A stretch of 64,000 bases of DNA. Origin: Salinispira sp. (GTDB lineage Bacteria; Spirochaetota; Spirochaetia; DSM-27196; Salinispiraceae). Positions within the stretch are counted from its first letter, which is position 1, and each line of letters opens with the position of its first letter. The notes beneath the pieces were generated by a model. The model worked only from the letters and a program-made list of their open reading frames with translations. It was not told the origin of the DNA and searched no databases. Location: NCBI GenBank assembly GCA_965226555.1, contig CBDDDG010000010.1:32001-96000 (forward strand), read 5' to 3'. The position numbers and the translations under genes are program-made. Positions 1 through 64,000 of the stretch are shown here, one piece after another.

Positions 1-413
1 CACTATACATACCCGCCATCAGCCGAGACCACAATGCAGCCATACTGATTCTTTACGCAGGACTGATTGTCTCAGACCCCGACACGCGGGTTCACAATAA
101 CAACCAGCGGCGGTTGTTATAATAACAACCACTGGCGGTTTTACACTAATTAAAAGGAGAGAGAAAGCAGACAAGGTATGCTGCGCACTGGAGGGGCAGA
201 AAACGTGCTCGAACAGTTTGCTCCATGCAAACTATTCTCCTCGAGTCAGTGCTCGAAACAATCAACAACGAAAAATATGGTCAAGCCTCACGGGCTATTA
301 GTACTGGTCAGCTGAACATGTTACCATGCGTATACTTCCAGCCTATCAACCTGGTGTTCTCCCAGGACCCTTCAGCTGTTCTTTCAAACAGAGGGATACG
401 TCATCTTGAGGAG

Positions 414-446
<33 letters not shown>

Positions 447-587
447 CCTCCGAACATAGCTACCCAGCGCGTACTGTTGGCACAATAACTGGTACACCAG
501 CGGTCCGTCCACATCGGTCCTCTCGTACTAAATGCAGCTCCTCTCACATATCCAACGCCCGTGGCAGATAGGGACCGAACTGTCTCG

Positions 588-622
<35 letters not shown>

Positions 623-635
623 TGGCGAACAGCCA

Positions 636-691
<56 letters not shown>

Positions 692-799
692 TCCCTTCCG
701 TCGATATGAACTCTTGGGAAGGATAAGCCTGTTATCCCCGGAGTACCTTTTGTCCGTTACGTGACCGCGCTTCCACTCGCCACGGCCAGATCACTAAGA

Positions 800-832
<33 letters not shown>

Positions 833-1213
833 GCAGTCAAGCTTCCTTTTGCCTTTGCACATACACACTGATTTCCATCCAGTGCAAGGAAACCTTCGCG
901 CACCTCCGTTACTCTTTGGGAGGTGACCGCCCCAGTCAAACTGCCCACCTGACAATGTCCAATAACCTGTTTCAAGGATACTGTGAGAACCTTCATCAGC
1001 CAAGGGAGGTATTTCACTTGGCGGCTCCACACAGCCTCACGACCATGCTTCTACGCCTCCCTCCTATTCTACACATGACAAACAAACATTCACTACCAAG
1101 CTGCAGTAAAGGTTCACGGGGTCTTTCCGTCTAACCACGGGTAATCGGCATCTTCACCGATACTTCAATTTCACCGAGTCTCACGTCGAGACAGTGCAAA
1201 AATCGTTACACCA

Positions 1214-1296
<83 letters not shown>

Positions 1297-2042
1297 AATC
1301 AAAAGCTTCTCCCACTATCACGATGCTCTTATCTCTCTTACGATAACAGCACCCAGAAAGTGGGATAACCTCCTTTCTTAACCTTCCGGCACCGGGCAGG
1401 TGTCAGTCCCTATACGTCATCTTACGATTTCGCAGAGACCTGTGTTTTTGGTAAACAGTCGCTCTTGCCATTTCTCTGCAACCTCTCACCATTGTTTCCA
1501 ACAGCTCAAGGCCATACTTCTCCCGAAGTTACGTATGCATTTTGCCGAGTTCCTTAACGTGAGTTCTCTCGCGCGCCTTGGAATATTCATCTCACCCACC
1601 TGTGTCGGTTTTCGGTACGGTCACTCAGTACTTATCCCTAGAGAGTATTTCTTGGCACCATGACTCCATCCGCTTCACCTCACCGTAGCTCGGCTCGCCT
1701 TCACCGCTTACCTCATGGATCGGATTTCCCTGACCCATTCATCAGCTCGCGTGCTTAGACCAGGTATTCCATCACCCAGCCGGATATTGCCTCATGCGTC
1801 TTCCCTTCAGATGCACTAAGTGGTACGGGACTATTAACCCGTTTCCCATCGACTACGCCTTTCGGCCTCGCCTTAGGAGCCGACTAACCCTAAGCAGACG
1901 ACCTTTACTTAGGAAACCTCGGGTTTTCGGCGGACGGGAATCTCACCCGTCTTTTCGTTACTCATGCCTGCATTCTCACTTCTTTTGGCTCCACATATCC
2001 TCACAAATATGCTTCTTCACCCTCAAGAACGTTCACCTACCG

Positions 2043-2481
2043 TGCAAGAAGCCATTTTAATTCACATTTTGCGCTTTCTAATTTTACCCTTTTACCGATG
2101 GCATACTCCTAGAAATATCATCTCTAGGAGCAACCACACAAGAACATCACCACCGATTAGTACATGACTGATTGGCAGTAGGAAAACAAAGCAATATGCC
2201 GTCTTCCTGATAATATTCTACCCGGGGAATGATGTTGCCGTGATCAAAAAACAATTTTCGATAAAGGCTTCCATCTGTTCGATATTCAGCAATATAAGCA
2301 ATTTCACCATTATCCTTAATGTTAACGGTACTGATTATTTCCCCATCATCATTCACACTCTGATACCACTCAAAGGATACACATCCTATTAAAGACAGTA
2401 AACAGAATACAATAAGTAAAGGTAAAAGTAGACGATTCAAAATACACCTCCATATTTAATGAATTAAAATGGCTTCTTACA
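2043..2481 (-). other. Intervening sequence (IVS) in 23S helix 45
   Basis: AT-rich insert between conserved flanks aagaacgttcacctaccg and cccgtagcttcggt. Bounded by a 22-nt inverted repeat tgcaagaagccattttaattca (2043-2064) / tgaattaaaatggcttcttaca (2460-2481). Confidence 0.92.
2147..2440 (-). CDS. IVS-encoded small lipoprotein with MORN-variant-like motifs
   Basis: Same strand as the rRNA. RBS GGAGGTG then TTG start. Hydrophobic leader ending LIGC; motifs EYRTDGSL and YYQEDGIL. Confidence 0.7.
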   Translation of the reverse strand: MNRLLLPLLIVFCLLSLIGCVSFEWYQSVNDDGEIISTVNIKDNGEIAYIAEYRTDGSLYRKLFFDHGNIIPRVEYYQEDGILLCFPTANQSCTNRW

Positions 2482-2569
2482 CCCGTAGCTTCGGTATAGT
2501 GCTTAGCCCCGGTATATTCTCGGCGCATCGCAACTTGACCAGTGAGCTGTTACGCACTCTTTCAAGGAT

Positions 2570-2605
<36 letters not shown>

Positions 2606-4064
2606 CACGACACTTCCTTTCCCACTGAGCACTATTTGGGGACCTTAGCTGACGGTCTGGGTTGTTTCCCTTTCGTCCATGGAACTTATCTCCCATAGAC
2701 TGACTCCTGCATCTTATATACCGGCATTCAGAGTTTGTCTGGATGTGGTACCCTGTGACAGGCCCTAGTCCAACCAGTGCTTTACCTCCGGCACACGCAT
2801 GCAAGGCTAGCCCTAAAGCTATTTCGGTGAAAACGAGCTATCTCCGGGTTTGTTTAGCCTTTCACTCCTACTCACAGCTCATCCCTGCCTTTTTTAACAG
2901 ACGAGGGTTCGGTCCTTCACAACGTATTACCGCCGCTTCAACCTGGCCATAAGTAGATCACCCGGCTTCGCGTCTACAACATGAAACTCATTCGCCCTGT
3001 TCAGACTCGGTTTCCCTCCGGCTCCAACACTCCCATGTCTTAACCTTGCTTCACATCGTAACTCGCAGGCCCATTCTACAAAAGGCACGCCATCACCGGC
3101 TTCCACCGGCTCTGACCGCTTGTACGTTTACGGTTTCAGGTTCTCTTTCACTCCCCTCCCGGGGTTCTTTTCATCTTTCCCTCACGGTACTTCTTCTCTA
3201 TCGGTGACTATCTCGTATGTAGCCTTGGAGAGTGGTCTCCCCAGGTTCAAACAGGATTTCTCGTGTCCCGTCCTACTCAGGCATAGCGCTGTAGAGTCAA
3301 CGGTATTTCGCATACGGGCCTTTCACCCTCTCTGGATGTCCTTCCCAGAACATTCTGCTATACCATTGATTTCTTACTCTACTGATTCCCGCATGCTCCT
3401 CGCGCGCCAGCCTTCAACACCACATGAGCAACACCATGCTGCTTACACTCATCTGGTTTGGGCTCTTTCCCTTTCGCTCGCCGCTACTCAGGAAGTCTCT
3501 TTTGATTTCTTTTCCTCCGGGTACTTAGATGGTTCAGTTCCCCGGGTATCGCTTCCATAAACTATTTTATTCATCTATGAATGTCAGAACATTACTTCTG
3601 ACGGGTTACCCCATTCGGTTATCCAGGAATCATAGGATGTGTGCTCCTCCTCCTGACTTTTCGCAGCTTACCACGACCTTCTTCGCCGGATAGTCCCAAG
3701 ACATCCTCCGTAAACGCTTCATTACTTGACCATATTCATCGTCGGTGATTGCTTTCGCATCTCACGAACGCGGTCATATGTTCTCTTTTCCAATTCGCGT
3801 TGTTTCCTCTTCCGGCACTCGTCGCCGCAAGAGGATCTCGTTACTTTTTTCTACCCATTCCGAAAAATTGCTCCCAACTTTGTTGTTTCCAACTGCGCTG
3901 TTCCCAACTTCCCGGATTCTTCAATTCCACAGCAAGTACAGCTTTCGCTTACACCTCGCTGCTTCCTCTCCCCTTCTCTGGTAAACTCAGATACTCCTTA
4001 TATGATAAGCCTGAGCCCCTGTTTTCACAGGAATTTCAAATATCGTTACTCATGAAAACAAAGC

Positions 4065-4118
4065 GAAACTTGCGCATTGAAAAATTGTGCTTGCACAACT
4101 TCCAGCGGCAAAAATTTC
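4065..4118. repeat. 54-bp palindromic element copy
   Basis: gaaacttgcgcattgaaaaattgtgcttgcacaacttccagcggcaaaaatttc, a degenerate match to the copies at 36420, 37674, 44797, 45798 and 56693. Confidence 0.8.
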
Positions 4119-4174
4119 AAAGCGTGAAGATCATAAAAAATCTCCCACTCCTCCTATTTCATGAGCAGTCTTGC

Positions 4175-4205
4175 ACCATAGCACATCTGCTAACAGGTAG
4201 TAAAT
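4175..4205 (-). promoter_or_regulatory. Putative sigma70 promoter for the 23S gene
   Basis: Minus strand TTTACT-N18-TATGGT with extended -10 TG and an upstream A/T tract. Confidence 0.35.
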
Positions 4206-4429
4206 ACCTTTTTCGCTTTTTTTGAAAAAAAAGTACTAAAAGTTTTGCCTCAGACAAACCTCAGACAAAATTTTACCCGTAAATTCACCCCATCCCCAGA
4301 CAAATCATCTATTTTGCGCACAGCTTCGCATAAAAATGTTACCTGTGCTTATTTTGTTGATTGTACATAACGATAAAGTATTGTAAAATACAAAAGTTTA
4401 ATAAGAACATTCTGAGGAAGGTGAACATA

Positions 4430-5785
4430 ATGAAGAAAACAATTATTTGTATGATATTGATATTGCTGGGAGCGGGAAGTCTGTCGGCGGGTGGAATAAG
4501 AGAGGTGGACGGAATAGCCTACTCTGAATATATTGATTTTGGAAGTGGGCTTTGGCGGAGTAACGACTACCCTTACATTACCGCAAAGCTCGCGGAAAAT
4601 ACAGCTATTGACGGAATAACTTACAGTGCAAAAATGTGGATAACTCTCTATAAAAACGGGAAAGTTAGATCGGGAACTCCCGCGCAGAATATTACCCTCC
4701 ACGGGGTAACCTTTCCGCCCGGAACAATAACACTGTATTTGAAAAACGATGGGAAATCTATTGAGAAAATTGATCTTGGACAAAACACAACCATTAACGG
4801 AATAACCTACAAGCGGCCCGATTATTGGAATCTGAACGGCCTATCTCTGACCGCCTTATCTCTGCACACAGAAAAATTGCGACCTGATGAAAGCGATTAT
4901 TTAACGTCTGAATCGGTATATTTCCATGAAAACGGCCATATCCGTTCTGGAATACTTGCGGAAGATACCGTCATTGATGGAGTGAGCTACCGGAAGAATA
5001 GCAGAATATCTTTTTATGAAAACGGAGTCATTGATTTTGGACAACCTACGGAAGATACCGTCATTGATGGAGTGAGCTACCGGAAGGATTTTATGATATA
5101 TTTCTACAAGGACGGAAGCGTTCGCGATGGGACAGCATCGAAAACAACCGTGGCATCCGAAACTGGCGAAAAAATATTGGACATTCGACCGCTTACGTAT
5201 GATGTTTTCGGCGGCATTTATCTATTCGGCGGACTTGTCGCAAATCCTTTACTTGGATACGCCCTATGGGTAACCCCCAATTTGTCCGACGCTCATTATG
5301 GCACAATAATTGCCAGCTCAATAACAACACTGTTACTTCCGCTAATAAGTCTGAACGGGTTATTTTCTTCTTCTTGGAATTGGGAGACAGGCGCCGTAAT
5401 TTCGGGTGGTATATCTGTTGGAGTAATTTTAGGACTTCCGATAGTTCTGCGGACAGTGTCCATTGTTCTGTCTCTTCCTCTGTTTATTTTAGATACTGTT
5501 TTGGCTTATGGACCCGCCACGAATTATGAATGGTCTCTGGGACGAATACTCTTTGAGGTTGCTACAAGTGAGGCAGATATGGCATCTATTTTATCGCCGG
5601 CCGGATACTATGAAAATCCGAATTTTTTGCTGGCAGCAATTCCTCCCGCAATTTGGTTGCTTGGCTGGGGAACAGTCGGATCCATTTTGCAATTGGACAG
5701 AGCATCGCGCTCTGCCAGTGTTACCCCCATTCCCATAATAACAGAAGATCGAATAGGTCTGACAATGTCCTTCAAATTGCCCTGA
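4430..5785 (+). CDS. Exported/membrane protein with MORN-like repeats and C-terminal TM segments
   Basis: Signal peptide MKKTIICMILILLGAG; repeated (Y/F)xxNG/DG motifs; internal DNA repeat gaagataccgtcattgatggagtgagctaccggaag x2; hydrophobic C-terminal half. Confidence 0.7.
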   Translation: MKKTIICMILILLGAGSLSAGGIREVDGIAYSEYIDFGSGLWRSNDYPYITAKLAENTAIDGITYSAKMWITLYKNGKVRSGTPAQNITLHGVTFPPGTITLYLKNDGKSIEKIDLGQNTTINGITYKRPDYWNLNGLSLTALSLHTEKLRPDESDYLTSESVYFHENGHIRSGILAEDTVIDGVSYRKNSRISFYENGVIDFGQPTEDTVIDGVSYRKDFMIYFYKDGSVRDGTASKTTVASETGEKILDIRPLTYDVFGGIYLFGGLVANPLLGYALWVTPNLSDAHYGTIIASSITTLLLPLISLNGLFSSSWNWETGAVISGGISVGVILGLPIVLRTVSIVLSLPLFILDTVLAYGPATNYEWSLGRILFEVATSEADMASILSPAGYYENPNFLLAAIPPAIWLLGWGTVGSILQLDRASRSASVTPIPIITEDRIGLTMSFKLP

Positions 5786-7127
5786 CACCATTAACGGTCA
5801 TTTCTCTGAGAAAGAGCACTGTCATAGCGGCGCTCCAGGAGAAACTCGAACCGCCGCCGCCGATGCCGCGTTGCGGATCGAAGAATTCATAAAAGTCGAA
5901 GGTGTTGAGAAGTTCCAGTGTTTTTTCGCGAATGTGAGATGCGAGCTCGTGTTTGCCGTGCTGTCTGAGTCCTTGGGCGACAAGCCAGCTCCAGACCGGC
6001 CAGGCAGGTCCCCGGCAGTAGCGGTAGGGTTCAAAGCGGGCATCATCAGGATCAAAACAGGGCAGGCCGTACTTTACCGATTCCATCCACCGTATGATGA
6101 CCGAACACAGAGCTTCCAAGCGCTCAGGCTGCATGGATTCCAGTCCGAAAAGCGGGAGCATACCATTAATTGAGGGCATAGGAACAGATGTGTTTGCGCA
6201 GATATTATAGGGTATGTACATGGAAAGTTCAGAACTCCAACATTCTTCAAGCGCGGCACTCAGAACCTGTATCCACTTCTCCAGCTCATCGGTTGGATGA
6301 CCAAGCATGCGGGCGAGGGCGAGTAAATCGCGGTCGGCACGGAGCAGCATGGAATTTACTCCGATGTCGGTAAGCTGAAAGGGCGATTCGGCGGAACAGC
6401 GGCGCGCGTCATAATTGAGTGAACGGAAAAACTGCACAAGGGCAATGTAATGATCGTAGTCGCTATTGTGGGGACGCTGATCTGCGCCAGCATGTCTGAT
6501 ATCCTGCCGCTGATAGGGCTCCAGATTATTGAGCGGAACATTGTACAGGGCTTTATCGTAGGTCTGATTGTTATCGAATCCGCTTTCCCATGGGTGAATG
6601 ATTTTTACCATGCCGCGGTAGTTCCGCGTTTCATGATACCAGCGGTGATAATTCAGAAGTTTCGGAAATACTTCGCGCAGTTTTTCCCGATCCTCATCGG
6701 AAACTTTTGCTTCTGCAAAAGTTTCTATCGGTTTGCAGTCTTCCCTCTCAATAATCCGCCGTACAAAGGTTGCCAAAACAGGGGGCTGACTGATACCGCT
6801 GGATGGCACCGCTTCCCCGGTCTGCCACACCTGAGAGTTCGGGAAATATCCGCTGTCATCAATATGAAAAACAATGTGGGGCACCATTCCGTTCGGCCAT
6901 TGGGCCTTGAGCAGCATTTCGATTTCCTGCCATCCCCTGTCAACCTCATTCACATAGGCAAAGGCAAGTGAGACAAAGGCACTATCCCAGTTCCACTGAG
7001 CGGGATAGAGCCCATTCCGCGTTGGAACCGTGAATCCTCCGGCATCATTTTTATGAAGAATGGCGCGCGACTTTTCAATGAGCCGATCCATGAGCTGTTC
7101 CGATATTGCCTGTTCCATCTGTTTCAT
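5772..7127 (-). CDS. GH63/MGH1-like glycoside hydrolase (glucosylglycerol/mannosylglycerate hydrolase type)
   Basis: YPAQWNWDSAF, GMVPHIVF, SQPPV, HPWESGFDN, RYCRGPAW and FSWSAA motifs. Confidence 0.85.
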   Translation of the reverse strand: MKQMEQAISEQLMDRLIEKSRAILHKNDAGGFTVPTRNGLYPAQWNWDSAFVSLAFAYVNEVDRGWQEIEMLLKAQWPNGMVPHIVFHIDDSGYFPNSQVWQTGEAVPSSGISQPPVLATFVRRIIEREDCKPIETFAEAKVSDEDREKLREVFPKLLNYHRWYHETRNYRGMVKIIHPWESGFDNNQTYDKALYNVPLNNLEPYQRQDIRHAGADQRPHNSDYDHYIALVQFFRSLNYDARRCSAESPFQLTDIGVNSMLLRADRDLLALARMLGHPTDELEKWIQVLSAALEECWSSELSMYIPYNICANTSVPMPSINGMLPLFGLESMQPERLEALCSVIIRWMESVKYGLPCFDPDDARFEPYRYCRGPAWPVWSWLVAQGLRQHGKHELASHIREKTLELLNTFDFYEFFDPQRGIGGGGSSFSWSAAMTVLFLREMTVNGVRAI

Positions 7128-7135
7128 TTACAGAA

Positions 7136-8344
7136 TCATCCCTTAACACTGCCCGCAACGAGTCCGCCGGCAAAAAAACGTTCAAGAGAAAAGAAAATAA
7201 GCATAACCGGAGCAGTAATAATTATGGCACCAGCCATGAGAAACTGACGGGGAACCTCCTGAGAATTGAGCGAGACAATACCCCGTGACAGTGTGAAAAT
7301 GGTTTGTTTATCAAGAAACATGAAGGCAAAAAGAAATTCATTCCAGGCAATCATAAAGATGTACAGGCCAACTGCAAGCAGGGCAGGAAAGCTGAGCGGA
7401 AGAGTGATGCGGCGGATAACAGAAAATCTGCTGCAGCCGTCAATAATTCCGGCTTCCTCTATATCTCGGGGAAGAGTCTGAAAATAATTCCGCAACATGT
7501 ACAATGAAACAGGTGTCGTAATGGCAGGATAAACGATAAGAAGACCAATGAGACTGTCTCTGAGTCCAAGACTCGCAAAAACACTGTAGAGCGGTATTGC
7601 AAGCACAATGCTCGGAAACATATAGATGAGGAGAATGGAACGGGAAAGTAATTTCTGCCCGGGAAAGCGCAGGCGGGTAACGGCATAGGCTCCGAAGGTT
7701 GCCGGAATCATGGTGATGATAACCGATGCAATGGAGACGAGCAGACTGTTGATAATGTATCTGCCGAAGTTGAATGTCGTCATAACTTCGGTGTAACCGA
7801 CAAAGAAATTTTTCAGGCCGATTGAGAAACGGGGCGCAAGATTAACAGGATTCTGGAGAAAGAGCGCCCGCGGCGTTATGCTGAGAAAAATCATGAAATA
7901 GAAGGGCAGGGTAATGACGGTAATGAAAATGATAAGCCCGAAAATTCTGAGGAAGCGTGAGACGAGAACCGATATTTCTTCACGGCGGTCGAGGGATAAT
8001 TTTTTCAGAACATTTCCAATAGCAAAAAGGGCAAAGAGCATAGCGGCATACAAATTCAGAGTGCTCATGAACTGCGCTGTCGGCATGAATACGCGGACAG
8101 AAATAAAAACCGGAATTATCAGCACCAGTGCCGCAGGAAAAAATGACCACGACGGAAGAACATAGCGCCGACGTTGAAAAACGGAGAGTACTGCGGCGGC
8201 AAAAAACCCGCATATAAGCATCACTATAAACGGCAGCGATGAGACTTCCGAAAGAGCGCCAGTCAGAAGCGAAAGTACATACCAGAGTACAGCAGCGAGG
8301 AAAACTATTAACTCGGAAACAATGAGCGCAACTGCAATGGTCAA
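7136..8344 (-). CDS. Carbohydrate ABC transporter permease (MalG-like, extended N-terminus)
   Basis: EEAGIIDG EAA loop, AWNEFLFA, multiple TM helices. Confidence 0.9.
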   Translation of the reverse strand: MTIAVALIVSELIVFLAAVLWYVLSLLTGALSEVSSLPFIVMLICGFFAAAVLSVFQRRRYVLPSWSFFPAALVLIIPVFISVRVFMPTAQFMSTLNLYAAMLFALFAIGNVLKKLSLDRREEISVLVSRFLRIFGLIIFITVITLPFYFMIFLSITPRALFLQNPVNLAPRFSIGLKNFFVGYTEVMTTFNFGRYIINSLLVSIASVIITMIPATFGAYAVTRLRFPGQKLLSRSILLIYMFPSIVLAIPLYSVFASLGLRDSLIGLLIVYPAITTPVSLYMLRNYFQTLPRDIEEAGIIDGCSRFSVIRRITLPLSFPALLAVGLYIFMIAWNEFLFAFMFLDKQTIFTLSRGIVSLNSQEVPRQFLMAGAIIITAPVMLIFFSLERFFAGGLVAGSVKG

Positions 8345-9558
8345 CTGTCTACCTCCCGGCTTGTTGTGAGAAATAACAATAAAAACAGGGTAAGGAGCAC
8401 AAACAAAACGACCGAGAAAGCAGCTCCGCCGCCAATGTTTCCCGCGCCGAGGGCATACTCATATACCTGAATCGGCAGAGTTCGGGTACCCGCCGCGCCT
8501 CCGGTGAGCAGGAAAATATCATCGAACCGATTAAAGGTCCATATAAAGCGAAGTATGAACACGGAAAGCAGAACTTCCCGGATTTGAGGGAGAGTGATAT
8601 GCCAGAAAGCAGTAAAGTTCCCTGCTCCTTCAATTTCAGCCGATTCATACAATACATTGGGTATTGCCTTGAGTCGGGCAAGGATAAAGAGATAACAGAA
8701 CGGAAAATACCGCCAAGCATCGAAAAAAATGGACGACACGAGCGCGTTCGGTTCCGTGCTCAGGAAACTGATCGGTTCTCTGATAAGGCTGAATGTCTGG
8801 AGGAGTCCATTAATTGTTCCGCTTTGGGCATCGAAAAGAAAGCGCCAGATAAAGGCAACCGCCACAATGGGAGCAACATAGGGAAAAAGGAAGATGCCGC
8901 GTACCGCGCCGCTTCCGGGAAAATCGCGGTTAACGAGTAATGCGGCAAAAAGACCGCAGAGGAGGGCGCCGCCGGAACCCAGAAAAGCATAGAGAATAGT
9001 TGTGAGCATGATCTTTCCCAGTTCCCGCATACCCAGAGCAGTTTTGTAGTTATTGAGAGTGAAACGAAAATTTGTGAGAACATTGTCGGCCCGCGCAGTA
9101 ACAACGGGAACAGTATTGAGAAGACGGTCTTCGAGCGCGCTGCCGCCGGAACCATTCATTCGAAAGGTAATTTCAAAATTATTAAGATATCCGCCCTCAA
9201 GGTTTTCCAGCTCAAGGGAGATACTGCCGTCAGAAAGATGGAATTCCGGCGGGACATTGGTCGGCTCAAGAGTATTCGGATAACTGTCGCGCAGGGTCAT
9301 AAATTCAATAGGCTTATCGGGATTGCTGTTTCGGATTTGATACCGGAGATACAGGATGCCGCCCTCTTCACGCAGGCGCTCCCTCACAATGGGAGCGGGC
9401 GGGCGGAGATCGCCAAGCCTCACCGGCTTAAAGCTGACCCAAAAATTGAGAATAACCGGAAAAAGAACAATGGAAAGCACAATAAACAGAGACGGCGCCA
9501 GCATAATAACAGCAAGACGTTTTTCCTGAGCCTCAATGGTATTCTTCCAATTCTTCAT
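8341..9558 (-). CDS. Carbohydrate ABC transporter permease (MalF-like)
   Basis: LYESAEIEGA EAA loop, ITLPQI, LLTGGAAG. Start MKNW taken after a GGAGA RBS. Confidence 0.9.
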   Translation of the reverse strand: MKNWKNTIEAQEKRLAVIMLAPSLFIVLSIVLFPVILNFWVSFKPVRLGDLRPPAPIVRERLREEGGILYLRYQIRNSNPDKPIEFMTLRDSYPNTLEPTNVPPEFHLSDGSISLELENLEGGYLNNFEITFRMNGSGGSALEDRLLNTVPVVTARADNVLTNFRFTLNNYKTALGMRELGKIMLTTILYAFLGSGGALLCGLFAALLVNRDFPGSGAVRGIFLFPYVAPIVAVAFIWRFLFDAQSGTINGLLQTFSLIREPISFLSTEPNALVSSIFFDAWRYFPFCYLFILARLKAIPNVLYESAEIEGAGNFTAFWHITLPQIREVLLSVFILRFIWTFNRFDDIFLLTGGAAGTRTLPIQVYEYALGAGNIGGGAAFSVVLFVLLTLFLLLFLTTSREVDS

Positions 9559-9631
9559 TGCGTCTCCGTGAAAAATTATTGAAGCAGAGCCGGCTCTTGA
9601 AACAGAACCGGCACCGCTCCAGTAAGAAATT

Positions 9632-11005
9632 CTACTGCATGAGTTCTTCGGTATCTTCCTGCATGAGACGCGCGGCCTCTTCGGCAGAAATGCTGCCATC
9701 GGTATATTTACGGGTAATGTCGGCAATAGAGCGTGTTTCATTCACACGAGCGTAAAGCGCGCCCTCGCCCTTGCTGAATCCCCATCGGCTTCCAGTGTTC
9801 AAACCTTCAACAATGTTCTGAATAACCTCCGGCGGGTAAATGGACGCCAAACTGGCTCTTCGATCTACACCAACAGCGAGATTACTCCATTCCTTCACAA
9901 AACGCTGCGCATCGGTACTGTCGCCGCGGCGAACAGGGAACTTACCCTCGGGGGCAATGGCAAGAGTTTTTGCGTAGGCGCCGGAAAGCGAATACTCAAC
10001 AAACTGCTCAGCCTGACGGGCGGCGGCATCGACAGTAATAACCAGATACCGGACATCGGCATAGCCCGAACCGCCCGGATTACTGGGCCCGGCAATTCTG
10101 GTAATGAAGTCTGTCCGCTTCGCGAGGTCGTCACTGGTCGGATCCGATGTAAAGGTGACCGGCGCGCTGTCGCGAAGGCCGGCAAGCTCATCCATAATGA
10201 AGGGGGACCATACGATCATGGCTGCCCGTCCATCAAGATAGAGTTCACGGGACTGCTGCCAGAAAAGATTCCCTTCGGGGCTCGCATCGGTGAGAACCTT
10301 GTAGAATTCGAGCATCTCAATTGTTTCGGGAGTATCGAGCGATACATTGCCCGAAGCGTCCACAATATCGACTCCATTCGCAAGACCGATATGCTCCAGA
10401 ACCTGCATCATGTAGGTCTGACTGGGATCGGTAGCTGCCACAAATCCGTACACATTGGGCGGATCGTGGAGAACTTCAATGGCCTTCACGATTGCGTCAT
10501 ACGTTGTCGGGGGGGCCAGATTGTTCTGCTCGAAGAGATCCTTCCGGTACACAAGGAGCTGAGTCCAGCCGTCAACCGGCACTCCTGCGTATTCACCATT
10601 GTTCTCAACCAGAGAGAGTACTCCGGGGGCAAAGGAATCGGCGCCAAGATTGTTGACAACCTCGGTAGCAGAACCCGGATCGGCAATTCCTTCCTGAGAC
10701 CAGTTAACAACATTTGCAAGCGGAGCATAAATGATGTCGGGAAGTTCACCAGCAGCAAAGGCAGCTGTTGCGCGCGCACCAAGCTCATTCTCAGATACCG
10801 GAACAACTTCAACAGAAATACCGGTAACGGCTCTGAAGTCTGCTGCAATTTCTTCCTGAACAGCAATTCTTTCAGGTTGTTCTTCCGTTGTCCACAGGGT
10901 AATGGAAGTAACCGGAGCACCTGCCCCTGACATTTCATCGACCCCAGCAGCAAAGGTAAGCATACTGATAAGTGTAAAAACTACAGTACATAGTATTGTT
11001 TTCAT
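9632..11005 (-). CDS. Sugar ABC transporter substrate-binding protein
   Basis: Signal peptide, AAGELPDI, LLVYRKDLFE, RBS AGGAGGTG. Confidence 0.9.
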   Translation of the reverse strand: MKTILCTVVFTLISMLTFAAGVDEMSGAGAPVTSITLWTTEEQPERIAVQEEIAADFRAVTGISVEVVPVSENELGARATAAFAAGELPDIIYAPLANVVNWSQEGIADPGSATEVVNNLGADSFAPGVLSLVENNGEYAGVPVDGWTQLLVYRKDLFEQNNLAPPTTYDAIVKAIEVLHDPPNVYGFVAATDPSQTYMMQVLEHIGLANGVDIVDASGNVSLDTPETIEMLEFYKVLTDASPEGNLFWQQSRELYLDGRAAMIVWSPFIMDELAGLRDSAPVTFTSDPTSDDLAKRTDFITRIAGPSNPGGSGYADVRYLVITVDAAARQAEQFVEYSLSGAYAKTLAIAPEGKFPVRRGDSTDAQRFVKEWSNLAVGVDRRASLASIYPPEVIQNIVEGLNTGSRWGFSKGEGALYARVNETRSIADITRKYTDGSISAEEAARLMQEDTEELMQ

Positions 11006-11084
11006 GAATTCACCTCCTGATTCATGACAGATTATTCTCTGCAAGAGAGAATATATCAGGAAGCGGAAGACTCAGACGGAATTT

Positions 11085-11158
11085 TGGAGGTAAAGGGACT
11101 CGAACCCTTGACCCCCAGAATGCAAATCTGGTGCTCTAGCCAACTGAGCTATACCCCC
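11085..11158 (-). tRNA. tRNA-Ala(UGC)
   Basis: GGGGGTATAGCTCAGTTGG...anticodon loop TTTGCAT...GGTTCGAGTCC. G3:U70 pair present; no encoded CCA. Confidence 0.96.
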
Positions 11159-11268
11159 GTACAGGTTTTTTATTCTTTCATAAAATTAGTGGGTGGTCAA
11201 GTAGGATAGAAAATAAACGGCGAATTCAACCATGGATTTACCTATATTCCCAGCCCCCTGCGCAATTT

Positions 11269-11553
11269 TTACTTATTGCTGCCCAAAAGGGCTGCAATAA
11301 GGGCAACAACTGCACCGCCAATGGCTGCGCCTGTTATGAGCCCCTTGGTTTTTTCATCCTTTGCCCACTTCATAATAGTAGCGGCAAGAGAAGCGGCATT
11401 CTCATTCGGCAGGCCTTCGGTTTTCAATCGGTCGCAAACTGTCTCGTAGCTGACGCCCGGCTTGCGGAGTTCCTCAATTGCCGACACCAGAATTTCCCGG
11501 GTCAACTCAGGAAAGGAATCCTGCAACTGCTGTAGTTTTTCACTTTCATTCAT
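11269..11553 (-). CDS. Small protein with C-terminal TM/amphipathic helix, third gene of the GTPase operon
   Basis: RBS AGGAGG; C-terminus GLITGAAIGGAVVALIAALLG. Confidence 0.75.
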   Translation of the reverse strand: MNESEKLQQLQDSFPELTREILVSAIEELRKPGVSYETVCDRLKTEGLPNENAASLAATIMKWAKDEKTKGLITGAAIGGAVVALIAALLGSNK

Positions 11554-11576
11554 AAAAAATCCTCCTGATTTTCATA

Positions 11577-13289
11577 TTAGTATATATTCTGCAAAATAGC
11601 ATCCAACTCTTTATGAATTAAATTCAAATCTGCAACTAGGCTATTAGTTTGTGCAATAACCGACATTTCGGAATCTTTAATTTTTTTAATTTCTTCTTCA
11701 ATAGGTTGAAATTTTTCCTTAAAAAAGTTCTTGACCTGTTTTTTAAAGGCACCCTCTATATCGTTCGCAATACCTTTGAAAGTTGAGTTAATTTCTGTTC
11801 GCGCATCCGCTAATTTGCGGGCGTTTTCTTCATCTTGCTGCACATCCTTTACATCAAAAACAAGAGATATAACTAAAAAAATGGGACCCGCTACCTTGAG
11901 CAGGTTACCAAAAGCTTTTGTAATACCAATAGCCTGATAAGGAATAAATTTATACCCAATTTTGTGACCTACCGTAAGAACCGCTTTATGTGCCACACTT
12001 CCTGAAACATCTGCATTTTTCAGGAAGCCCATGCCAACGCTTGCCCCTTTCTTAACGGTAAAATTACCAAAAGATTGTATACATGTATCCGCGATCTGCT
12101 CAAACTGACGAAACCTTTCGTGTGCCTTTTTAGCTGTTTCAGACGTTGCTGCATCTGACGCATTCACGGAAAACTTTTCATCTTCATTCAGAATAAATTC
12201 TTCAAGAAGACGATTTTCGAATATCTTCTGTAAGTCGGGCTTAATATCTTCCATGCAGCTGTTGATGGCCTGTTCAACAGATTCTGCAGCCTCTTGGTTA
12301 TATTTTGATATGCTTTTTTCTGCTTTTCTGGATTCATCCTCAAGATTACTCTTGCTTCCCAGAAGAGAAGTAAGTTTTGAAGATTGAGCTTGAATTTTAG
12401 TATGTAAGTCCAGAACAATACCATCCAGTTCCCCTTCCAGACTTCTGCGCCTGCGGTTCATGGCCTTTGAAAGGCGGTTTAAAATAAGAAGTTTGGCATC
12501 ATCTTCATTATTATCGCGTACTACCGATTGAACGGCATCTTCAATGGACGCACGTAATATACGGATGGGTGTGTCCAACTTTGCATAGGCACTATTCTCA
12601 TTCGTAAAGGCATTTAGATCAGCTATAAAGGTATCAAACCGACTCAGCTTCTGAAGTTCTGCATCATGTGTATCTACTCCATCAATATAATCAAGGGCAT
12701 CAATGTATGAAACTACAAATGAATTAAGAAGATTAGGCGTAAGCGCATCCTGAAGGCTCTTAGCATAGTTTTCAATTTTTTCATTGTCATCCCCCGCCTC
12801 CGATGAAAGTTTATTTACAACCAACATCATTTTGTTTTTATACTTATAATTATATGCAAGTTCTTTAAAATTTTTAGCGGTAATTGAATCAAACAAAGAG
12901 TGAGTAAGGGTAAAAATAAGAATATCGCTTTCTTTCATTTTTTGAAGTGTTATTTCGTCGTGATTCTTTCGCTCGGTATACAACCCAGGGGTATCTATAA
13001 GCTTTATCCCGTTCCAATCGTATTCACTTGTATGATCTGTGGCAATATCGGCTGAAATTTTAATATCCTTACGTCCGGTAAGCGCAGAAATAATCGTGGA
13101 TTTGCCAGCGCTGTACTCGCCAATAAAGGCAACTGTAAGATAACCCCGCTGCCTGTATTCGGAATGCTGCTTTTCAAAATCTTGTTTAATTTTTTGAAGC
13201 AATTTCGGATGGTTATTGGTAATTTCAATAAATTTGTCTGCGCATGACTGAAACTGACTTATAATTTTCTCACCGTCAAATGTTAACAT
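11577..13289 (-). CDS. Dynamin-like GTPase (LeoA/HP0731-like)
   Basis: G1 GEYSAGKST, G3 DTPG, G4 NKLS, long helical stalk, hydrophobic paddle near C-terminus. Confidence 0.8.
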   Translation of the reverse strand: MLTFDGEKIISQFQSCADKFIEITNNHPKLLQKIKQDFEKQHSEYRQRGYLTVAFIGEYSAGKSTIISALTGRKDIKISADIATDHTSEYDWNGIKLIDTPGLYTERKNHDEITLQKMKESDILIFTLTHSLFDSITAKNFKELAYNYKYKNKMMLVVNKLSSEAGDDNEKIENYAKSLQDALTPNLLNSFVVSYIDALDYIDGVDTHDAELQKLSRFDTFIADLNAFTNENSAYAKLDTPIRILRASIEDAVQSVVRDNNEDDAKLLILNRLSKAMNRRRRSLEGELDGIVLDLHTKIQAQSSKLTSLLGSKSNLEDESRKAEKSISKYNQEAAESVEQAINSCMEDIKPDLQKIFENRLLEEFILNEDEKFSVNASDAATSETAKKAHERFRQFEQIADTCIQSFGNFTVKKGASVGMGFLKNADVSGSVAHKAVLTVGHKIGYKFIPYQAIGITKAFGNLLKVAGPIFLVISLVFDVKDVQQDEENARKLADARTEINSTFKGIANDIEGAFKKQVKNFFKEKFQPIEEEIKKIKDSEMSVIAQTNSLVADLNLIHKELDAILQNIY

Positions 13290-13302
13290 AACAATTATCT
13301 CC

Positions 13303-15810
13303 TTATGATGATATTTTGATAAAAAGGTCTTCTTGCAGAACCGATTTAATTTCTTCTTCTAGTTTTTTGGAGTTTACAGGTATCATTGTGGTAATAGTAA
13401 TTTCTTTGCCAACTTTGCGTTCTACCGATTGTATTACTCTCTTAATGGACTCCTCAGTCAGCGATGTCCGTTGGCATTGAACCCAGTCTATAACACGTTT
13501 TGCAAAGGCCATGTTCAATTTAGTGTTAATTGAAATTAAAGTTTTCTGTGTCTTCAACATTGCCGCGTTAAACGATGCAAGTCCTTCTTCCATTATATTA
13601 AAATAATCGGATATCTTTTTCTCAATTTCTTTACTGCTTTTCTCGAAGTTCTTTTGAACATTTTCTATAATTGTTTTTTGCTGATCTGCAACTGACTCTT
13701 CAAGTGTGGAGCGTATCTTGGATATTGCCTCCTGCCTTTTTTTTGCTTTTGATTTAAAAAAATTGGAAAGGATGCTCATAACCCCTCCCACAATTATTAA
13801 TGGCCAAGCAAATGAGGCTAATGCACCCCCTACTCCCCAAGCTATGGTACCGAGCAACCCCATTACCCCGCCACCAAATTTCAAAAAATTCTTCGCAAAC
13901 ATACTGGATTCTTCTGCTCTAATATCAATATGCTTAAATTCAAAATTTCCCAGCAAACTGATCTCCGAAGCGGTTTCACTGAGAAGTTCTTCAACGTTAC
14001 TTACATAAGTGTTCATTACCTTCCTATAAATAGCATCTAATTTTTGTGTATGCTTCTCCGCATGATCTTTCCATTCACTTTGCACATATGATTCTGTAGG
14101 TTCACAGTGTTCTTCGGCAAAGCGGGGTATACTGCCCCGCAATTCCTGAAAAACTTTACCAAACCCATTTTGCAAGTCTTTTTGGGCCTGTTGTGAGAAT
14201 TCTGCCGTACCACAGTTAACACGTTTTTTTGCTATCTGAAGATTCTCCCTGTTCTTTTTCAGAACACTTACTCTCTCGGCGATCCAACGAATAATTGGCT
14301 CAATTTCGCCAACAGTACAACCAAGCAGAGTCTGGGATCTCCGAATTTCTCCATCGCGTATCAACGACAATTTCAAACTATCGAGAAAATTTGTCAAACG
14401 ACTGGCTTTCAAGAGGGCATGCTGCTGTGAACTATATTCAGGTTTTTGGCTTATTAAGGCTGCGTATAGCTGAACCGGTATAATATCAAAATAATCATTC
14501 CCGTAGTGTTCTTTGGCATAACGGTTAATTCGATCAAAATGCCCACCCAGCGCAGATTTATCTTTAACAGAAAATGTTTTGCTTGGATTTTCAAGAAACT
14601 TTTCAATTTTCCGCGGATGTGTCAGATTTTCTTGTACATTCAACAAAATTATCAGAGGTTTTGCCTTGTTCTTTAATTTCTCTAAAAAGGCAAATTCTGT
14701 TTTTTGTTGATTATTATTTGTCAAAACAAAACAGATAACATCAGATTCATCAATTATCCTTTCGGCAATGGACTCATCTGTTTTTCCACCGGGGGCGCCA
14801 ATCCCGGGTGTATCAATAATGCGAATGTTTTTCCATTCATATACCCTGTTCAAACGGGTTTTCCGCTGTTTGCCAGCACCAATGGCTTCCTCGCCCCCCC
14901 CTGTGATAACTGCATGTAATGTGCTTTTCCCAGCCTTTGTTTTTCCAAGAAAGGAAATGGTGAAATATTGAGTTGCACTCTGCTTTTTATGGATTGATGC
15001 ATTAATGGTTTCAATTTTCTTAAATATATCCTGAACCAAGGATTTTTCGGTTTCCTGTAAGAAGGTGACCACTTCTTGAGTGTGTTCTTGATCCTTACCG
15101 ACAACAATTTTTGCAATTTCCGTTATTGGTTTTTCCAGTTCCTGTTGCAGATTTTTTAAAGATTCACGAGTCTTGCTCAGCGCCGGAATGGCAAAGGTAA
15201 TATCTTCATTTGCCACTTCTCTACAACGTTCAATAGCCTTGTCATATTCCGGACCACTCAGCAGTATCTTGTGCTCTAATTTGCCTAGAGTATTCTGAAC
15301 AAGATCTGATTTGAAAGATGCGAACATTGGAAGCAATTTACCGCCAAACAATTTATTAATGCCTGCAATTATTTTTTCACCTGTAGTAAATTGCTGTGAA
15401 TAATCTAATGACACCATCGTGTCTATATTTTTATTTGCCAGTGCCTCTGCAGAAGCACACATTCGGTCCAATTCAGATTCTGACACTCCCCATTCATCAG
15501 CAAGATGTTTCAACAACTCTCGTTCAAGTGGATGGCAGAATCCATCCACATACGCCAGATAAGCGCAATTTTCCAGACAGGAGATGCGTAACGTATCTGG
15601 AATTGATTTAATTACTACATCAAGAGGAAGCATGTTTTCTTGCTGAGATAGTATCTTCTCCGCTTCTTCCTGCGTTTTTTCATTAATTATATGTTCTCCA
15701 GCAATTTGAGCTAAGGCCTGTGTTTCTTTTATGTGTTCCTGCCTATCTGCGCAAACTACATAAAAATATAATAAAAAATGATAATCAATTTTATTCATAT
15801 TATTTGGCAT
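13303..15810 (-). CDS. TerB-like N-terminal domain fused to dynamin-like GTPase
   Basis: N-terminal VVCADRQEH...AYVDGFCHPLERELL (TerB-like); GKTKAGKST, DTPG; TM hairpin GGGVMGLLGTIAWGVGGALASFAWPLIIVGG; RBS GGAGGT before ATG 15810. Confidence 0.78.
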   Translation of the reverse strand: MPNNMNKIDYHFLLYFYVVCADRQEHIKETQALAQIAGEHIINEKTQEEAEKILSQQENMLPLDVVIKSIPDTLRISCLENCAYLAYVDGFCHPLERELLKHLADEWGVSESELDRMCASAEALANKNIDTMVSLDYSQQFTTGEKIIAGINKLFGGKLLPMFASFKSDLVQNTLGKLEHKILLSGPEYDKAIERCREVANEDITFAIPALSKTRESLKNLQQELEKPITEIAKIVVGKDQEHTQEVVTFLQETEKSLVQDIFKKIETINASIHKKQSATQYFTISFLGKTKAGKSTLHAVITGGGEEAIGAGKQRKTRLNRVYEWKNIRIIDTPGIGAPGGKTDESIAERIIDESDVICFVLTNNNQQKTEFAFLEKLKNKAKPLIILLNVQENLTHPRKIEKFLENPSKTFSVKDKSALGGHFDRINRYAKEHYGNDYFDIIPVQLYAALISQKPEYSSQQHALLKASRLTNFLDSLKLSLIRDGEIRRSQTLLGCTVGEIEPIIRWIAERVSVLKKNRENLQIAKKRVNCGTAEFSQQAQKDLQNGFGKVFQELRGSIPRFAEEHCEPTESYVQSEWKDHAEKHTQKLDAIYRKVMNTYVSNVEELLSETASEISLLGNFEFKHIDIRAEESSMFAKNFLKFGGGVMGLLGTIAWGVGGALASFAWPLIIVGGVMSILSNFFKSKAKKRQEAISKIRSTLEESVADQQKTIIENVQKNFEKSSKEIEKKISDYFNIMEEGLASFNAAMLKTQKTLISINTKLNMAFAKRVIDWVQCQRTSLTEESIKRVIQSVERKVGKEITITTMIPVNSKKLEEEIKSVLQEDLFIKISS

Positions 15811-16058
15811 AAGTACCTCCAGTTGCATAATTACCTCAATATGTTAACAATTTGTATTCTATAGAATATGCAGTTCATTATGCAATAGCAGTGGAAAATA
15901 TTTCTGGGATATAAACCTTTGGACAGACCCCTCCTCCCCAGTGTAAAACGAAGGTTATTCGTATACACTGGGGGTTGTATAAAACATAAAAGGAGGGAAA
16001 CAGTGAACAGTAGTATCACATATTCTCAGTATCATCGCAAGTCTCGGAAGTATCAGGC

Positions 16059-16245
16059 GGTGAATTCAACCATAAGTGCACCACCTCCCCGCCCTCTGAG
16101 ATATAGTGAGTATAAGAAAAAACCACTACGAGGAGGACAAAAAGGTGGTGCACAGACAGTATAATCAGTTGGATACGGATAATCGAGAGGATATTGTCTA
16201 TTATCGACGAAAAGGATATCCCGTCGGGGAGATGGCTCTGTCGGT
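16059..16245 (+). mobile_element. IS30-family left-end remnant with truncated transposase N-terminus
   Basis: IR-like GGTGAATTCAACCATAAGTGCACC, RBS GAGGAGG, peptide VHRQYNQLDTDNREDIVYYRRKGYPVGEMA resembling the IS30 N-terminal HTH. Confidence 0.55.
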
Positions 16246-16306
16246 TACCTTCCGCAAATCTCTCTTGGTCGTGCCCCGCTTCTTGTTTTCAAGACCCTCG
16301 TCGGAT

Positions 16307-16660
16307 TCAAAGCGCCGAGAGGAAGGTTCCAAGGGTGGCTACTCCGATGATGAGGCCAATGACCCCCACAACGCCGACAACAGCCGCCAGTATTCTGGCA
16401 CCCCGCACCCGTTCCAGAGCGACGCCGTCTCCATCTTTCGGATCGCCAAATCCAAGATGGAACACATCGAATAGCACAGCAACTCCTCGCAAAACACCGA
16501 CAATTACGCTAATTGACGGAAGGAGCAATGATACCCCCCAAGAAAGCAAATATATGCTACCCGATCCTTTTTTACCAACATAAAATCGGTGGGCGCCAAA
16601 TATCCCCAAAAATATCAAAAGCAGGGTATATGACCATGTGCTTTTTGAACTTATTTCCAT
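16307..16660 (-). CDS. TM2-domain membrane protein
   Basis: KSTWSYTLLLIFLGIFGAHRFYVGK TM2 motif; RBS AGGAGG. Confidence 0.8.
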   Translation of the reverse strand: MEISSKSTWSYTLLLIFLGIFGAHRFYVGKKGSGSIYLLSWGVSLLLPSISVIVGVLRGVAVLFDVFHLGFGDPKDGDGVALERVRGARILAAVVGVVGVIGLIIGVATLGTFLSAL

Positions 16661-16772
16661 AATGATTCCTCCTGAATAGTATGGTTTTCTGTCAGACACG
16701 CAACGCAATGCCCGCATTTGTTACTGAGTTTGAGTTCGGAACCGGACTTCGCTGCCGACACGTTTCCATTGG

Positions 16773-16986
16773 TTATGGACGTGCCCGGGTACTCATGTTG
16801 TAGGCATATATTTTCTCATCCCAAATATCGCTAACCCACATTGTTGTTCCATCTGACCAAATGCCCCTCGGAAACAAATTCCCAGCAACTTTAAGTGTGT
16901 TAAAATCATTCTTTGATCCTGCGCAGGTTGTAATGACGAATACCGCGAGAAAAAAGGATAAAGGCCAACAGAATCCTCTTCAGCAA
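16773..16986 (-). pseudogene. Frameshifted/truncated lipoprotein fragment with one beta-propeller-type repeat
   Basis: MLKRILLAFIL shifts frame at a T6 run to LAVFVITTCAGSKNDFNTLKVAGNLFPRGIWSDGTTMWVSDIWDEKIYAYN. Confidence 0.5.
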
Positions 16987-17136
16987 ATATGATCCTGGGA
17001 CGGAGTGCTTCCTACTGCTTCTGTTTTGGTTGCTTGGTATATCGGGTACCATTCTATCAATAATCTCCCATGATTAATAGTAGCATTACTTTACCTGTGG
17101 AGCAGGAACATTGTCAAGAGAAATTTTTGCAAAAGT

Positions 17137-17263
17137 GCGAATTCAACCATAAGTGCACCACCTCCCTGCCCTCTGAGATATAGTGAGTATACATACTATC
17201 TGGATTCCCGATGGCTCCAAGGATCTGCCGGTGGAGTCGAAGCTCTTCGGTATTGAATTCGCC
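17137..17263. mobile_element. IS30-derived miniature element (~127 bp)
   Basis: Starts GCGAATTCAACCATAAGTGCACC (a ~50-bp direct repeat of 16061-16112) and ends TTGAATTCGCC. Confidence 0.5.
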
Positions 17264-17275
17264 TACTGATCGATC

Positions 17276-19537
17276 CTACTGCTCGCGCTGGGAAAAGAGA
17301 TAGGCGCTGCCGGAGCTTTCTCCGGCATTATTATTCTTATACTCGCCGACAATTGCCGTCTCTCCATCGAAGGCAACACTGGCTCCAAAGCTATCACCCG
17401 CAGCCGCATCGGGAGCAAGCATCTTATCATGCTGGCGCCACACACCATCGCTTCCTCGGGTAAAAACGTAGGCGCTGCCGGAGTCGACTCCGGCATCATC
17501 ATTCCCGAAGGCGCCGACAATTGCGGTGTTTCCAGAAATAGCGACACTGGCTCCAAAGCCATCATTCTCAGCCAAGTCAGTTGCGACAAGTTTTATCTGC
17601 TGATTCCAGTCCGTCTCCCCTTCAGTAAAAATGTATGCGGCGCCGGTAGCAATTCCATTATCAAAATTTCCATCAGCTCCGACAATTATTGTTGTTCCAT
17701 CGAAGGCAACACTGCTTCCAAATTTATTACCCTCAATCCGGTCACTTGCGGATATGACGCCGTAAATAGCACTCCAAGTCGTCCCGTTCCGGCGATATGC
17801 CTGTACAGTGCCTTTATCACTTGCTGAGCCAGGAATGCCAACCATTATCGTATTCCCATAAATAGCGACACTTCTTCCAAAATTATCATTTGCACCCGTG
17901 GAATGGAGTTTTTCTGGCTGGGACCAGTTGCCAGTGCTGTTTCGGGTAAAAGTGTATGCGCTGCCGCTATCGCTGGAGCCATCGTTGTCTTCAAACGGGG
18001 CGCCGACAATTGCCGTATTTCCATAAATAGCGACACTGTTTCCAAATCTATTACCCGGAGCCGAGTTAGTTGCGACAAGTTTTGCCTGCTGGCTCCAGTT
18101 GCCATTGTTGCCTCGGATAAAAATGTATGCGGCGCCGGCATTTTGGGTGGTGATTGTTGGATTCATAGGGTCGCCGGTACTAGTAATAACAGTATCATGT
18201 TGCGCGCCGATAATTGCCGTGCCATTAGCCTCATCAATAGCGACACTATTTCCAAATTCAGCGCCGGAAACCGCGTTAGTTGCGACAAGTTTTGCCTGCT
18301 GGCTCCAGTTGCCAGTACTCCCTTTGGTGAATATGTACGCGATACCGGAATTACCGGGGTTATTATCATCCTCGGCAAACGGCGCGCCGACAATTGCGGT
18401 ATTCCCATCAATAGCGACACTTATTCCAAAATTATCATTCGCAGCCGCATCGGAAGCCGTAATTTCTTCCTGTAGGGGGAAGTACCATGGGGTGCCGGCT
18501 ACTGCCGCAGACCAGCCGCCGGGTCCCTGAGCGTTAATGGCTTGTATGCTCGCCTCGTACTCGGCGCCGTTTGTGAGCCCAGAGAAGGTGTAGCGCGCGC
18601 CGATAATACCGTAGCTGAGCTCCGTCCATTCCACGGGTTCTTCTCCTTCTCCAACTGTTTCGCGATAGCGCAGGTTGTAGGCGCTAATGGCGTTGCCGCC
18701 GTCATCAGTAACCGTCCATGTCGCAACAAGTTCCCTATCGTTCGCTTCGAGGGTTACAACTGGCGCGCTGGGAACAGTGGCAGGCGCCAATGCTGCCGAT
18801 TCCGACCACGGCCCAGTTCCCTCACCGTTTATGGCGCGCGCCTGCACTTCGTACATGAGCCCGTTTGTCAGTCCGCTGCCAATGGTGTAGCGTGTGTCAG
18901 TAATACTAGGGGCAGGGGTAATGCCTTCGATAATTTTCGCCCATTCAATTTCCGTCCATTCGGCATTGCCCGCATCGCGGGACTCGCGGTAGCGCAGGTC
19001 GTAGGCGGTAATGTCGCTGCCGCCAATGTCCGGCGGGGCCTTCCATGCAACAGTAAGCGCTGTGTTCTTCGCTTCAAGCGCTGGCGGGGCAGGCGCTCCG
19101 GGAACATGCGCGGGCGCCAATGCCGCAGATTCCGACCATGGCCCCCCCCCCTGAGCGTTGACTGCGCGCATCTGCACTTCGTAGACAATTCCGTTTGTCA
19201 GTTCGCCAATGGTGTAGCCAGCGCCGATAATACCGTAGCTGAGCTCTGTCCACTCCGCATTTTCTGCTGGCGTTCCCGCCGCGCGGTGGCGCAGGTTGTA
19301 GCCAATAATGTCGCTGCCGCCGTTATTGGTCGGCGGGTTCCACGTAACAGTAAGCGAATTATTCCTTGCGGCAAGCTCCGGCGGCGCCATGGCAGACGGC
19401 GCGGTTGGTTCCGCAGCCGGCTTGGGTTCCGGGGTTGGCTCAGGGGTTGGTTCCGGCATTGGGCATGTAGAAATCAATACAATGCACATTGCGCAGAAAA
19501 TGAAAAAGATTGTTCCTTTGTATGACGAGATTCTCAT
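17276..19537 (-). CDS. Surface lipoprotein: 3x fibronectin type III + FG-GAP beta-propeller
   Basis: Leader ending LISTC, PEPT repeats, FN3 motifs (LTNG..YEVQ.RA.N..G.G.WS), repeated FG.SVAI.G.TAIVGA. Confidence 0.9.
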   Translation of the reverse strand: MRISSYKGTIFFIFCAMCIVLISTCPMPEPTPEPTPEPKPAAEPTAPSAMAPPELAARNNSLTVTWNPPTNNGGSDIIGYNLRHRAAGTPAENAEWTELSYGIIGAGYTIGELTNGIVYEVQMRAVNAQGGGPWSESAALAPAHVPGAPAPPALEAKNTALTVAWKAPPDIGGSDITAYDLRYRESRDAGNAEWTEIEWAKIIEGITPAPSITDTRYTIGSGLTNGLMYEVQARAINGEGTGPWSESAALAPATVPSAPVVTLEANDRELVATWTVTDDGGNAISAYNLRYRETVGEGEEPVEWTELSYGIIGARYTFSGLTNGAEYEASIQAINAQGPGGWSAAVAGTPWYFPLQEEITASDAAANDNFGISVAIDGNTAIVGAPFAEDDNNPGNSGIAYIFTKGSTGNWSQQAKLVATNAVSGAEFGNSVAIDEANGTAIIGAQHDTVITSTGDPMNPTITTQNAGAAYIFIRGNNGNWSQQAKLVATNSAPGNRFGNSVAIYGNTAIVGAPFEDNDGSSDSGSAYTFTRNSTGNWSQPEKLHSTGANDNFGRSVAIYGNTIMVGIPGSASDKGTVQAYRRNGTTWSAIYGVISASDRIEGNKFGSSVAFDGTTIIVGADGNFDNGIATGAAYIFTEGETDWNQQIKLVATDLAENDGFGASVAISGNTAIVGAFGNDDAGVDSGSAYVFTRGSDGVWRQHDKMLAPDAAAGDSFGASVAFDGETAIVGEYKNNNAGESSGSAYLFSQREQ

Positions 19538-19979
19538 ATATTTTGCCTCCTAAAATGGCTAATATCGATTATTTTTCTCAGAAAAATTCTGACGGCGTCC
19601 GCCATTATTTCTGAGGTCACTGAATAATACCACAAAGTTTTACAAAATGCAAAATTTCCCGATACTTTCCTCATATATTAATACGCATGCAGATATACGT
19701 CAACTACTTAGGATTGTGTGGGCCAATTCAACCATACGCGCACCCCTTCCCGACCACTAACCCCGCATTCCCGAGCCCTCCCCTCCCGTATCGCCCCGAA
19801 AATCCCTCCCAACCCGAAAAAATTCACACATTTTGCAAAATTCTTTCCACATACACAATCAAAAATGACCGTTTACCCGTCACAGATATAGAGGAGAGAA
19901 TTCACCATGGGACCATGTCGCCATGGGAGCTCCCCTATTCAGAAAGAAACGTTCAGAAAAAAACCTTCAGGAGGATTGT

Positions 19980-20996
19980 ATGATCGATTTCAAAGAAAAA
20001 CCCGCCCCCGTTCCCTACGACCAAGGCTACCGCTCCCTGCTGTTCCAACCCGCAATAATGCTCCAATTTCTTCAACGCTTTGTCGGAGGCGCATGGACGA
20101 AAAAATTGCGAATCGAGGATATAACCATCGAAAACGGTACCTTTTTCATTGACCATGCGAAAACACGAATGGCCGACATTGTCTGCAAAATAACGCAGAA
20201 GGATCACACGGGAGATGTTGTCATTTATGTGCTCCTTGAGCATCAGTCTGGAGTGGACAACGACATGCCCCTCCGCATGTCGGAATATACGAATCTGCTC
20301 TATCGGAACATTCACCGCTCCGGCGCAATTCCCGATGACTGCGAGTTGGTATTTCTGCCCATTGTGTTCTATAATGGTACGCGAAAATGGAAGGTGCCGG
20401 GGAATGTCAGAGAGCAACGGAAACGGAAATTCCCGCAGTATCTTGCTCCCTTTCCCTATGAGCTGATAAGTGAGAGCGATTATTCTGCGGAGCAGTTGCA
20501 GCAGCGGGGAAGAATGTTTGCGGCTGTTATGTACCTTGATCTGTACTCGAAAAATCTGCTGAATACGGATTGGGACATTCAGAAGGTGGAGAAAGCGATA
20601 GCAGAAATGCTGAATGAGGAATCGCTGGAGCTGATAAAGGAATTTATTGGCGTGGTAGATTCGATGTTCGGAATTGTTATAGATTTAGATACGTTAATGA
20701 ACAGATTAGAAAGAACAAAAGAACCGAGAGGTAAGGAGGTAGCAAAAATGTTCAGAATGAATGCGGAAACATTCAGAGCGCGCATTGCGGAGATGGGTCG
20801 GCAGGAAGGACTTCAGACAGGTCGGCAGGAAGGACTTCAGACAGGATTGCAAACAGGTCGACAGGAAGGTCGTGAAGAAGGCATTCGAGAAACGGCCCGC
20901 AGTATGTTTTTGGAAGGGTTGTCGACAGAGGCTGTTCAGAGAATTACCGGGCTGAGCGATGAGGAAATGCGGACATTGCGGAACGGATCGCATTAA
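19980..20996 (+). CDS. Rpn family recombination-promoting nuclease / PD-(D/E)XK protein, copy 1
   Basis: D.GYRSL, MADIV, LLEHQS..D..MPLRM, PIVFYNG..KW, C-terminal GRQEG repeats and ITGLS HTH. Confidence 0.9.
   Translation: MIDFKEKPAPVPYDQGYRSLLFQPAIMLQFLQRFVGGAWTKKLRIEDITIENGTFFIDHAKTRMADIVCKITQKDHTGDVVIYVLLEHQSGVDNDMPLRMSEYTNLLYRNIHRSGAIPDDCELVFLPIVFYNGTRKWKVPGNVREQRKRKFPQYLAPFPYELISESDYSAEQLQQRGRMFAAVMYLDLYSKNLLNTDWDIQKVEKAIAEMLNEESLELIKEFIGVVDSMFGIVIDLDTLMNRLERTKEPRGKEVAKMFRMNAETFRARIAEMGRQEGLQTGRQEGLQTGLQTGRQEGREEGIRETARSMFLEGLSTEAVQRITGLSDEEMRTLRNGSH
20748..20996 (+). CDS. Putative intragenic RpnS small protein (82 aa)
   Basis: In-frame TAAGGAGGT-N7-ATG inside the Rpn gene. Confidence 0.65.
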   Translation: MFRMNAETFRARIAEMGRQEGLQTGRQEGLQTGLQTGRQEGREEGIRETARSMFLEGLSTEAVQRITGLSDEEMRTLRNGSH

Positions 20997-21356
20997 TTGA
21001 CGTTGCTCGGCCTGCGCGCAGAGCGGATAATATCAACATCTGGATCAACCTCACAATACCAGTTCCTTCAGGGTATACTTAGACATTCTGGGACTTCATA
21101 CATTCGTACTTCAACAAAGGACTCATGCGGAAACTGCTGCTCCGCCTTAATGCCCGCATTCCCGAGCCCTCCCCTCCCGTATCGCCCCGAAAATCCCTCC
21201 CAACCCGAAAAAATTCACACATTTTGCAAAATTCTTTCCACATACACAGTCAAAAATGACCGTTTACCCGTCACAGATATAGAGGAGAGAATTCACCATG
21301 GGACCATGTCGCTATGGGAGCTCCCCTATTCAGAAAAAAACGTTCAGGAGGATTGT

Positions 21357-22337
21357 ATGATCGATTTCAAAGAAAAACCCGCCCCCGTTCCCTACGACCA
21401 AGGCTACCGCTCCCTGCTGTTCCAACCCGCAATAATGCTCCAATTTCTTCAACGCTTTGTCGGAGGCGCATGGACAAAAAAGCTGCGCCGTGAAGATATT
21501 ACCATTGAAAACGGTACCTTTTTCATCGACCATGCAAAAACACGGATGGCCGACATTATCTGCAAAATCAGAACTCGGGATCACACGGGAGATGTTGCTA
21601 TCTATGTGCTCCTTGAGCATCAGTCTGGAGTGGACAAAGACATGCCCCTCCGCATGTCGGAGTACACAAACCTTCTCTACCGGAACATTCACCGCTCTGG
21701 CGCAATTCCCGATGACTGCGAGGTGGTATTTCTGCCCATTGTGTTCTATAATGGTACGAGAAAATGGAAGGTGCCGGGGAATGTCAGAAAGCAACGGAAA
21801 CGGAAATTCCCGCAGTATCTTGCTCCTTTTCCCTACGATCTGATAAGCGAGAGCGATTATTCTGCGGAGCAGCTGCAGCAGCGGGGAAGAATGTTTGCGG
21901 CTGTTATGTACCTTGATCTGTACTCGAAAAATCTGCTGAATACGGATTGGGACATTCAGAAGGTGGAGAACGCGATAGCAGAAATGCTGAATGAGGAATC
22001 GCTGGAGCTGATAAAGGAATTTATTGGCGTGGTAGATTCGATGTTCGGAATTGTTATAGATTTAGATACGCTAATGAACCAATTAGAAAGAACAAAAGAA
22101 CCGAGAGGTAAGGAGGTAGCAAAAATGTTCAGAATGAATGCGGAAACATTCAGAGCGCGCATTGCGGAGATGGGTCGGCAGGAAGGACTGCGAACAGGTC
22201 GCGCTGAGGGGCATATTGAGGAGCGGAGAAAAAACGCCCGCAGTATGTTTTCGGAAGGATTATCGACCGAGGCTGTTCAGAGAATTACCGGGCTGAGCGA
22301 TGAGGAAATGCGGACATTGCGGAACGGATCGCATTAA
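21357..22337 (+). CDS. Rpn family nuclease, copy 2 (tandem duplicate); internal start at 22125
   Basis: Near-identical to copy 1 including ~200 bp of upstream DNA (19762 vs 21153); fewer C-terminal repeats. Confidence 0.9.
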   Translation: MIDFKEKPAPVPYDQGYRSLLFQPAIMLQFLQRFVGGAWTKKLRREDITIENGTFFIDHAKTRMADIICKIRTRDHTGDVAIYVLLEHQSGVDKDMPLRMSEYTNLLYRNIHRSGAIPDDCEVVFLPIVFYNGTRKWKVPGNVRKQRKRKFPQYLAPFPYDLISESDYSAEQLQQRGRMFAAVMYLDLYSKNLLNTDWDIQKVENAIAEMLNEESLELIKEFIGVVDSMFGIVIDLDTLMNQLERTKEPRGKEVAKMFRMNAETFRARIAEMGRQEGLRTGRAEGHIEERRKNARSMFSEGLSTEAVQRITGLSDEEMRTLRNGSH

Positions 22338-22398
22338 TTATCGCAGCTCGGCATGCGCGCCATGCATCCGCAGTAAAATCCTGAGGAGGTAAAAAAAT

Positions 22399-22575
22399 AT
22401 GTTGGCAGATCTTTTAGGTGACCTATGGCGGGCAGGTGTTGAGCAGGAGCAAGCTCAGGATCAGCGTGAGCATGCACTCAATATGCTCAGGGAAGGTCTG
22501 TCTATGAACCTTATTCATAAGGTCACCGAGCTCAGCGGGGATGAAATTCGGGCATTTCCGAAAAACGGTGAATAA
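22399..22575 (+). CDS. Stand-alone Rpn C-terminal (RpnS-like) mini-gene, 58 aa
   Basis: RBS GAGGAGGT; MLADLLGDLWRAGVEQ...LNMLREGLSMNLIHKVTELSGDEIRAFPKNGE; not in the ORF track; paralog of 43320-43544. Confidence 0.7.
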   Translation: MLADLLGDLWRAGVEQEQAQDQREHALNMLREGLSMNLIHKVTELSGDEIRAFPKNGE

Positions 22576-22584
22576 TAACAGCTC

Positions 22585-23118
22585 ATGGGTACTATTTCTC
22601 GGGGGGTCGTCATCGGACGCTTCAATCCGCCCCATAACGGACACCGATATCTTCTCAATTTCGCTCAGCAACATGTTGATAAATTATATGTTTTCATCTG
22701 TACACTTCCAGAAGATGAAATTCCCGGAATGCTGCGTTTTGTCTGGATGCAGAAACTCGTTCCGAGGGCGGAAATTATCCATATAACAGAAGAGAATCCG
22801 CGCGCGGTTCGGGGAGCGCCCGAAGCAGTGAAAATCTGGGCGAAAACCATTTTGAGCAACATGAAGGATGGGCGCCCCGACTATGTTTTTGCCTCCGAGG
22901 ACTACGGACAGATCCTTGCCCGCGAACTGGGAGCCGTTTTTATTGATGTCGATTCAGGGCGTGAACAATTCCCTGTCTCCGCATCCGCCATACGCTCAAA
23001 CCTGTTGAAACTTCTTGAATACTGGAAGTATATTCCCGAACCCGTCCGTGTATGGTTTCATGAACAACTCGCCGCCTGTGAAACTATAGAAAACAGTGAA
23101 AACATTGAAAGGAGGTAG
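22585..23118 (+). CDS. NadR-like nucleotidyltransferase (HxGH family)
   Basis: IGRFNPPHNGH, VFASEDYG, VSASAIR. Confidence 0.8.
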   Translation: MGTISRGVVIGRFNPPHNGHRYLLNFAQQHVDKLYVFICTLPEDEIPGMLRFVWMQKLVPRAEIIHITEENPRAVRGAPEAVKIWAKTILSNMKDGRPDYVFASEDYGQILARELGAVFIDVDSGREQFPVSASAIRSNLLKLLEYWKYIPEPVRVWFHEQLAACETIENSENIERR

Positions 23119-23121
23119 CAT

Positions 23122-23589
23122 ATGGATAATGCGACAATAATGTGGCTTATCATTGGCTTGGCGCTCATTCTCGGCGAATTTGCCGCCCCCGGGCTCATTA
23201 TTATTTTTCTGGGATTCGGCGCGCTGCTCACCGCTCTTGTAAGCGCTCTTATTCCCGCATTTTCATCGCAGATCTTTCTCCAGATATTCACCTGGGCAGG
23301 ATTTTCCATTCTCTCAATTCTTTCCCTGCGGCGTTTTTTCAAAAAGATATTCATCGGCAGGCAGATTGCCCCCCATGATCATGATTATGACGACAGCGCC
23401 CGAAAAGCCCTCGTTATTGAGACAGTACGCGCTGATGCCCCGGGGAGAATTGAATATCAGGGGACAAGCTGGAAGGCACTGAGTTTTGATAAAACCTATG
23501 AAAAGGGGCAGAAGGTATGGATTCTCAAGAAAGAAGGAGCCGCCTATTATGTGGGAGACCCCCTGCTGTCTGAGGAGCCCGAAGAATGA
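23122..23589 (+). CDS. NfeD-like membrane protein
   Basis: WLIIGLALILGEF N-terminal TMs; GRIEYQGTSWKA OB-fold motif. Confidence 0.85.
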   Translation: MDNATIMWLIIGLALILGEFAAPGLIIIFLGFGALLTALVSALIPAFSSQIFLQIFTWAGFSILSILSLRRFFKKIFIGRQIAPHDHDYDDSARKALVIETVRADAPGRIEYQGTSWKALSFDKTYEKGQKVWILKKEGAAYYVGDPLLSEEPEE

Positions 23590-25217
23590 ACATACACAGG
23601 GTTTCTGAAGATACCCAGAATATATGGGTAGATATGGCCCATGCCCTCTGGCCCGACTGTACAAAAAACGAACTGTGGCAGGAAATTCAACGAGAATCCC
23701 ATTCAGAAAAAACCTGCTACTATCTTCTCAGAGATACCGATGGAACCTACATTGCCTTTATTCAATTGTCGGTGCGAAGCGACTACGTTGAAGGTTCGTC
23801 AACACATCCGGTTGCCTATGTGGAGGGAATTTACGTGAAACCTCGCTGCAGAGGCCGGGGCATTGGGCGTATACTCATTCAGGAAGCTGAAAAATGGGCG
23901 CGTTCGAAGGGACTCACCGAACTGGCATCCGATGCGGAAATAAAAAACACGGAAAGCAGCAAATTTCATGCCCGCGTGGGTTTTGAAAAGGCAGGCGTTA
24001 ACGTCCATTTCATAAAAACCCTCACTCTCATACTCCTCTTCTTTCACATTGCCTCCCCCTCGCTTCCTGCCGAACAGTTCCGCTTCCGCTACCAGACGGG
24101 CGACCGATACCGCATTCTTTCGGAAATTCAACAGCAGGTATATCTCAATGATACACACCAGTACAGTTCCGAACTGTTAAACAGAATACAGGTAAGGGTT
24201 CTGGAAATCCGGAACGGCTCCGGGCGGGAAGAAGTGTATTATCAGCATTCAGAAGAAACGCAGACCGAAAGCGGAGAACCATATCAATATCAATTCGGAC
24301 AGGAATATTCGGCAGAATTCTGGATAGATGAATTCGGATTTTACGACATTGATCCCGGATATTTCGTGCCGGGCGTGAGAGATGTGCCGGTATTCCCCCC
24401 TGAAGATCTCACCCCCGGCGACAGATGGACGGCACGAGGGCAGGAAGTACACGATTTCCGCGCCGCCTTCGGCATCTCTGAGCCCTACACCTTCAGTATG
24501 CCAGTGAATTATACCTATGTGGGACCGGAGCGCAGGAATGGGCTGGCCCTGCATCACATTACTATTGAATACAACATTCTCCATGAGCGGCCCGTCCCCG
24601 ACGGTTATTCCTCCTATCCCCACCGAATACTGGGCTCTGCGCTGCAACAGCTCTACTTCGATAACAATACGGGGCGTTCGCATTCGTATGAGGAAGAATA
24701 TGAGTTTATTCTCTCCACGAGTGATGGTAACTCTCTTCGTTTTACCGGAACCGCTCAGGCAAGAGTCATGGAGAGCGCGGAATTTGACCGCGATTCCCTG
24801 AAGCGTGACATTGAAGAACGGCTCGATAATCTGGGGTTTGAAGAAAGTTCGGTACAAAGCGACAGCAGAGGGGTCACTATATCCATTGAAAACATTCAGT
24901 TCCCGCCGGATTCCGCATTGCTGCTGCCCTCTGAGCGGACTAAACTGGACAAGATTGCCCGAATTCTTTCCGACTATCCCGACAGGGATATTCTCGTAAG
25001 CGGCCACACTGCCCTCGCGGGCAGCGTTGAGGGGAGGCAGGTACTTAGCAAGGAACGCGCCAGATCTGTTGTGTCGTATCTCATTGGAATTGGCGCCCGA
25101 GACCGTTCACGAATTCTCTATCGGGGATTCGGAGCTGAGCGCCCCATCGCCGACAACAGTTTCGAGGAAGGCAGGCGCCGCAACCGGCGGGTCGAAATCA
25201 CCATTCTTGAAAATTGA
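23586..25217 (+). CDS. Fusion: AAC(6')-I-like GNAT acetyltransferase + OmpA-family peptidoglycan-binding protein
   Basis: N-terminal RSDYVEG...VAYVEGIYV...ELASDAEIKN (AAC(6')-I). C-terminal IQFPPDSA, VSGHT, LSKERA, NRRVEI (OmpA_C). Confidence 0.8.
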   Translation: MNIHRVSEDTQNIWVDMAHALWPDCTKNELWQEIQRESHSEKTCYYLLRDTDGTYIAFIQLSVRSDYVEGSSTHPVAYVEGIYVKPRCRGRGIGRILIQEAEKWARSKGLTELASDAEIKNTESSKFHARVGFEKAGVNVHFIKTLTLILLFFHIASPSLPAEQFRFRYQTGDRYRILSEIQQQVYLNDTHQYSSELLNRIQVRVLEIRNGSGREEVYYQHSEETQTESGEPYQYQFGQEYSAEFWIDEFGFYDIDPGYFVPGVRDVPVFPPEDLTPGDRWTARGQEVHDFRAAFGISEPYTFSMPVNYTYVGPERRNGLALHHITIEYNILHERPVPDGYSSYPHRILGSALQQLYFDNNTGRSHSYEEEYEFILSTSDGNSLRFTGTAQARVMESAEFDRDSLKRDIEERLDNLGFEESSVQSDSRGVTISIENIQFPPDSALLLPSERTKLDKIARILSDYPDRDILVSGHTALAGSVEGRQVLSKERARSVVSYLIGIGARDRSRILYRGFGAERPIADNSFEEGRRRNRRVEITILEN

Positions 25218-25275
25218 TGCTGCCGCGGCAGGTGCAGCCTGCTGCGGCCGCGCTGAGATCGCCGATGTCGCCGCC

Positions 25276-25959
25276 TTAGCCAATTCTGCTTCCGAAGAAG
25301 GTTTTTCCCTCCAGAACACGCCGAATGTTATCCATATCCCTTCCGCCGACAAAGAATACCTCCATGCCAAGTTCGGCTGCGCGCCTGCTGGCCACAGGAT
25401 CGAAGGGGCAATTTTTCCCCGGCACCCAGTCGCCGCCAATGAGCTTCCGGTACTCGTTCCAGCTCATGCGATCCAGGGGGCGGGCATGGGGGTCTTTGGC
25501 AGGGTCCGCGCTGTATATCTTGTCGATATTCGATATGTTGATAAGCCGATCGGCATTGAGGCGCTCTGCCAGAAGAACTGCGATGTAGTCGGTAGAGGAG
25601 CCCGGTTTCCAGCCTGCCCCCACCAGCACCCTGCCGGTAAATGAAAATTGCCCGCCCGGATCAGTTACAAGCGGATCCGCGCACATATCTCCAAGAACAG
25701 CCCGCACCAACTCGGCGTTCAGACGTGTTGCCATAATACCGATCAAATCTTGCTCATCGTCACCCGGCTCATCAACCAGTTCCCGAAAGGCCTGCTGATA
25801 TGCCCGCGCCGGCCCCCCGCCGCCGACTACCAGAACAAGCCTGCCGGCATCATCATACCGCAGATAATCGCGCAGCACTGCCGTAAAACGGCCTATCGCA
25901 TGAGTATCTGCCCACTCCGGAGCAATAACCGATCCGCCAAGTGAAATCACCGTTGTCAT
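25276..25959 (-). CDS. pyrH: UMP kinase (archaeal/spirochaete type)
   Basis: VISLGGSV, VVGGGGPAR, IGIMATRLNA, PGSSTDY, PFDPVAS. Confidence 0.9.
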   Translation of the reverse strand: MTTVISLGGSVIAPEWADTHAIGRFTAVLRDYLRYDDAGRLVLVVGGGGPARAYQQAFRELVDEPGDDEQDLIGIMATRLNAELVRAVLGDMCADPLVTDPGGQFSFTGRVLVGAGWKPGSSTDYIAVLLAERLNADRLINISNIDKIYSADPAKDPHARPLDRMSWNEYRKLIGGDWVPGKNCPFDPVASRRAAELGMEVFFVGGRDMDNIRRVLEGKTFFGSRIG

Positions 25960-25995
25960 ATTATTCCTCCGCCTGCAACGAGTACCTTCCCCGCA

Positions 25996-26778
25996 TTATA
26001 CCCCAACAGAAGCGGTAAATTTCAAGGAACTTTTCTGCCCCCATATAAAGGGCGGCGCCCCATAGTAACAGATACTGCCGCCGCCCCGTTTCAGGCATAT
26101 CTCCGAAACAGAAACTGTGCGGGCATCGTCCCTTCTCATAAGCACAGCAGCCTCCGGCGCCTTCCGCCTGTTCCGATGAAAACGTTTGAGCGAGGCGATA
26201 TTGTAGCGATGAAGATTTTTGAACTGCGCCTCACGCTGCTTCGGTATATCGGAAGTTTTCAGATTACTGCTCAGTATTCCCGCCTGCCTCACCCCCGATA
26301 CAACAGATTGCCGAATGCGTTTCCCATTCCACTCCCATATTCCGCTCCTGTTCACAGCAAAAGCAGCAAGAAAAAAGGGAGCATAATTGTGTTTGCGGAG
26401 AATTTCTTCCAGGATTCTGATGTCGGGAAATGTTCCGGCATTCAAAATATCACGGATAATCAAACCGCGGGAACGCGGAAAGGCCTGGCCTTCCGCAAAA
26501 CCAGCGCTCGGCGCAAAACCAGCATGCTGCGCAAAACCAGCGCGCGGCAGATCAGGATAATTGTTTATGACACAAACAAAAAATCCATTACCGCTCAATC
26601 CCATCCAACTGCCGCCGCTTTCCGGATCGAGAGGCATGAGATAATTTGTATCGCTCCCCCGAAAGAGTACCGGAGCCTGAGCCGGTAAGCGGCTTCGCTG
26701 TTCATCGCGATTAAAAAATATCCACCGCGCAGAATGCTCCGGCTCCAATTGCTCCGGAAAATATGTGAGCGTACACAT
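25996..26778 (-). CDS. NRDE family protein
   Basis: MCT start, NRDE motif, SGGSWMG, SRGLI, RTVSVS. Confidence 0.85.
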   Translation of the reverse strand: MCTLTYFPEQLEPEHSARWIFFNRDEQRSRLPAQAPVLFRGSDTNYLMPLDPESGGSWMGLSGNGFFVCVINNYPDLPRAGFAQHAGFAPSAGFAEGQAFPRSRGLIIRDILNAGTFPDIRILEEILRKHNYAPFFLAAFAVNRSGIWEWNGKRIRQSVVSGVRQAGILSSNLKTSDIPKQREAQFKNLHRYNIASLKRFHRNRRKAPEAAVLMRRDDARTVSVSEICLKRGGGSICYYGAPPFIWGQKSSLKFTASVGV

Positions 26779-27356
26779 TATCCTGATACAACCCGTGCGA
26801 GTGTGTCGTTTTCTGCTGTGCCGCGTGCGGTTGTGCCGCTCGCGGGGGTATCGGGGGCTACACCAAAATTTCGGGGAGGATCATAATTCCAGCCCCGAAG
26901 TATGAAGGCAATGTGGGCATAATGATGAATTGAATGTGCGGCAACAGCCTGCAGTTCTCTGTTAAGGCAGGTCTCTATTGTGTACTGTGCTCCGGCTTCT
27001 CCGTTAATACATATGCTCTGTATCGCCGGACAGGATGCGGCAGACTCAAGACAACGCGCAAGCTCCTTCCTCAAGCGGATAAAAAGCACTTCGGCTGCTT
27101 CACGCGATCGTTCTATGTTCGAATCCCTGCTGCGGTTTCCGTAGTTGACAGAATACCTTTCTGGCGAGAATAGCTGATCATAAAAATTTGCCACATGGCG
27201 GAAATGACAACCGGGAGCCCCCTTTTCGACAATGGCCATATCGGGAACCCGAACATAGTCGTCCGCAGATATCATGCCTATGACCTGCAGGCCCTGTTCA
27301 ATGAGGAGCAGATTTTGCCGCATGAGATACCGCCGGGCATTATTTTTCTGATTCAT
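26778..27356 (-). CDS. DinB/YfiT-like protein
   Basis: GCHFRH, RELQAVAAHSIHHYA, FGVAPDT. Confidence 0.75.
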   Translation of the reverse strand: MNQKNNARRYLMRQNLLLIEQGLQVIGMISADDYVRVPDMAIVEKGAPGCHFRHVANFYDQLFSPERYSVNYGNRSRDSNIERSREAAEVLFIRLRKELARCLESAASCPAIQSICINGEAGAQYTIETCLNRELQAVAAHSIHHYAHIAFILRGWNYDPPRNFGVAPDTPASGTTARGTAENDTLARVVSG

Positions 27357-28284
27357 GTTTTCGCTTCGATTTTTTTGCTTCAATTTTGATGTACAGCTCA
27401 TTGCGCTGCCGCCTGCGGTATGAGAGCACAAGACCGGCAATGCCCCCCAGAATCATGGGAATGGTAAAAAACATACCGAGGGTGAACCAATCTCCTCCAA
27501 TAAAACGTGAGTGGCTCACTGGTTCCCGATAAAATTCCACCCAGAAGCGGAACAATCCATACAATAAAAGAAAAAGGCTGAATACCGAACCGCGGGGCTT
27601 TTCTCTGCCGATATTTCTGAACAGAAGCAATATGACATAGAGAACAAGTCCCTCAAGCACGAATTCGTAGAGCTGCACCGGATGGCGCGGTAAATTTACC
27701 AGACCTCCTGCGGTATCGATCCCCGCAGTTTCCGCCATCTCCCGAACCCATGCCTCAGAAGTTGGGAGCCATGCAGATTCAGGCACTGAATCGAAGATCA
27801 TGGCAAGAGGTGAAGCACTTACCCTGCCCCAGAACTCTCCGTTAATAAAATTGCCGATTCTCCCGCAGGCAAGGGCAATGGGAACCGGAATAATAACAAG
27901 ATCGGCCAGATCAAAGGGGTGTATACCCTGTTTCCGCGCATAGGGAATGGGAAAAAGAATAGCAAGGAGGAATCCTCCAAAAAAATACATGCCTCCTTCC
28001 CATATGGCAAAAATTTGAAGCGGATTCTTCAGATAATACGCAGGATTTACAAAAAACACAAAGCCTAGGCGGCCGCCCACCAGCACCCCCATAAATATGC
28101 GGATGAGAATTTCCCCGAACTGATCTTTGCTAAGGCTGATTTTTTTCCGCCGTATATGATCAATAACAAAAACATACACAAAAACCACACCGAGAAAATA
28201 CATAAAACCATACCAACTCAGCGCCAGTGGGCCGGGAAGATCAATAATTATTGGGTTAAACAGGGGAACATTCAGATATTTCAT
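27340..28284 (-). CDS. lgt: Prolipoprotein diacylglyceryl transferase
   Basis: WYGFMY, GGRLG, GRIGNFINGEFWGR, RHPVQLYE, RFWVEFYREP. Confidence 0.93.
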   Translation of the reverse strand: MKYLNVPLFNPIIIDLPGPLALSWYGFMYFLGVVFVYVFVIDHIRRKKISLSKDQFGEILIRIFMGVLVGGRLGFVFFVNPAYYLKNPLQIFAIWEGGMYFFGGFLLAILFPIPYARKQGIHPFDLADLVIIPVPIALACGRIGNFINGEFWGRVSASPLAMIFDSVPESAWLPTSEAWVREMAETAGIDTAGGLVNLPRHPVQLYEFVLEGLVLYVILLLFRNIGREKPRGSVFSLFLLLYGLFRFWVEFYREPVSHSRFIGGDWFTLGMFFTIPMILGGIAGLVLSYRRRQRNELYIKIEAKKSKRKHESEK

Positions 28285-28407
28285 AGTCAGACAGTATATT
28301 CTCTTTTTCGAACTTCCGCAAGCAAAAAGATGCATGCGGGACAATTTAACCATAAGCGAAGCACCTCCCTGCCCTCAAGATATCAGGAGGACAGAAAGGT
28401 GCTGAAA

Positions 28408-30396
28408 TTAATACCATGACGGTATCAGACTACCTGTCACTTTGGAACTACTGAACATACCTGTTGTGTCTCCGGTATATTTACCACCGCTGAGCGTCCA
28501 ATGATCCTTCCATTCCTCAAGATTTTGACCGAATGCGTTTGCTCCAGCAAACATATGCCGCATATTCGTTACCGAACTGACATCCCAGTTTGAGATATCG
28601 CCATTGAATCCCTGATTATAATAGAACATCAAACTCATATTCCTTACCGAGCTGACATCCCAACCCGAGATATCGCCATTGAATGCGTCTGCATTCCTGA
28701 ACATATCAGACATATCCGTTACCGCTGTAGTATTCCAACCGGAGATGTCGCCATTGAATGTGCTTGCATCTTGGAACATCCTCTTCATATTCGTTACCGA
28801 GCTGACATCCCAGTTTGAGATATCGCCATTGAATGCGTCTGCATAATAAAATATCCGGTACATACTCGTTACCGCGCTGACATCCCATCGGGAGATATCG
28901 CCATTGAACATGTTTGGATCTGAAGAAGTCCCACTAAAAACCCCGGTCATACTCGTTACTGCTGAGGTAATAATGTAGTTGAGATCGGCAGTATTTCCCC
29001 AGGTTGACATCCCCGTATTTACCGCTGTTTTCAGCGCTGAGTTAGTCCTTGGATTCACGGTAACATGGAAATGTTCGGAAAACCGTACAGTGTTCCCACT
29101 GTCTACGCCCGACACGAGGTATGTTCCTGCCGTTGTACTCGCGGTAACGGTAATAACTCCCGTACTCGGATCAACTGTCGGCAGGGTAACCGTTGCGGTT
29201 GGGGTAGTAACCGCGGTCAAAGAAACGGTTAAGTTATCAGCGGCAATCTGGTTATCTATAGCGGTCGAAAGAATTCCGTTCGTTGCCGTTCCCGCGGGAT
29301 GCTGTGTCCCTAAAACCGGAAATGGCACTGTTGCGGTGGCGGGAGGGGTAGACCAATCACTATCACCCGCCGCATTTCTGGCAAGCACTAGTACACCGTA
29401 AGTAATGCCGTTTGTCAGTCCGGTAATGGTGTGGCTTGTGCTGGTAATTCCTTCAATTATCTCTTTCGAACTCATATGATTCAAATTATAAATAAGCAAT
29501 TTATACTCGGTAATGGCGCTGCCGCCGTCATCATCGGGAGCTGTCCATGCTGCGCTGATCTGGGCGTTTCCGACGGTGAGCGTTGGAGCTGTCGGCACGC
29601 TGGGAACGGCAGCGGAGATTGCTGTTGTGGATTCAGACCAGTCACCACCTCCAATGCCATTGACAGCGCGCACCTGCACATCGTACTCGGTGCCGTTTGT
29701 CAGTCCGGTGATGACGTAGCTGGTATTTGTTCCGATGCCGGAGATAATTTCCGTCCAGCTGGTTCCGCCGTCTGAGCTATGGCGCAGATGATATGCGGTA
29801 ATATCGCTGCCGCCGTCATCATCGGGCGCTGTCCATGCTACGGTGAGCTGGGCGTTTCCGGTGATGAGCATTGGAGCTGTCGGCGCGCTGGGAGCTGTCG
29901 GCAAGTTGGGATCTGTCGGATCGCTGGGATCTGTCGGATCGCTGGGAACGACAGCGGCATCAGCTGTTGCGGATGCCGACCAGTCACCATTGCCCTGAGC
30001 GTTGACAGCGCGCACCTGTACTTCATAGCTACCGTCGGCTGTCAGCCCGGTTATGATGTAGCTGGTGCTTGTGCCGATGCCGGAGATAATTTCCGTCCAT
30101 TCGGTTCCGCCGTCTAAGCTATGGCGCAGATGATAGGCGGTAATTTCACTACCACCGTTGTCCGGCTCTTCCCAGAAAGCAACAATGTAATCAGATTCCT
30201 GAACAAGAGCGAGCGCTGTTATGGCAGACGGCGCCGAGAGCTCAGGCGGTGAATCGATTCCCAGATCGCCCGGAAGCGGATCCGTACAGGCTGCGAGAAG
30301 CAGTATTGGAGCCAGCATGAGCGCCTCCAACAGATACAATGTGAAATGTTTTCCATTTCCATTATTGGCAAAAATACAATGCGTTATATTTCGCAT
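28408..30396 (-). CDS. Surface lipoprotein: 3x FN3 + BspA/DUF285 repeats
   Basis: LLAAC lipobox; FN3 motifs; FNGDISxWDVSSVTNM repeats. Confidence 0.9.
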   Translation of the reverse strand: MRNITHCIFANNGNGKHFTLYLLEALMLAPILLLAACTDPLPGDLGIDSPPELSAPSAITALALVQESDYIVAFWEEPDNGGSEITAYHLRHSLDGGTEWTEIISGIGTSTSYIITGLTADGSYEVQVRAVNAQGNGDWSASATADAAVVPSDPTDPSDPTDPNLPTAPSAPTAPMLITGNAQLTVAWTAPDDDGGSDITAYHLRHSSDGGTSWTEIISGIGTNTSYVITGLTNGTEYDVQVRAVNGIGGGDWSESTTAISAAVPSVPTAPTLTVGNAQISAAWTAPDDDGGSAITEYKLLIYNLNHMSSKEIIEGITSTSHTITGLTNGITYGVLVLARNAAGDSDWSTPPATATVPFPVLGTQHPAGTATNGILSTAIDNQIAADNLTVSLTAVTTPTATVTLPTVDPSTGVITVTASTTAGTYLVSGVDSGNTVRFSEHFHVTVNPRTNSALKTAVNTGMSTWGNTADLNYIITSAVTSMTGVFSGTSSDPNMFNGDISRWDVSAVTSMYRIFYYADAFNGDISNWDVSSVTNMKRMFQDASTFNGDISGWNTTAVTDMSDMFRNADAFNGDISGWDVSSVRNMSLMFYYNQGFNGDISNWDVSSVTNMRHMFAGANAFGQNLEEWKDHWTLSGGKYTGDTTGMFSSSKVTGSLIPSWY

Positions 30397-30850
30397 ACAT
30401 TTTCCTCCTATAAAAGGTTAATATGAGTTATAAACTCAATTCATTAGCAACACCGCATGCTGCTGCCTGCATTTCCATCAATTTGCGCCACACGCAATTC
30501 CTTCGGCCCGTGTTTGGTCATTCATCTATGGTGTATTCTGCGATCAATCTAATATCTACCAACTCACAGTGGCCTTTTTATTATTCCTCCCTCATATCTC
30601 GTAACGGAAAAAATTTCACTGGTAACTATGTGTTTGAAAAGAATTTTGCAAAATTTGTGATTTTTTTTTGGGCGGGGGGAAAGGGTATCTCAAATGCTTA
30701 TATCTCACGAGATCTTCAATAATACATGGGAGATGTTAGTAGACCTTTTCGATAAGCCATTTTTGGCAGGTGTTGAGTAACAGCGAAACCGTGTCTGCTG
30801 GAGTTGAATCGCAAGGCTTTAATAGCCAATGGGGTTATGGGGTTATGAAA

Positions 30851-33187
30851 CTAATACCATGTCGGAAAATTTGGCTGCACCCCATCGGTCATGGTATCCG
30901 TATCCACATCCAAGCCGGAACTCGTAAACATATCTGTTTTGGTTCCGGTATATTTACCATTGGCATCGAGCTTGTTGCCAGTTTCGGACGTCCAATGGTC
31001 CTTCCACTCCTCAAGATTTTGAGTAAATGCGCGTGCGTCATAGAACATATAGCTCATATCCGTTACCGAACCGACATCCCAGACCGAGATATCGCCATTG
31101 AATGCGTCTGCGTTCCTGAACATAAAGCTCATATTTGTTACCGAGCTGACATTCCAGTCCGAGATATCGCCATTGAATGAGCCTGCGTTCCAGAACATAG
31201 CGAACATATTCGTTACCGAGCTGACATCCCAGTCCGAGATATCGCCATTGAATGAGCCTGCGTTCCAGAACATCAAACTCATATCCGTTACCGAACTGAC
31301 ATCCCAGCCATTAAGATCGCGTGTGAATGCGTCTGCGTCACTGAACATATAGCTCATAGTCGTTACAGAGCTGACATCCCAGCCCGAGATATCGCCATTA
31401 AATGCGTCTGCGCCACTGAACATCCCTATCATATCCGTTACCGAACTGACAACCCAGCTTGAGATATCGCCATTGAATGCGGTTGCGTTCCTAAACATCT
31501 CGTACATACGCGTTACCTTGCTGACATTCCAGTTTGAGATGTCGCTATTGAATGCGCGTGCGTCACTGAACATATAGCTCATATCCGTTACCGAACTGAC
31601 AGTCCAGCCCGAGATATCCCCATTGAATGCGGTTGCGTTCCTGAACATTTCCGACATATCCGTTACCGAACTGACAGTCCAGCCCGAGATATCGCCATTG
31701 AATGCGCGTGCGTCACTGAACATATAGCTCATATCCGTTACCGAACTGACAGTCCAGCCCGAGATATCGCCATTGAATGCGGTTGCGTTCCTGAACATTT
31801 CCGACATATCCGTTACCGAACTGACAGTCCAGCCCGAGATATCCCCATTGAATGCGGTTGCGTTCCTGAACATTTCCGACATATCCGTTACCGAACTGAC
31901 AGTCCAGCCCGAGATATCGCCATTGAATGCGCGTGCGTCACTGAACATATAGCTCATATCCGTTACCGAACTGACAGTCCAGCCCGAGATATCGCCATTG
32001 AATGCGCGCGCGTCACTGAACATAGAGGACATATCCGTTATTGCCGTGGTAACAATGTAGTTGAGATCGGCAGTATTGCCCCAAGTATCTATCCCATTAG
32101 TTACCGCTGTTTTCAGTTCGGCGCTAGTTTGCGACATCTCGGTAACAAAGAAATGTTCGGCAAACTTCACCTCTCCGCTTGCGTTTTCCCCATATACCAC
32201 ATATGTTCCTGCCGCTGTATCCGCGGCAACCTCAACAATGCCGGTACTCGCATTAACTGTCGGAATGCTTACTTCCGCGGGCGCGGGCGCAGGGGTTACC
32301 GTAATGGTTCCGGACATTCCATCGACCGCGTAAGTGCCCGCAGCCAAAGAAACAATGAGATTCTCATCGGCAATACGGGTATCAATATCATTCGAAAGAA
32401 TTGCGGATACTGCCGTACCCGCTGGAACCTTTGTCGCAACAATCGGCAGTATTGCTGTTGCGGGTTCAGACCATGTACTATCGCCAATACCATTGACCGC
32501 GCGCACCTGCACATCATAGCTGGCGCCGGCTGTCAGGCTTTCTCCCTGGCCATCTCCAATGGTATACTCGGTACCGCCTATGCCGCTCACCTGCGGTTCC
32601 TCTGGAAAGGGAGAACCAGTCGTTGCGTAGCGCAATTCATACCTGCCAATGGCGCTGCCTCCATCGTATGGAGCTTCCCATTTCACCGTCAGACGACCAT
32701 TACCAAGTATAACCAGTATTGCAGGAGCGGCAGGAACAGCCATGACCAGTTCACCTGTTTCGGATTCAGACCAGTGGCCATTGCCAATGTCATTGACCGC
32801 GCGCACCTGTACGCGGTAATTGATTTCGTGTGTTAGTTGGGTTATGGTGTAGATGGTGTGTGTTCCGATGCCGGAGATAATTTCCGTCCATGTGGTTCCG
32901 CCGTCTGAGCTATGGCGCAGATGATAGGCGGTAATTTCACTACCGCCGTTGGCGGGTTCTTCCCAAGAAGCAACAATGTGATCAGTGTCCGGAGCAAGAA
33001 TGAGCGTTGTTATGGCAGAAGGCGCCGAGAGCTCAGGTAAATTGGTTCTCGGTCCCTGTACTGGCTCTGGGGCGGGACAGGCGACGAGAAGCAGTATGGG
33101 AACCAGCATGAGCGCCTTCAACAGATACCATGTGAAATGTTTCCCATTTCCGCTATTGGCAAAAATACAGTGCGTTATAATGCGCAT
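30851..33187 (-). CDS. Surface lipoprotein: 2x FN3 + expanded BspA/DUF285 repeats
   Basis: LLVAC lipobox; more than a dozen 25-aa repeats, several identical at the DNA level. Confidence 0.9.
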   Translation of the reverse strand: MRIITHCIFANSGNGKHFTWYLLKALMLVPILLLVACPAPEPVQGPRTNLPELSAPSAITTLILAPDTDHIVASWEEPANGGSEITAYHLRHSSDGGTTWTEIISGIGTHTIYTITQLTHEINYRVQVRAVNDIGNGHWSESETGELVMAVPAAPAILVILGNGRLTVKWEAPYDGGSAIGRYELRYATTGSPFPEEPQVSGIGGTEYTIGDGQGESLTAGASYDVQVRAVNGIGDSTWSEPATAILPIVATKVPAGTAVSAILSNDIDTRIADENLIVSLAAGTYAVDGMSGTITVTPAPAPAEVSIPTVNASTGIVEVAADTAAGTYVVYGENASGEVKFAEHFFVTEMSQTSAELKTAVTNGIDTWGNTADLNYIVTTAITDMSSMFSDARAFNGDISGWTVSSVTDMSYMFSDARAFNGDISGWTVSSVTDMSEMFRNATAFNGDISGWTVSSVTDMSEMFRNATAFNGDISGWTVSSVTDMSYMFSDARAFNGDISGWTVSSVTDMSEMFRNATAFNGDISGWTVSSVTDMSYMFSDARAFNSDISNWNVSKVTRMYEMFRNATAFNGDISSWVVSSVTDMIGMFSGADAFNGDISGWDVSSVTTMSYMFSDADAFTRDLNGWDVSSVTDMSLMFWNAGSFNGDISDWDVSSVTNMFAMFWNAGSFNGDISDWNVSSVTNMSFMFRNADAFNGDISVWDVGSVTDMSYMFYDARAFTQNLEEWKDHWTSETGNKLDANGKYTGTKTDMFTSSGLDVDTDTMTDGVQPNFPTWY

Positions 33188-33417
33188 ACAATTTCCTCCA
33201 TTACCATATTCTTATACTAAGTACTAAGTGTATCACAGAATTATGTAATAGCAAAACAGATCAAATATCAGAACAGAACTTCCCCAATAATCGCCCGAGG
33301 ATGCGTTGCGCGCCCACGCGGCTGGTAAGTGCCCCGCCTCAGCAACAGTCGCATAGGTGAGCAATCGAAAAAAGGCAGGCACGGATTTCTCCGCGCCTGC
33401 CCAAGTTGAATTGCCGT

Positions 33418-33445
33418 GTTTCATAGCTCCCGCGGGCTATGAAAC
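33418..33445. terminator. Hairpin downstream of the 33451-34803 gene
   Basis: GTTTCATAGC-tcccgcgg-GCTATGAAAC, 10-bp stem. Confidence 0.5.
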
Positions 33446-33450
33446 TGCTC

Positions 33451-34803
33451 CTAATACCATGACGGAACACCCACACCCGTAGGCTTATTCGTATCCGACC
33501 CGTCCGTATTCGTCACCACGCCGGACTCTAAAAACGTATTTGTTTTGGTTCCGGTATATTTTCCAGCGGCATTGAGCGTCCAATGCTCCCCCCAGTCCTC
33601 AAGATCTTGATTGAATGCGCTTGCCCTAAAGAACATAGAGCCCATATTCGTTACCGAGCTGACATCCCAACCGGAAATATCGTTATTGAATGCTGTTGCG
33701 GTATAGAACATACCGCCCATAAACGTTACCGAGCTGACATTCCAGAGTGAGATATCGCCATTGAATTCGTTCGCCAAATAGAACATAGAGCCCATATTCG
33801 TTACCGAGCTGACATCCCAACCGGAGATGTCGCCATTGAATGCAGTTGCGGTATAGAACATACTGTTCATATTCCCTACCTTACTGACATCCCAACCGGA
33901 AATATCGCCATTGAATGCAGTTGCGCTAGCGAACATACCGTTCATAAACGTTACCGAGCTGACATCCCAGCCGGAGATATTGCCATTGAATGTGGTATTG
34001 GAATTGAAAACAGATGACATATCCGTTATTTCCGTGGTAATAATGTAGTTGAGATTGGCAGTATTGCCCCAAGTATCTATCCCCTCAGTTATCAGTGTGC
34101 CCAGTTCAGTTTTATTTTGAGGGCTCACGGTAACAGAGAAATACTCGGCAAAGCGTACATCGCTGGTTCCGTTTTCACCATATAGCAGATATGTTCCAGC
34201 CGTTGTACCTGCGGTAACCGTAATAATTCCGGTATCCGCATCAACAGTCGGCCGGATAACTCCTGCGGGCGGAGGTACGATGGTTAGCGTAATGCCTCCT
34301 GATTCATCAACCGCGTAGGCGCCTGTGGTCAAAGAAACGCTGAGGTTCTCAGTGGCAATTTGCTTGCCAATATCGTCCGAAAAAATGACGGATGTTTCCG
34401 TCCCCGCAGGAACCTGCGTTGCAGAATTCGGCGCCATTTCCATTGCGGATGGAGACCAGGGTCCTTTGCCGACTGCATTGACAGCGCGCACCTGTACTTC
34501 ATAACTGGCGCCGTTGGTCAGCGGGCTAATGCTGTAGCTTGTTTCGGTAATTTCGGTAATTTCCGACCATATGGTTCCGCCGTCTGAGCTATATTGCAGC
34601 TCATACCCGGTAATGGCGCTGCCACCATCATCCGGCGCAGTCCATGTAGCAATGAGTTCCCCATTTCCCACTTCAAGGGTTGGGGCAGCCATGGTACCCG
34701 GCGCGGTTGCCACCGGTTCCGGCATCGGGCATCCAGAAATCAATACAATAAACATCGCACAGAACATGAAAAAGGCTACCTTTTTGTATGATGTATTTCT
34801 CAT
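33451..34803 (-). CDS. Surface lipoprotein: FN3 + BspA/DUF285 repeats
   Basis: LISGC lipobox; FNGDISGWDVSSV repeats; RBS AGGAGG. Confidence 0.9.
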   Translation of the reverse strand: MRNTSYKKVAFFMFCAMFIVLISGCPMPEPVATAPGTMAAPTLEVGNGELIATWTAPDDGGSAITGYELQYSSDGGTIWSEITEITETSYSISPLTNGASYEVQVRAVNAVGKGPWSPSAMEMAPNSATQVPAGTETSVIFSDDIGKQIATENLSVSLTTGAYAVDESGGITLTIVPPPAGVIRPTVDADTGIITVTAGTTAGTYLLYGENGTSDVRFAEYFSVTVSPQNKTELGTLITEGIDTWGNTANLNYIITTEITDMSSVFNSNTTFNGNISGWDVSSVTFMNGMFASATAFNGDISGWDVSKVGNMNSMFYTATAFNGDISGWDVSSVTNMGSMFYLANEFNGDISLWNVSSVTFMGGMFYTATAFNNDISGWDVSSVTNMGSMFFRASAFNQDLEDWGEHWTLNAAGKYTGTKTNTFLESGVVTNTDGSDTNKPTGVGVPSWY

Positions 34804-34936
34804 GATTTTGCCTCCTAAAATCATAATTTTTTGACTCAGAAAAATTCTGACGGCTCCCGCCACTATTTCCGAGGTTGCGGCATAATATCAGTTTGAGAAA
34901 ACATATGCAATGAGGATTTTCTCATCTCAAAACTCC

Positions 34937-35278
34937 CTAACGCAGAGTAGTAATGTCGCGGTATGCCTGCACTACACGGTCAACAACATTTTTGGTGATA
35001 CTCAGGCTCAAATTTGCCTTTGCCAATGCAATGGTTACATCGTGCGCTTCCACTGAATCAGGATTGACAATAGACTGAGTGCTGATGTCATGAGCAAACT
35101 GCTGATCAGCATTCACCTCGCTGATGGTATCGAAGAGCATCTGCCCGAAACTCTTCTGTCCCTCGGGTAAAATAGATGCTGTGTTCTTTATGTGATCAGG
35201 ATCGGTGGTTTTCAGAGTAAAGATATCACCCCGAACTTCTGACGGCATGAGATGATGCGCGGTAAATTGGATATTCAT
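34937..35278 (-). CDS. fliE: Flagellar hook-basal body protein FliE
   Basis: HDVTIALAKANLSL...DRVVQAYRDI; follows flgC. Confidence 0.9.
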   Translation of the reverse strand: MNIQFTAHHLMPSEVRGDIFTLKTTDPDHIKNTASILPEGQKSFGQMLFDTISEVNADQQFAHDISTQSIVNPDSVEAHDVTIALAKANLSLSITKNVVDRVVQAYRDITTLR

Positions 35279-35296
35279 AATCCCTCCCTCCCTTAC

Positions 35297-35755
35297 TTAT
35301 CGACCAATTTCCAGTGCTTTCATAAACATATTTTTTGTTCCTTCAACAATGGAAACATTCGCATCATAGCTGCGGGATGCGGAAATGAGGTCAACCATTT
35401 CTTCCACCACGTTGACATTCGGATATTCAACATAGCCCGCCCGCGGACCCGCCTTAATTGCATCGGGATGGGTGGGATCGTATACCAGACGCAGGGGGTC
35501 GTCCATGTCTTTTTCAATGGACACAGCCTGCACCCCATTTCCCAGCCCCTCATCGAGCGCCTTGGGGAAGTACTGGCTCTTCCATGTAAGCGAGTCGGCG
35601 CGCGGCGCCACAATAACCCGGCTCCGGCGGTAGGCGCCTCCCTCGGGCGTGCGTGTTGTTTCAACATTCGCAATGTTGTTGGCAATTATATCCTGACGAA
35701 GCCTCTGAACGGTAAGCCCGCTTGAAGCAATGTTAAGTGTTGAATACAGTCCCAT
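35297..35755 (-). CDS. flgC: Flagellar basal-body rod protein FlgC
   Basis: [41 protein letters not shown]. Confidence 0.96.
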
Positions 35756-35856
35756 AGTTTCTCCCTTTTCTCAGCCTTCGCTGCGCGCCCTGCGGGCGCT
35801 CTCCGCATACTCTGCGAGCCCTGCGCTATGCGCCGTGAGCTCTGCGCCGCTATGTA

Positions 35857-36273
35857 CTAGTTAAGAACAATGTTCATCTGACGGAAATTATGGTTTACGG
35901 CTGTTACCATAAGATTATAGGCCAGTTGCTGATTGATGTATGTGGTCGATTCGACTTCAATATCGACATTGTTGCCGTTGTTCTTGGCTGTCGTAAGAAA
36001 ATCGGCAACCCTGCGGGGGACAACCGTTCGGTAATCAATTTCCCGCTGAAATGGAATGTGTTTTTCATTAGTAAGATAGGTATTGAACGCGGGAGCTTTC
36101 TCACTTTCAAGAGCCTTTTTCAGGCTGGTCTCAAAATTAACAAACTCCCGCTTAAAATTCGGCGTGTCCGCATTGGCAATGTTGTTGGCAGTAACTTCCT
36201 GACGGTAGAGATTCACACTCATGCTCCGCTGCAGAATATCAAGATTCTTGCCCCAGTTATTATTCGTAAACAT
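35857..36273 (-). CDS. flgB: Flagellar basal-body rod protein FlgB
   Basis: RQEVTANNIANADTPNFK, NGNNVDIE. Confidence 0.95.
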   Translation of the reverse strand: MFTNNNWGKNLDILQRSMSVNLYRQEVTANNIANADTPNFKREFVNFETSLKKALESEKAPAFNTYLTNEKHIPFQREIDYRTVVPRRVADFLTTAKNNGNNVDIEVESTTYINQQLAYNLMVTAVNHNFRQMNIVLN

Positions 36274-36419
36274 CAATTCCCCTCCCCGGGAAGTGCTACC
36301 AGCCCCATCGGAGACGAAGTCTCCGATCAGCAACAGACGCATGGCGAGCAGCGCGGAAGCGCAACCAGTCCCTCAGTCTTGTTGTTATTTTCGGAAGAAA
36401 ATTACACGAGCTTAATAAA

Positions 36420-36473
36420 GAAACTTTTGCATTGGAAAATTGTGCGTGCACAATTTCCAGGAGCAAAAGTTTC
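36420..36473. repeat. 54-bp palindromic element copy
   Basis: gaaacttttgcattggaaaattgtgcgtgcacaatttccaggagcaaaagtttc. Confidence 0.9.
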
Positions 36474-36511
36474 TATTAGATTACTGAGAATCCGGTCGGG
36501 CAGCCGCGCTG

Positions 36512-36754
36512 TCAGCCTTTTTTGGTTACAAGAATCCTCCAGATACGTTTTTCGGGTTTTTCGAGCGCCTCAATAATATGCCCCTCACCCTCAAGACTGC
36601 GGGGCACATTTGCGGCCGACTCACTATTTCCAAGCAAAATCTCCAGAGTCTCTCCATTGTTAAGACCCTCAAGCTCAAGCTTACTTTTCACAAAGGTGTA
36701 CGGACACACTTCGTTACGTATATCCAGCGATTTCGCAATAGATACATCAGACAT
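36512..36754 (-). CDS. TusA/YeeD-family sulfur carrier
   Basis: LDIRNEVCPYTFVK CPxx motif. Confidence 0.88.
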   Translation of the reverse strand: MSDVSIAKSLDIRNEVCPYTFVKSKLELEGLNNGETLEILLGNSESAANVPRSLEGEGHIIEALEKPEKRIWRILVTKKG

Positions 36755-36774
36755 ACTATTCCTCCATGCCGGCG

Positions 36775-37647
36775 CTAGGGAAGCGCAATAGGGGTGTCAT
36801 CACGATTACCCCATTCAACCCAACTTCCGTCATACAGGGCAACATTTTTATACCCAAGGAGCCTCAATGCAAAGTAGGAATGCGCGCCGCGAACACCTGT
36901 CTGGCAATGCGTTGCTATGCGGCTATTCCTGTCAATGGTATCGTCATAAATTGTTGCCAGCGTGCTGGCAGTTTCAAACCTTCCATCTGCATCAATGTTT
37001 TTAATCCAATCGATATGAACAGCGCCGGGAATGTGCCCGCCGCGGTTCGCGCGGACATCGCTTCCTTCATATTCATCCTGACTACGGGTATCAAGAACAA
37101 CAAAATCTTCATTCCCATAGTTTGCAAGAATCTCGGCGCTATCAACAATCAGCTCAGGTTGAAAGCGTACTCTGAAAGTTGCCGCCGGCCGGTGTTCATC
37201 AGCCATACGTACCGGATAACTGAGTTCCTCCCATGCCGCGAATCCGCCATCCAGAAGACGCACCTTTCTATGCCCGAGAACTTCAAAACCCCAGAAGGCT
37301 CGCGATGCCCAGAGATTGTTACCGCTGTCATACATAACAATTGTTGTCCTGTTATCTATTCCTCTGGCGCCGAGTTCCGCTCCAATATCTTCAGGATCGG
37401 GAAGCATACCGGCAATACCGTTTCTTTCATCGTAGAATATACTCCGATCAAGATATACCGCCCCGGGAATGTGACCCTTCTGAAAATCTTCATAAGAACG
37501 CCCATAATCAACAACAATTACCCTGTCGAGATTATCCTCAAGCCATTCAGCAGTTACCAGAAGCGATTCTCCGCTTTCCCTGCCGCCTCCGGCAAATACC
37601 ATTGTAAGCACAAGTGCCATTACAATACTACATATAAATGTTTTCAT
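36775..37647 (-). CDS. Exported tandem-domain rhodanese/sulfurtransferase
   Basis: Signal peptide; GHIPGA x2; active loop CQTGVR; LYDGSWVEW. Confidence 0.9.
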   Translation of the reverse strand: MKTFICSIVMALVLTMVFAGGGRESGESLLVTAEWLEDNLDRVIVVDYGRSYEDFQKGHIPGAVYLDRSIFYDERNGIAGMLPDPEDIGAELGARGIDNRTTIVMYDSGNNLWASRAFWGFEVLGHRKVRLLDGGFAAWEELSYPVRMADEHRPAATFRVRFQPELIVDSAEILANYGNEDFVVLDTRSQDEYEGSDVRANRGGHIPGAVHIDWIKNIDADGRFETASTLATIYDDTIDRNSRIATHCQTGVRGAHSYFALRLLGYKNVALYDGSWVEWGNRDDTPIALP

Positions 37648-37673
37648 ACATTACTCCTTTGATGTAAACATTC

Positions 37674-37727
37674 GAAACTTTTGCTCTTGGAAATTGTGCA
37701 CGCACAATTTTCCAATGCAAAATTTTG
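37674..37727. repeat. 54-bp palindromic element copy
   Basis: gaaacttttgctcttggaaattgtgcacgcacaattttccaatgcaaaattttg. Confidence 0.88.
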
Positions 37728-37738
37728 TATCATTTTTC

Positions 37739-38821
37739 TCAGAACTTTTTTTGCTTTCGCATTTTTTGAAAGATAATTCCGGTCGTCGCCCACACACCGA
37801 ACATGGTGAAAAGCGTTGCGACCATGGAGCTGATACTCAGGGTAGACAGGCCCGTTATGCCATGCCCGATGTTACACCCCCCCGCGATAGATGCTCCTGT
37901 ACCCATTAGCACTCCTCCGCCCAACTGCATAAGCATTCGGCGGGGTTCGGGAAGAACCAGCGCCGCCTCGCCTGCCCGCGCCGCAGCGAAATATGCTCCA
38001 AAGGGAACCCCCGCAACGAGGAAACTTACTACGCTTATCCCTGAAGCATCACCATTCAGCAGCAAATTCCCCCACGATTGTATGGGCTGTGTAAATGAGA
38101 AAATAACATCGATGAAGGAAACGAGCAAATTCCCCCACGATTGTATGGGCTGTGTAAATGAAAGCCCAAAGTCCCTGGATACAAAGGAACTCAAAACCCA
38201 GGTCAGCACCGAAAGAATGCCGACAGCGAGTCCGGTTTGCCACCACTTCCAGCCGTTAACATATTTCTGCTTCGGCGCGCGCAGAAGCCACACAACTCCG
38301 ATAATACTCAGCAGGGCAATAATAAGCCATTTCCAGATACTGTAGTCTATTCCCAGAACATTCCACACACTCGGCGCTTCACCCCGAATATCTATTGTAT
38401 ACGCTCGCAAAAAACGCTGTAGGGGCGCTGCAGGCGCTGCCGCGCCGGTTCCGAAAAGAAGGGCGCCGAAAACAAAGCCCGCAAGCGCCGCCCAACTTCC
38501 CAGCATGCCTCGACCGGCACGGTAACAGGAACCGCTTGTACATCCTCCGGCAAGTACCATACCGGCGCCGAAAATAAGACCGCCGGGAATAAGCGCATAA
38601 ATATACAAGGGAGCGCGGCTTATGGTAATAAGCGCCAGTTCATCAAGCAGATGGACAAGTACCAGATTAATAATAAGCACAAGCACCCATGCCCGAACCA
38701 GCGAATGATCCTTCTCAAACACAATACTCCTGAAAGCCGAATTCATGCAGAATCCGCCCTTCTGAAAGCTGAAACCAAGCAATAAACCAAGAATAAATCC
38801 CAAAATATATATAATCATCAT
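37739..38821 (-). CDS. YeeE/YedE (TsuA-like) thiosulfate/sulfur transporter
   Basis: GFCM, GMVLAGGCTSG and IAGGCNIGHG conserved cysteines. Confidence 0.9.
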   Translation of the reverse strand: MMIIYILGFILGLLLGFSFQKGGFCMNSAFRSIVFEKDHSLVRAWVLVLIINLVLVHLLDELALITISRAPLYIYALIPGGLIFGAGMVLAGGCTSGSCYRAGRGMLGSWAALAGFVFGALLFGTGAAAPAAPLQRFLRAYTIDIRGEAPSVWNVLGIDYSIWKWLIIALLSIIGVVWLLRAPKQKYVNGWKWWQTGLAVGILSVLTWVLSSFVSRDFGLSFTQPIQSWGNLLVSFIDVIFSFTQPIQSWGNLLLNGDASGISVVSFLVAGVPFGAYFAAARAGEAALVLPEPRRMLMQLGGGVLMGTGASIAGGCNIGHGITGLSTLSISSMVATLFTMFGVWATTGIIFQKMRKQKKF

Positions 38822-38911
38822 AATCCTCGTGCCGCTTCCGCAGCCCCGGCCGCCCGCGCAGCTCCTCCGCCAGCGTGCCGAGGCTCCCGCTTCCGCGCTC
38901 CTACATCTGCA

Positions 38912-39919
38912 TTAAAAACAGGCAAAATTACCTCCGTACTTTTGTGAACCCAAAGCTGCGCTTCCAATGCGAAGGCTGTCTGGAAGGCCCGCTATTTTTG
39001 CGCTCCTGCTTTCAACTGTCCGATTACCCTTGATGGTGAGCACAAGAAAGGGCAGCGATGTTGAATGGGGAATGAGCCACACAGTATCCTCCTCATCCAG
39101 AAGGAGCGAAGTATATCCGGCAGGAATGGCAGATGCCAAAAGCTTTTTCCCGTTCTGCCTGTTGAAGACGATAATTTCATTGTTTTCATTGTTCAGAACA
39201 ATTGTTCTATTCCCGTTTTCTTCAATAACAAGAGTTTTCGGGTTAAAACTTCCCGTAATTTTCCGTATGATTTTGTTTTTCCGCAGATCGGCAAGCACAA
39301 GTTGTTCAGTGCCTGCAATCCATGCGAAGCGGTCATTTCCGCTCACACGCAGCAGCTGCGCCTCAAAATCGAGTGCAAGACTACTCAGCACCCGCCCGTT
39401 GATACCATCGCCTCCAACAAGAAGTGAAGCCCCGTCTCCCTGTCCGAGGGCAAAATAGCGGGTTCCCCGTCCGTTAAAAACAACATTACCGAATTCTCCG
39501 GCAGGAAAATCGATGCTGCCGGAATGTTCCAGACTCAACTTCCGATGCTGATACACATCAATTTTTCCCCTTCCCCGATCAAGAATGAACACGCGTTCAC
39601 CGGTCGGAACAAAGGAAATATCTCCAATATCGCTCCAATCATCCGCAAGTCCGCCCTCAGGCCGGCCCGTTTCAGCAGAAAATATCTCAACATTGTCATT
39701 GTCCGATACAAAGACCGCGGCTCCGCCCGGCGTGGGCCATAACGATGGGATTCCGCCGCCCTGAAAAACATAGCTCCCCGCATATTCGCCCGCATCACGG
39801 TCAATAATGTGTACAGTATCATCAACCTGCACATACAAGGCGTAATCGAAGGCTCCAGCTATCGCAGGGAAGGCAAAAAATACAAGCGCTGCGCCCAGAA
39901 TGCGTTTTTTCATACTCAT
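38912..39919 (-). CDS. Exported YncE-like beta-propeller protein ending GGNFACF
   Basis: Signal peptide MKKRILGAALVFFAFPAIAGA; beta-strand repeats with PTG/TRG turns; embedded in the operon. Confidence 0.65.
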   Translation of the reverse strand: MSMKKRILGAALVFFAFPAIAGAFDYALYVQVDDTVHIIDRDAGEYAGSYVFQGGGIPSLWPTPGGAAVFVSDNDNVEIFSAETGRPEGGLADDWSDIGDISFVPTGERVFILDRGRGKIDVYQHRKLSLEHSGSIDFPAGEFGNVVFNGRGTRYFALGQGDGASLLVGGDGINGRVLSSLALDFEAQLLRVSGNDRFAWIAGTEQLVLADLRKNKIIRKITGSFNPKTLVIEENGNRTIVLNNENNEIIVFNRQNGKKLLASAIPAGYTSLLLDEEDTVWLIPHSTSLPFLVLTIKGNRTVESRSAKIAGLPDSLRIGSAALGSQKYGGNFACF

Positions 39920-39926
39920 CTCCAAT

Positions 39927-40427
39927 TTATCTCCAATTCATTTCGTCAGAACTGCGTAATCCGCTCAGTTCGCTGATAAGCCGCTGTACCTGACGTGTAT
40001 TATTCTCACGCTTCTTAACAGTGAAAAAATTCAAAATATCTCCCTGCACATCGAAAATGCCGTAGATCATCTTCTGATCTTCTGCCAGCCTGATATCTTC
40101 CTCGCTCATTCTCGACGGTGTTGCCGGATGACTATGATAGGTTCCAATGAGTTTCTTCCCCTGCTTTCCGGCCTCCCTGAATGCTTCAAACTGCTCAGCC
40201 GGATCAAAGCGGTAATGCTCAGGGCTTTCATCAACATTGCGCAGAGGAAAAATCGCTGTTACCTCAATAAGCGGAGCAAATGATCCGCTGCGAAAGGCCG
40301 CCCGCTCTGAAGCAAGGTAACCGCAAATTTCACAGGGCAGCCCTTCATGCGCCAGTTTTTTTATTTTCTGATATACCTCACTGCTTATTCTCACCTTCGG
40401 TATACCTTTTCTTGCAGTATCAGCCAT
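39927..40427 (-). CDS. JAB/Mov34 metalloprotease (Mec/HcyD-like)
   Basis: EICGYL, YHSHP...SEED JAMM motif. Confidence 0.9.
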   Translation of the reverse strand: MADTARKGIPKVRISSEVYQKIKKLAHEGLPCEICGYLASERAAFRSGSFAPLIEVTAIFPLRNVDESPEHYRFDPAEQFEAFREAGKQGKKLIGTYHSHPATPSRMSEEDIRLAEDQKMIYGIFDVQGDILNFFTVKKRENNTRQVQRLISELSGLRSSDEMNWR

Positions 40428-41289
40428 GGATATGTTCCTTATATTCCTCTGCGAGGGACGGCGTATTTTCGGAGGTATTGGCATATTCAAGGTTCACCTT
40501 ACAGGCAGCCTGCTCCATCTCCGCAAGTTCGGTAATATCGGGGGTTTTACCGCTTATGCGGCAGTGCTCGTTATGCTTCACCGCAACAGTACGGAAATTC
40601 ATACTCAGCGCGTCATAAAAAAGCACACGGTTTGTCAGGAGTTCTCCAATGTTCAGGAGATATTTGAGCGCCTCGGTCGCCTGAATGGTTCCGAGAATTC
40701 CCGCAATTGCCCCAAGCACCCCCGCCTCGCTGCAGGTCGGCACGGCGCCGGCCGGCGGCGGTGTGGGATACACGCAGCGGTAACAGGCGGAGCCGGGCGT
40801 CCAGGTCATTGTCTGCCCCTGAAAACGCAGAATTCCCCCTTGGTTGAAGGGTTTGTTCTCAAAAACACAGGCATCATTTACCAGATACTTTGTGGGAAAA
40901 TTATCCGTGCCCTCAACAATAAAATCGTAACCGCGAATAATTTCACGGATATTATCCTTATTCAAACGCAGATTATGACGGATAACCTGCACATCGGGGT
41001 TTATTGCTTCAATTTTTTCACCGGCTGAATCGACCTTGCTCCTGCCGACATCGGGAGTGTGATGAGCAATTTGCCGCTGAAGATTACTCAGATCAACCAC
41101 ATCCGCATCGGCTAATCCAATGGTACCAACTCCGGCAGCTGCCAGATACAGAGAAATTGGCGACCCCAGCCCCCCCGCGCCGATAACGAGAACCTTACTG
41201 TTCAGAAGGCGCTCCTGTCCTTTGCCGCCGACATTCTGCAGAAGAATATGCCTGCTGTATCGTATTATCTGATCATTATGTAAACTCAT
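40420..41289 (-). CDS. MoeB/ThiF-family adenylyltransferase
   Basis: RYSRHI, GAGGLG, SNLQRQ, CYRC, CSEAGVLG. Confidence 0.93.
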   Translation of the reverse strand: MSLHNDQIIRYSRHILLQNVGGKGQERLLNSKVLVIGAGGLGSPISLYLAAAGVGTIGLADADVVDLSNLQRQIAHHTPDVGRSKVDSAGEKIEAINPDVQVIRHNLRLNKDNIREIIRGYDFIVEGTDNFPTKYLVNDACVFENKPFNQGGILRFQGQTMTWTPGSACYRCVYPTPPPAGAVPTCSEAGVLGAIAGILGTIQATEALKYLLNIGELLTNRVLFYDALSMNFRTVAVKHNEHCRISGKTPDITELAEMEQAACKVNLEYANTSENTPSLAEEYKEHIHG

Positions 41290-41299
41290 ACATTCCTCA

Positions 41300-42568
41300 C
41301 TAAACATTCTTATGGAAAGTTTTGCCGGCACATTCCAATGCCTGACTGAAATCTGCCTTCAGATCTTCAATATCCTCAAGTCCGAGAGATATTCTCAACA
41401 TACCGGGGGTTACTCCCGCTTCCTTCTTCTTTTGTTCTGAAGAATCTCGAAAAATCGTGCTTGCCGGATGCACTGCCAAGGTTCGTGAATCGCCGAGATT
41501 CGTCATATTACGTACCAATTTCAGCGCTTTTCCAAAGGAAAATGCCCGTTCCTTGCTCCCGAAGTCTATTGTTATGAGGGCGCCGCCGCCATGAGGCATG
41601 TACTTTACAACACGTGTATAGTACGGCGAAGATTTCAGACCGGGATAATGTACTGCTTCTTCTCCCATCTGCCGCGCAAGATATTCGGCAAGATATTTGG
41701 CGTTTTCAAACTGCCGTTCAACCCTGAGGTGCATGGTTTCCAGACTGAAACCGGTGAGAGCCGCGGCCGCAGGCTGCTGAGTCATACCAAGATTCTGCAG
41801 GGCCTGATAGCGAAAGCTTGCAAGAAAGGCATTGTCCTTTCCGAAGCGGGCAGAAAAATCCTGCAGAACAGGGTCCCGCGACTGTGTCCAGTCGTATGTT
41901 CCCTTGTCAATCAATGCTCCGCCAAGTACGGTATTGTTCCCTGCCATAAACTTTGTGCTGCTGTGCATCTCAAGAGCAACGGGAGCAGGAGAAAGATCCA
42001 GAAAACCCGGAGGGGTGAGGGTTGAGTCGAGAAAAACCGGCAGATTCTTTTCTTCGGCAATCGCCGTTACCGTTTCAAGATCCTGGAGATCGAGGGCAGG
42101 ATTACCCATGGACTCACAGAATAGTAAAACTGCTGTGGGAGTGTTTTTTACGACCTTTCTGAGAGCTTCGGAATCGTGAAAATTGGTATACGCAACGTTC
42201 AGACCAAGTTTGCTGAAGAGCCTGTCGAAGAGGGCAATGGTTCCGCCGAAAATTGCCCGGTGGGCAATAATTGTGTCGCCGGCTGAGGCGAGGGTAAGTA
42301 CGGCGCCGCTGATTGCTGCCATCCCTGTTGCGGTGAGTACTGCTCCTCTTCCCCCTGTTATGGCGGCAATTTTCCGCTCAATATTCATAAGGGTCGGATT
42401 CTGAATGCGCCCGTAAATATAGCCGAATTTCTGCCCGGCAAAGACCTTTTCAAGATCGGCAGGGTTCTCGTATGCAAATGCCGAATTCAGATAAAGAGGA
42501 AATTGTGTTGCGCCGAACTGATCGTTCTGCGACTGAAGTATGCGCGTCTGAGCGGCATAATCATTCAT
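41300..42568 (-). CDS. O-acetylhomoserine sulfhydrylase-like PLP enzyme (MetY family)
   Basis: YGRIQNPT, TGMAAI, HSSTKF (PLP lysine), NLGDSRTL, HPAST, LRISLGLEDIEDL. Confidence 0.88.
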   Translation of the reverse strand: MNDYAAQTRILQSQNDQFGATQFPLYLNSAFAYENPADLEKVFAGQKFGYIYGRIQNPTLMNIERKIAAITGGRGAVLTATGMAAISGAVLTLASAGDTIIAHRAIFGGTIALFDRLFSKLGLNVAYTNFHDSEALRKVVKNTPTAVLLFCESMGNPALDLQDLETVTAIAEEKNLPVFLDSTLTPPGFLDLSPAPVALEMHSSTKFMAGNNTVLGGALIDKGTYDWTQSRDPVLQDFSARFGKDNAFLASFRYQALQNLGMTQQPAAAALTGFSLETMHLRVERQFENAKYLAEYLARQMGEEAVHYPGLKSSPYYTRVVKYMPHGGGALITIDFGSKERAFSFGKALKLVRNMTNLGDSRTLAVHPASTIFRDSSEQKKKEAGVTPGMLRISLGLEDIEDLKADFSQALECAGKTFHKNV

Positions 42569-42800
42569 TTCCTCCTCCCATAAAATAGAGAAAATTAATT
42601 TCATCGCCGTCAGATATAACGATTGTCGAAAATTCATCTCTGTTCAGAATGCGTCCGTTATGCTGAACGGAAACCATATCGGGCGATTCAACATCCTGAA
42701 TTTCAAGGAGCTTTTCAATATGTAATTGTTCTTCTGTCTGCACACTGACAGTATCATTATTAATTGTCAGCGTGAGTGTTCCTATAGTTTTTTCGGACAT
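42561..42800 (-). CDS. ThiS-like sulfur carrier with blocked C-terminus (FMGGG-NE)
   Basis: Ubiquitin-like fold, GDEINFLYFMGGGNE. Confidence 0.88.
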   Translation of the reverse strand: MSEKTIGTLTLTINNDTVSVQTEEQLHIEKLLEIQDVESPDMVSVQHNGRILNRDEFSTIVISDGDEINFLYFMGGGNE

Positions 42801-43319
42801 ACATGGCCTCCACTAAAAATATAGTTCCAAAACTATAGTATGTCAATATAATTTGTCAAGATTAATAAAATATTAATAAAAAGAGACCGTTGCATAATCC
42901 ATGGTTCTATTGAGATGGGGAAGGTTGATAAAAATTTGGGGTAAAACTGGCTGATAATGCCATCTGAGCGCCCGCGAAGGATCGCATTTTGCTCATTTCT
43001 GCCCGTTTTCGGGCTGGTTTCCGGCGCGTAGGCAGGCGATCCCTGTCGGCTTCTGCCGTTTTCCCAAATGCGGCTGCTAAGCCGCCCATTAATGCGATCC
43101 GTTCCGCACTGTCCGCATACTGTTTTCTCCTCCTGAATATCCGAGGATTTTCAAAAGCATATTTCCAGCTATGTACCATACCGATATGATTTTTTCTCAT
43201 ACCATATAGACGGGTAAAATATGAATGGTGAATATGAGAAATTTTTGTAATTATTTTTATTATTTTGGGATATTACTGTTGGACCTGACCCCGGCGCGGG
43301 GCGCGCTGAAGTAGCGCTG

Positions 43320-43544
43320 CTACGCTTCACCGTTTTTCTGAAATGCTCGAATTTCATCTCCGCTGAGATTGGTGATATCATGAATAATGTCCATCGATAT
43401 GCCCTTCCTGAGCATTTTGAGTACCTGCTCACGTTGGGTTCGATCATGTTCACGCTGGAGCTCAGCACGCCCCTGCTCAAGCCCCTGCTCAAACCTGTGC
43501 TCAACACCTGCCCGCCATGGCTTATCTAAAAGATCTACCAACAT
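43320..43544 (-). CDS. Stand-alone Rpn C-terminal (RpnS-like) mini-gene, 74 aa
   Basis: RBS GAGGAGGT; EQGLEQG repeats, MLRKGISMDIIHDITNLSGDEI HTH. Confidence 0.72.
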   Translation of the reverse strand: MLVDLLDKPWRAGVEHRFEQGLEQGRAELQREHDRTQREQVLKMLRKGISMDIIHDITNLSGDEIRAFQKNGEA

Positions 43545-43596
43545 ACGTTTTACCTCCTCAGGATGTTCCTGCCGGCTGCAGGCCGAGCAACGTCAA

Positions 43597-44781
43597 TTAA
43601 TGCGATCCGTTCCGCAATGTCCGCATTTCCTCATCGCTCAGCCCGGTAATCCTCTGAACAGCCTCGGTCGACAACCCTTCCAAAAACATACTGCGGGCGT
43701 TTTTTCTCCGCTCCTCAATATGCCCCTCCGCGCGACCTGCCTGTAGCCCCTTTTGAAGTCCTTCTTCACGACCTGTCTGCAGTCCTTCCTGTCGACCTGT
43801 TTGCAATCCTTCTTCACGACCTGTTCGCAGTCCTGTCTGCAGTCCTTCCTGCCGACCTGTCTGCAGTCCTTCCTGTCGACCTGTTTGCAATCCTTCTTCA
43901 CGACCTGTTCGCAGTCCTGTCTGCAGTCCTTCCTGCCGACCTGTCTGCAATCCTTCCTGCCGACCCATTTCCGCAATGCGCGCTCTGAATGTTTCCGCAT
44001 TCATTCTGAACATTTTCGCTACCTCCTTACCTCTCGGTTCTTTTGTTCTTTCTAATTGGTTCATTAGCGTATCTAAATCTATAACAATTCCGAACATCGA
44101 ATCTACCACGCCAATAAATTCCTTTATCAGCTCCAGCGATTCTTCATTCAGCATTTCTGCTATCGCTTTCTCCACCTTCTGAATGTCCCAATCCGTATTC
44201 AGCAGATTTTTCGAGTACAGATCAAGGTACATAACAGCCGCAAACATTCTTCCCCGCTGCTGCAGCTGCTCCGCAGAATAATCGCTCTCGCTAATAAGAT
44301 CGTAGGGAAAAGGAGCAAGATACTGCGGGAATTCCCGCTTCCGTTGCTTTCTGACATTCCCCGGCACCTTCCATTTTCTCGTACCATTATAGAACACAAT
44401 GGGAAGAAATACCACCTCGCAGTCATCGGGAATTGCGCCGGAGCGGTGAATGTTCCGATAGAGCAGATTCGTGTACTCCGACATGCGGAGGGGCATGTCT
44501 TTGTTCACTCCAGACTGATGCTCAAGGAGCACATAGATAGCAACATCTCCCGTGTGATCCCGACTCCTGATTTTGCAGACAATGTCGGCCATTCGTGTTT
44601 TTGCATGGTCAATGAAAAAGGTACCGTTTTCAATGGTTATATCCTCGGTTCGCAATTTTTTCGTCCATGCGCCTCCGACAAATCGTTGAAGAAATTGGAG
44701 CATTATTGCGGGTTGGAACAGCAGGGAGCGGTAGCCTTGGTCGTAGGGAACGGGGGCGGGTTTTTCTTTGAAATCGATCAT
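43597..44781 (-). CDS. Rpn family nuclease, copy 3 (inverted relative to copies 1/2); internal start at 44013
   Basis: Near-identical to copies 1/2, with an expanded GRQEGLQT repeat tract. Confidence 0.9.
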   Translation of the reverse strand: MIDFKEKPAPVPYDQGYRSLLFQPAIMLQFLQRFVGGAWTKKLRTEDITIENGTFFIDHAKTRMADIVCKIRSRDHTGDVAIYVLLEHQSGVNKDMPLRMSEYTNLLYRNIHRSGAIPDDCEVVFLPIVFYNGTRKWKVPGNVRKQRKREFPQYLAPFPYDLISESDYSAEQLQQRGRMFAAVMYLDLYSKNLLNTDWDIQKVEKAIAEMLNEESLELIKEFIGVVDSMFGIVIDLDTLMNQLERTKEPRGKEVAKMFRMNAETFRARIAEMGRQEGLQTGRQEGLQTGLRTGREEGLQTGRQEGLQTGRQEGLQTGLRTGREEGLQTGRQEGLQTGREEGLQKGLQAGRAEGHIEERRKNARSMFLEGLSTEAVQRITGLSDEEMRTLRNGSH

Positions 44782-44796
44782 ACAATCCTCCTGAAC

Positions 44797-44850
44797 GAAA
44801 GTTTTGCTACTGGAAATTGTGCTTGCACAATTTTCCAATGCAAAAATTTC
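44797..44850. mobile_element. 54-bp palindromic element with flanking direct repeat
   Basis: Absent from the leaders of paralogs 1/2; flanked by tgaac...tgaac (ctgaacg x2). Confidence 0.8.
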
Positions 44851-44939
44851 TGAACGTTTCTTTCTGAATAGGGGAGCTCCCATGGCGACATGGTCCCATG
44901 GTGAATTCTCCCTTATATATCTATAACGGGTAAAATGTC

Positions 44940-45314
44940 ATTCTTGACTATGTATTTTGAAAGAATTTGAAAAAAGTTTTGATACTGAATAGAACTTTCC
45001 GCTCGGGCTCATCCCTGAAGGGGGCGCTGACAACGAGATCGCAGTGAAGGTTCTTTTTTCCTGCAATGTAGCTGGGGGTTTCAATGCGGATTTTGTCCAT
45101 GTCCAGCTTGGCAAGTGTTGTATCCTCACAGAACAGCCGCAGCAGGTCGGGAATGGGGGCTGGTATGCTCTGTGTTGATGCTCTCCATGCTCCCGGGGAC
45201 AATGCTCCGCGCGAGGTCTTTGTTGAAGTATGAATATATGAAATCCCGGAATATCCGGGGATTTTCAAAAGCATATTTCCAGCTATGTACCATACCGATA
45301 TGATTTTTTCTCAT
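44940..45314 (-). pseudogene. Chimeric Rpn N-terminal fragments
   Basis: HSWKYAFENPRIFRDFIYSYF fragment joined to IPDLLRLF...DLVVSAPF fragment; DNA duplicated at 46540-47000 and 43135-43200. Confidence 0.7.
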
Positions 45315-45433
45315 ACCATATAGACGGGTAAAATATGAATGGTGAATATGAGAAATTTTTGTAATTATTTTTATTATTTTGGGATATTACTGTTGGACCT
45401 GACCCCGGCGCGGGGCGCGCTGAAGTAGCGCTG

Positions 45434-45781
45434 CTACGCTTCACCGTTTTTCTGAAATGCTCGAATTTCATCTCCGCTGAGATTGGTGATATCATGAATA
45501 ATGTCCATCGATATGCCCTTCCTGAGCATTTTGAGTACCTGCTCACGTTGGGTTCGATCATGTTCACGCTGGAGCTCAGCACGCCCCTGCTCAAGCCCCT
45601 GCTCAAGACCTTCAACCCGGCCTTTCAGAATGCCTTTCTCCATTCCTTTTGCAATGCCTTTCTCCATTCCTTTTGCAATGCCTTTCTCCATTCCTTTCAG
45701 AATGCCCTTCTCCATTCCCTCAATCCGGCCCTTCGCAATGCCTTCCCTTACGAAGGCGTTGGTAATATTATATGTCCGCAT
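45434..45781 (-). CDS. RpnS-like C-terminal module with (GMEK/GIAK)n repeats
   Basis: RBS TAGGAG, ATG 45781; C-terminal half identical to 43320-43490. Confidence 0.72.
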   Translation of the reverse strand: MRTYNITNAFVREGIAKGRIEGMEKGILKGMEKGIAKGMEKGIAKGMEKGILKGRVEGLEQGLEQGRAELQREHDRTQREQVLKMLRKGISMDIIHDITNLSGDEIRAFQKNGEA

Positions 45782-46764
45782 ACTGTTTTCTCCTACTGAA
45801 ACTTTTGCATTGGAAAATTGTGCAGAGCACAATTTCCAGTAGCAAAAGTTTCACATTTGGCAGGCCTCGTTGCGCTTGGCATTCTCTCATTTTGTAGAAA
45901 GTTTTGCCTGTGGCAAAACTTTGTCCAGGGTACAGTTCCCTGTCAATTTTCTCAAACTGCTCATACAGTCCCAAATCTTTTAGATAGCCTAACACACTTT
46001 CTGCCAGATCAGTAAAGTCTTGTGATGACAGACCGTTCAGAAGCTGCGCAATCTCTTTCAGCCCCTCATCGTTCATTTCACTGAAAATTGTGCTCTGCAC
46101 AATTTTCAAATGAGGATTCTCTCATCTATACTCTTGATTCTCTCACGGTATAGAAAGTTTTTCCTAAAGGAAAAACTTTGTTATTATCTCGCATTATATA
46201 CCACAATGCAGTCGATGTATATCGTTTTCCATCGAAACGCCATGCCAACTGCCTTTTGTCCATTCGCCTCAGATCGCGCACAATGTACGACACTCTCGCC
46301 CTGACATCCACCGTGCCTTCGGTAAGGGATTCGGAAGCAGCATTTCCATGTAAACTGTAAAATGTGAGTGGGAGGTTCCATTCATTTTTTCCATGGTAGA
46401 ACAGAAGTATATAGATAGCATCATTTTCATTGTACACATTGCTGTTTCTGAGGGCATATTGGTAGTCATCGATCTGTGTGAGAGCATGTTTATTCAGGTA
46501 GCTTTTGTGTTCAATAATAAATAGGGCCTTCCGGTCGGGGTCTGACAGGAAGGGGGCACTGACAACGAGATCGCAGTGAAGGTTCTTTTTTCCCGCAATG
46601 TAGCTGGGATTTTCAATGCGAATTTTGTCCATGTCCAGCTTGGTAAGAATCGTATCCGTACAGAACAGCCGCAGCAGGTCGGGAATCAGCCGGGGGGTTC
46701 GGTAGTAGGCGATCTTGAAGGCTATGTCGTGGATGTGGCCTGTGCTCTGGGATGATTTTTTCAT
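45768..46764 (-). pseudogene. Divergent Rpn nuclease broken by palindromic insertions
   Basis: HDIAFK...CDLVV...IIEHKS...LLFYHG motifs in 46126-46764; continuation in 45768-46109; palindromes at ~46152, ~46080, ~45897 and 45798. Confidence 0.75.
45798..45852. repeat. 55-bp palindromic element copy
   Basis: gaaacttttgcattggaaaattgtgcagagcacaatttccagtagcaaaagtttc. Confidence 0.9.
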
Positions 46765-47291
46765 AAACATTCCTCCTACATCTATAACGGGTAAAAAGTC
46801 ATTCTTGACTATGTTTTTGGAAAGCATTTTGCAAAATTTGTGAATTTTTTTCGGGGAGTCGGGAATGGGGGGCTGGTATGCTCTGTGTTGATGCTCTCCA
46901 TGCTCCCGGGGACAATGCTCCGCGCGAGGTCTTTGTTGAAGTATGAATATATGAAATCCCGGAATATCTGAGGATTTTCAAAAACATATTTCCAGCTTTG
47001 ATCATGCACCATACCACATAAACAGGATATGCGCGCATGGTGAATGATGTTATGAGAAATTTTTTGAAAAAGTTTCTATTATTTTGAGATATTAGCCTGA
47101 TCCAGACGTATGGGCGAGCAGAAGGCATGGCGAGCCAACGCGGAGCACCGACCAGCCTAGGAGACGCAGCCTCCCCGACCAGCCGTCTTGCTCGAAAAAA
47201 GGCAGGCACGGGGGCTGGTCGGCGCCCCATGCCTGCCTGAGTTGAATTGCAACGTTTCATTAGCCGCTGGGGGCTTCCGCCCTACTGGTTG

Positions 47292-49460
47292 CTATTTGGT
47301 GAAAATGTATATTTTGCCAGAATCAACGCCAGCCGTATTATCATCAGTCCGCCGCGCGCCGACAATCGCAGTATCTCCATTCAGAGCAACGCTATATCCA
47401 AAATTCTCATTTGCTGGCGCACCATCAGTTTCTAGTTTTTGCCGCTGGGTCCAGCCGTTGCCGCTGACATCCTTGGTGAAAATGTAAGCACTGCCCTGCT
47501 CTGTAGTACCAGTACTATCCTGAAATGCGCCGACAATCGCAGTATCTCCATCAATGGCAACACTAATTCCAAAATAATCATTTAGTTGTCCGTCAGATGC
47601 CGTCAGTTTGACTTCATTGCCCCAGCCACTGTCGCCCTTGGTAAAAATGTATGCGGTACCGGAAGCATCGCCTTTATCATCACCATTAGACTCTCCGACA
47701 ATCACGGTATCTCCATCAATGGCAACACTAGTTCCAAACAGATCATCTATATCAGTTGGCGTCAGTTTGACTTCATTTCCCCAGCCACTGTCGCCCTTGG
47801 TAAAAATGTATACGCCGGAATTGGTGCTCAGTGAACTCCCCGGCGCGCCGATAACCGCGGTAGTTCCATCAATGGCAACACTAGTTCCAAAGAAACTAAT
47901 TGCAGCTCCATCAGATGCCGTTAGGTTGACTCCATCGTCCCAGCCATCGGCACTGCTATCCTTGGTGAAAATGTAAGCGCTGCCATGATCATTATCATCA
48001 TCATCAGTATTAGTATCATCAGTATCATCCCAATATGCGCCAACAATCGCAGTATCTCCATCAATGGCAACACTAATTCCAAAATAATCATTTGGTTGTC
48101 CGTCAGTTGCCATCAGTTTTGCCTGCTGGGTCCAGCCGTTGCCAGTGGTATCCTTGGTGAACACATACGCGCTGCCGGAATTCATGCCGTTAGCATTAGT
48201 CTCAAAATACGCACCGACAATCGCAGTAGTTCCATCGTCATCCAGATCAACAGTGATTCCAAAATAATCACCTGCAGCCGCGTCACTTGCCTCCAGTTTT
48301 GCCTGCTGGGTCCAGCCGTTGCCAGTGGTATCCTTGGTGAACACATACGCGCTGCCAGCATTACTACTATCCTTATATGCACCGACAATCGCAGTGTCTC
48401 CATCTTCATCCAGAGCAACAGTGATTCCAAACTGATCACCTGCAGCCGCGTCAGATGCCAAGCGTTCGATTTTGTTCGGAAAAAGAAGTAGTAAAACGGT
48501 AGCGCTATTCGACCATGCGCCATCGCCCACAGCGTTAACGGCGCGTACCTGTACGTGGTAGCGAGTGCCGTTTGTGAGGTCTGTGATGGTGTGGCTTGTG
48601 CCGGTGATTTCGGATGCTTCAATTAATGTCCATGTGGTTCCGCCGTCTGAGCTATATTGCAGCTCATACCCGGTAATTTCGCTGCCGCCGTCATCATCGG
48701 GCGCTGTCCATGTAACCGTAAGCGAAGCGTTCCCCGCTTCGAGAGTGGGAGTAGTCGGCGCGTCAGGAACAGTGGAAGATGCTGTAGGGGTTGCAGTGGC
48801 AGATTCCGACCATGCGCCGCTTTCTCCGCTCGCGTTGACCGCGCGTACCTGTACTTCGTAGCTGGTACCGCTTGTTAGCCCGGTAATGACGTGGTTTGTG
48901 CTGGTAATACCGGAGGTGAGCTCCGTCCAGCTCCCCTTGCCGTCTTCCCTGTGGCGCAGGTGGTAGGAGCTAATGGCGCTCCCGCCGGTATCGGTCGGCG
49001 CTGTCCATGTCACCGTCAGTTGCTCATTCCCTGCTTCGAGAGTGGGAGCAGCCGGCGCTGCAGGAAGGGTAGCGAGAGGCCTTGCGGTGGCAGATGGCGA
49101 CCAATCGCCTTCTCCGTTCGCGTTGACCGCGCGCACTTGCACCTCATAACCGGTACCGTTTGTTAGTCCGGCAATGGTGGAGCTTGTACCGTCAATGCCC
49201 TCGGTAATATCCGTCCAGCTTCCGCTGCCTTCTTCAGCATGGCGCAGGTGATAGTCGGTTACATTGTGACCGTCAAGCGCATCCCACGAAACCGCAATTG
49301 TTCCGCTTCCCGCCGTTAGCTGCGGCATGGACATGGCAGGCGGCGCGCTACCATCTACCGGTACAGGATCAGTACTCGGAACAGGATCTGGCCCCGGACA
49401 CCCAGCAAGCAACGCGGCACACACCGCGCAGCATACGACAAACAGGGAGTACTTCCCTAT
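47292..49460 (-). CDS. Surface lipoprotein: 3x FN3 + FG-GAP propeller; start uncertain
   Basis: LLAGC lipobox; the open frame extends to IGKYSLFVVCCAV but has no ATG; FN3 and FG-GAP repeats. Confidence 0.8.
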   Translation of the reverse strand: MGKYSLFVVCCAVCAALLAGCPGPDPVPSTDPVPVDGSAPPAMSMPQLTAGSGTIAVSWDALDGHNVTDYHLRHAEEGSGSWTDITEGIDGTSSTIAGLTNGTGYEVQVRAVNANGEGDWSPSATARPLATLPAAPAAPTLEAGNEQLTVTWTAPTDTGGSAISSYHLRHREDGKGSWTELTSGITSTNHVITGLTSGTSYEVQVRAVNASGESGAWSESATATPTASSTVPDAPTTPTLEAGNASLTVTWTAPDDDGGSEITGYELQYSSDGGTTWTLIEASEITGTSHTITDLTNGTRYHVQVRAVNAVGDGAWSNSATVLLLLFPNKIERLASDAAAGDQFGITVALDEDGDTAIVGAYKDSSNAGSAYVFTKDTTGNGWTQQAKLEASDAAAGDYFGITVDLDDDGTTAIVGAYFETNANGMNSGSAYVFTKDTTGNGWTQQAKLMATDGQPNDYFGISVAIDGDTAIVGAYWDDTDDTNTDDDDNDHGSAYIFTKDSSADGWDDGVNLTASDGAAISFFGTSVAIDGTTAVIGAPGSSLSTNSGVYIFTKGDSGWGNEVKLTPTDIDDLFGTSVAIDGDTVIVGESNGDDKGDASGTAYIFTKGDSGWGNEVKLTASDGQLNDYFGISVAIDGDTAIVGAFQDSTGTTEQGSAYIFTKDVSGNGWTQRQKLETDGAPANENFGYSVALNGDTAIVGARRTDDNTAGVDSGKIYIFTK

Positions 49461-49844
49461 ATTATACCACAGTTTTGCATTGCCGGTAGCAAAGGTTTCT
49501 ACACAATATCAGTAATTTTTAATTTTTGCAACTTTTACAGAAACAGGCAGGCATCGACTGCCCCAAAGGTGTAGCAGGGATGTTGTCCCTACCGCGAGTA
49601 TCGCCTTGCCTGAATGTTTATGCTCTGTAATAAGATCTGCGGTGTCTTCATCAATTTCATACTCTTCACTATGCATTGTGTGTTCCCGCAGATCATCGCT
49701 GCGGATCGGCAGGCTTGGCAGGAATTGGAAAATACCGCATAATGGAATGGGCAGCTTGGTGCCGTGCCGCCAATGGCGCGAGCATCAGCAGATATCAGAG
49801 TCCATCAATATTACATGAGAGGAGATCACATGAGAGGAGCACAT

Positions 49845-51554
49845 ATGGAAATTTCACCGCTTCAGAGAGCGCGATATGAATATCAGCCAAAGTTGCCTTC
49901 GGTTTTCAATGAGGGAGCAGGGAATGTTGGAATTCGACGAGGGGAAGCAACAGAATCTGTTTCCGACCGCGCAGAAATACAAAAGCTATTCGAACATCAT
50001 TACGGCGCCCCCATTGCCGTCTTTGAAAAGGACGATGGCGCCGCTTTTACCGGAACACGTTTTGCGGAAACACTCAGAATAGGGGTAATTCTTTCTGGAG
50101 GACAGGCGCCGGGGGGGCATAATGTTATAACAGGTCTTTACGATGCCATGAAAGCAGCCAATAGGCAGTCGGTGCTCATCGGTTTCCTTAAGGGACCCGG
50201 GGGGCTTATTGATAATGAATGTATTGTTCTGGATGATGATAGTATCAACAGCCATCGGAATACCGGAGGTTTCAGCATTATTGGTTCAGGACGCACAAAA
50301 ATTGAAACTCCAGGGCAGTTTGACGCCGCTCTTAAAAATGCGCAGGCGCAGAAACTCAATGCGCTGGTGATAATTGGCGGAGATGATTCAAATACCAATG
50401 CCGCCGTTCTCGCCGAATTTTTCACAGAGCACAATTCGGAAATTCAGGTTATCGGCGTTCCGAAAACCATAGACGGCGACCTCAAGAATGAATATATTGA
50501 GGCCTCATTCGGATTCGACACGGCAGTAAAAACCTATTCCGAACTTATTGGGAATATTATGCGGGATGCTTCGTCATCGAAAAAGTACTGGCATTTCATA
50601 AAGCTCATGGGGCGCTCGGCAAGCCACATCGCCCTCGAAGCAGCGCTGCAAACCCATCCGAATGTCGCCATTATCAGTGAGGAAGTAGCCCACCGGCAGG
50701 CAAGCCTTGCCGAACTTGTACGGGAAGTTGCAGACGCCGTTCAGTACCGGGCCGAACGGGGCAATAATTTCGGTATAGCCCTCATTCCCGAAGGGCTTAT
50801 AGAGTTTATTCCTGAAGTTAGGGCGCTCATTGACGAGCTGAATAACATTCTTTCTCATCACCGGGATTATTTTGCGACCCTGCGGAATTTTGATGATCAA
50901 ACAGAATTCATAAGCAGCAAGTTAAGTGATCATTCAGCGCGGGTTTTTTCGTCTCTTCCCCGGAACATCCGCAGGCAGCTTTTACTGGACAGGGATCCGC
51001 ACGGAAATGTTCAGGTTTCGCTCATCGACACGGAAAAGCTCTTCATTGAAATGGTCGGCGAACTTCTAGCCGAGCGAAGCGCAGGGGGCGGTGGTGGCTC
51101 CGGGGGCGCGGGCAGCGCCGGCTGCTCTCCCATACCATTTCAGGCGCTTCCGCATTTCTTCGGTTATGAGGGACGGAGCGCCTTTCCGTCTAACTTCGAT
51201 GCCGACTATACCTATAGCCTCGGGTACACGGCTTTTATGCTCATTGTTCATGGTTTGAATGGGTATCTTTCCAGCGTGCGCAATTTGCACCGCCCGAGTT
51301 CCGAATGGATTGCAGGGGGAATTCCCCTTACCATGCTCATGAACATGGAGCAGCGGCACGGTGCGCGGAAGCCGGTTATCCGCAAGGCGCTTGTTGAATT
51401 AGATGGCGCGCCGTTCCGGGAATTTGCGGCGCATAGGGAACAGTGGGCGCGGGAAACATCGTACCGCTTCCCCGGTGCCATTCAGTACTACGGTCCGCCG
51501 GAAGTGTGCGACCAGCCGACAATTACCCTTGCGCTAGAAAAAGGAAAACCGTGA
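49845..51554 (+). CDS. pfp: Pyrophosphate-dependent phosphofructokinase (long type)
   Basis: [36 protein letters not shown]. Confidence 0.95.
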
Positions 51555-51688
51555 AAAAAACATACACTCACTGATATTTTTGCTGAAGCTCTGCCACCTA
51601 CCCTCACAGTCAAGTCAATATCAAGTACTGCAGAAACCTAGTAATGCCGCTGTTTTCGCCAACAAGTATTTCTTAAACAAGTTATAAA

Positions 51689-52810
51689 TTAAGCTGTAAC
51701 AAGATTGAATTCAACTTGAGTTTGTAACTCAATCTCTGAAAGAACATCTTTAAGTCGATTCATATCGCTTACCTTATTCAGGATTTCATGTAGTTTTGGT
51801 ATATTGATTATTTCTTCAAAACAGGAAATATATGATTCAATTACTGAAGAAATCTTATATATCTTTTTAGCATCCATTCTTATTTTCATTTCAATCTTGT
51901 CAATATCAAGTGTTGATTTTATAACAAATACAATCGGGTATCGCTGGATTTTATCTATATCCAAAAAATATTTTTTAAAATCTAATGTTTCAGTAACCTG
52001 ATAAAATCGACCTAATGGTTTCATTACAAAATCAATTCCACCATCATTTGCATTCGTTCTTCCTGTTTTGTATAGTTTTAAATTCTCTTCAACTAACTCT
52101 TCAGGATCCCAACCCCAATAAACTATATTATTTAAATAATAGTATTTTAATATGGAAAAGGAAACAATCTCAAAAATTCGTGCATCAACATGTGAATTTA
52201 ATTGGTTCAGAATAAATTCTTTTATCTTATCTTCGTTATCTGCATTTGCAGAAGTTGCGTTTTCTGACATATGTTTACAATAATCAATAAATGTATTGAA
52301 CCTTTCTTGTCTGATCTCTACGTATTTTAATATTATTTCGATTATTGAGTTTATTAACGAATAACGTTTTGAATCAATTTCAATGTAAATTAGTTCTTCA
52401 TTTAGCCAATATCGTTTTGTCTCCAAATTACGAATAATTGGTATTTCATTAATATCTGGGAAATATTTCCTGAATTCATCGTTTAATCTATTATTTAAAG
52501 CATGATTTTGTAGTTTTTGTCCGAAAGGAAGTTCTCTCATACGGACCAGTAATTCAGAAAAAATTGCACCTTCATAATCTAAATAATTTTTCTTAGGGTC
52601 CTGGAATCCTTTATTTACATAATCTTCCAAAAGAACTACTAAAGCATACAAATTTGCAAATGAACCTCTTGATTTTGATCCACGGTTTGCGGATTTCGTT
52701 TTTATTATTAAATAACGAATTAAATGCGAATCTGTTTTTATTCTGTTATGAATATTTTCATTCGGAAAATTTTTTTTTAATATTTCAATAAGTAATTCAG
52801 AAAAATCCAT
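51689..52810 (-). CDS. Putative type II restriction endonuclease
   Basis: AT-rich gene directly downstream of the MTase; TNANDGGIDF...YQVTE PD-(D/E)XK-like core. Confidence 0.7.
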   Translation of the reverse strand: MDFSELLIEILKKNFPNENIHNRIKTDSHLIRYLIIKTKSANRGSKSRGSFANLYALVVLLEDYVNKGFQDPKKNYLDYEGAIFSELLVRMRELPFGQKLQNHALNNRLNDEFRKYFPDINEIPIIRNLETKRYWLNEELIYIEIDSKRYSLINSIIEIILKYVEIRQERFNTFIDYCKHMSENATSANADNEDKIKEFILNQLNSHVDARIFEIVSFSILKYYYLNNIVYWGWDPEELVEENLKLYKTGRTNANDGGIDFVMKPLGRFYQVTETLDFKKYFLDIDKIQRYPIVFVIKSTLDIDKIEMKIRMDAKKIYKISSVIESYISCFEEIINIPKLHEILNKVSDMNRLKDVLSEIELQTQVEFNLVTA

Positions 52811-52825
52811 CTATTCACTATTCTT

Positions 52826-53779
52826 TCAAAATAAACTTGGTTGAGGTAAGTAAAAACCTTTTTTATTATTCCCATTTTTTCTTACACAGGTCTTATCAGG
52901 TTTTTTTAATTCCTCACTCTTATACGAAGTTGTAATATTCAATCTTCTCAAACCAATTTTATAATACTCTTCCTGTAATTCTATACCAATAAATTTTCTA
53001 TTCAATTTATTTGCAACAAATCCCGTTGTAAATGTCCCTGAAAAAGGATCAAGAACAGTATCGCCTTCATTGCTGGACGCCAGAATTATTCTTTCTAATA
53101 ATGATTCGGGTTTTTGTGAAGGGTGCTGCTCATATTCATTCATTCGATAACGTACCCGGTTATAATACCAGACATTCCCTGGAACCTTCTGCGTATTATA
53201 CGGCCGGGGCGTATCACCGCGATAATCAATCAGTTTCCTCTTAGCCCCTGTATGTGCTTCTACAAGGATACTGTCAGAGTTGAACGTGTAATCATTCTTA
53301 TTTTTGACAACAAATAGAATTAGTTCATACATTGAACCATAGTATTTTTTTGCCTGTACTCCACTACTATCATAATACCAGACTATTCGTGACAGAATGT
53401 CCACATTAAGAGAACGAATAAAAATATCCAGATAAGGCATTGCTTCTGTACTTGTCATTATATATGCAGAACCGTTCTCTTTTAATTTTTGAAAACAGAG
53501 GACAATCCATTTTTTACACCAATCCACATATTCTGCTGTTGATGACCACCTGTCAATAAAGTTCGAAAATTTCTTACCAATATTATATGGAGGATCAACA
53601 AACAAAAGAGCAATTGAATTATCATCAATGTGATTTTCTAATACTTCAACGGCATTCCCAAGGTAAATTTTACTCAAAGGATTATTCATCATCTGCATTA
53701 TTAAATAATCAGATGATTTTTCAGGATTGTCAATATCATAATCCACCCATTCCATTTCATCAACATCCAACTTCATCAT
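52826..53779 (-). CDS. Beta-class N6-adenine DNA methyltransferase (YhdJ-like)
   Basis: DPPYN, YDSSGVQAKKYYGSMYE, HPSQKPE, LDPFSGTFTT; start codon uncertain. Confidence 0.9.
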   Translation of the reverse strand: MMKLDVDEMEWVDYDIDNPEKSSDYLIMQMMNNPLSKIYLGNAVEVLENHIDDNSIALLFVDPPYNIGKKFSNFIDRWSSTAEYVDWCKKWIVLCFQKLKENGSAYIMTSTEAMPYLDIFIRSLNVDILSRIVWYYDSSGVQAKKYYGSMYELILFVVKNKNDYTFNSDSILVEAHTGAKRKLIDYRGDTPRPYNTQKVPGNVWYYNRVRYRMNEYEQHPSQKPESLLERIILASSNEGDTVLDPFSGTFTTGFVANKLNRKFIGIELQEEYYKIGLRRLNITTSYKSEELKKPDKTCVRKNGNNKKGFYLPQPSLF

Positions 53780-53920
53780 GTGCACTGAGCAATTATACAA
53801 GACCCCGCAGAGATATCTCAACGGCGCGGTCGCCGAGTATTGACAAAGCTCTTTGACTACCGCAGAATATATTATGGAGGAAATTTTGCTCTGCAAAATT
53901 TTCCATGGAGGAATGATTGG

Positions 53921-55297
53921 GTGCAGTTCCAAAAGCCCGCGGTTGAACAGACCCAGAAGCTCAAACTCAGCCCGCAGATGCTTCAGAGCATAAAAATTAT
54001 GTCTCTCCCCCTATTTGATCTCAGGGCGCGCATTGAGCAGGAATTGGAGGAAAACCCTGCCCTTGAACGTACGGAAGATGAAAAAACCCTCTCAATCGAC
54101 TCCACGCTCGACTCTTCTTTCGACTCCACACCGGAAAAATCTGACGAAGATTCATATTTTGAAAACACTTCCGATCCGGGTACCATTTCCACCTATGATC
54201 AGGATGCCAGTAATGCGAAACAGAGCTTCATGGAAAATGCGCTCTCTCAACCTGAGACACTTCAGGATCATCTTGTCTGGCAATTACGGCTTCAGCCCCT
54301 TTCCCATGAATTAATTGACATTGGTGAACTTCTCATTCATAACCTCGATATGAATGGCTTTCATATTGAGGAACCTCAGTATCTGCTGTCTCCCGAGCAA
54401 TGTGAACATATACATACACTCATACCAATGATCAGAGAGTTTGATCCTGTCGGCTGCTGTACCAGCAACTATATTGAGAGCCTTGAAGTTCAGGCATCGC
54501 TTCTGGAAGACGTTCCTCAGTCCATATATGTTATTATTCGGGAATATCTTTCTGTTCTGAGCAAGGGCAAGGTTCAGGAAATTGCCGGAAAACTTTCGGT
54601 TCCTCCTGAAGAAGTTGAACACTGCCGCCACATTCTTCGTTCGCTTACGCCCTTTCCGGGACAGGAGTATACTCATATACATCCGGGATATGTTGTGCCC
54701 GATGTTATTGTTATCCGTGAAAAAGATGACTGGCGGATCATTGTTAATGAGGATGAACTTCCGGTTCTCGGTCTTAACAATTTTTTCAGTGAAATTGAAG
54801 AAAACAGGAAGAGTAAGGAGGCATCCGATTTTGTCAGAACAAAAATTCGTGACGCCCGCTGGTTTATCAACAGTATCCGACAGCGAAACAACACCTTGCA
54901 GAAGGTCGCAGTATCAATTGTGAAATATCAGAGAGATTTTTTTCTCACAGGTCCGAAGGGCATTGTTCCGCTCATATTAAAAGATGTGGCGGAAGATATA
55001 GGAGTGCATGAAGCAACAATAAGCCGTCTTACCCGCGGCAAATACATGCAGACAGAATATGGTATTTTTGAGTTAAAGTATTTTTTTACAAACGCGGTTA
55101 AGGGCTTCCGTGGAGGCGGAGGGGCCTATGGCAAGGTTGCGGTCAAGGAGATTATTAGGGAAATTCTGGAAACACAAAGTAATTTTTCCGATCAGAAAAT
55201 TTCTGATCTTCTTGAAAAGCGGGGTATAAAAATAGCCAGAAGAACAGTTACAAAATATCGGAAGGAATTACATATCTCATCATCCTATGAGCGTTAG
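53921..55297 (+). CDS. rpoN: RNA polymerase sigma-54 factor
   Basis: ENPAL, HEATISR, RpoN box ARRTVTKYR. Confidence 0.96.
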   Translation: MQFQKPAVEQTQKLKLSPQMLQSIKIMSLPLFDLRARIEQELEENPALERTEDEKTLSIDSTLDSSFDSTPEKSDEDSYFENTSDPGTISTYDQDASNAKQSFMENALSQPETLQDHLVWQLRLQPLSHELIDIGELLIHNLDMNGFHIEEPQYLLSPEQCEHIHTLIPMIREFDPVGCCTSNYIESLEVQASLLEDVPQSIYVIIREYLSVLSKGKVQEIAGKLSVPPEEVEHCRHILRSLTPFPGQEYTHIHPGYVVPDVIVIREKDDWRIIVNEDELPVLGLNNFFSEIEENRKSKEASDFVRTKIRDARWFINSIRQRNNTLQKVAVSIVKYQRDFFLTGPKGIVPLILKDVAEDIGVHEATISRLTRGKYMQTEYGIFELKYFFTNAVKGFRGGGGAYGKVAVKEIIREILETQSNFSDQKISDLLEKRGIKIARRTVTKYRKELHISSSYER

Positions 55298-55306
55298 GAG
55301 GCTACT

Positions 55307-55603
55307 ATGCATGTTGATATAAAAGGTGTTCATTATCACATTACCGATGTGACCCGCGATTTTCTTGAAACCAAACTTGAGAAAATCTCATATGCCAAGG
55401 ACGATATCGTCAATCTTTTCTTCACCCTTACAAAGGATAATTATGAATGGATTGCCGAAGTAAACGTTAGCTTTCGCTGGAAGGTGAATGCTCATCTCAA
55501 AGAAGAAAGCTTTAATCTGCACGAGTCAGTTGAGAAACTCATTGACAAGCTTGAAGCCAAGATCCGTAAAGAAAAAGACAAAATAAAAGATAAACATGTC
55601 TGA
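55307..55603 (+). CDS. hpf: Ribosome hibernation factor HPF/RaiA
   Basis: Fold motifs and position directly after rpoN. Confidence 0.88.
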   Translation: MHVDIKGVHYHITDVTRDFLETKLEKISYAKDDIVNLFFTLTKDNYEWIAEVNVSFRWKVNAHLKEESFNLHESVEKLIDKLEAKIRKEKDKIKDKHV

Positions 55604-55629
55604 ACAGACAAGTTTCCCGTAGGTATGAT

Positions 55630-56619
55630 ATGCAGACAATTACTGTACTCGAATTTCTGAATCTTGATTTCAAGGAGCATGATGCCCTCAGGCTCCGCTG
55701 TATTGCCGGACGGACGGGGCTCACGCGGGAGATACGATTTCCCAATGTTAACCGCCCCGGCCTCACCATGAATGGCTTCTTCGATAATTTTGCGGTTGAC
55801 CGTATTCAGCTTTTCGGCCGCGGCGAGCATGCCTTTCTTGAAAAAATTGGTAATGATTCTGATCATGGTTCAAAGGTAAAAAATCTGGAAATTCTCTTTA
55901 CCTCCGGTACTCCCTGTGTTGTGCTTTCCCATAATCTTGAGCCTACCAGTGATATTCTTGAGCTTGCCGATAAAACCGGAACCCCAATTCTTCAAACAGA
56001 TTTGAGCTCTTCGGAGTTCACTTCCCGGGCCATACGGGCTCTGAACATGGTATTTGCAAAGACCACCGTTACCCATGGAGTACTCGTTGAGGTCTTCGGC
56101 ATCGGTATTTTTATTACTGGTGAGTCAGGAGTCGGTAAAAGTGAGTCGGCTCTTGAACTCATTCATAGAGGTCACCGTATTGTGGGCGATGACATGATTG
56201 AAATTCGCAATGTTTCCGGCAATGTGCTCGTTGGTACTGCTGCGAACAATGTGCTGAAGCATCATATGGAAATTCGGGGACTGGGAATTATCAACATTGC
56301 GCACCTCTTTGGGGTAGGAGCTATTCGGGATCATAAGCAGATTCAACTTATTGTTGAGCTTGAGCCGTGGAAATCTGGAAAGGAATATGATCGTCTGGGT
56401 ACCGATGAGAAAATGAAGGAAATTCTTGGTGTAAATGTTCCGTATCTCCTGGTGCCGATAAAACCAGGGCGCAACATTCCCATAATTATTGAAACGGCAG
56501 CTATGAATGAACGGCTGAAGAAAATAGGCTACAATTCGGTGCGAAATTTCAAACAGAACAATGGAGGCTTACTGAATACCGGAAAACGAGCGCAGCGTAT
56601 TATGGCCGATTGGAATTAA
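55630..56619 (+). CDS. hprK: HPr kinase/phosphorylase
   Basis: NRPGL, GESGVGKSE, HHMEIRGLGII, PGRN. Confidence 0.95.
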   Translation: MQTITVLEFLNLDFKEHDALRLRCIAGRTGLTREIRFPNVNRPGLTMNGFFDNFAVDRIQLFGRGEHAFLEKIGNDSDHGSKVKNLEILFTSGTPCVVLSHNLEPTSDILELADKTGTPILQTDLSSSEFTSRAIRALNMVFAKTTVTHGVLVEVFGIGIFITGESGVGKSESALELIHRGHRIVGDDMIEIRNVSGNVLVGTAANNVLKHHMEIRGLGIINIAHLFGVGAIRDHKQIQLIVELEPWKSGKEYDRLGTDEKMKEILGVNVPYLLVPIKPGRNIPIIIETAAMNERLKKIGYNSVRNFKQNNGGLLNTGKRAQRIMADWN

Positions 56620-56692
56620 TGCAAAACTTTCCATATGGAATTGCGGATACAAGCAATTTTTTGTAAAGTACAATACGAAACTTTTGCGCAAA

Positions 56693-56746
56693 CAAAATTT
56701 TGCATTGGAAAATTGTGCTTGCACAATTTTCAGTAGCAAAACTTTC
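56693..56746. repeat. 54-bp palindromic element copy
   Basis: caaaattttgcattggaaaattgtgcttgcacaattttcagtagcaaaactttc just upstream of ptsH. Confidence 0.88.
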
Positions 56747-56767
56747 CATAACAAATTGGAAAAGGAA

Positions 56768-57034
56768 ATGACTGAAAAAACTATTGTTGTAAAAAACCGC
56801 GCCGGAATTCATGCCCGCCCTGCCGCAATGATTGTCCAGACCGCGGGCAAATATAATTCCAGTATATTCTTCCGCAAAGATCACGAAGAAATTAATGCAA
56901 AATCCATTATGGGAGTCATAACCCTTGGAGCGGGATATAATACTGAAATTATCATTACGGCTCAGGGTGATGATGAAGCGGATGCAGTGGAAGCAATTGC
57001 GCATCTTTTTGAAACGCGTTTTGAAGAGGAATAG
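56768..57034 (+). CDS. ptsH: Phosphocarrier protein HPr
   Basis: GIHARPA, NAKSIMG. Confidence 0.95.
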   Translation: MTEKTIVVKNRAGIHARPAAMIVQTAGKYNSSIFFRKDHEEINAKSIMGVITLGAGYNTEIIITAQGDDEADAVEAIAHLFETRFEEE

Positions 57035-57065
57035 AACCCCTCGCGGATTTTTGCCGTCCAGAGGC

Positions 57066-57638
57066 ATGAAGCATATCAACGTGAGGATGCTGAACGTGAG
57101 GATGCTGGGCGCATTCGTGCTTTTCTGTGTGTTCACTTCATGCAATTCATTCATCCGGTCAGATACGATCATACTTGATACAGAATATTCATCCGAAGAC
57201 CAGCTCATTGTTTCTGCTGTCTGGAAAAATCTTTCCAGCCATATTTCGGAACGCGTACATAGCTCCAGGTTTGAGCAAGTCATTGAGTATAGGCTTACCG
57301 TATACAGCAGGACATTTCCCGTTGAACGAATGTCAATATCGCGGAACATCACTGTCGCATACATCCCCTCCGGCGATCTGTATTATCTGGCAGATCCCTA
57401 TGCGGAATATGAACACTATTTTGATAATCCGATCAGTTTGTATGAATATCTTGATGCTCCGATCAGCTTTGTTATTCCACGTGATACATTACGCGATAAT
57501 GCGCGTTCGGGATTTCAGATGGGAGCGCGTATGGCAGCCTACATTCCACGCGTGAATGAGGAGTCTGCATTCCGGCAATGGATCAGCATTATGAATCCCT
57601 ATGTGTATATGGGGAGGGGCGAAATTAATGAGCTTTAA
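57066..57638 (+). CDS. Hypothetical lipoprotein upstream of the NtrY-like kinase
   Basis: Hydrophobic leader ending FTSC; overlaps the next gene. Confidence 0.6.
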   Translation: MKHINVRMLNVRMLGAFVLFCVFTSCNSFIRSDTIILDTEYSSEDQLIVSAVWKNLSSHISERVHSSRFEQVIEYRLTVYSRTFPVERMSISRNITVAYIPSGDLYYLADPYAEYEHYFDNPISLYEYLDAPISFVIPRDTLRDNARSGFQMGARMAAYIPRVNEESAFRQWISIMNPYVYMGRGEINEL

Positions 57639-59406
57639 AATGACCGGAACAAGCGGAAAATTGAGCAAACTCATCAGCCTCATTATGTTTTATATCATTC
57701 TCATTGTATTGATCATTTTTTTTGCGAACCAGATATTACTCAGCCGGATATCGGATAACGATCTCTATATTGTTCTGTTCTGGATTGCTGCCATAATTAT
57801 TCCCGGTTCCTTACTACTGGGAATTGTTATTAACCTCCTGCGTTTGTTCAGGGAACAGAGGGCGAAGGCCTCAGGCGCGGTATTTAAAACCCGACTCATC
57901 AATTATTTTCTCATTCTTGTTGTTCTTTCAGTCGCTCCGCAGGCCCTCCTCAGCCTGAGTTTCATCCGGGTTATTGGCGATACCTGGTTTAACGACAGGG
58001 TCGGTCAGGGACTTCAGAGTAGCCTCAATATCACGACAGAAATTCAGCAGTCTCTTGCCGCCAATGTGCGCAGCTTCATGTATACATCGTCCTTCACCAA
58101 TTTCATTGAACAGTCGCAGGGGAATTTTGAAGAATTGTTCTCAGAGATTAGGGAAATTCGACCTTCAATTTCTGCTGTACAGGTATTTTCTTCTACGGGC
58201 GATATCCTGTACATGGGGGGGAATGAAGACGCGCGGGTAGATTATGCCGACATTCTGCGTTCTCCCGAGGGTTTTGTTGTGAGAGATATACGGCAGGATC
58301 GGAGTTTTATTAGAATACGCAGAACCATTACCGACAACACCTTTGTGCTTATGGAGGAACTGCCGCGGGGATTCGGAGAAACAATTCTGCAAATTCAGGA
58401 ATCGTTGACGCTCTTTACTGAATATAAGGAGATAAAAGACATACTGTATACCGGACTCATAATTTTTTACGGTATTTTTTCCCTTCCCTTGTTTTTCCTT
58501 GCCATTCTGGCGGGGTTTTATCTGAGCGACACCCTTATTCAGCCCATCGAATATCTTGAAAATGCCATACGAAAAGTCGCCGCCGGAAATTTCAGTTTCA
58601 GAATTCTTACTCATGAGCGGGCCGATTTGGGACATCTCGTTGAGTCCTTCAATCTTATGTTAGCCGAACTTGAACGTTCGAGAAATCAGTTGGTTCAAAG
58701 TGAACGCATAGCAGCTTGGAAGGATATTGCCCAGCGGCTTGCGCATGAAATAAAGAACCCCATTACTCCCATCCGCCTGTCCATAGAGCGTCTGGAACGG
58801 AAATATGAGCAAAAAGCGGAAGATTTCCCCCAGGTGCTCAATACATCGGTGAAGAGCATTGTTCGGGAAGTTGATCATCTTTCCCGGCTCATTACTGAAT
58901 TCCGAAAATTTGCGCGCCTGCCGCTTCTTCAACAGGAAGATATGAGCCTTTTACGCATAATTAAAGACATTCTGGATATGCCGACACAGGTCAATGTTGT
59001 TATTGAGAACATTACTGAGGAAACCATTGTGCGTGTTGATCCGGATCAATTTCATCAGGTTTTCAGAAATTTACTGAGCAATTCCCTCGATGCCATTAAA
59101 GAACGAAGCAGCAGGGAGGGGAAGGATATTGCGGGTGAAATTCATTTTAACACGCAGGTTATTACCATTGCGGGTAAGGATTTCCGCCGCATTCAAATTC
59201 AGGACAACGGAATTGGTATGGATGAACAGCAAATTTCTCACATATTTGATCCTCATTATACCGGTAAAACACATGGAACAGGGCTTGGTCTTGTTATTGT
59301 TCAGAGAATAATTCAGGATCATAATGGTAAAATATCGGTGGAAAGTGAATATGGAAAGGGAACGCGGTTTTTTATTGACATTCCCATTTCGGAGGGACGC
59401 GCATGA
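57628..59406 (+). CDS. NtrY-like HAMP sensor histidine kinase
   Basis: AWKDIAQRLAHEIKNPITPI, DNGIG, GTGLGL. Confidence 0.92.
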   Translation: MSFKMTGTSGKLSKLISLIMFYIILIVLIIFFANQILLSRISDNDLYIVLFWIAAIIIPGSLLLGIVINLLRLFREQRAKASGAVFKTRLINYFLILVVLSVAPQALLSLSFIRVIGDTWFNDRVGQGLQSSLNITTEIQQSLAANVRSFMYTSSFTNFIEQSQGNFEELFSEIREIRPSISAVQVFSSTGDILYMGGNEDARVDYADILRSPEGFVVRDIRQDRSFIRIRRTITDNTFVLMEELPRGFGETILQIQESLTLFTEYKEIKDILYTGLIIFYGIFSLPLFFLAILAGFYLSDTLIQPIEYLENAIRKVAAGNFSFRILTHERADLGHLVESFNLMLAELERSRNQLVQSERIAAWKDIAQRLAHEIKNPITPIRLSIERLERKYEQKAEDFPQVLNTSVKSIVREVDHLSRLITEFRKFARLPLLQQEDMSLLRIIKDILDMPTQVNVVIENITEETIVRVDPDQFHQVFRNLLSNSLDAIKERSSREGKDIAGEIHFNTQVITIAGKDFRRIQIQDNGIGMDEQQISHIFDPHYTGKTHGTGLGLVIVQRIIQDHNGKISVESEYGKGTRFFIDIPISEGRA

Positions 59407-60764
59407 ATAACATTCTTGTTATTGATGATGAACAGGGTATCCGTGAAATATTTCAGGATATTCTCAAGGATGAGGGATATCAGGTTTTTACCGCGGCAGA
59501 TGGTGTACAGGGTTTGAACATGCTCCAGAATGAGGTTATTGATCTTGTTTTCCTCGATGTTTGGCTTCCCGGCATGGGCGGAATTGAGGTTCTTCAGAAC
59601 ATAAAAGAGAAATTTCCCCGAATTGAGGTTGTCATCATAAGCGGTCATGCCAATATAGAATTGGCGGTAAAGGCAATGAAGCTCGGCGCCTACGATATGC
59701 TTGAAAAACCCATAGGAATTGACCGTATTCTCCAGCTTTGTAAGCATGTTCTGGAGCTTGAAGATTTGCGGCGTGAGAATCAATCGCTCAAAGCGCAGCT
59801 GGGTTCCGATCAGCAGATGATTGGGGAAAGCACGGCAATGCGCGACATTATCTCCATAATACAGCAGGCAGCGGGAAGTGACACAACGGTTCTCATAACC
59901 GGGGAAAATGGAACAGGAAAGGAACTTGTTGCCCGGGAAATTCATGAGCGAAGTGCCCGCAGAAACCACCCCTTTATTCCGGTAAACTGCGCCGCAATTC
60001 CGCAGAATCTCATTGAAAGTGAACTCTTTGGTTATGAAAAAGGAGCCTTTACCGGGGCAGTGGGCAGAAAGAAGGGAAAATTTGAACGTGCTTCAGGAGG
60101 CACCCTCTTTCTCGATGAAATTGCCGATCTTGCCCCCTCCGCTCAGGCAAAAATTCTCCGTGCCGTTCAGGAAATGTCTATTGAGCGGGTGGGAGGAGAA
60201 CAGTCCATATCGGTAGATGTACGGTTTGTCGCAGCGACCAATAAGGATATGCAGGCAATGGTCGCGTCGGGGCAGTTTCGGGAGGATCTCTACTACCGTT
60301 TGCATGTTGTGTTCATTAATGTTCCGCCCCTGAGAGAACGAAAGACAGATATTACAATAATTGCAAATCATTTTCTGACAATTCATGGGGGAAAAAACAG
60401 GGAATTCTCCCCTCAGGCCATGGAAAAACTCCGGGCCTATCAGTGGCCGGGCAATATCAGGCAGCTCAGGAATATCATACAGCGCCTCGCCATCCTCTCC
60501 GATGAAACCATCATTCCCGAAGATGCGGTGGACATTGCGCTGAGCGGTGAAATGTCGCCCATCAGAAAGACGGGCAAAAACGATCTGGAGCAATACCGGG
60601 ACATGAACCTTCTTGAGGCCAGGGAATCGTTTGAACGGAAGATGATTCTCAATGCGCTGGAAGATGCGCAGTATAACATTAGCAAATCTGCGCAGCGGCT
60701 CGGGGTATATCCGAGTAATCTGCATAGTAAAATCCGCAAATACGGCATTGAAACAAAGAAATGA
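59403..60764 (+). CDS. NtrX/NtrC-family sigma54-dependent response regulator
   Basis: REC domain, GENGTGKE, GAFTGA, WPGNIRQL, C-terminal HTH. Confidence 0.93.
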   Translation: MNNILVIDDEQGIREIFQDILKDEGYQVFTAADGVQGLNMLQNEVIDLVFLDVWLPGMGGIEVLQNIKEKFPRIEVVIISGHANIELAVKAMKLGAYDMLEKPIGIDRILQLCKHVLELEDLRRENQSLKAQLGSDQQMIGESTAMRDIISIIQQAAGSDTTVLITGENGTGKELVAREIHERSARRNHPFIPVNCAAIPQNLIESELFGYEKGAFTGAVGRKKGKFERASGGTLFLDEIADLAPSAQAKILRAVQEMSIERVGGEQSISVDVRFVAATNKDMQAMVASGQFREDLYYRLHVVFINVPPLRERKTDITIIANHFLTIHGGKNREFSPQAMEKLRAYQWPGNIRQLRNIIQRLAILSDETIIPEDAVDIALSGEMSPIRKTGKNDLEQYRDMNLLEARESFERKMILNALEDAQYNISKSAQRLGVYPSNLHSKIRKYGIETKK

Positions 60765-60793
60765 GAAATGTGTGAAGGAGACACCGATAGCCT

Positions 60794-61945
60794 ATGAACT
60801 ATATTTTTTACGGACCTGATGCGGGAGATCGTCTGGAACGCATCCAGAATCTCCGCAGAAAATTGGAACATACCTATGGCGATGAGCTTTTTGTATACCG
60901 ATACTATCTCTCCGAAGACAAGGTCGCAAAAATCATTTCCAACCTAGACAACGGCACGCTCTTTGCTGCCCACACCTTTGTTATTATCAACAATGCCGAA
61001 CTTCTCAGCCGCAAAGACGACATTCGCGCATTTCGAACTCTTCTGTCGAAACGTGACGATACAACCACCCTAATATTTTCCTCCGATTCCGATAAATTGA
61101 ACCGCGATCTTCTCGCCCTCGTGAAGCCGAAGCAGCAGGAGAAGTTTGAAGAATTGACCGATAGTCAGAAACGCCATTGGATCATTGATTATCTGCGGAA
61201 GCAGCATATTGATATGGATGACGAGGCATTGGAGTTGTTCATTTCTCTTGTGAGCGACGATATTCACAGCATGAAGCAGGAGCTTGATAAACTTCTGCTC
61301 TTTGTGAGGTCTGAACTGCCGGGGGGCGGCACGGCGGGCGATGAATCGGCGGACGGTACGGCGGTGCTGCTCACAAGCGAACCTGTGGAGCAATACATAT
61401 ATCATTCCCGGGAAGAATCGGTTTTTACCCTTTTCAGCGCCTATGCCCAGCAGGATTTTCCGAAGGCTCTGGAGATTCTCAATAAACTCCAAGGTGGAGG
61501 CGCCAGCCAGGAAACGTCCATTCTTTCCCGAATGATCTACCATATCCGGCAGCTTGCCACGCTCGGCAATGTGCGGGATCAACGAAATCTGCAAAGCAGC
61601 GACTTTAGAAATGCCCGGGTATTTGGCCCGCACAATGCCGCGCTGTACCGTTCGGCTTTAAACCGCCTGAGTACGGGGGCAATTCAGTCCCATGTATTAA
61701 TCTGTAGTGAATGTGAAATGATGCTGCGCCGCCACAAATCTGCCATTCACCGCCATATACTACAGTTGTGGCTGTATAATCTTTTCTTTTTTCCTGCGGG
61801 AGATGATGGGGACGGCGGTTCCGGCGACCGCTCCCGATATGGGGGTTCCCGCGAGTCCCGACGTCGCGAGGACTTTGGGGGTTCCAGCGGGTACTCGCGG
61901 GAAGCAGAGCAGGTGTTCAGCGCAGATCATCGGCGTTTTGAATAA
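60794..61945 (+). CDS. holA: DNA polymerase III delta subunit
   Basis: YIFYGPD, TLFA, QELDKLLLF, SVFTL. Confidence 0.8.
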   Translation: MNYIFYGPDAGDRLERIQNLRRKLEHTYGDELFVYRYYLSEDKVAKIISNLDNGTLFAAHTFVIINNAELLSRKDDIRAFRTLLSKRDDTTTLIFSSDSDKLNRDLLALVKPKQQEKFEELTDSQKRHWIIDYLRKQHIDMDDEALELFISLVSDDIHSMKQELDKLLLFVRSELPGGGTAGDESADGTAVLLTSEPVEQYIYHSREESVFTLFSAYAQQDFPKALEILNKLQGGGASQETSILSRMIYHIRQLATLGNVRDQRNLQSSDFRNARVFGPHNAALYRSALNRLSTGAIQSHVLICSECEMMLRRHKSAIHRHILQLWLYNLFFFPAGDDGDGGSGDRSRYGGSRESRRREDFGGSSGYSREAEQVFSADHRRFE

Positions 61946-62149
61946 TGCAAAGTTTTGCTACTGAAAATTGGGCTCTGCAACATTCGGAAGGCGGCGCACA
62001 TATGGTTGAATTCGCCCTCTGCAAAAGTTTCTTGTTGATATTTGGGATGTTGTGGTATAGATTCTTAAAAAAGGTTTCAGCGCGTATCCGCAACGAAACA
62101 GATGCGGACTCTGTCCGACCCATTTTTTTATAAAGGAGGATATTACATA

Positions 62150-64000
62150 ATGTTTAATATTAACCAACTACGGAAAGTACAGGGGAAGTTCCCTGTATGT
62201 ATTGTAATAAGTGTGGTTCTCGCCGCGTGCCTTGCCGGATGCCCACTGCCGGAACCAACCCCGGAACCCGAGCCGGCTGCGGAACCAACAGTGGAACTAA
62301 CCGCGCCGTCTGCCATGGCGGCGCCGGAGCTTGCCGCAAGGAATAATTCGCTTGCTGTTACGTGGAACCCGCCGACCAATAACGGCGGCAGCGACATTAC
62401 CGCCTACAACCTGCGCCACCGCGCGGAGGGAAGTCCAGCAGAAAACGCAGAAAAAGCGGAGTGGACAGAGCTCAGCTACGGTATTATCGGCGCTGGCTAC
62501 ACCATTGGCGAACTGACAAACGGAATTGTTTACGAAGTGCAGATGCGCGCAGTCAACGCTCAGGGAACTGGGCCATGGTCGGAATCGGCGGCATTGGCGC
62601 CCGCGCATGTTCCCGGCGCGCCTGCCCCGCCCGTGCTTGAAGCGAAGAACACAGCGCTTACTGTTACATGGAATGCCCCGCCGGACATTGGCGGCAGCGA
62701 CATTACCGCCTACGACCTGCGCTACCGCGAGTCCCGCGATGCGGGCAATGCCGAATGGACGGAAATTGAATGGGCGAAAATTATCGAAGGCATTACCCCC
62801 GCCCCTAGTATTACTGACACACACTACACCATTGGCAGCGGACTGGCAAACGGGCTCATGTACGAAGTGCAGGCGCGCGCCATAAACGGTGAGGGAACTG
62901 GGCCGTGGTCGGAATCGGCAGTATTGGCGCCTGCCACTGTTCCCAGCGCGCCAGTTGTAACCCTCGAAGCGAACGATAGGGAACTTGTTGCGACATGGAC
63001 GGTTACTGATGACGGCGGCAACGCCATTAGCGCCTACAACCTGCGCTATCGCGAAACAGTTGGAGAAGGAGAAGAACCCGTGGAATGGACGGATCTCAGC
63101 TACGGTATTATCGGCGCGCGCTACACCTTCTCTAGGCTCACAAACGGCGCCGAGTACGAGGCGAGCATACAAGCCATTAACGCGCAGGGCACCGGCGGCT
63201 GGTCTGCGGCAGTAGCCGGCACCCCATGGTACTTTCCCCTACAGGAAGAAATTACGGCTTCCGATGCGGCTGCGAATGATAATTTTGGAAGCAGTGCCGC
63301 TATTCATGGGAATACCGCAATTGTCGGAGCGCCGTTTGATAATACTACTGCTACTGACGAAGATAATATGGAAATTACCCTCGCAGATTCCGGTAGCGCG
63401 TACATATTCACCAAAGGGAGTACTGGCAACTGGAGCCAGCAGGCAAAACTTGTCGCAACTAACGCGGTTTCCGGCGCTGAATTTGGAAACAGTGTCGCTA
63501 TTTATGAGAATACGGCAATTATCGGCGCGCAATATGATACTGTTATTACTAGTACCGGCGACTCTATGAATCCAACAATCACCACCACCCTAAATGCCGG
63601 TGCCGCATACATTTTTATCCGAGACAGCAGCACTGGCAACTGGAGCCAGCAGGCGAAACTTGTCGCAACTAACGCGGCTCCAGCTAATAGATTTGGAAGA
63701 AGTGTCGCTATTTATGAGAATACGGTAATTGTCGGCGCCCCGTTTGTAAATAATGGGGGGAATTCAAATTCTGGAAGCGCATACATTTTTACCCGAAACA
63801 GCACTGGCACCTGGTCCCAGACAGCAGAACTCCTTTCCACGGGTGCAAATTATAATTTTGGAACCAGTGTCGCTATTTATGGGAATACGATAATAGTTGG
63901 CATTCCTGGCGCAGATAGTAGTAAAGGCGCTGTACGGGAATATCGCCGGAACGGGACGACTTGGAGTGCTATTTACGGCGTCATATCCGCACAAGACCGG
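62150..64000 (+). CDS. Surface lipoprotein FN3 + FG-GAP (runs off window), inverted paralog of 17276-19537
   Basis: RBS AAGGAGG, MFNINQLRKVQGKFPVCIVISVVLAACLAGCP; DNA nearly identical to the reverse complement of ~17740-19430. Confidence 0.9.
   Translation, partial: MFNINQLRKVQGKFPVCIVISVVLAACLAGCPLPEPTPEPEPAAEPTVELTAPSAMAAPELAARNNSLAVTWNPPTNNGGSDITAYNLRHRAEGSPAENAEKAEWTELSYGIIGAGYTIGELTNGIVYEVQMRAVNAQGTGPWSESAALAPAHVPGAPAPPVLEAKNTALTVTWNAPPDIGGSDITAYDLRYRESRDAGNAEWTEIEWAKIIEGITPAPSITDTHYTIGSGLANGLMYEVQARAINGEGTGPWSESAVLAPATVPSAPVVTLEANDRELVATWTVTDDGGNAISAYNLRYRETVGEGEEPVEWTDLSYGIIGARYTFSRLTNGAEYEASIQAINAQGTGGWSAAVAGTPWYFPLQEEITASDAAANDNFGSSAAIHGNTAIVGAPFDNTTATDEDNMEITLADSGSAYIFTKGSTGNWSQQAKLVATNAVSGAEFGNSVAIYENTAIIGAQYDTVITSTGDSMNPTITTTLNAGAAYIFIRDSSTGNWSQQAKLVATNAAPANRFGRSVAIYENTVIVGAPFVNNGGNSNSGSAYIFTRNSTGTWSQTAELLSTGANYNFGTSVAIYGNTIIVGIPGADSSKGAVREYRRNGTTWSAIYGVISAQDR

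Follow-up and report, generated by a model that had tools for sequence, protein, structure and literature searches.

The closest described systems are the RpnL/RpnS pairs of E. coli (RpnA–E and RpnP2), in which one gene yields a nuclease and, from an in-frame internal start, a small protein. The available part of the principal study (Zhong et al. 2023, PMC10400941) reports internal translation, toxicity, cognate-specific blocking and a dependence of specificity on repeat number, with antitoxin activity demonstrated for RpnA, RpnB, RpnC and RpnP2 and protection against phage for RpnP2. The same text describes stand-alone small genes (ypaA/rpnESs and rpnCSs; DUF4351) that derive from their own upstream gene, as well as rpn arrays arising by tandem duplication and having no insertion-sequence (IS) ends; it counts five rpn genes in E. 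coli K-12 and gives 26 as the highest copy number. A small protein is also shown there for a C. difficile gene. A sequence-only reading of the DNA analysed here had pointed to this known kind of toxin–antitoxin system, which comparison supports well; its label 'enterobacterial' is too narrow in view of the C. difficile case.

Further background concerns activity and copy number. In E. coli, according to the accessible portion of Kingston et al. (2017, PMC5350276), RecA-independent recombination is promoted by RpnA. The protein shows little activity in vitro, and mutation of its catalytic residues D11, D63, E82, Q84 and R94 abolishes activity. The part available of another report (PMC4853749) gives 28 related genes in Thiomargarita, and the driver of repeat variation is listed as open in PMC10400984. 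As both the gene-within-gene antitoxin and its stand-alone copies have been published, the core system is already known and the locus described below is itself an expected member; what differs here is the genome-wide pattern—expansion, one-sided decay and a link to lipoprotein genes.

Rpn genes of the window

The window, i.e. the whole 64,000-nt stretch of Salinispira sp. DNA that was analysed, contains three full-length rpn copies of one subfamily (F1): copy 1 (19980..20996, forward strand; 338 aa), a predicted PD-(D/E)XK nuclease (RpnL) matching PF04754 with an E value of 1.3e-18, copy 2 (21357..22337, forward strand; 326 aa) and copy 3 (43597..44781, reverse strand; 394 aa). All three score above the PF04754 cut-off; TIGR01784 is significant in all three and above cut-off in copy 1. 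Each copy carries the ribosome-binding motif TAAGGAGGT at offset 752 and an ATG at offset 768, corresponding to 20732..20740 and 20748 in copy 1, 22109..22117 and 22125 in copy 2 (both forward strand), and 44029–44021 and 44013 in copy 3 (reverse strand). The predicted RpnS proteins comprise 82 aa (20748..20996), 70 aa (22125..22337; modelled as one long helix and two short ones) and 138 aa, respectively. A motif and ATG 768 nt into three Rpn genes, with C-terminal products of these very sizes, is what the sequence-only reading had proposed, and both were recovered at the positions given. Since the copies are 94–96% identical over the nuclease part (first 768 nt), their agreement counts as one observation, and the 8-mer by itself occurs in the window barely more often than by chance (4 vs. 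1.44 expected; 5 of 100 shuffles reach 4).

In contrast to the E. coli arrays, each of the adjacent copies 1 and 2 has closer relatives than its neighbour: their mutual ranks, 10th and 15th of 30, led to rejection of a recent tandem duplication. The reverse strand near copy 3 also holds an rpn gene of subfamily F0 (45434..46764) that is split by two insertions and whose predicted RpnS (45781–45434) is still open, together with a 5′ remnant of an F4 rpn gene (46877..47012) and a second such remnant (45287–45164). Positions 43132–43431 and 45246–45545 form a direct repeat of 99% identity, spanning a mini-gene tail and an F4 5′ remnant; this is a recent local duplication within the rpn cluster.

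In its PF04754 domain and active-site pattern, the nuclease part resembles RpnL of E. coli and C. difficile. Residues D14, D66, E87, Q89 and R99, which in copy 2 fit the RpnA pattern, are at least 90% conserved among 80 sequences, and their spacing agrees with that of RpnA D11, D63, E82, Q84 and R94; family and catalytic residues are thus shared with RpnA as characterised in the accessible portion of PMC5350276. No F1 copy departs from this pattern (31/31). A crude nonsynonymous/synonymous ratio was 0.17 in F1 and 0.17–0.38 over the nuclease part, values that recombination renders only rough; they suggest purifying selection on the nuclease part.

In the structural model of copy 2, the internal start lies in a disordered linker (pLDDT <50 at residues 250–258), ahead of a three-helix unit (residues 262–299, 304–311 and 315–324). 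The family profile matches the E. coli RpnA small protein (7TH0) at an E value of 1e-5, so that a homologous three-helix small protein, like the lack of IS-like ends, is common to both systems. Neither a Foldseek comparison with the PDB (threshold E 0.001) nor a direct sequence search of the PDB (nothing significant) returned a match.

Internal starts across subfamilies and homologs

Support for the internal start beyond near-identical copies comes from other subfamilies and distant homologs, which share the aligned site. A ribosome-binding motif followed by ATG stands at this site, just ahead of the repeat helix, in all seven Rpn subfamilies (7/7), which are mutually 15–44% identical. No other in-frame start outscores the internal site in 31 of 32 F1 genes, 9 of 10 F2 genes, all four F4–F6 genes and 27 of 32 F0 genes; in F3 it scores best in only one of six. 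In copy 1, it tops 24 in-frame starts at –12.5 kcal/mol. Background rates for such a site, taken from 1,449 other long ORFs and their 10,932 internal ATGs, are 1.3% per 30-codon stretch when the weakest score is allowed and 0.16% at a score of –11.9 kcal/mol.

More distant comparisons point the same way. Methionine occupies the internal-start column in 66 of 79 homologs with 19–32% identity, a set hand-picked from search results that includes one sequence from the source genome itself. Of eight rpn loci in five related genomes, seven reach the site and all seven possess motif and start, ranking best in three and second-best in four. Synonymous codon choice at the motif is modestly unusual in five subfamilies (P 0.04–0.09) and ordinary in F0 and F3 (P 0.38–0.41). 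A scan for internal promoters gave seven promoter-like sites vs. 4.5 ± 2.0 by chance, none of which stands out. Taken as a whole, the internal start is very probably real. The claimed Rpn identity and internal start are hence well supported by comparison and fit the published system; a toxin–antitoxin arrangement within one gene, as had been put forward, agrees with both at the level of sequence.

Predicted small proteins range from 70 to 142 aa, their lengths changing in 4-aa steps in 29 of 31 F1 and 26 of 27 F0 genes. As in E. coli and C. difficile, the in-frame start would thus precede a helix with four-residue repeats. All intact F1 small proteins differ in sequence (31/31); as many have the same length, one-to-one specificity cannot be taken for granted. 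The 31 nearly identical F1 nucleases, each with a small protein of its own sequence, constitute a ready-made specificity matrix.

By analogy with E. coli, full-length Rpn is predicted to cut DNA and would be bound and inhibited by the small protein, whose translation likely begins at codon 257. The helix common to both proteins contains 12-nt repeats at the DNA level; these differ in number and sequence between copies and would tune the pairing between small protein and nuclease. We regard a toxin–antitoxin function as probable. The fuller account—Rpn genes as toxin–antitoxin pairs within one reading frame that have dispersed and recombined, accompanied by mini-genes derived from F4—is the one we favour, with a little less assurance.

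Stand-alone mini-genes

Copy 2 is followed directly by an RpnS-like mini-gene of subfamily F4 (22383..22575 including its ribosome-binding motif, forward strand; ATG at 22399, 58 aa), with F4 homology beginning at 22372. A second stand-alone mini-gene (43320..43544, reverse strand; 74 aa) combines an F4 head with a tail whose DNA is 96% identical to that of an F0 gene. Both frames are open and each lies behind GAGGAGGT; separate RpnS-like genes with ribosome-binding sites of their own, as had been suggested for 22399–22575 and 43544–43320, are therefore borne out. The 58-aa mini-protein is identical to the best F4 small protein at 40 of 58 positions, compared with 17 of 57 for the adjacent F1 protein; over the first 14 residues, the figures are 11 for F4 and one for the neighbour. 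Folded as a single sequence, it gives one long helix (pTM 0.46), and a complex prediction with copy 2 scored 0.14. Ten nucleotides past the mini-gene starts a cytidylyltransferase-like gene (22585–23118; HIGH motif), at which unique DNA begins.

Genome-wide, fourteen stand-alone F4-type copies share one common junction about 26 nt before the ATG; in nine cases the gene immediately ahead belongs to F1, F0 or F3. A frameshift or early stop breaks five of the fourteen, against 5 of 73 other orphan small proteins (P 0.008), so that the mini-genes may be remnants; a sixth fails the strict tail pattern, yet has an open 67-aa frame with a tail match. Only two intact F4 genes are left, while F4 5′ remnants are common (115 matches, two of them in the 43–47 kb cluster). 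The likeliest explanation is that F4 genes once held many such sites and were then displaced, leaving their ends behind. Excision of mini-genes from several subfamilies was considered as well and rejected: the F0, F1 and F3 cases are whole genes split by insertions of a miniature inverted-repeat transposable element (MITE)-like sequence or other elements. On sequence grounds, only F4-type mini-genes are excised.

The F4 small-protein end would accordingly have been severed a single time, about 26 nt ahead of its start, and later copied behind other rpn genes. Like ypaA/rpnESs and rpnCSs, the window mini-genes are separate small genes that sit immediately behind a full rpn gene and have a ribosome-binding motif of their own; unlike these, they stem from another subfamily and have a single origin. 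The sequence-only reading had proposed stand-alone antitoxins of other specificity. A different origin (F4 rather than the adjacent F1) holds up; stand-alone genes as such are not new, and five of the fourteen F4-type copies are broken. Mini-genes of this type are likely translated, although some are decaying and blocking of their neighbours cannot be assumed. For the window mini-gene, translation seems somewhat the better guess, and its usefulness somewhat doubtful.

One-sided decay

A genome-wide search found 166 internal-start sites (the 58-aa mini-gene was missed because of its longer spacer). At 80 of these the nuclease part is intact, and in only one of the 80 is the small part broken. 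The nuclease part is broken at the other 86, of which 76 keep the small part by the strict pattern and 77 on inspection. Seen from the nuclease side, all but one of 106 intact nuclease segments have an internal start no more than 3.5 kb away. The small part makes up 26% of an rpn gene. Because lesions are inherited between copies, the asymmetry was recounted as 20–30 distinct lesions, a hand count; for about 30, or cautiously 20, lesions P is 0.001–0.015. The nuclease part is, in these counts, freely lost and the small part almost never first, as self-poisoning would predict.

Many of the rpn lesions are insertions of a MITE-like element of about 126 nt. In the window, it forms a double hairpin (45798..45923, reverse strand; z –4.7) immediately ahead of the F0 gene's internal ribosome-binding motif, and in F0, F1 and F3 genes it lies 13–40 nt ahead of the internal ATG. 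More generally, the element is often found just ahead of ribosome-binding sites. It occupies 491 loci in the source genome, fragments included; among 44 distinct pairs of flanks, the 5-base target duplication is perfect in 18 and agrees at four of five bases in a further 8. As its preference for AT-rich targets may spare the repeats neutrally, the decay test is suggestive rather than decisive. With that qualification, the counts provide suggestive genetic evidence, from outside the enterobacteria, that the small protein outlasts the nuclease.

Genome-wide expansion of rpn

The source genome (2.98 Mb in 26 contigs) contains 138 PF04754 matches, with 144 of 164 candidates scored, compared with 0–4 in all seven family relatives and 0–4 in each of 20 relatives, for which 90 candidates were scored. 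A profile census listed 84 candidate full-length rpn genes in seven subfamilies (32, 32, 10, 6, 2, 1 and 1 members), a few of which turned out to be truncated; in 79 rpn genes, nuclease part and small part are both intact. Pieces of rpn form 116–127 clusters depending on the allowed gap, most with a single gene end, and the window locus is one of about 120 in this genome-wide expansion. The less ordinary aspect of the locus, beyond what the sequence-only reading could see, is this expansion and its tie to lipoprotein genes.

An assembly artefact is unlikely, as the rpn copies have different flanks. Summed contig depth was about 270–1,475 over rpn in two runs vs. about 6 on a unique flank; these values, from three DNA runs of at most one sample that may be the source, do not represent a copy number. 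Scans of genome and metagenome collections for related loci returned no relative, and the literature covered, which is incomplete, contained no report of a comparable rpn expansion or of a link to lipoprotein genes.

Compared with the RpnL/RpnS systems described, the genome thus differs in holding about 80 intact genes of seven subfamilies at about 120 dispersed loci, in addition to about 77 loci with the small protein only. About 80 intact copies exceed the highest quoted number, 26, an excess that a plain defence role does not explain. The genome is useful as a natural experiment for questions that the 2023 study and its commentary did not settle: the driver of repeat variation, the way in which rpn multiplies, and whether each copy is insulated from the antitoxins of others.

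A scan of 18 window proteins for defence genes identified two pairs: one LeoA/LeoBC-like, of the dynamin family (11577–15828; PADLOC E 1.6e-96 and 3.4e-97), at a distance of about 4 kb from copy 1, the other a type II restriction enzyme with its methyltransferase (51689–53932), about 7 kb from copy 3. That phage defence is the main role of rpn here appears doubtful.

Lipoprotein genes and spread

In place of a demonstrated link to defence islands, rpn is here tightly linked to predicted lipoprotein genes. The nearest 5′ ORF belongs to one 171-ORF cluster, built by single linkage, at 70 of 120 rpn clusters (62 co-directional), compared with 8 of 120 on the 3′ side. Three hundred random draws gave a mean of 14 and a maximum of 28 such 5′ links, and presumed IS genes, identified by eye, have the same link in 13 of 71 cases. 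The cluster is rich in FN3 domains (123/171), and 108 of its ORFs carry a lipobox-like motif vs. 52 of 1,739 other ORFs. Its members in the window combine FN3 with FG-GAP or DUF285. One predicted FN3 and FG-GAP lipoprotein gene of this cluster (17276..19537, reverse strand) is divergent from copy 1; another FN3 and FG-GAP gene (47292..49424, reverse strand) lies directly upstream of, and co-directional with, the rpn cluster at 47012–43320.

Thirty percent of the source genome is repeated, and rpn occurs in 106 of 217 repeated blocks of at least 1 kb, mostly—as read by eye—at one end and pointing outward. The length of shared flank varies continuously on both sides of 57 rpn copies compared, with no common junction or target duplication. 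F1 copies recombine heavily (four-gamete conflicts in 53–74% of site pairs), and small-protein tails have been swapped between subfamilies. Having spread to about 120 places without fixed ends, the copies likely multiply by recombination, often along with the upstream lipoprotein gene. A part for Rpn in copying neighbouring genes goes beyond what the accessible portion of PMC5350276 shows for RpnA, and is only suggested here.

These data bear on a rival explanation in which rpn is a selfish, self-spreading module: local recombination promoted by the nuclease would copy rpn together with, or behind, the lipoprotein gene, the toxin–antitoxin function would prevent deletion, and defence would be secondary. 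The lopsided 5′ linkage, its excess over random draws and presumed IS genes, the outward-pointing block ends and the 138 matches vs. 0–4 in relatives are all in keeping with it, as is the RecA-independent recombination role of RpnA in E. coli reported in the available part of PMC5350276. Moreover, nearest-related lipoproteins are followed by the same rpn subfamily in 32 of 62 cases vs. 28% expected. However, fixed ends and target duplications are absent, 90 of the 171 ORFs in the lipoprotein cluster are not followed by a co-directional rpn in the next 2.5 kb, and rpn hitchhiking on lipoprotein duplications would give the same linkage; a single genome cannot separate rpn driving lipoprotein amplification from rpn riding on it. 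We consider this explanation unlikely.

A bolder version, to which we give equally little credence, casts Rpn as an addiction module that spreads itself, driving the amplification of a host-facing FN3 lipoprotein repertoire and locking it in. If so, nuclease-promoted recombination would copy lipoprotein–rpn cassettes around the chromosome, changes in repeat number would give each cassette its own antitoxin code and prevent its loss, and the bank of about 77 antitoxin-only genes, foreign-subfamily mini-genes included, would buffer the load. A role that extends past phage defence to amplification of the genome is hinted at by the way rpn consistently takes one side of predicted surface-lipoprotein genes where the two are linked.

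Less probable again is that the small protein, rather than acting as an antitoxin, takes part in the oligomerisation or regulation of a recombination nuclease of low activity, the expansion being drift and the mini-genes and split copies functionless. The repeat content of this genome, in which several presumed IS families and the MITE-like element have been amplified too, would suit such a reading, as would the broken F4 mini-genes (5/14 vs. 5/73), the mere two intact F4 genes and the low in vitro activity of E. coli RpnA (PMC5350276, available part). Yet ratios of 0.17–0.38 indicate purifying selection on the nuclease part, decay is one-sided, and E. coli RpnA, RpnB, RpnC and RpnP2 have antitoxin activity, as set out in the accessible portion of PMC10400941. 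An IS transposase whose transposition products are the copies is a very improbable and largely refuted reading: near-identical copies are dispersed over many contigs, and a model for ISNCY transposase is matched weakly, at a score under its cut-off, but the 57 copies with their continuous flank lengths have no fixed ends, terminal inverted repeats or target duplications, and the published analysis, in the part available, reached the same view (PMC10400941). Dispersed, recombining toxin–antitoxin genes with F4-derived mini-genes accordingly remain our preferred reading.

Several repeats in and beyond the window deserve mention in their own right. Positions 18376–19267 and 62447–63338 are inverted copies of part of an FN3/FG-GAP gene, 97% identical and 43 kb apart; the pair is a recent duplication or conversion. 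Three tandem FN3 and DUF285 genes with 75-nt repeats (28408–34863) have no adjoining rpn. Short GC-rich hairpin modules, repeated and shuffled, are found just past the stop codons of many rpn and lipoprotein genes (e.g. contig C14 after 188986), in one instance as a tandem triplet.
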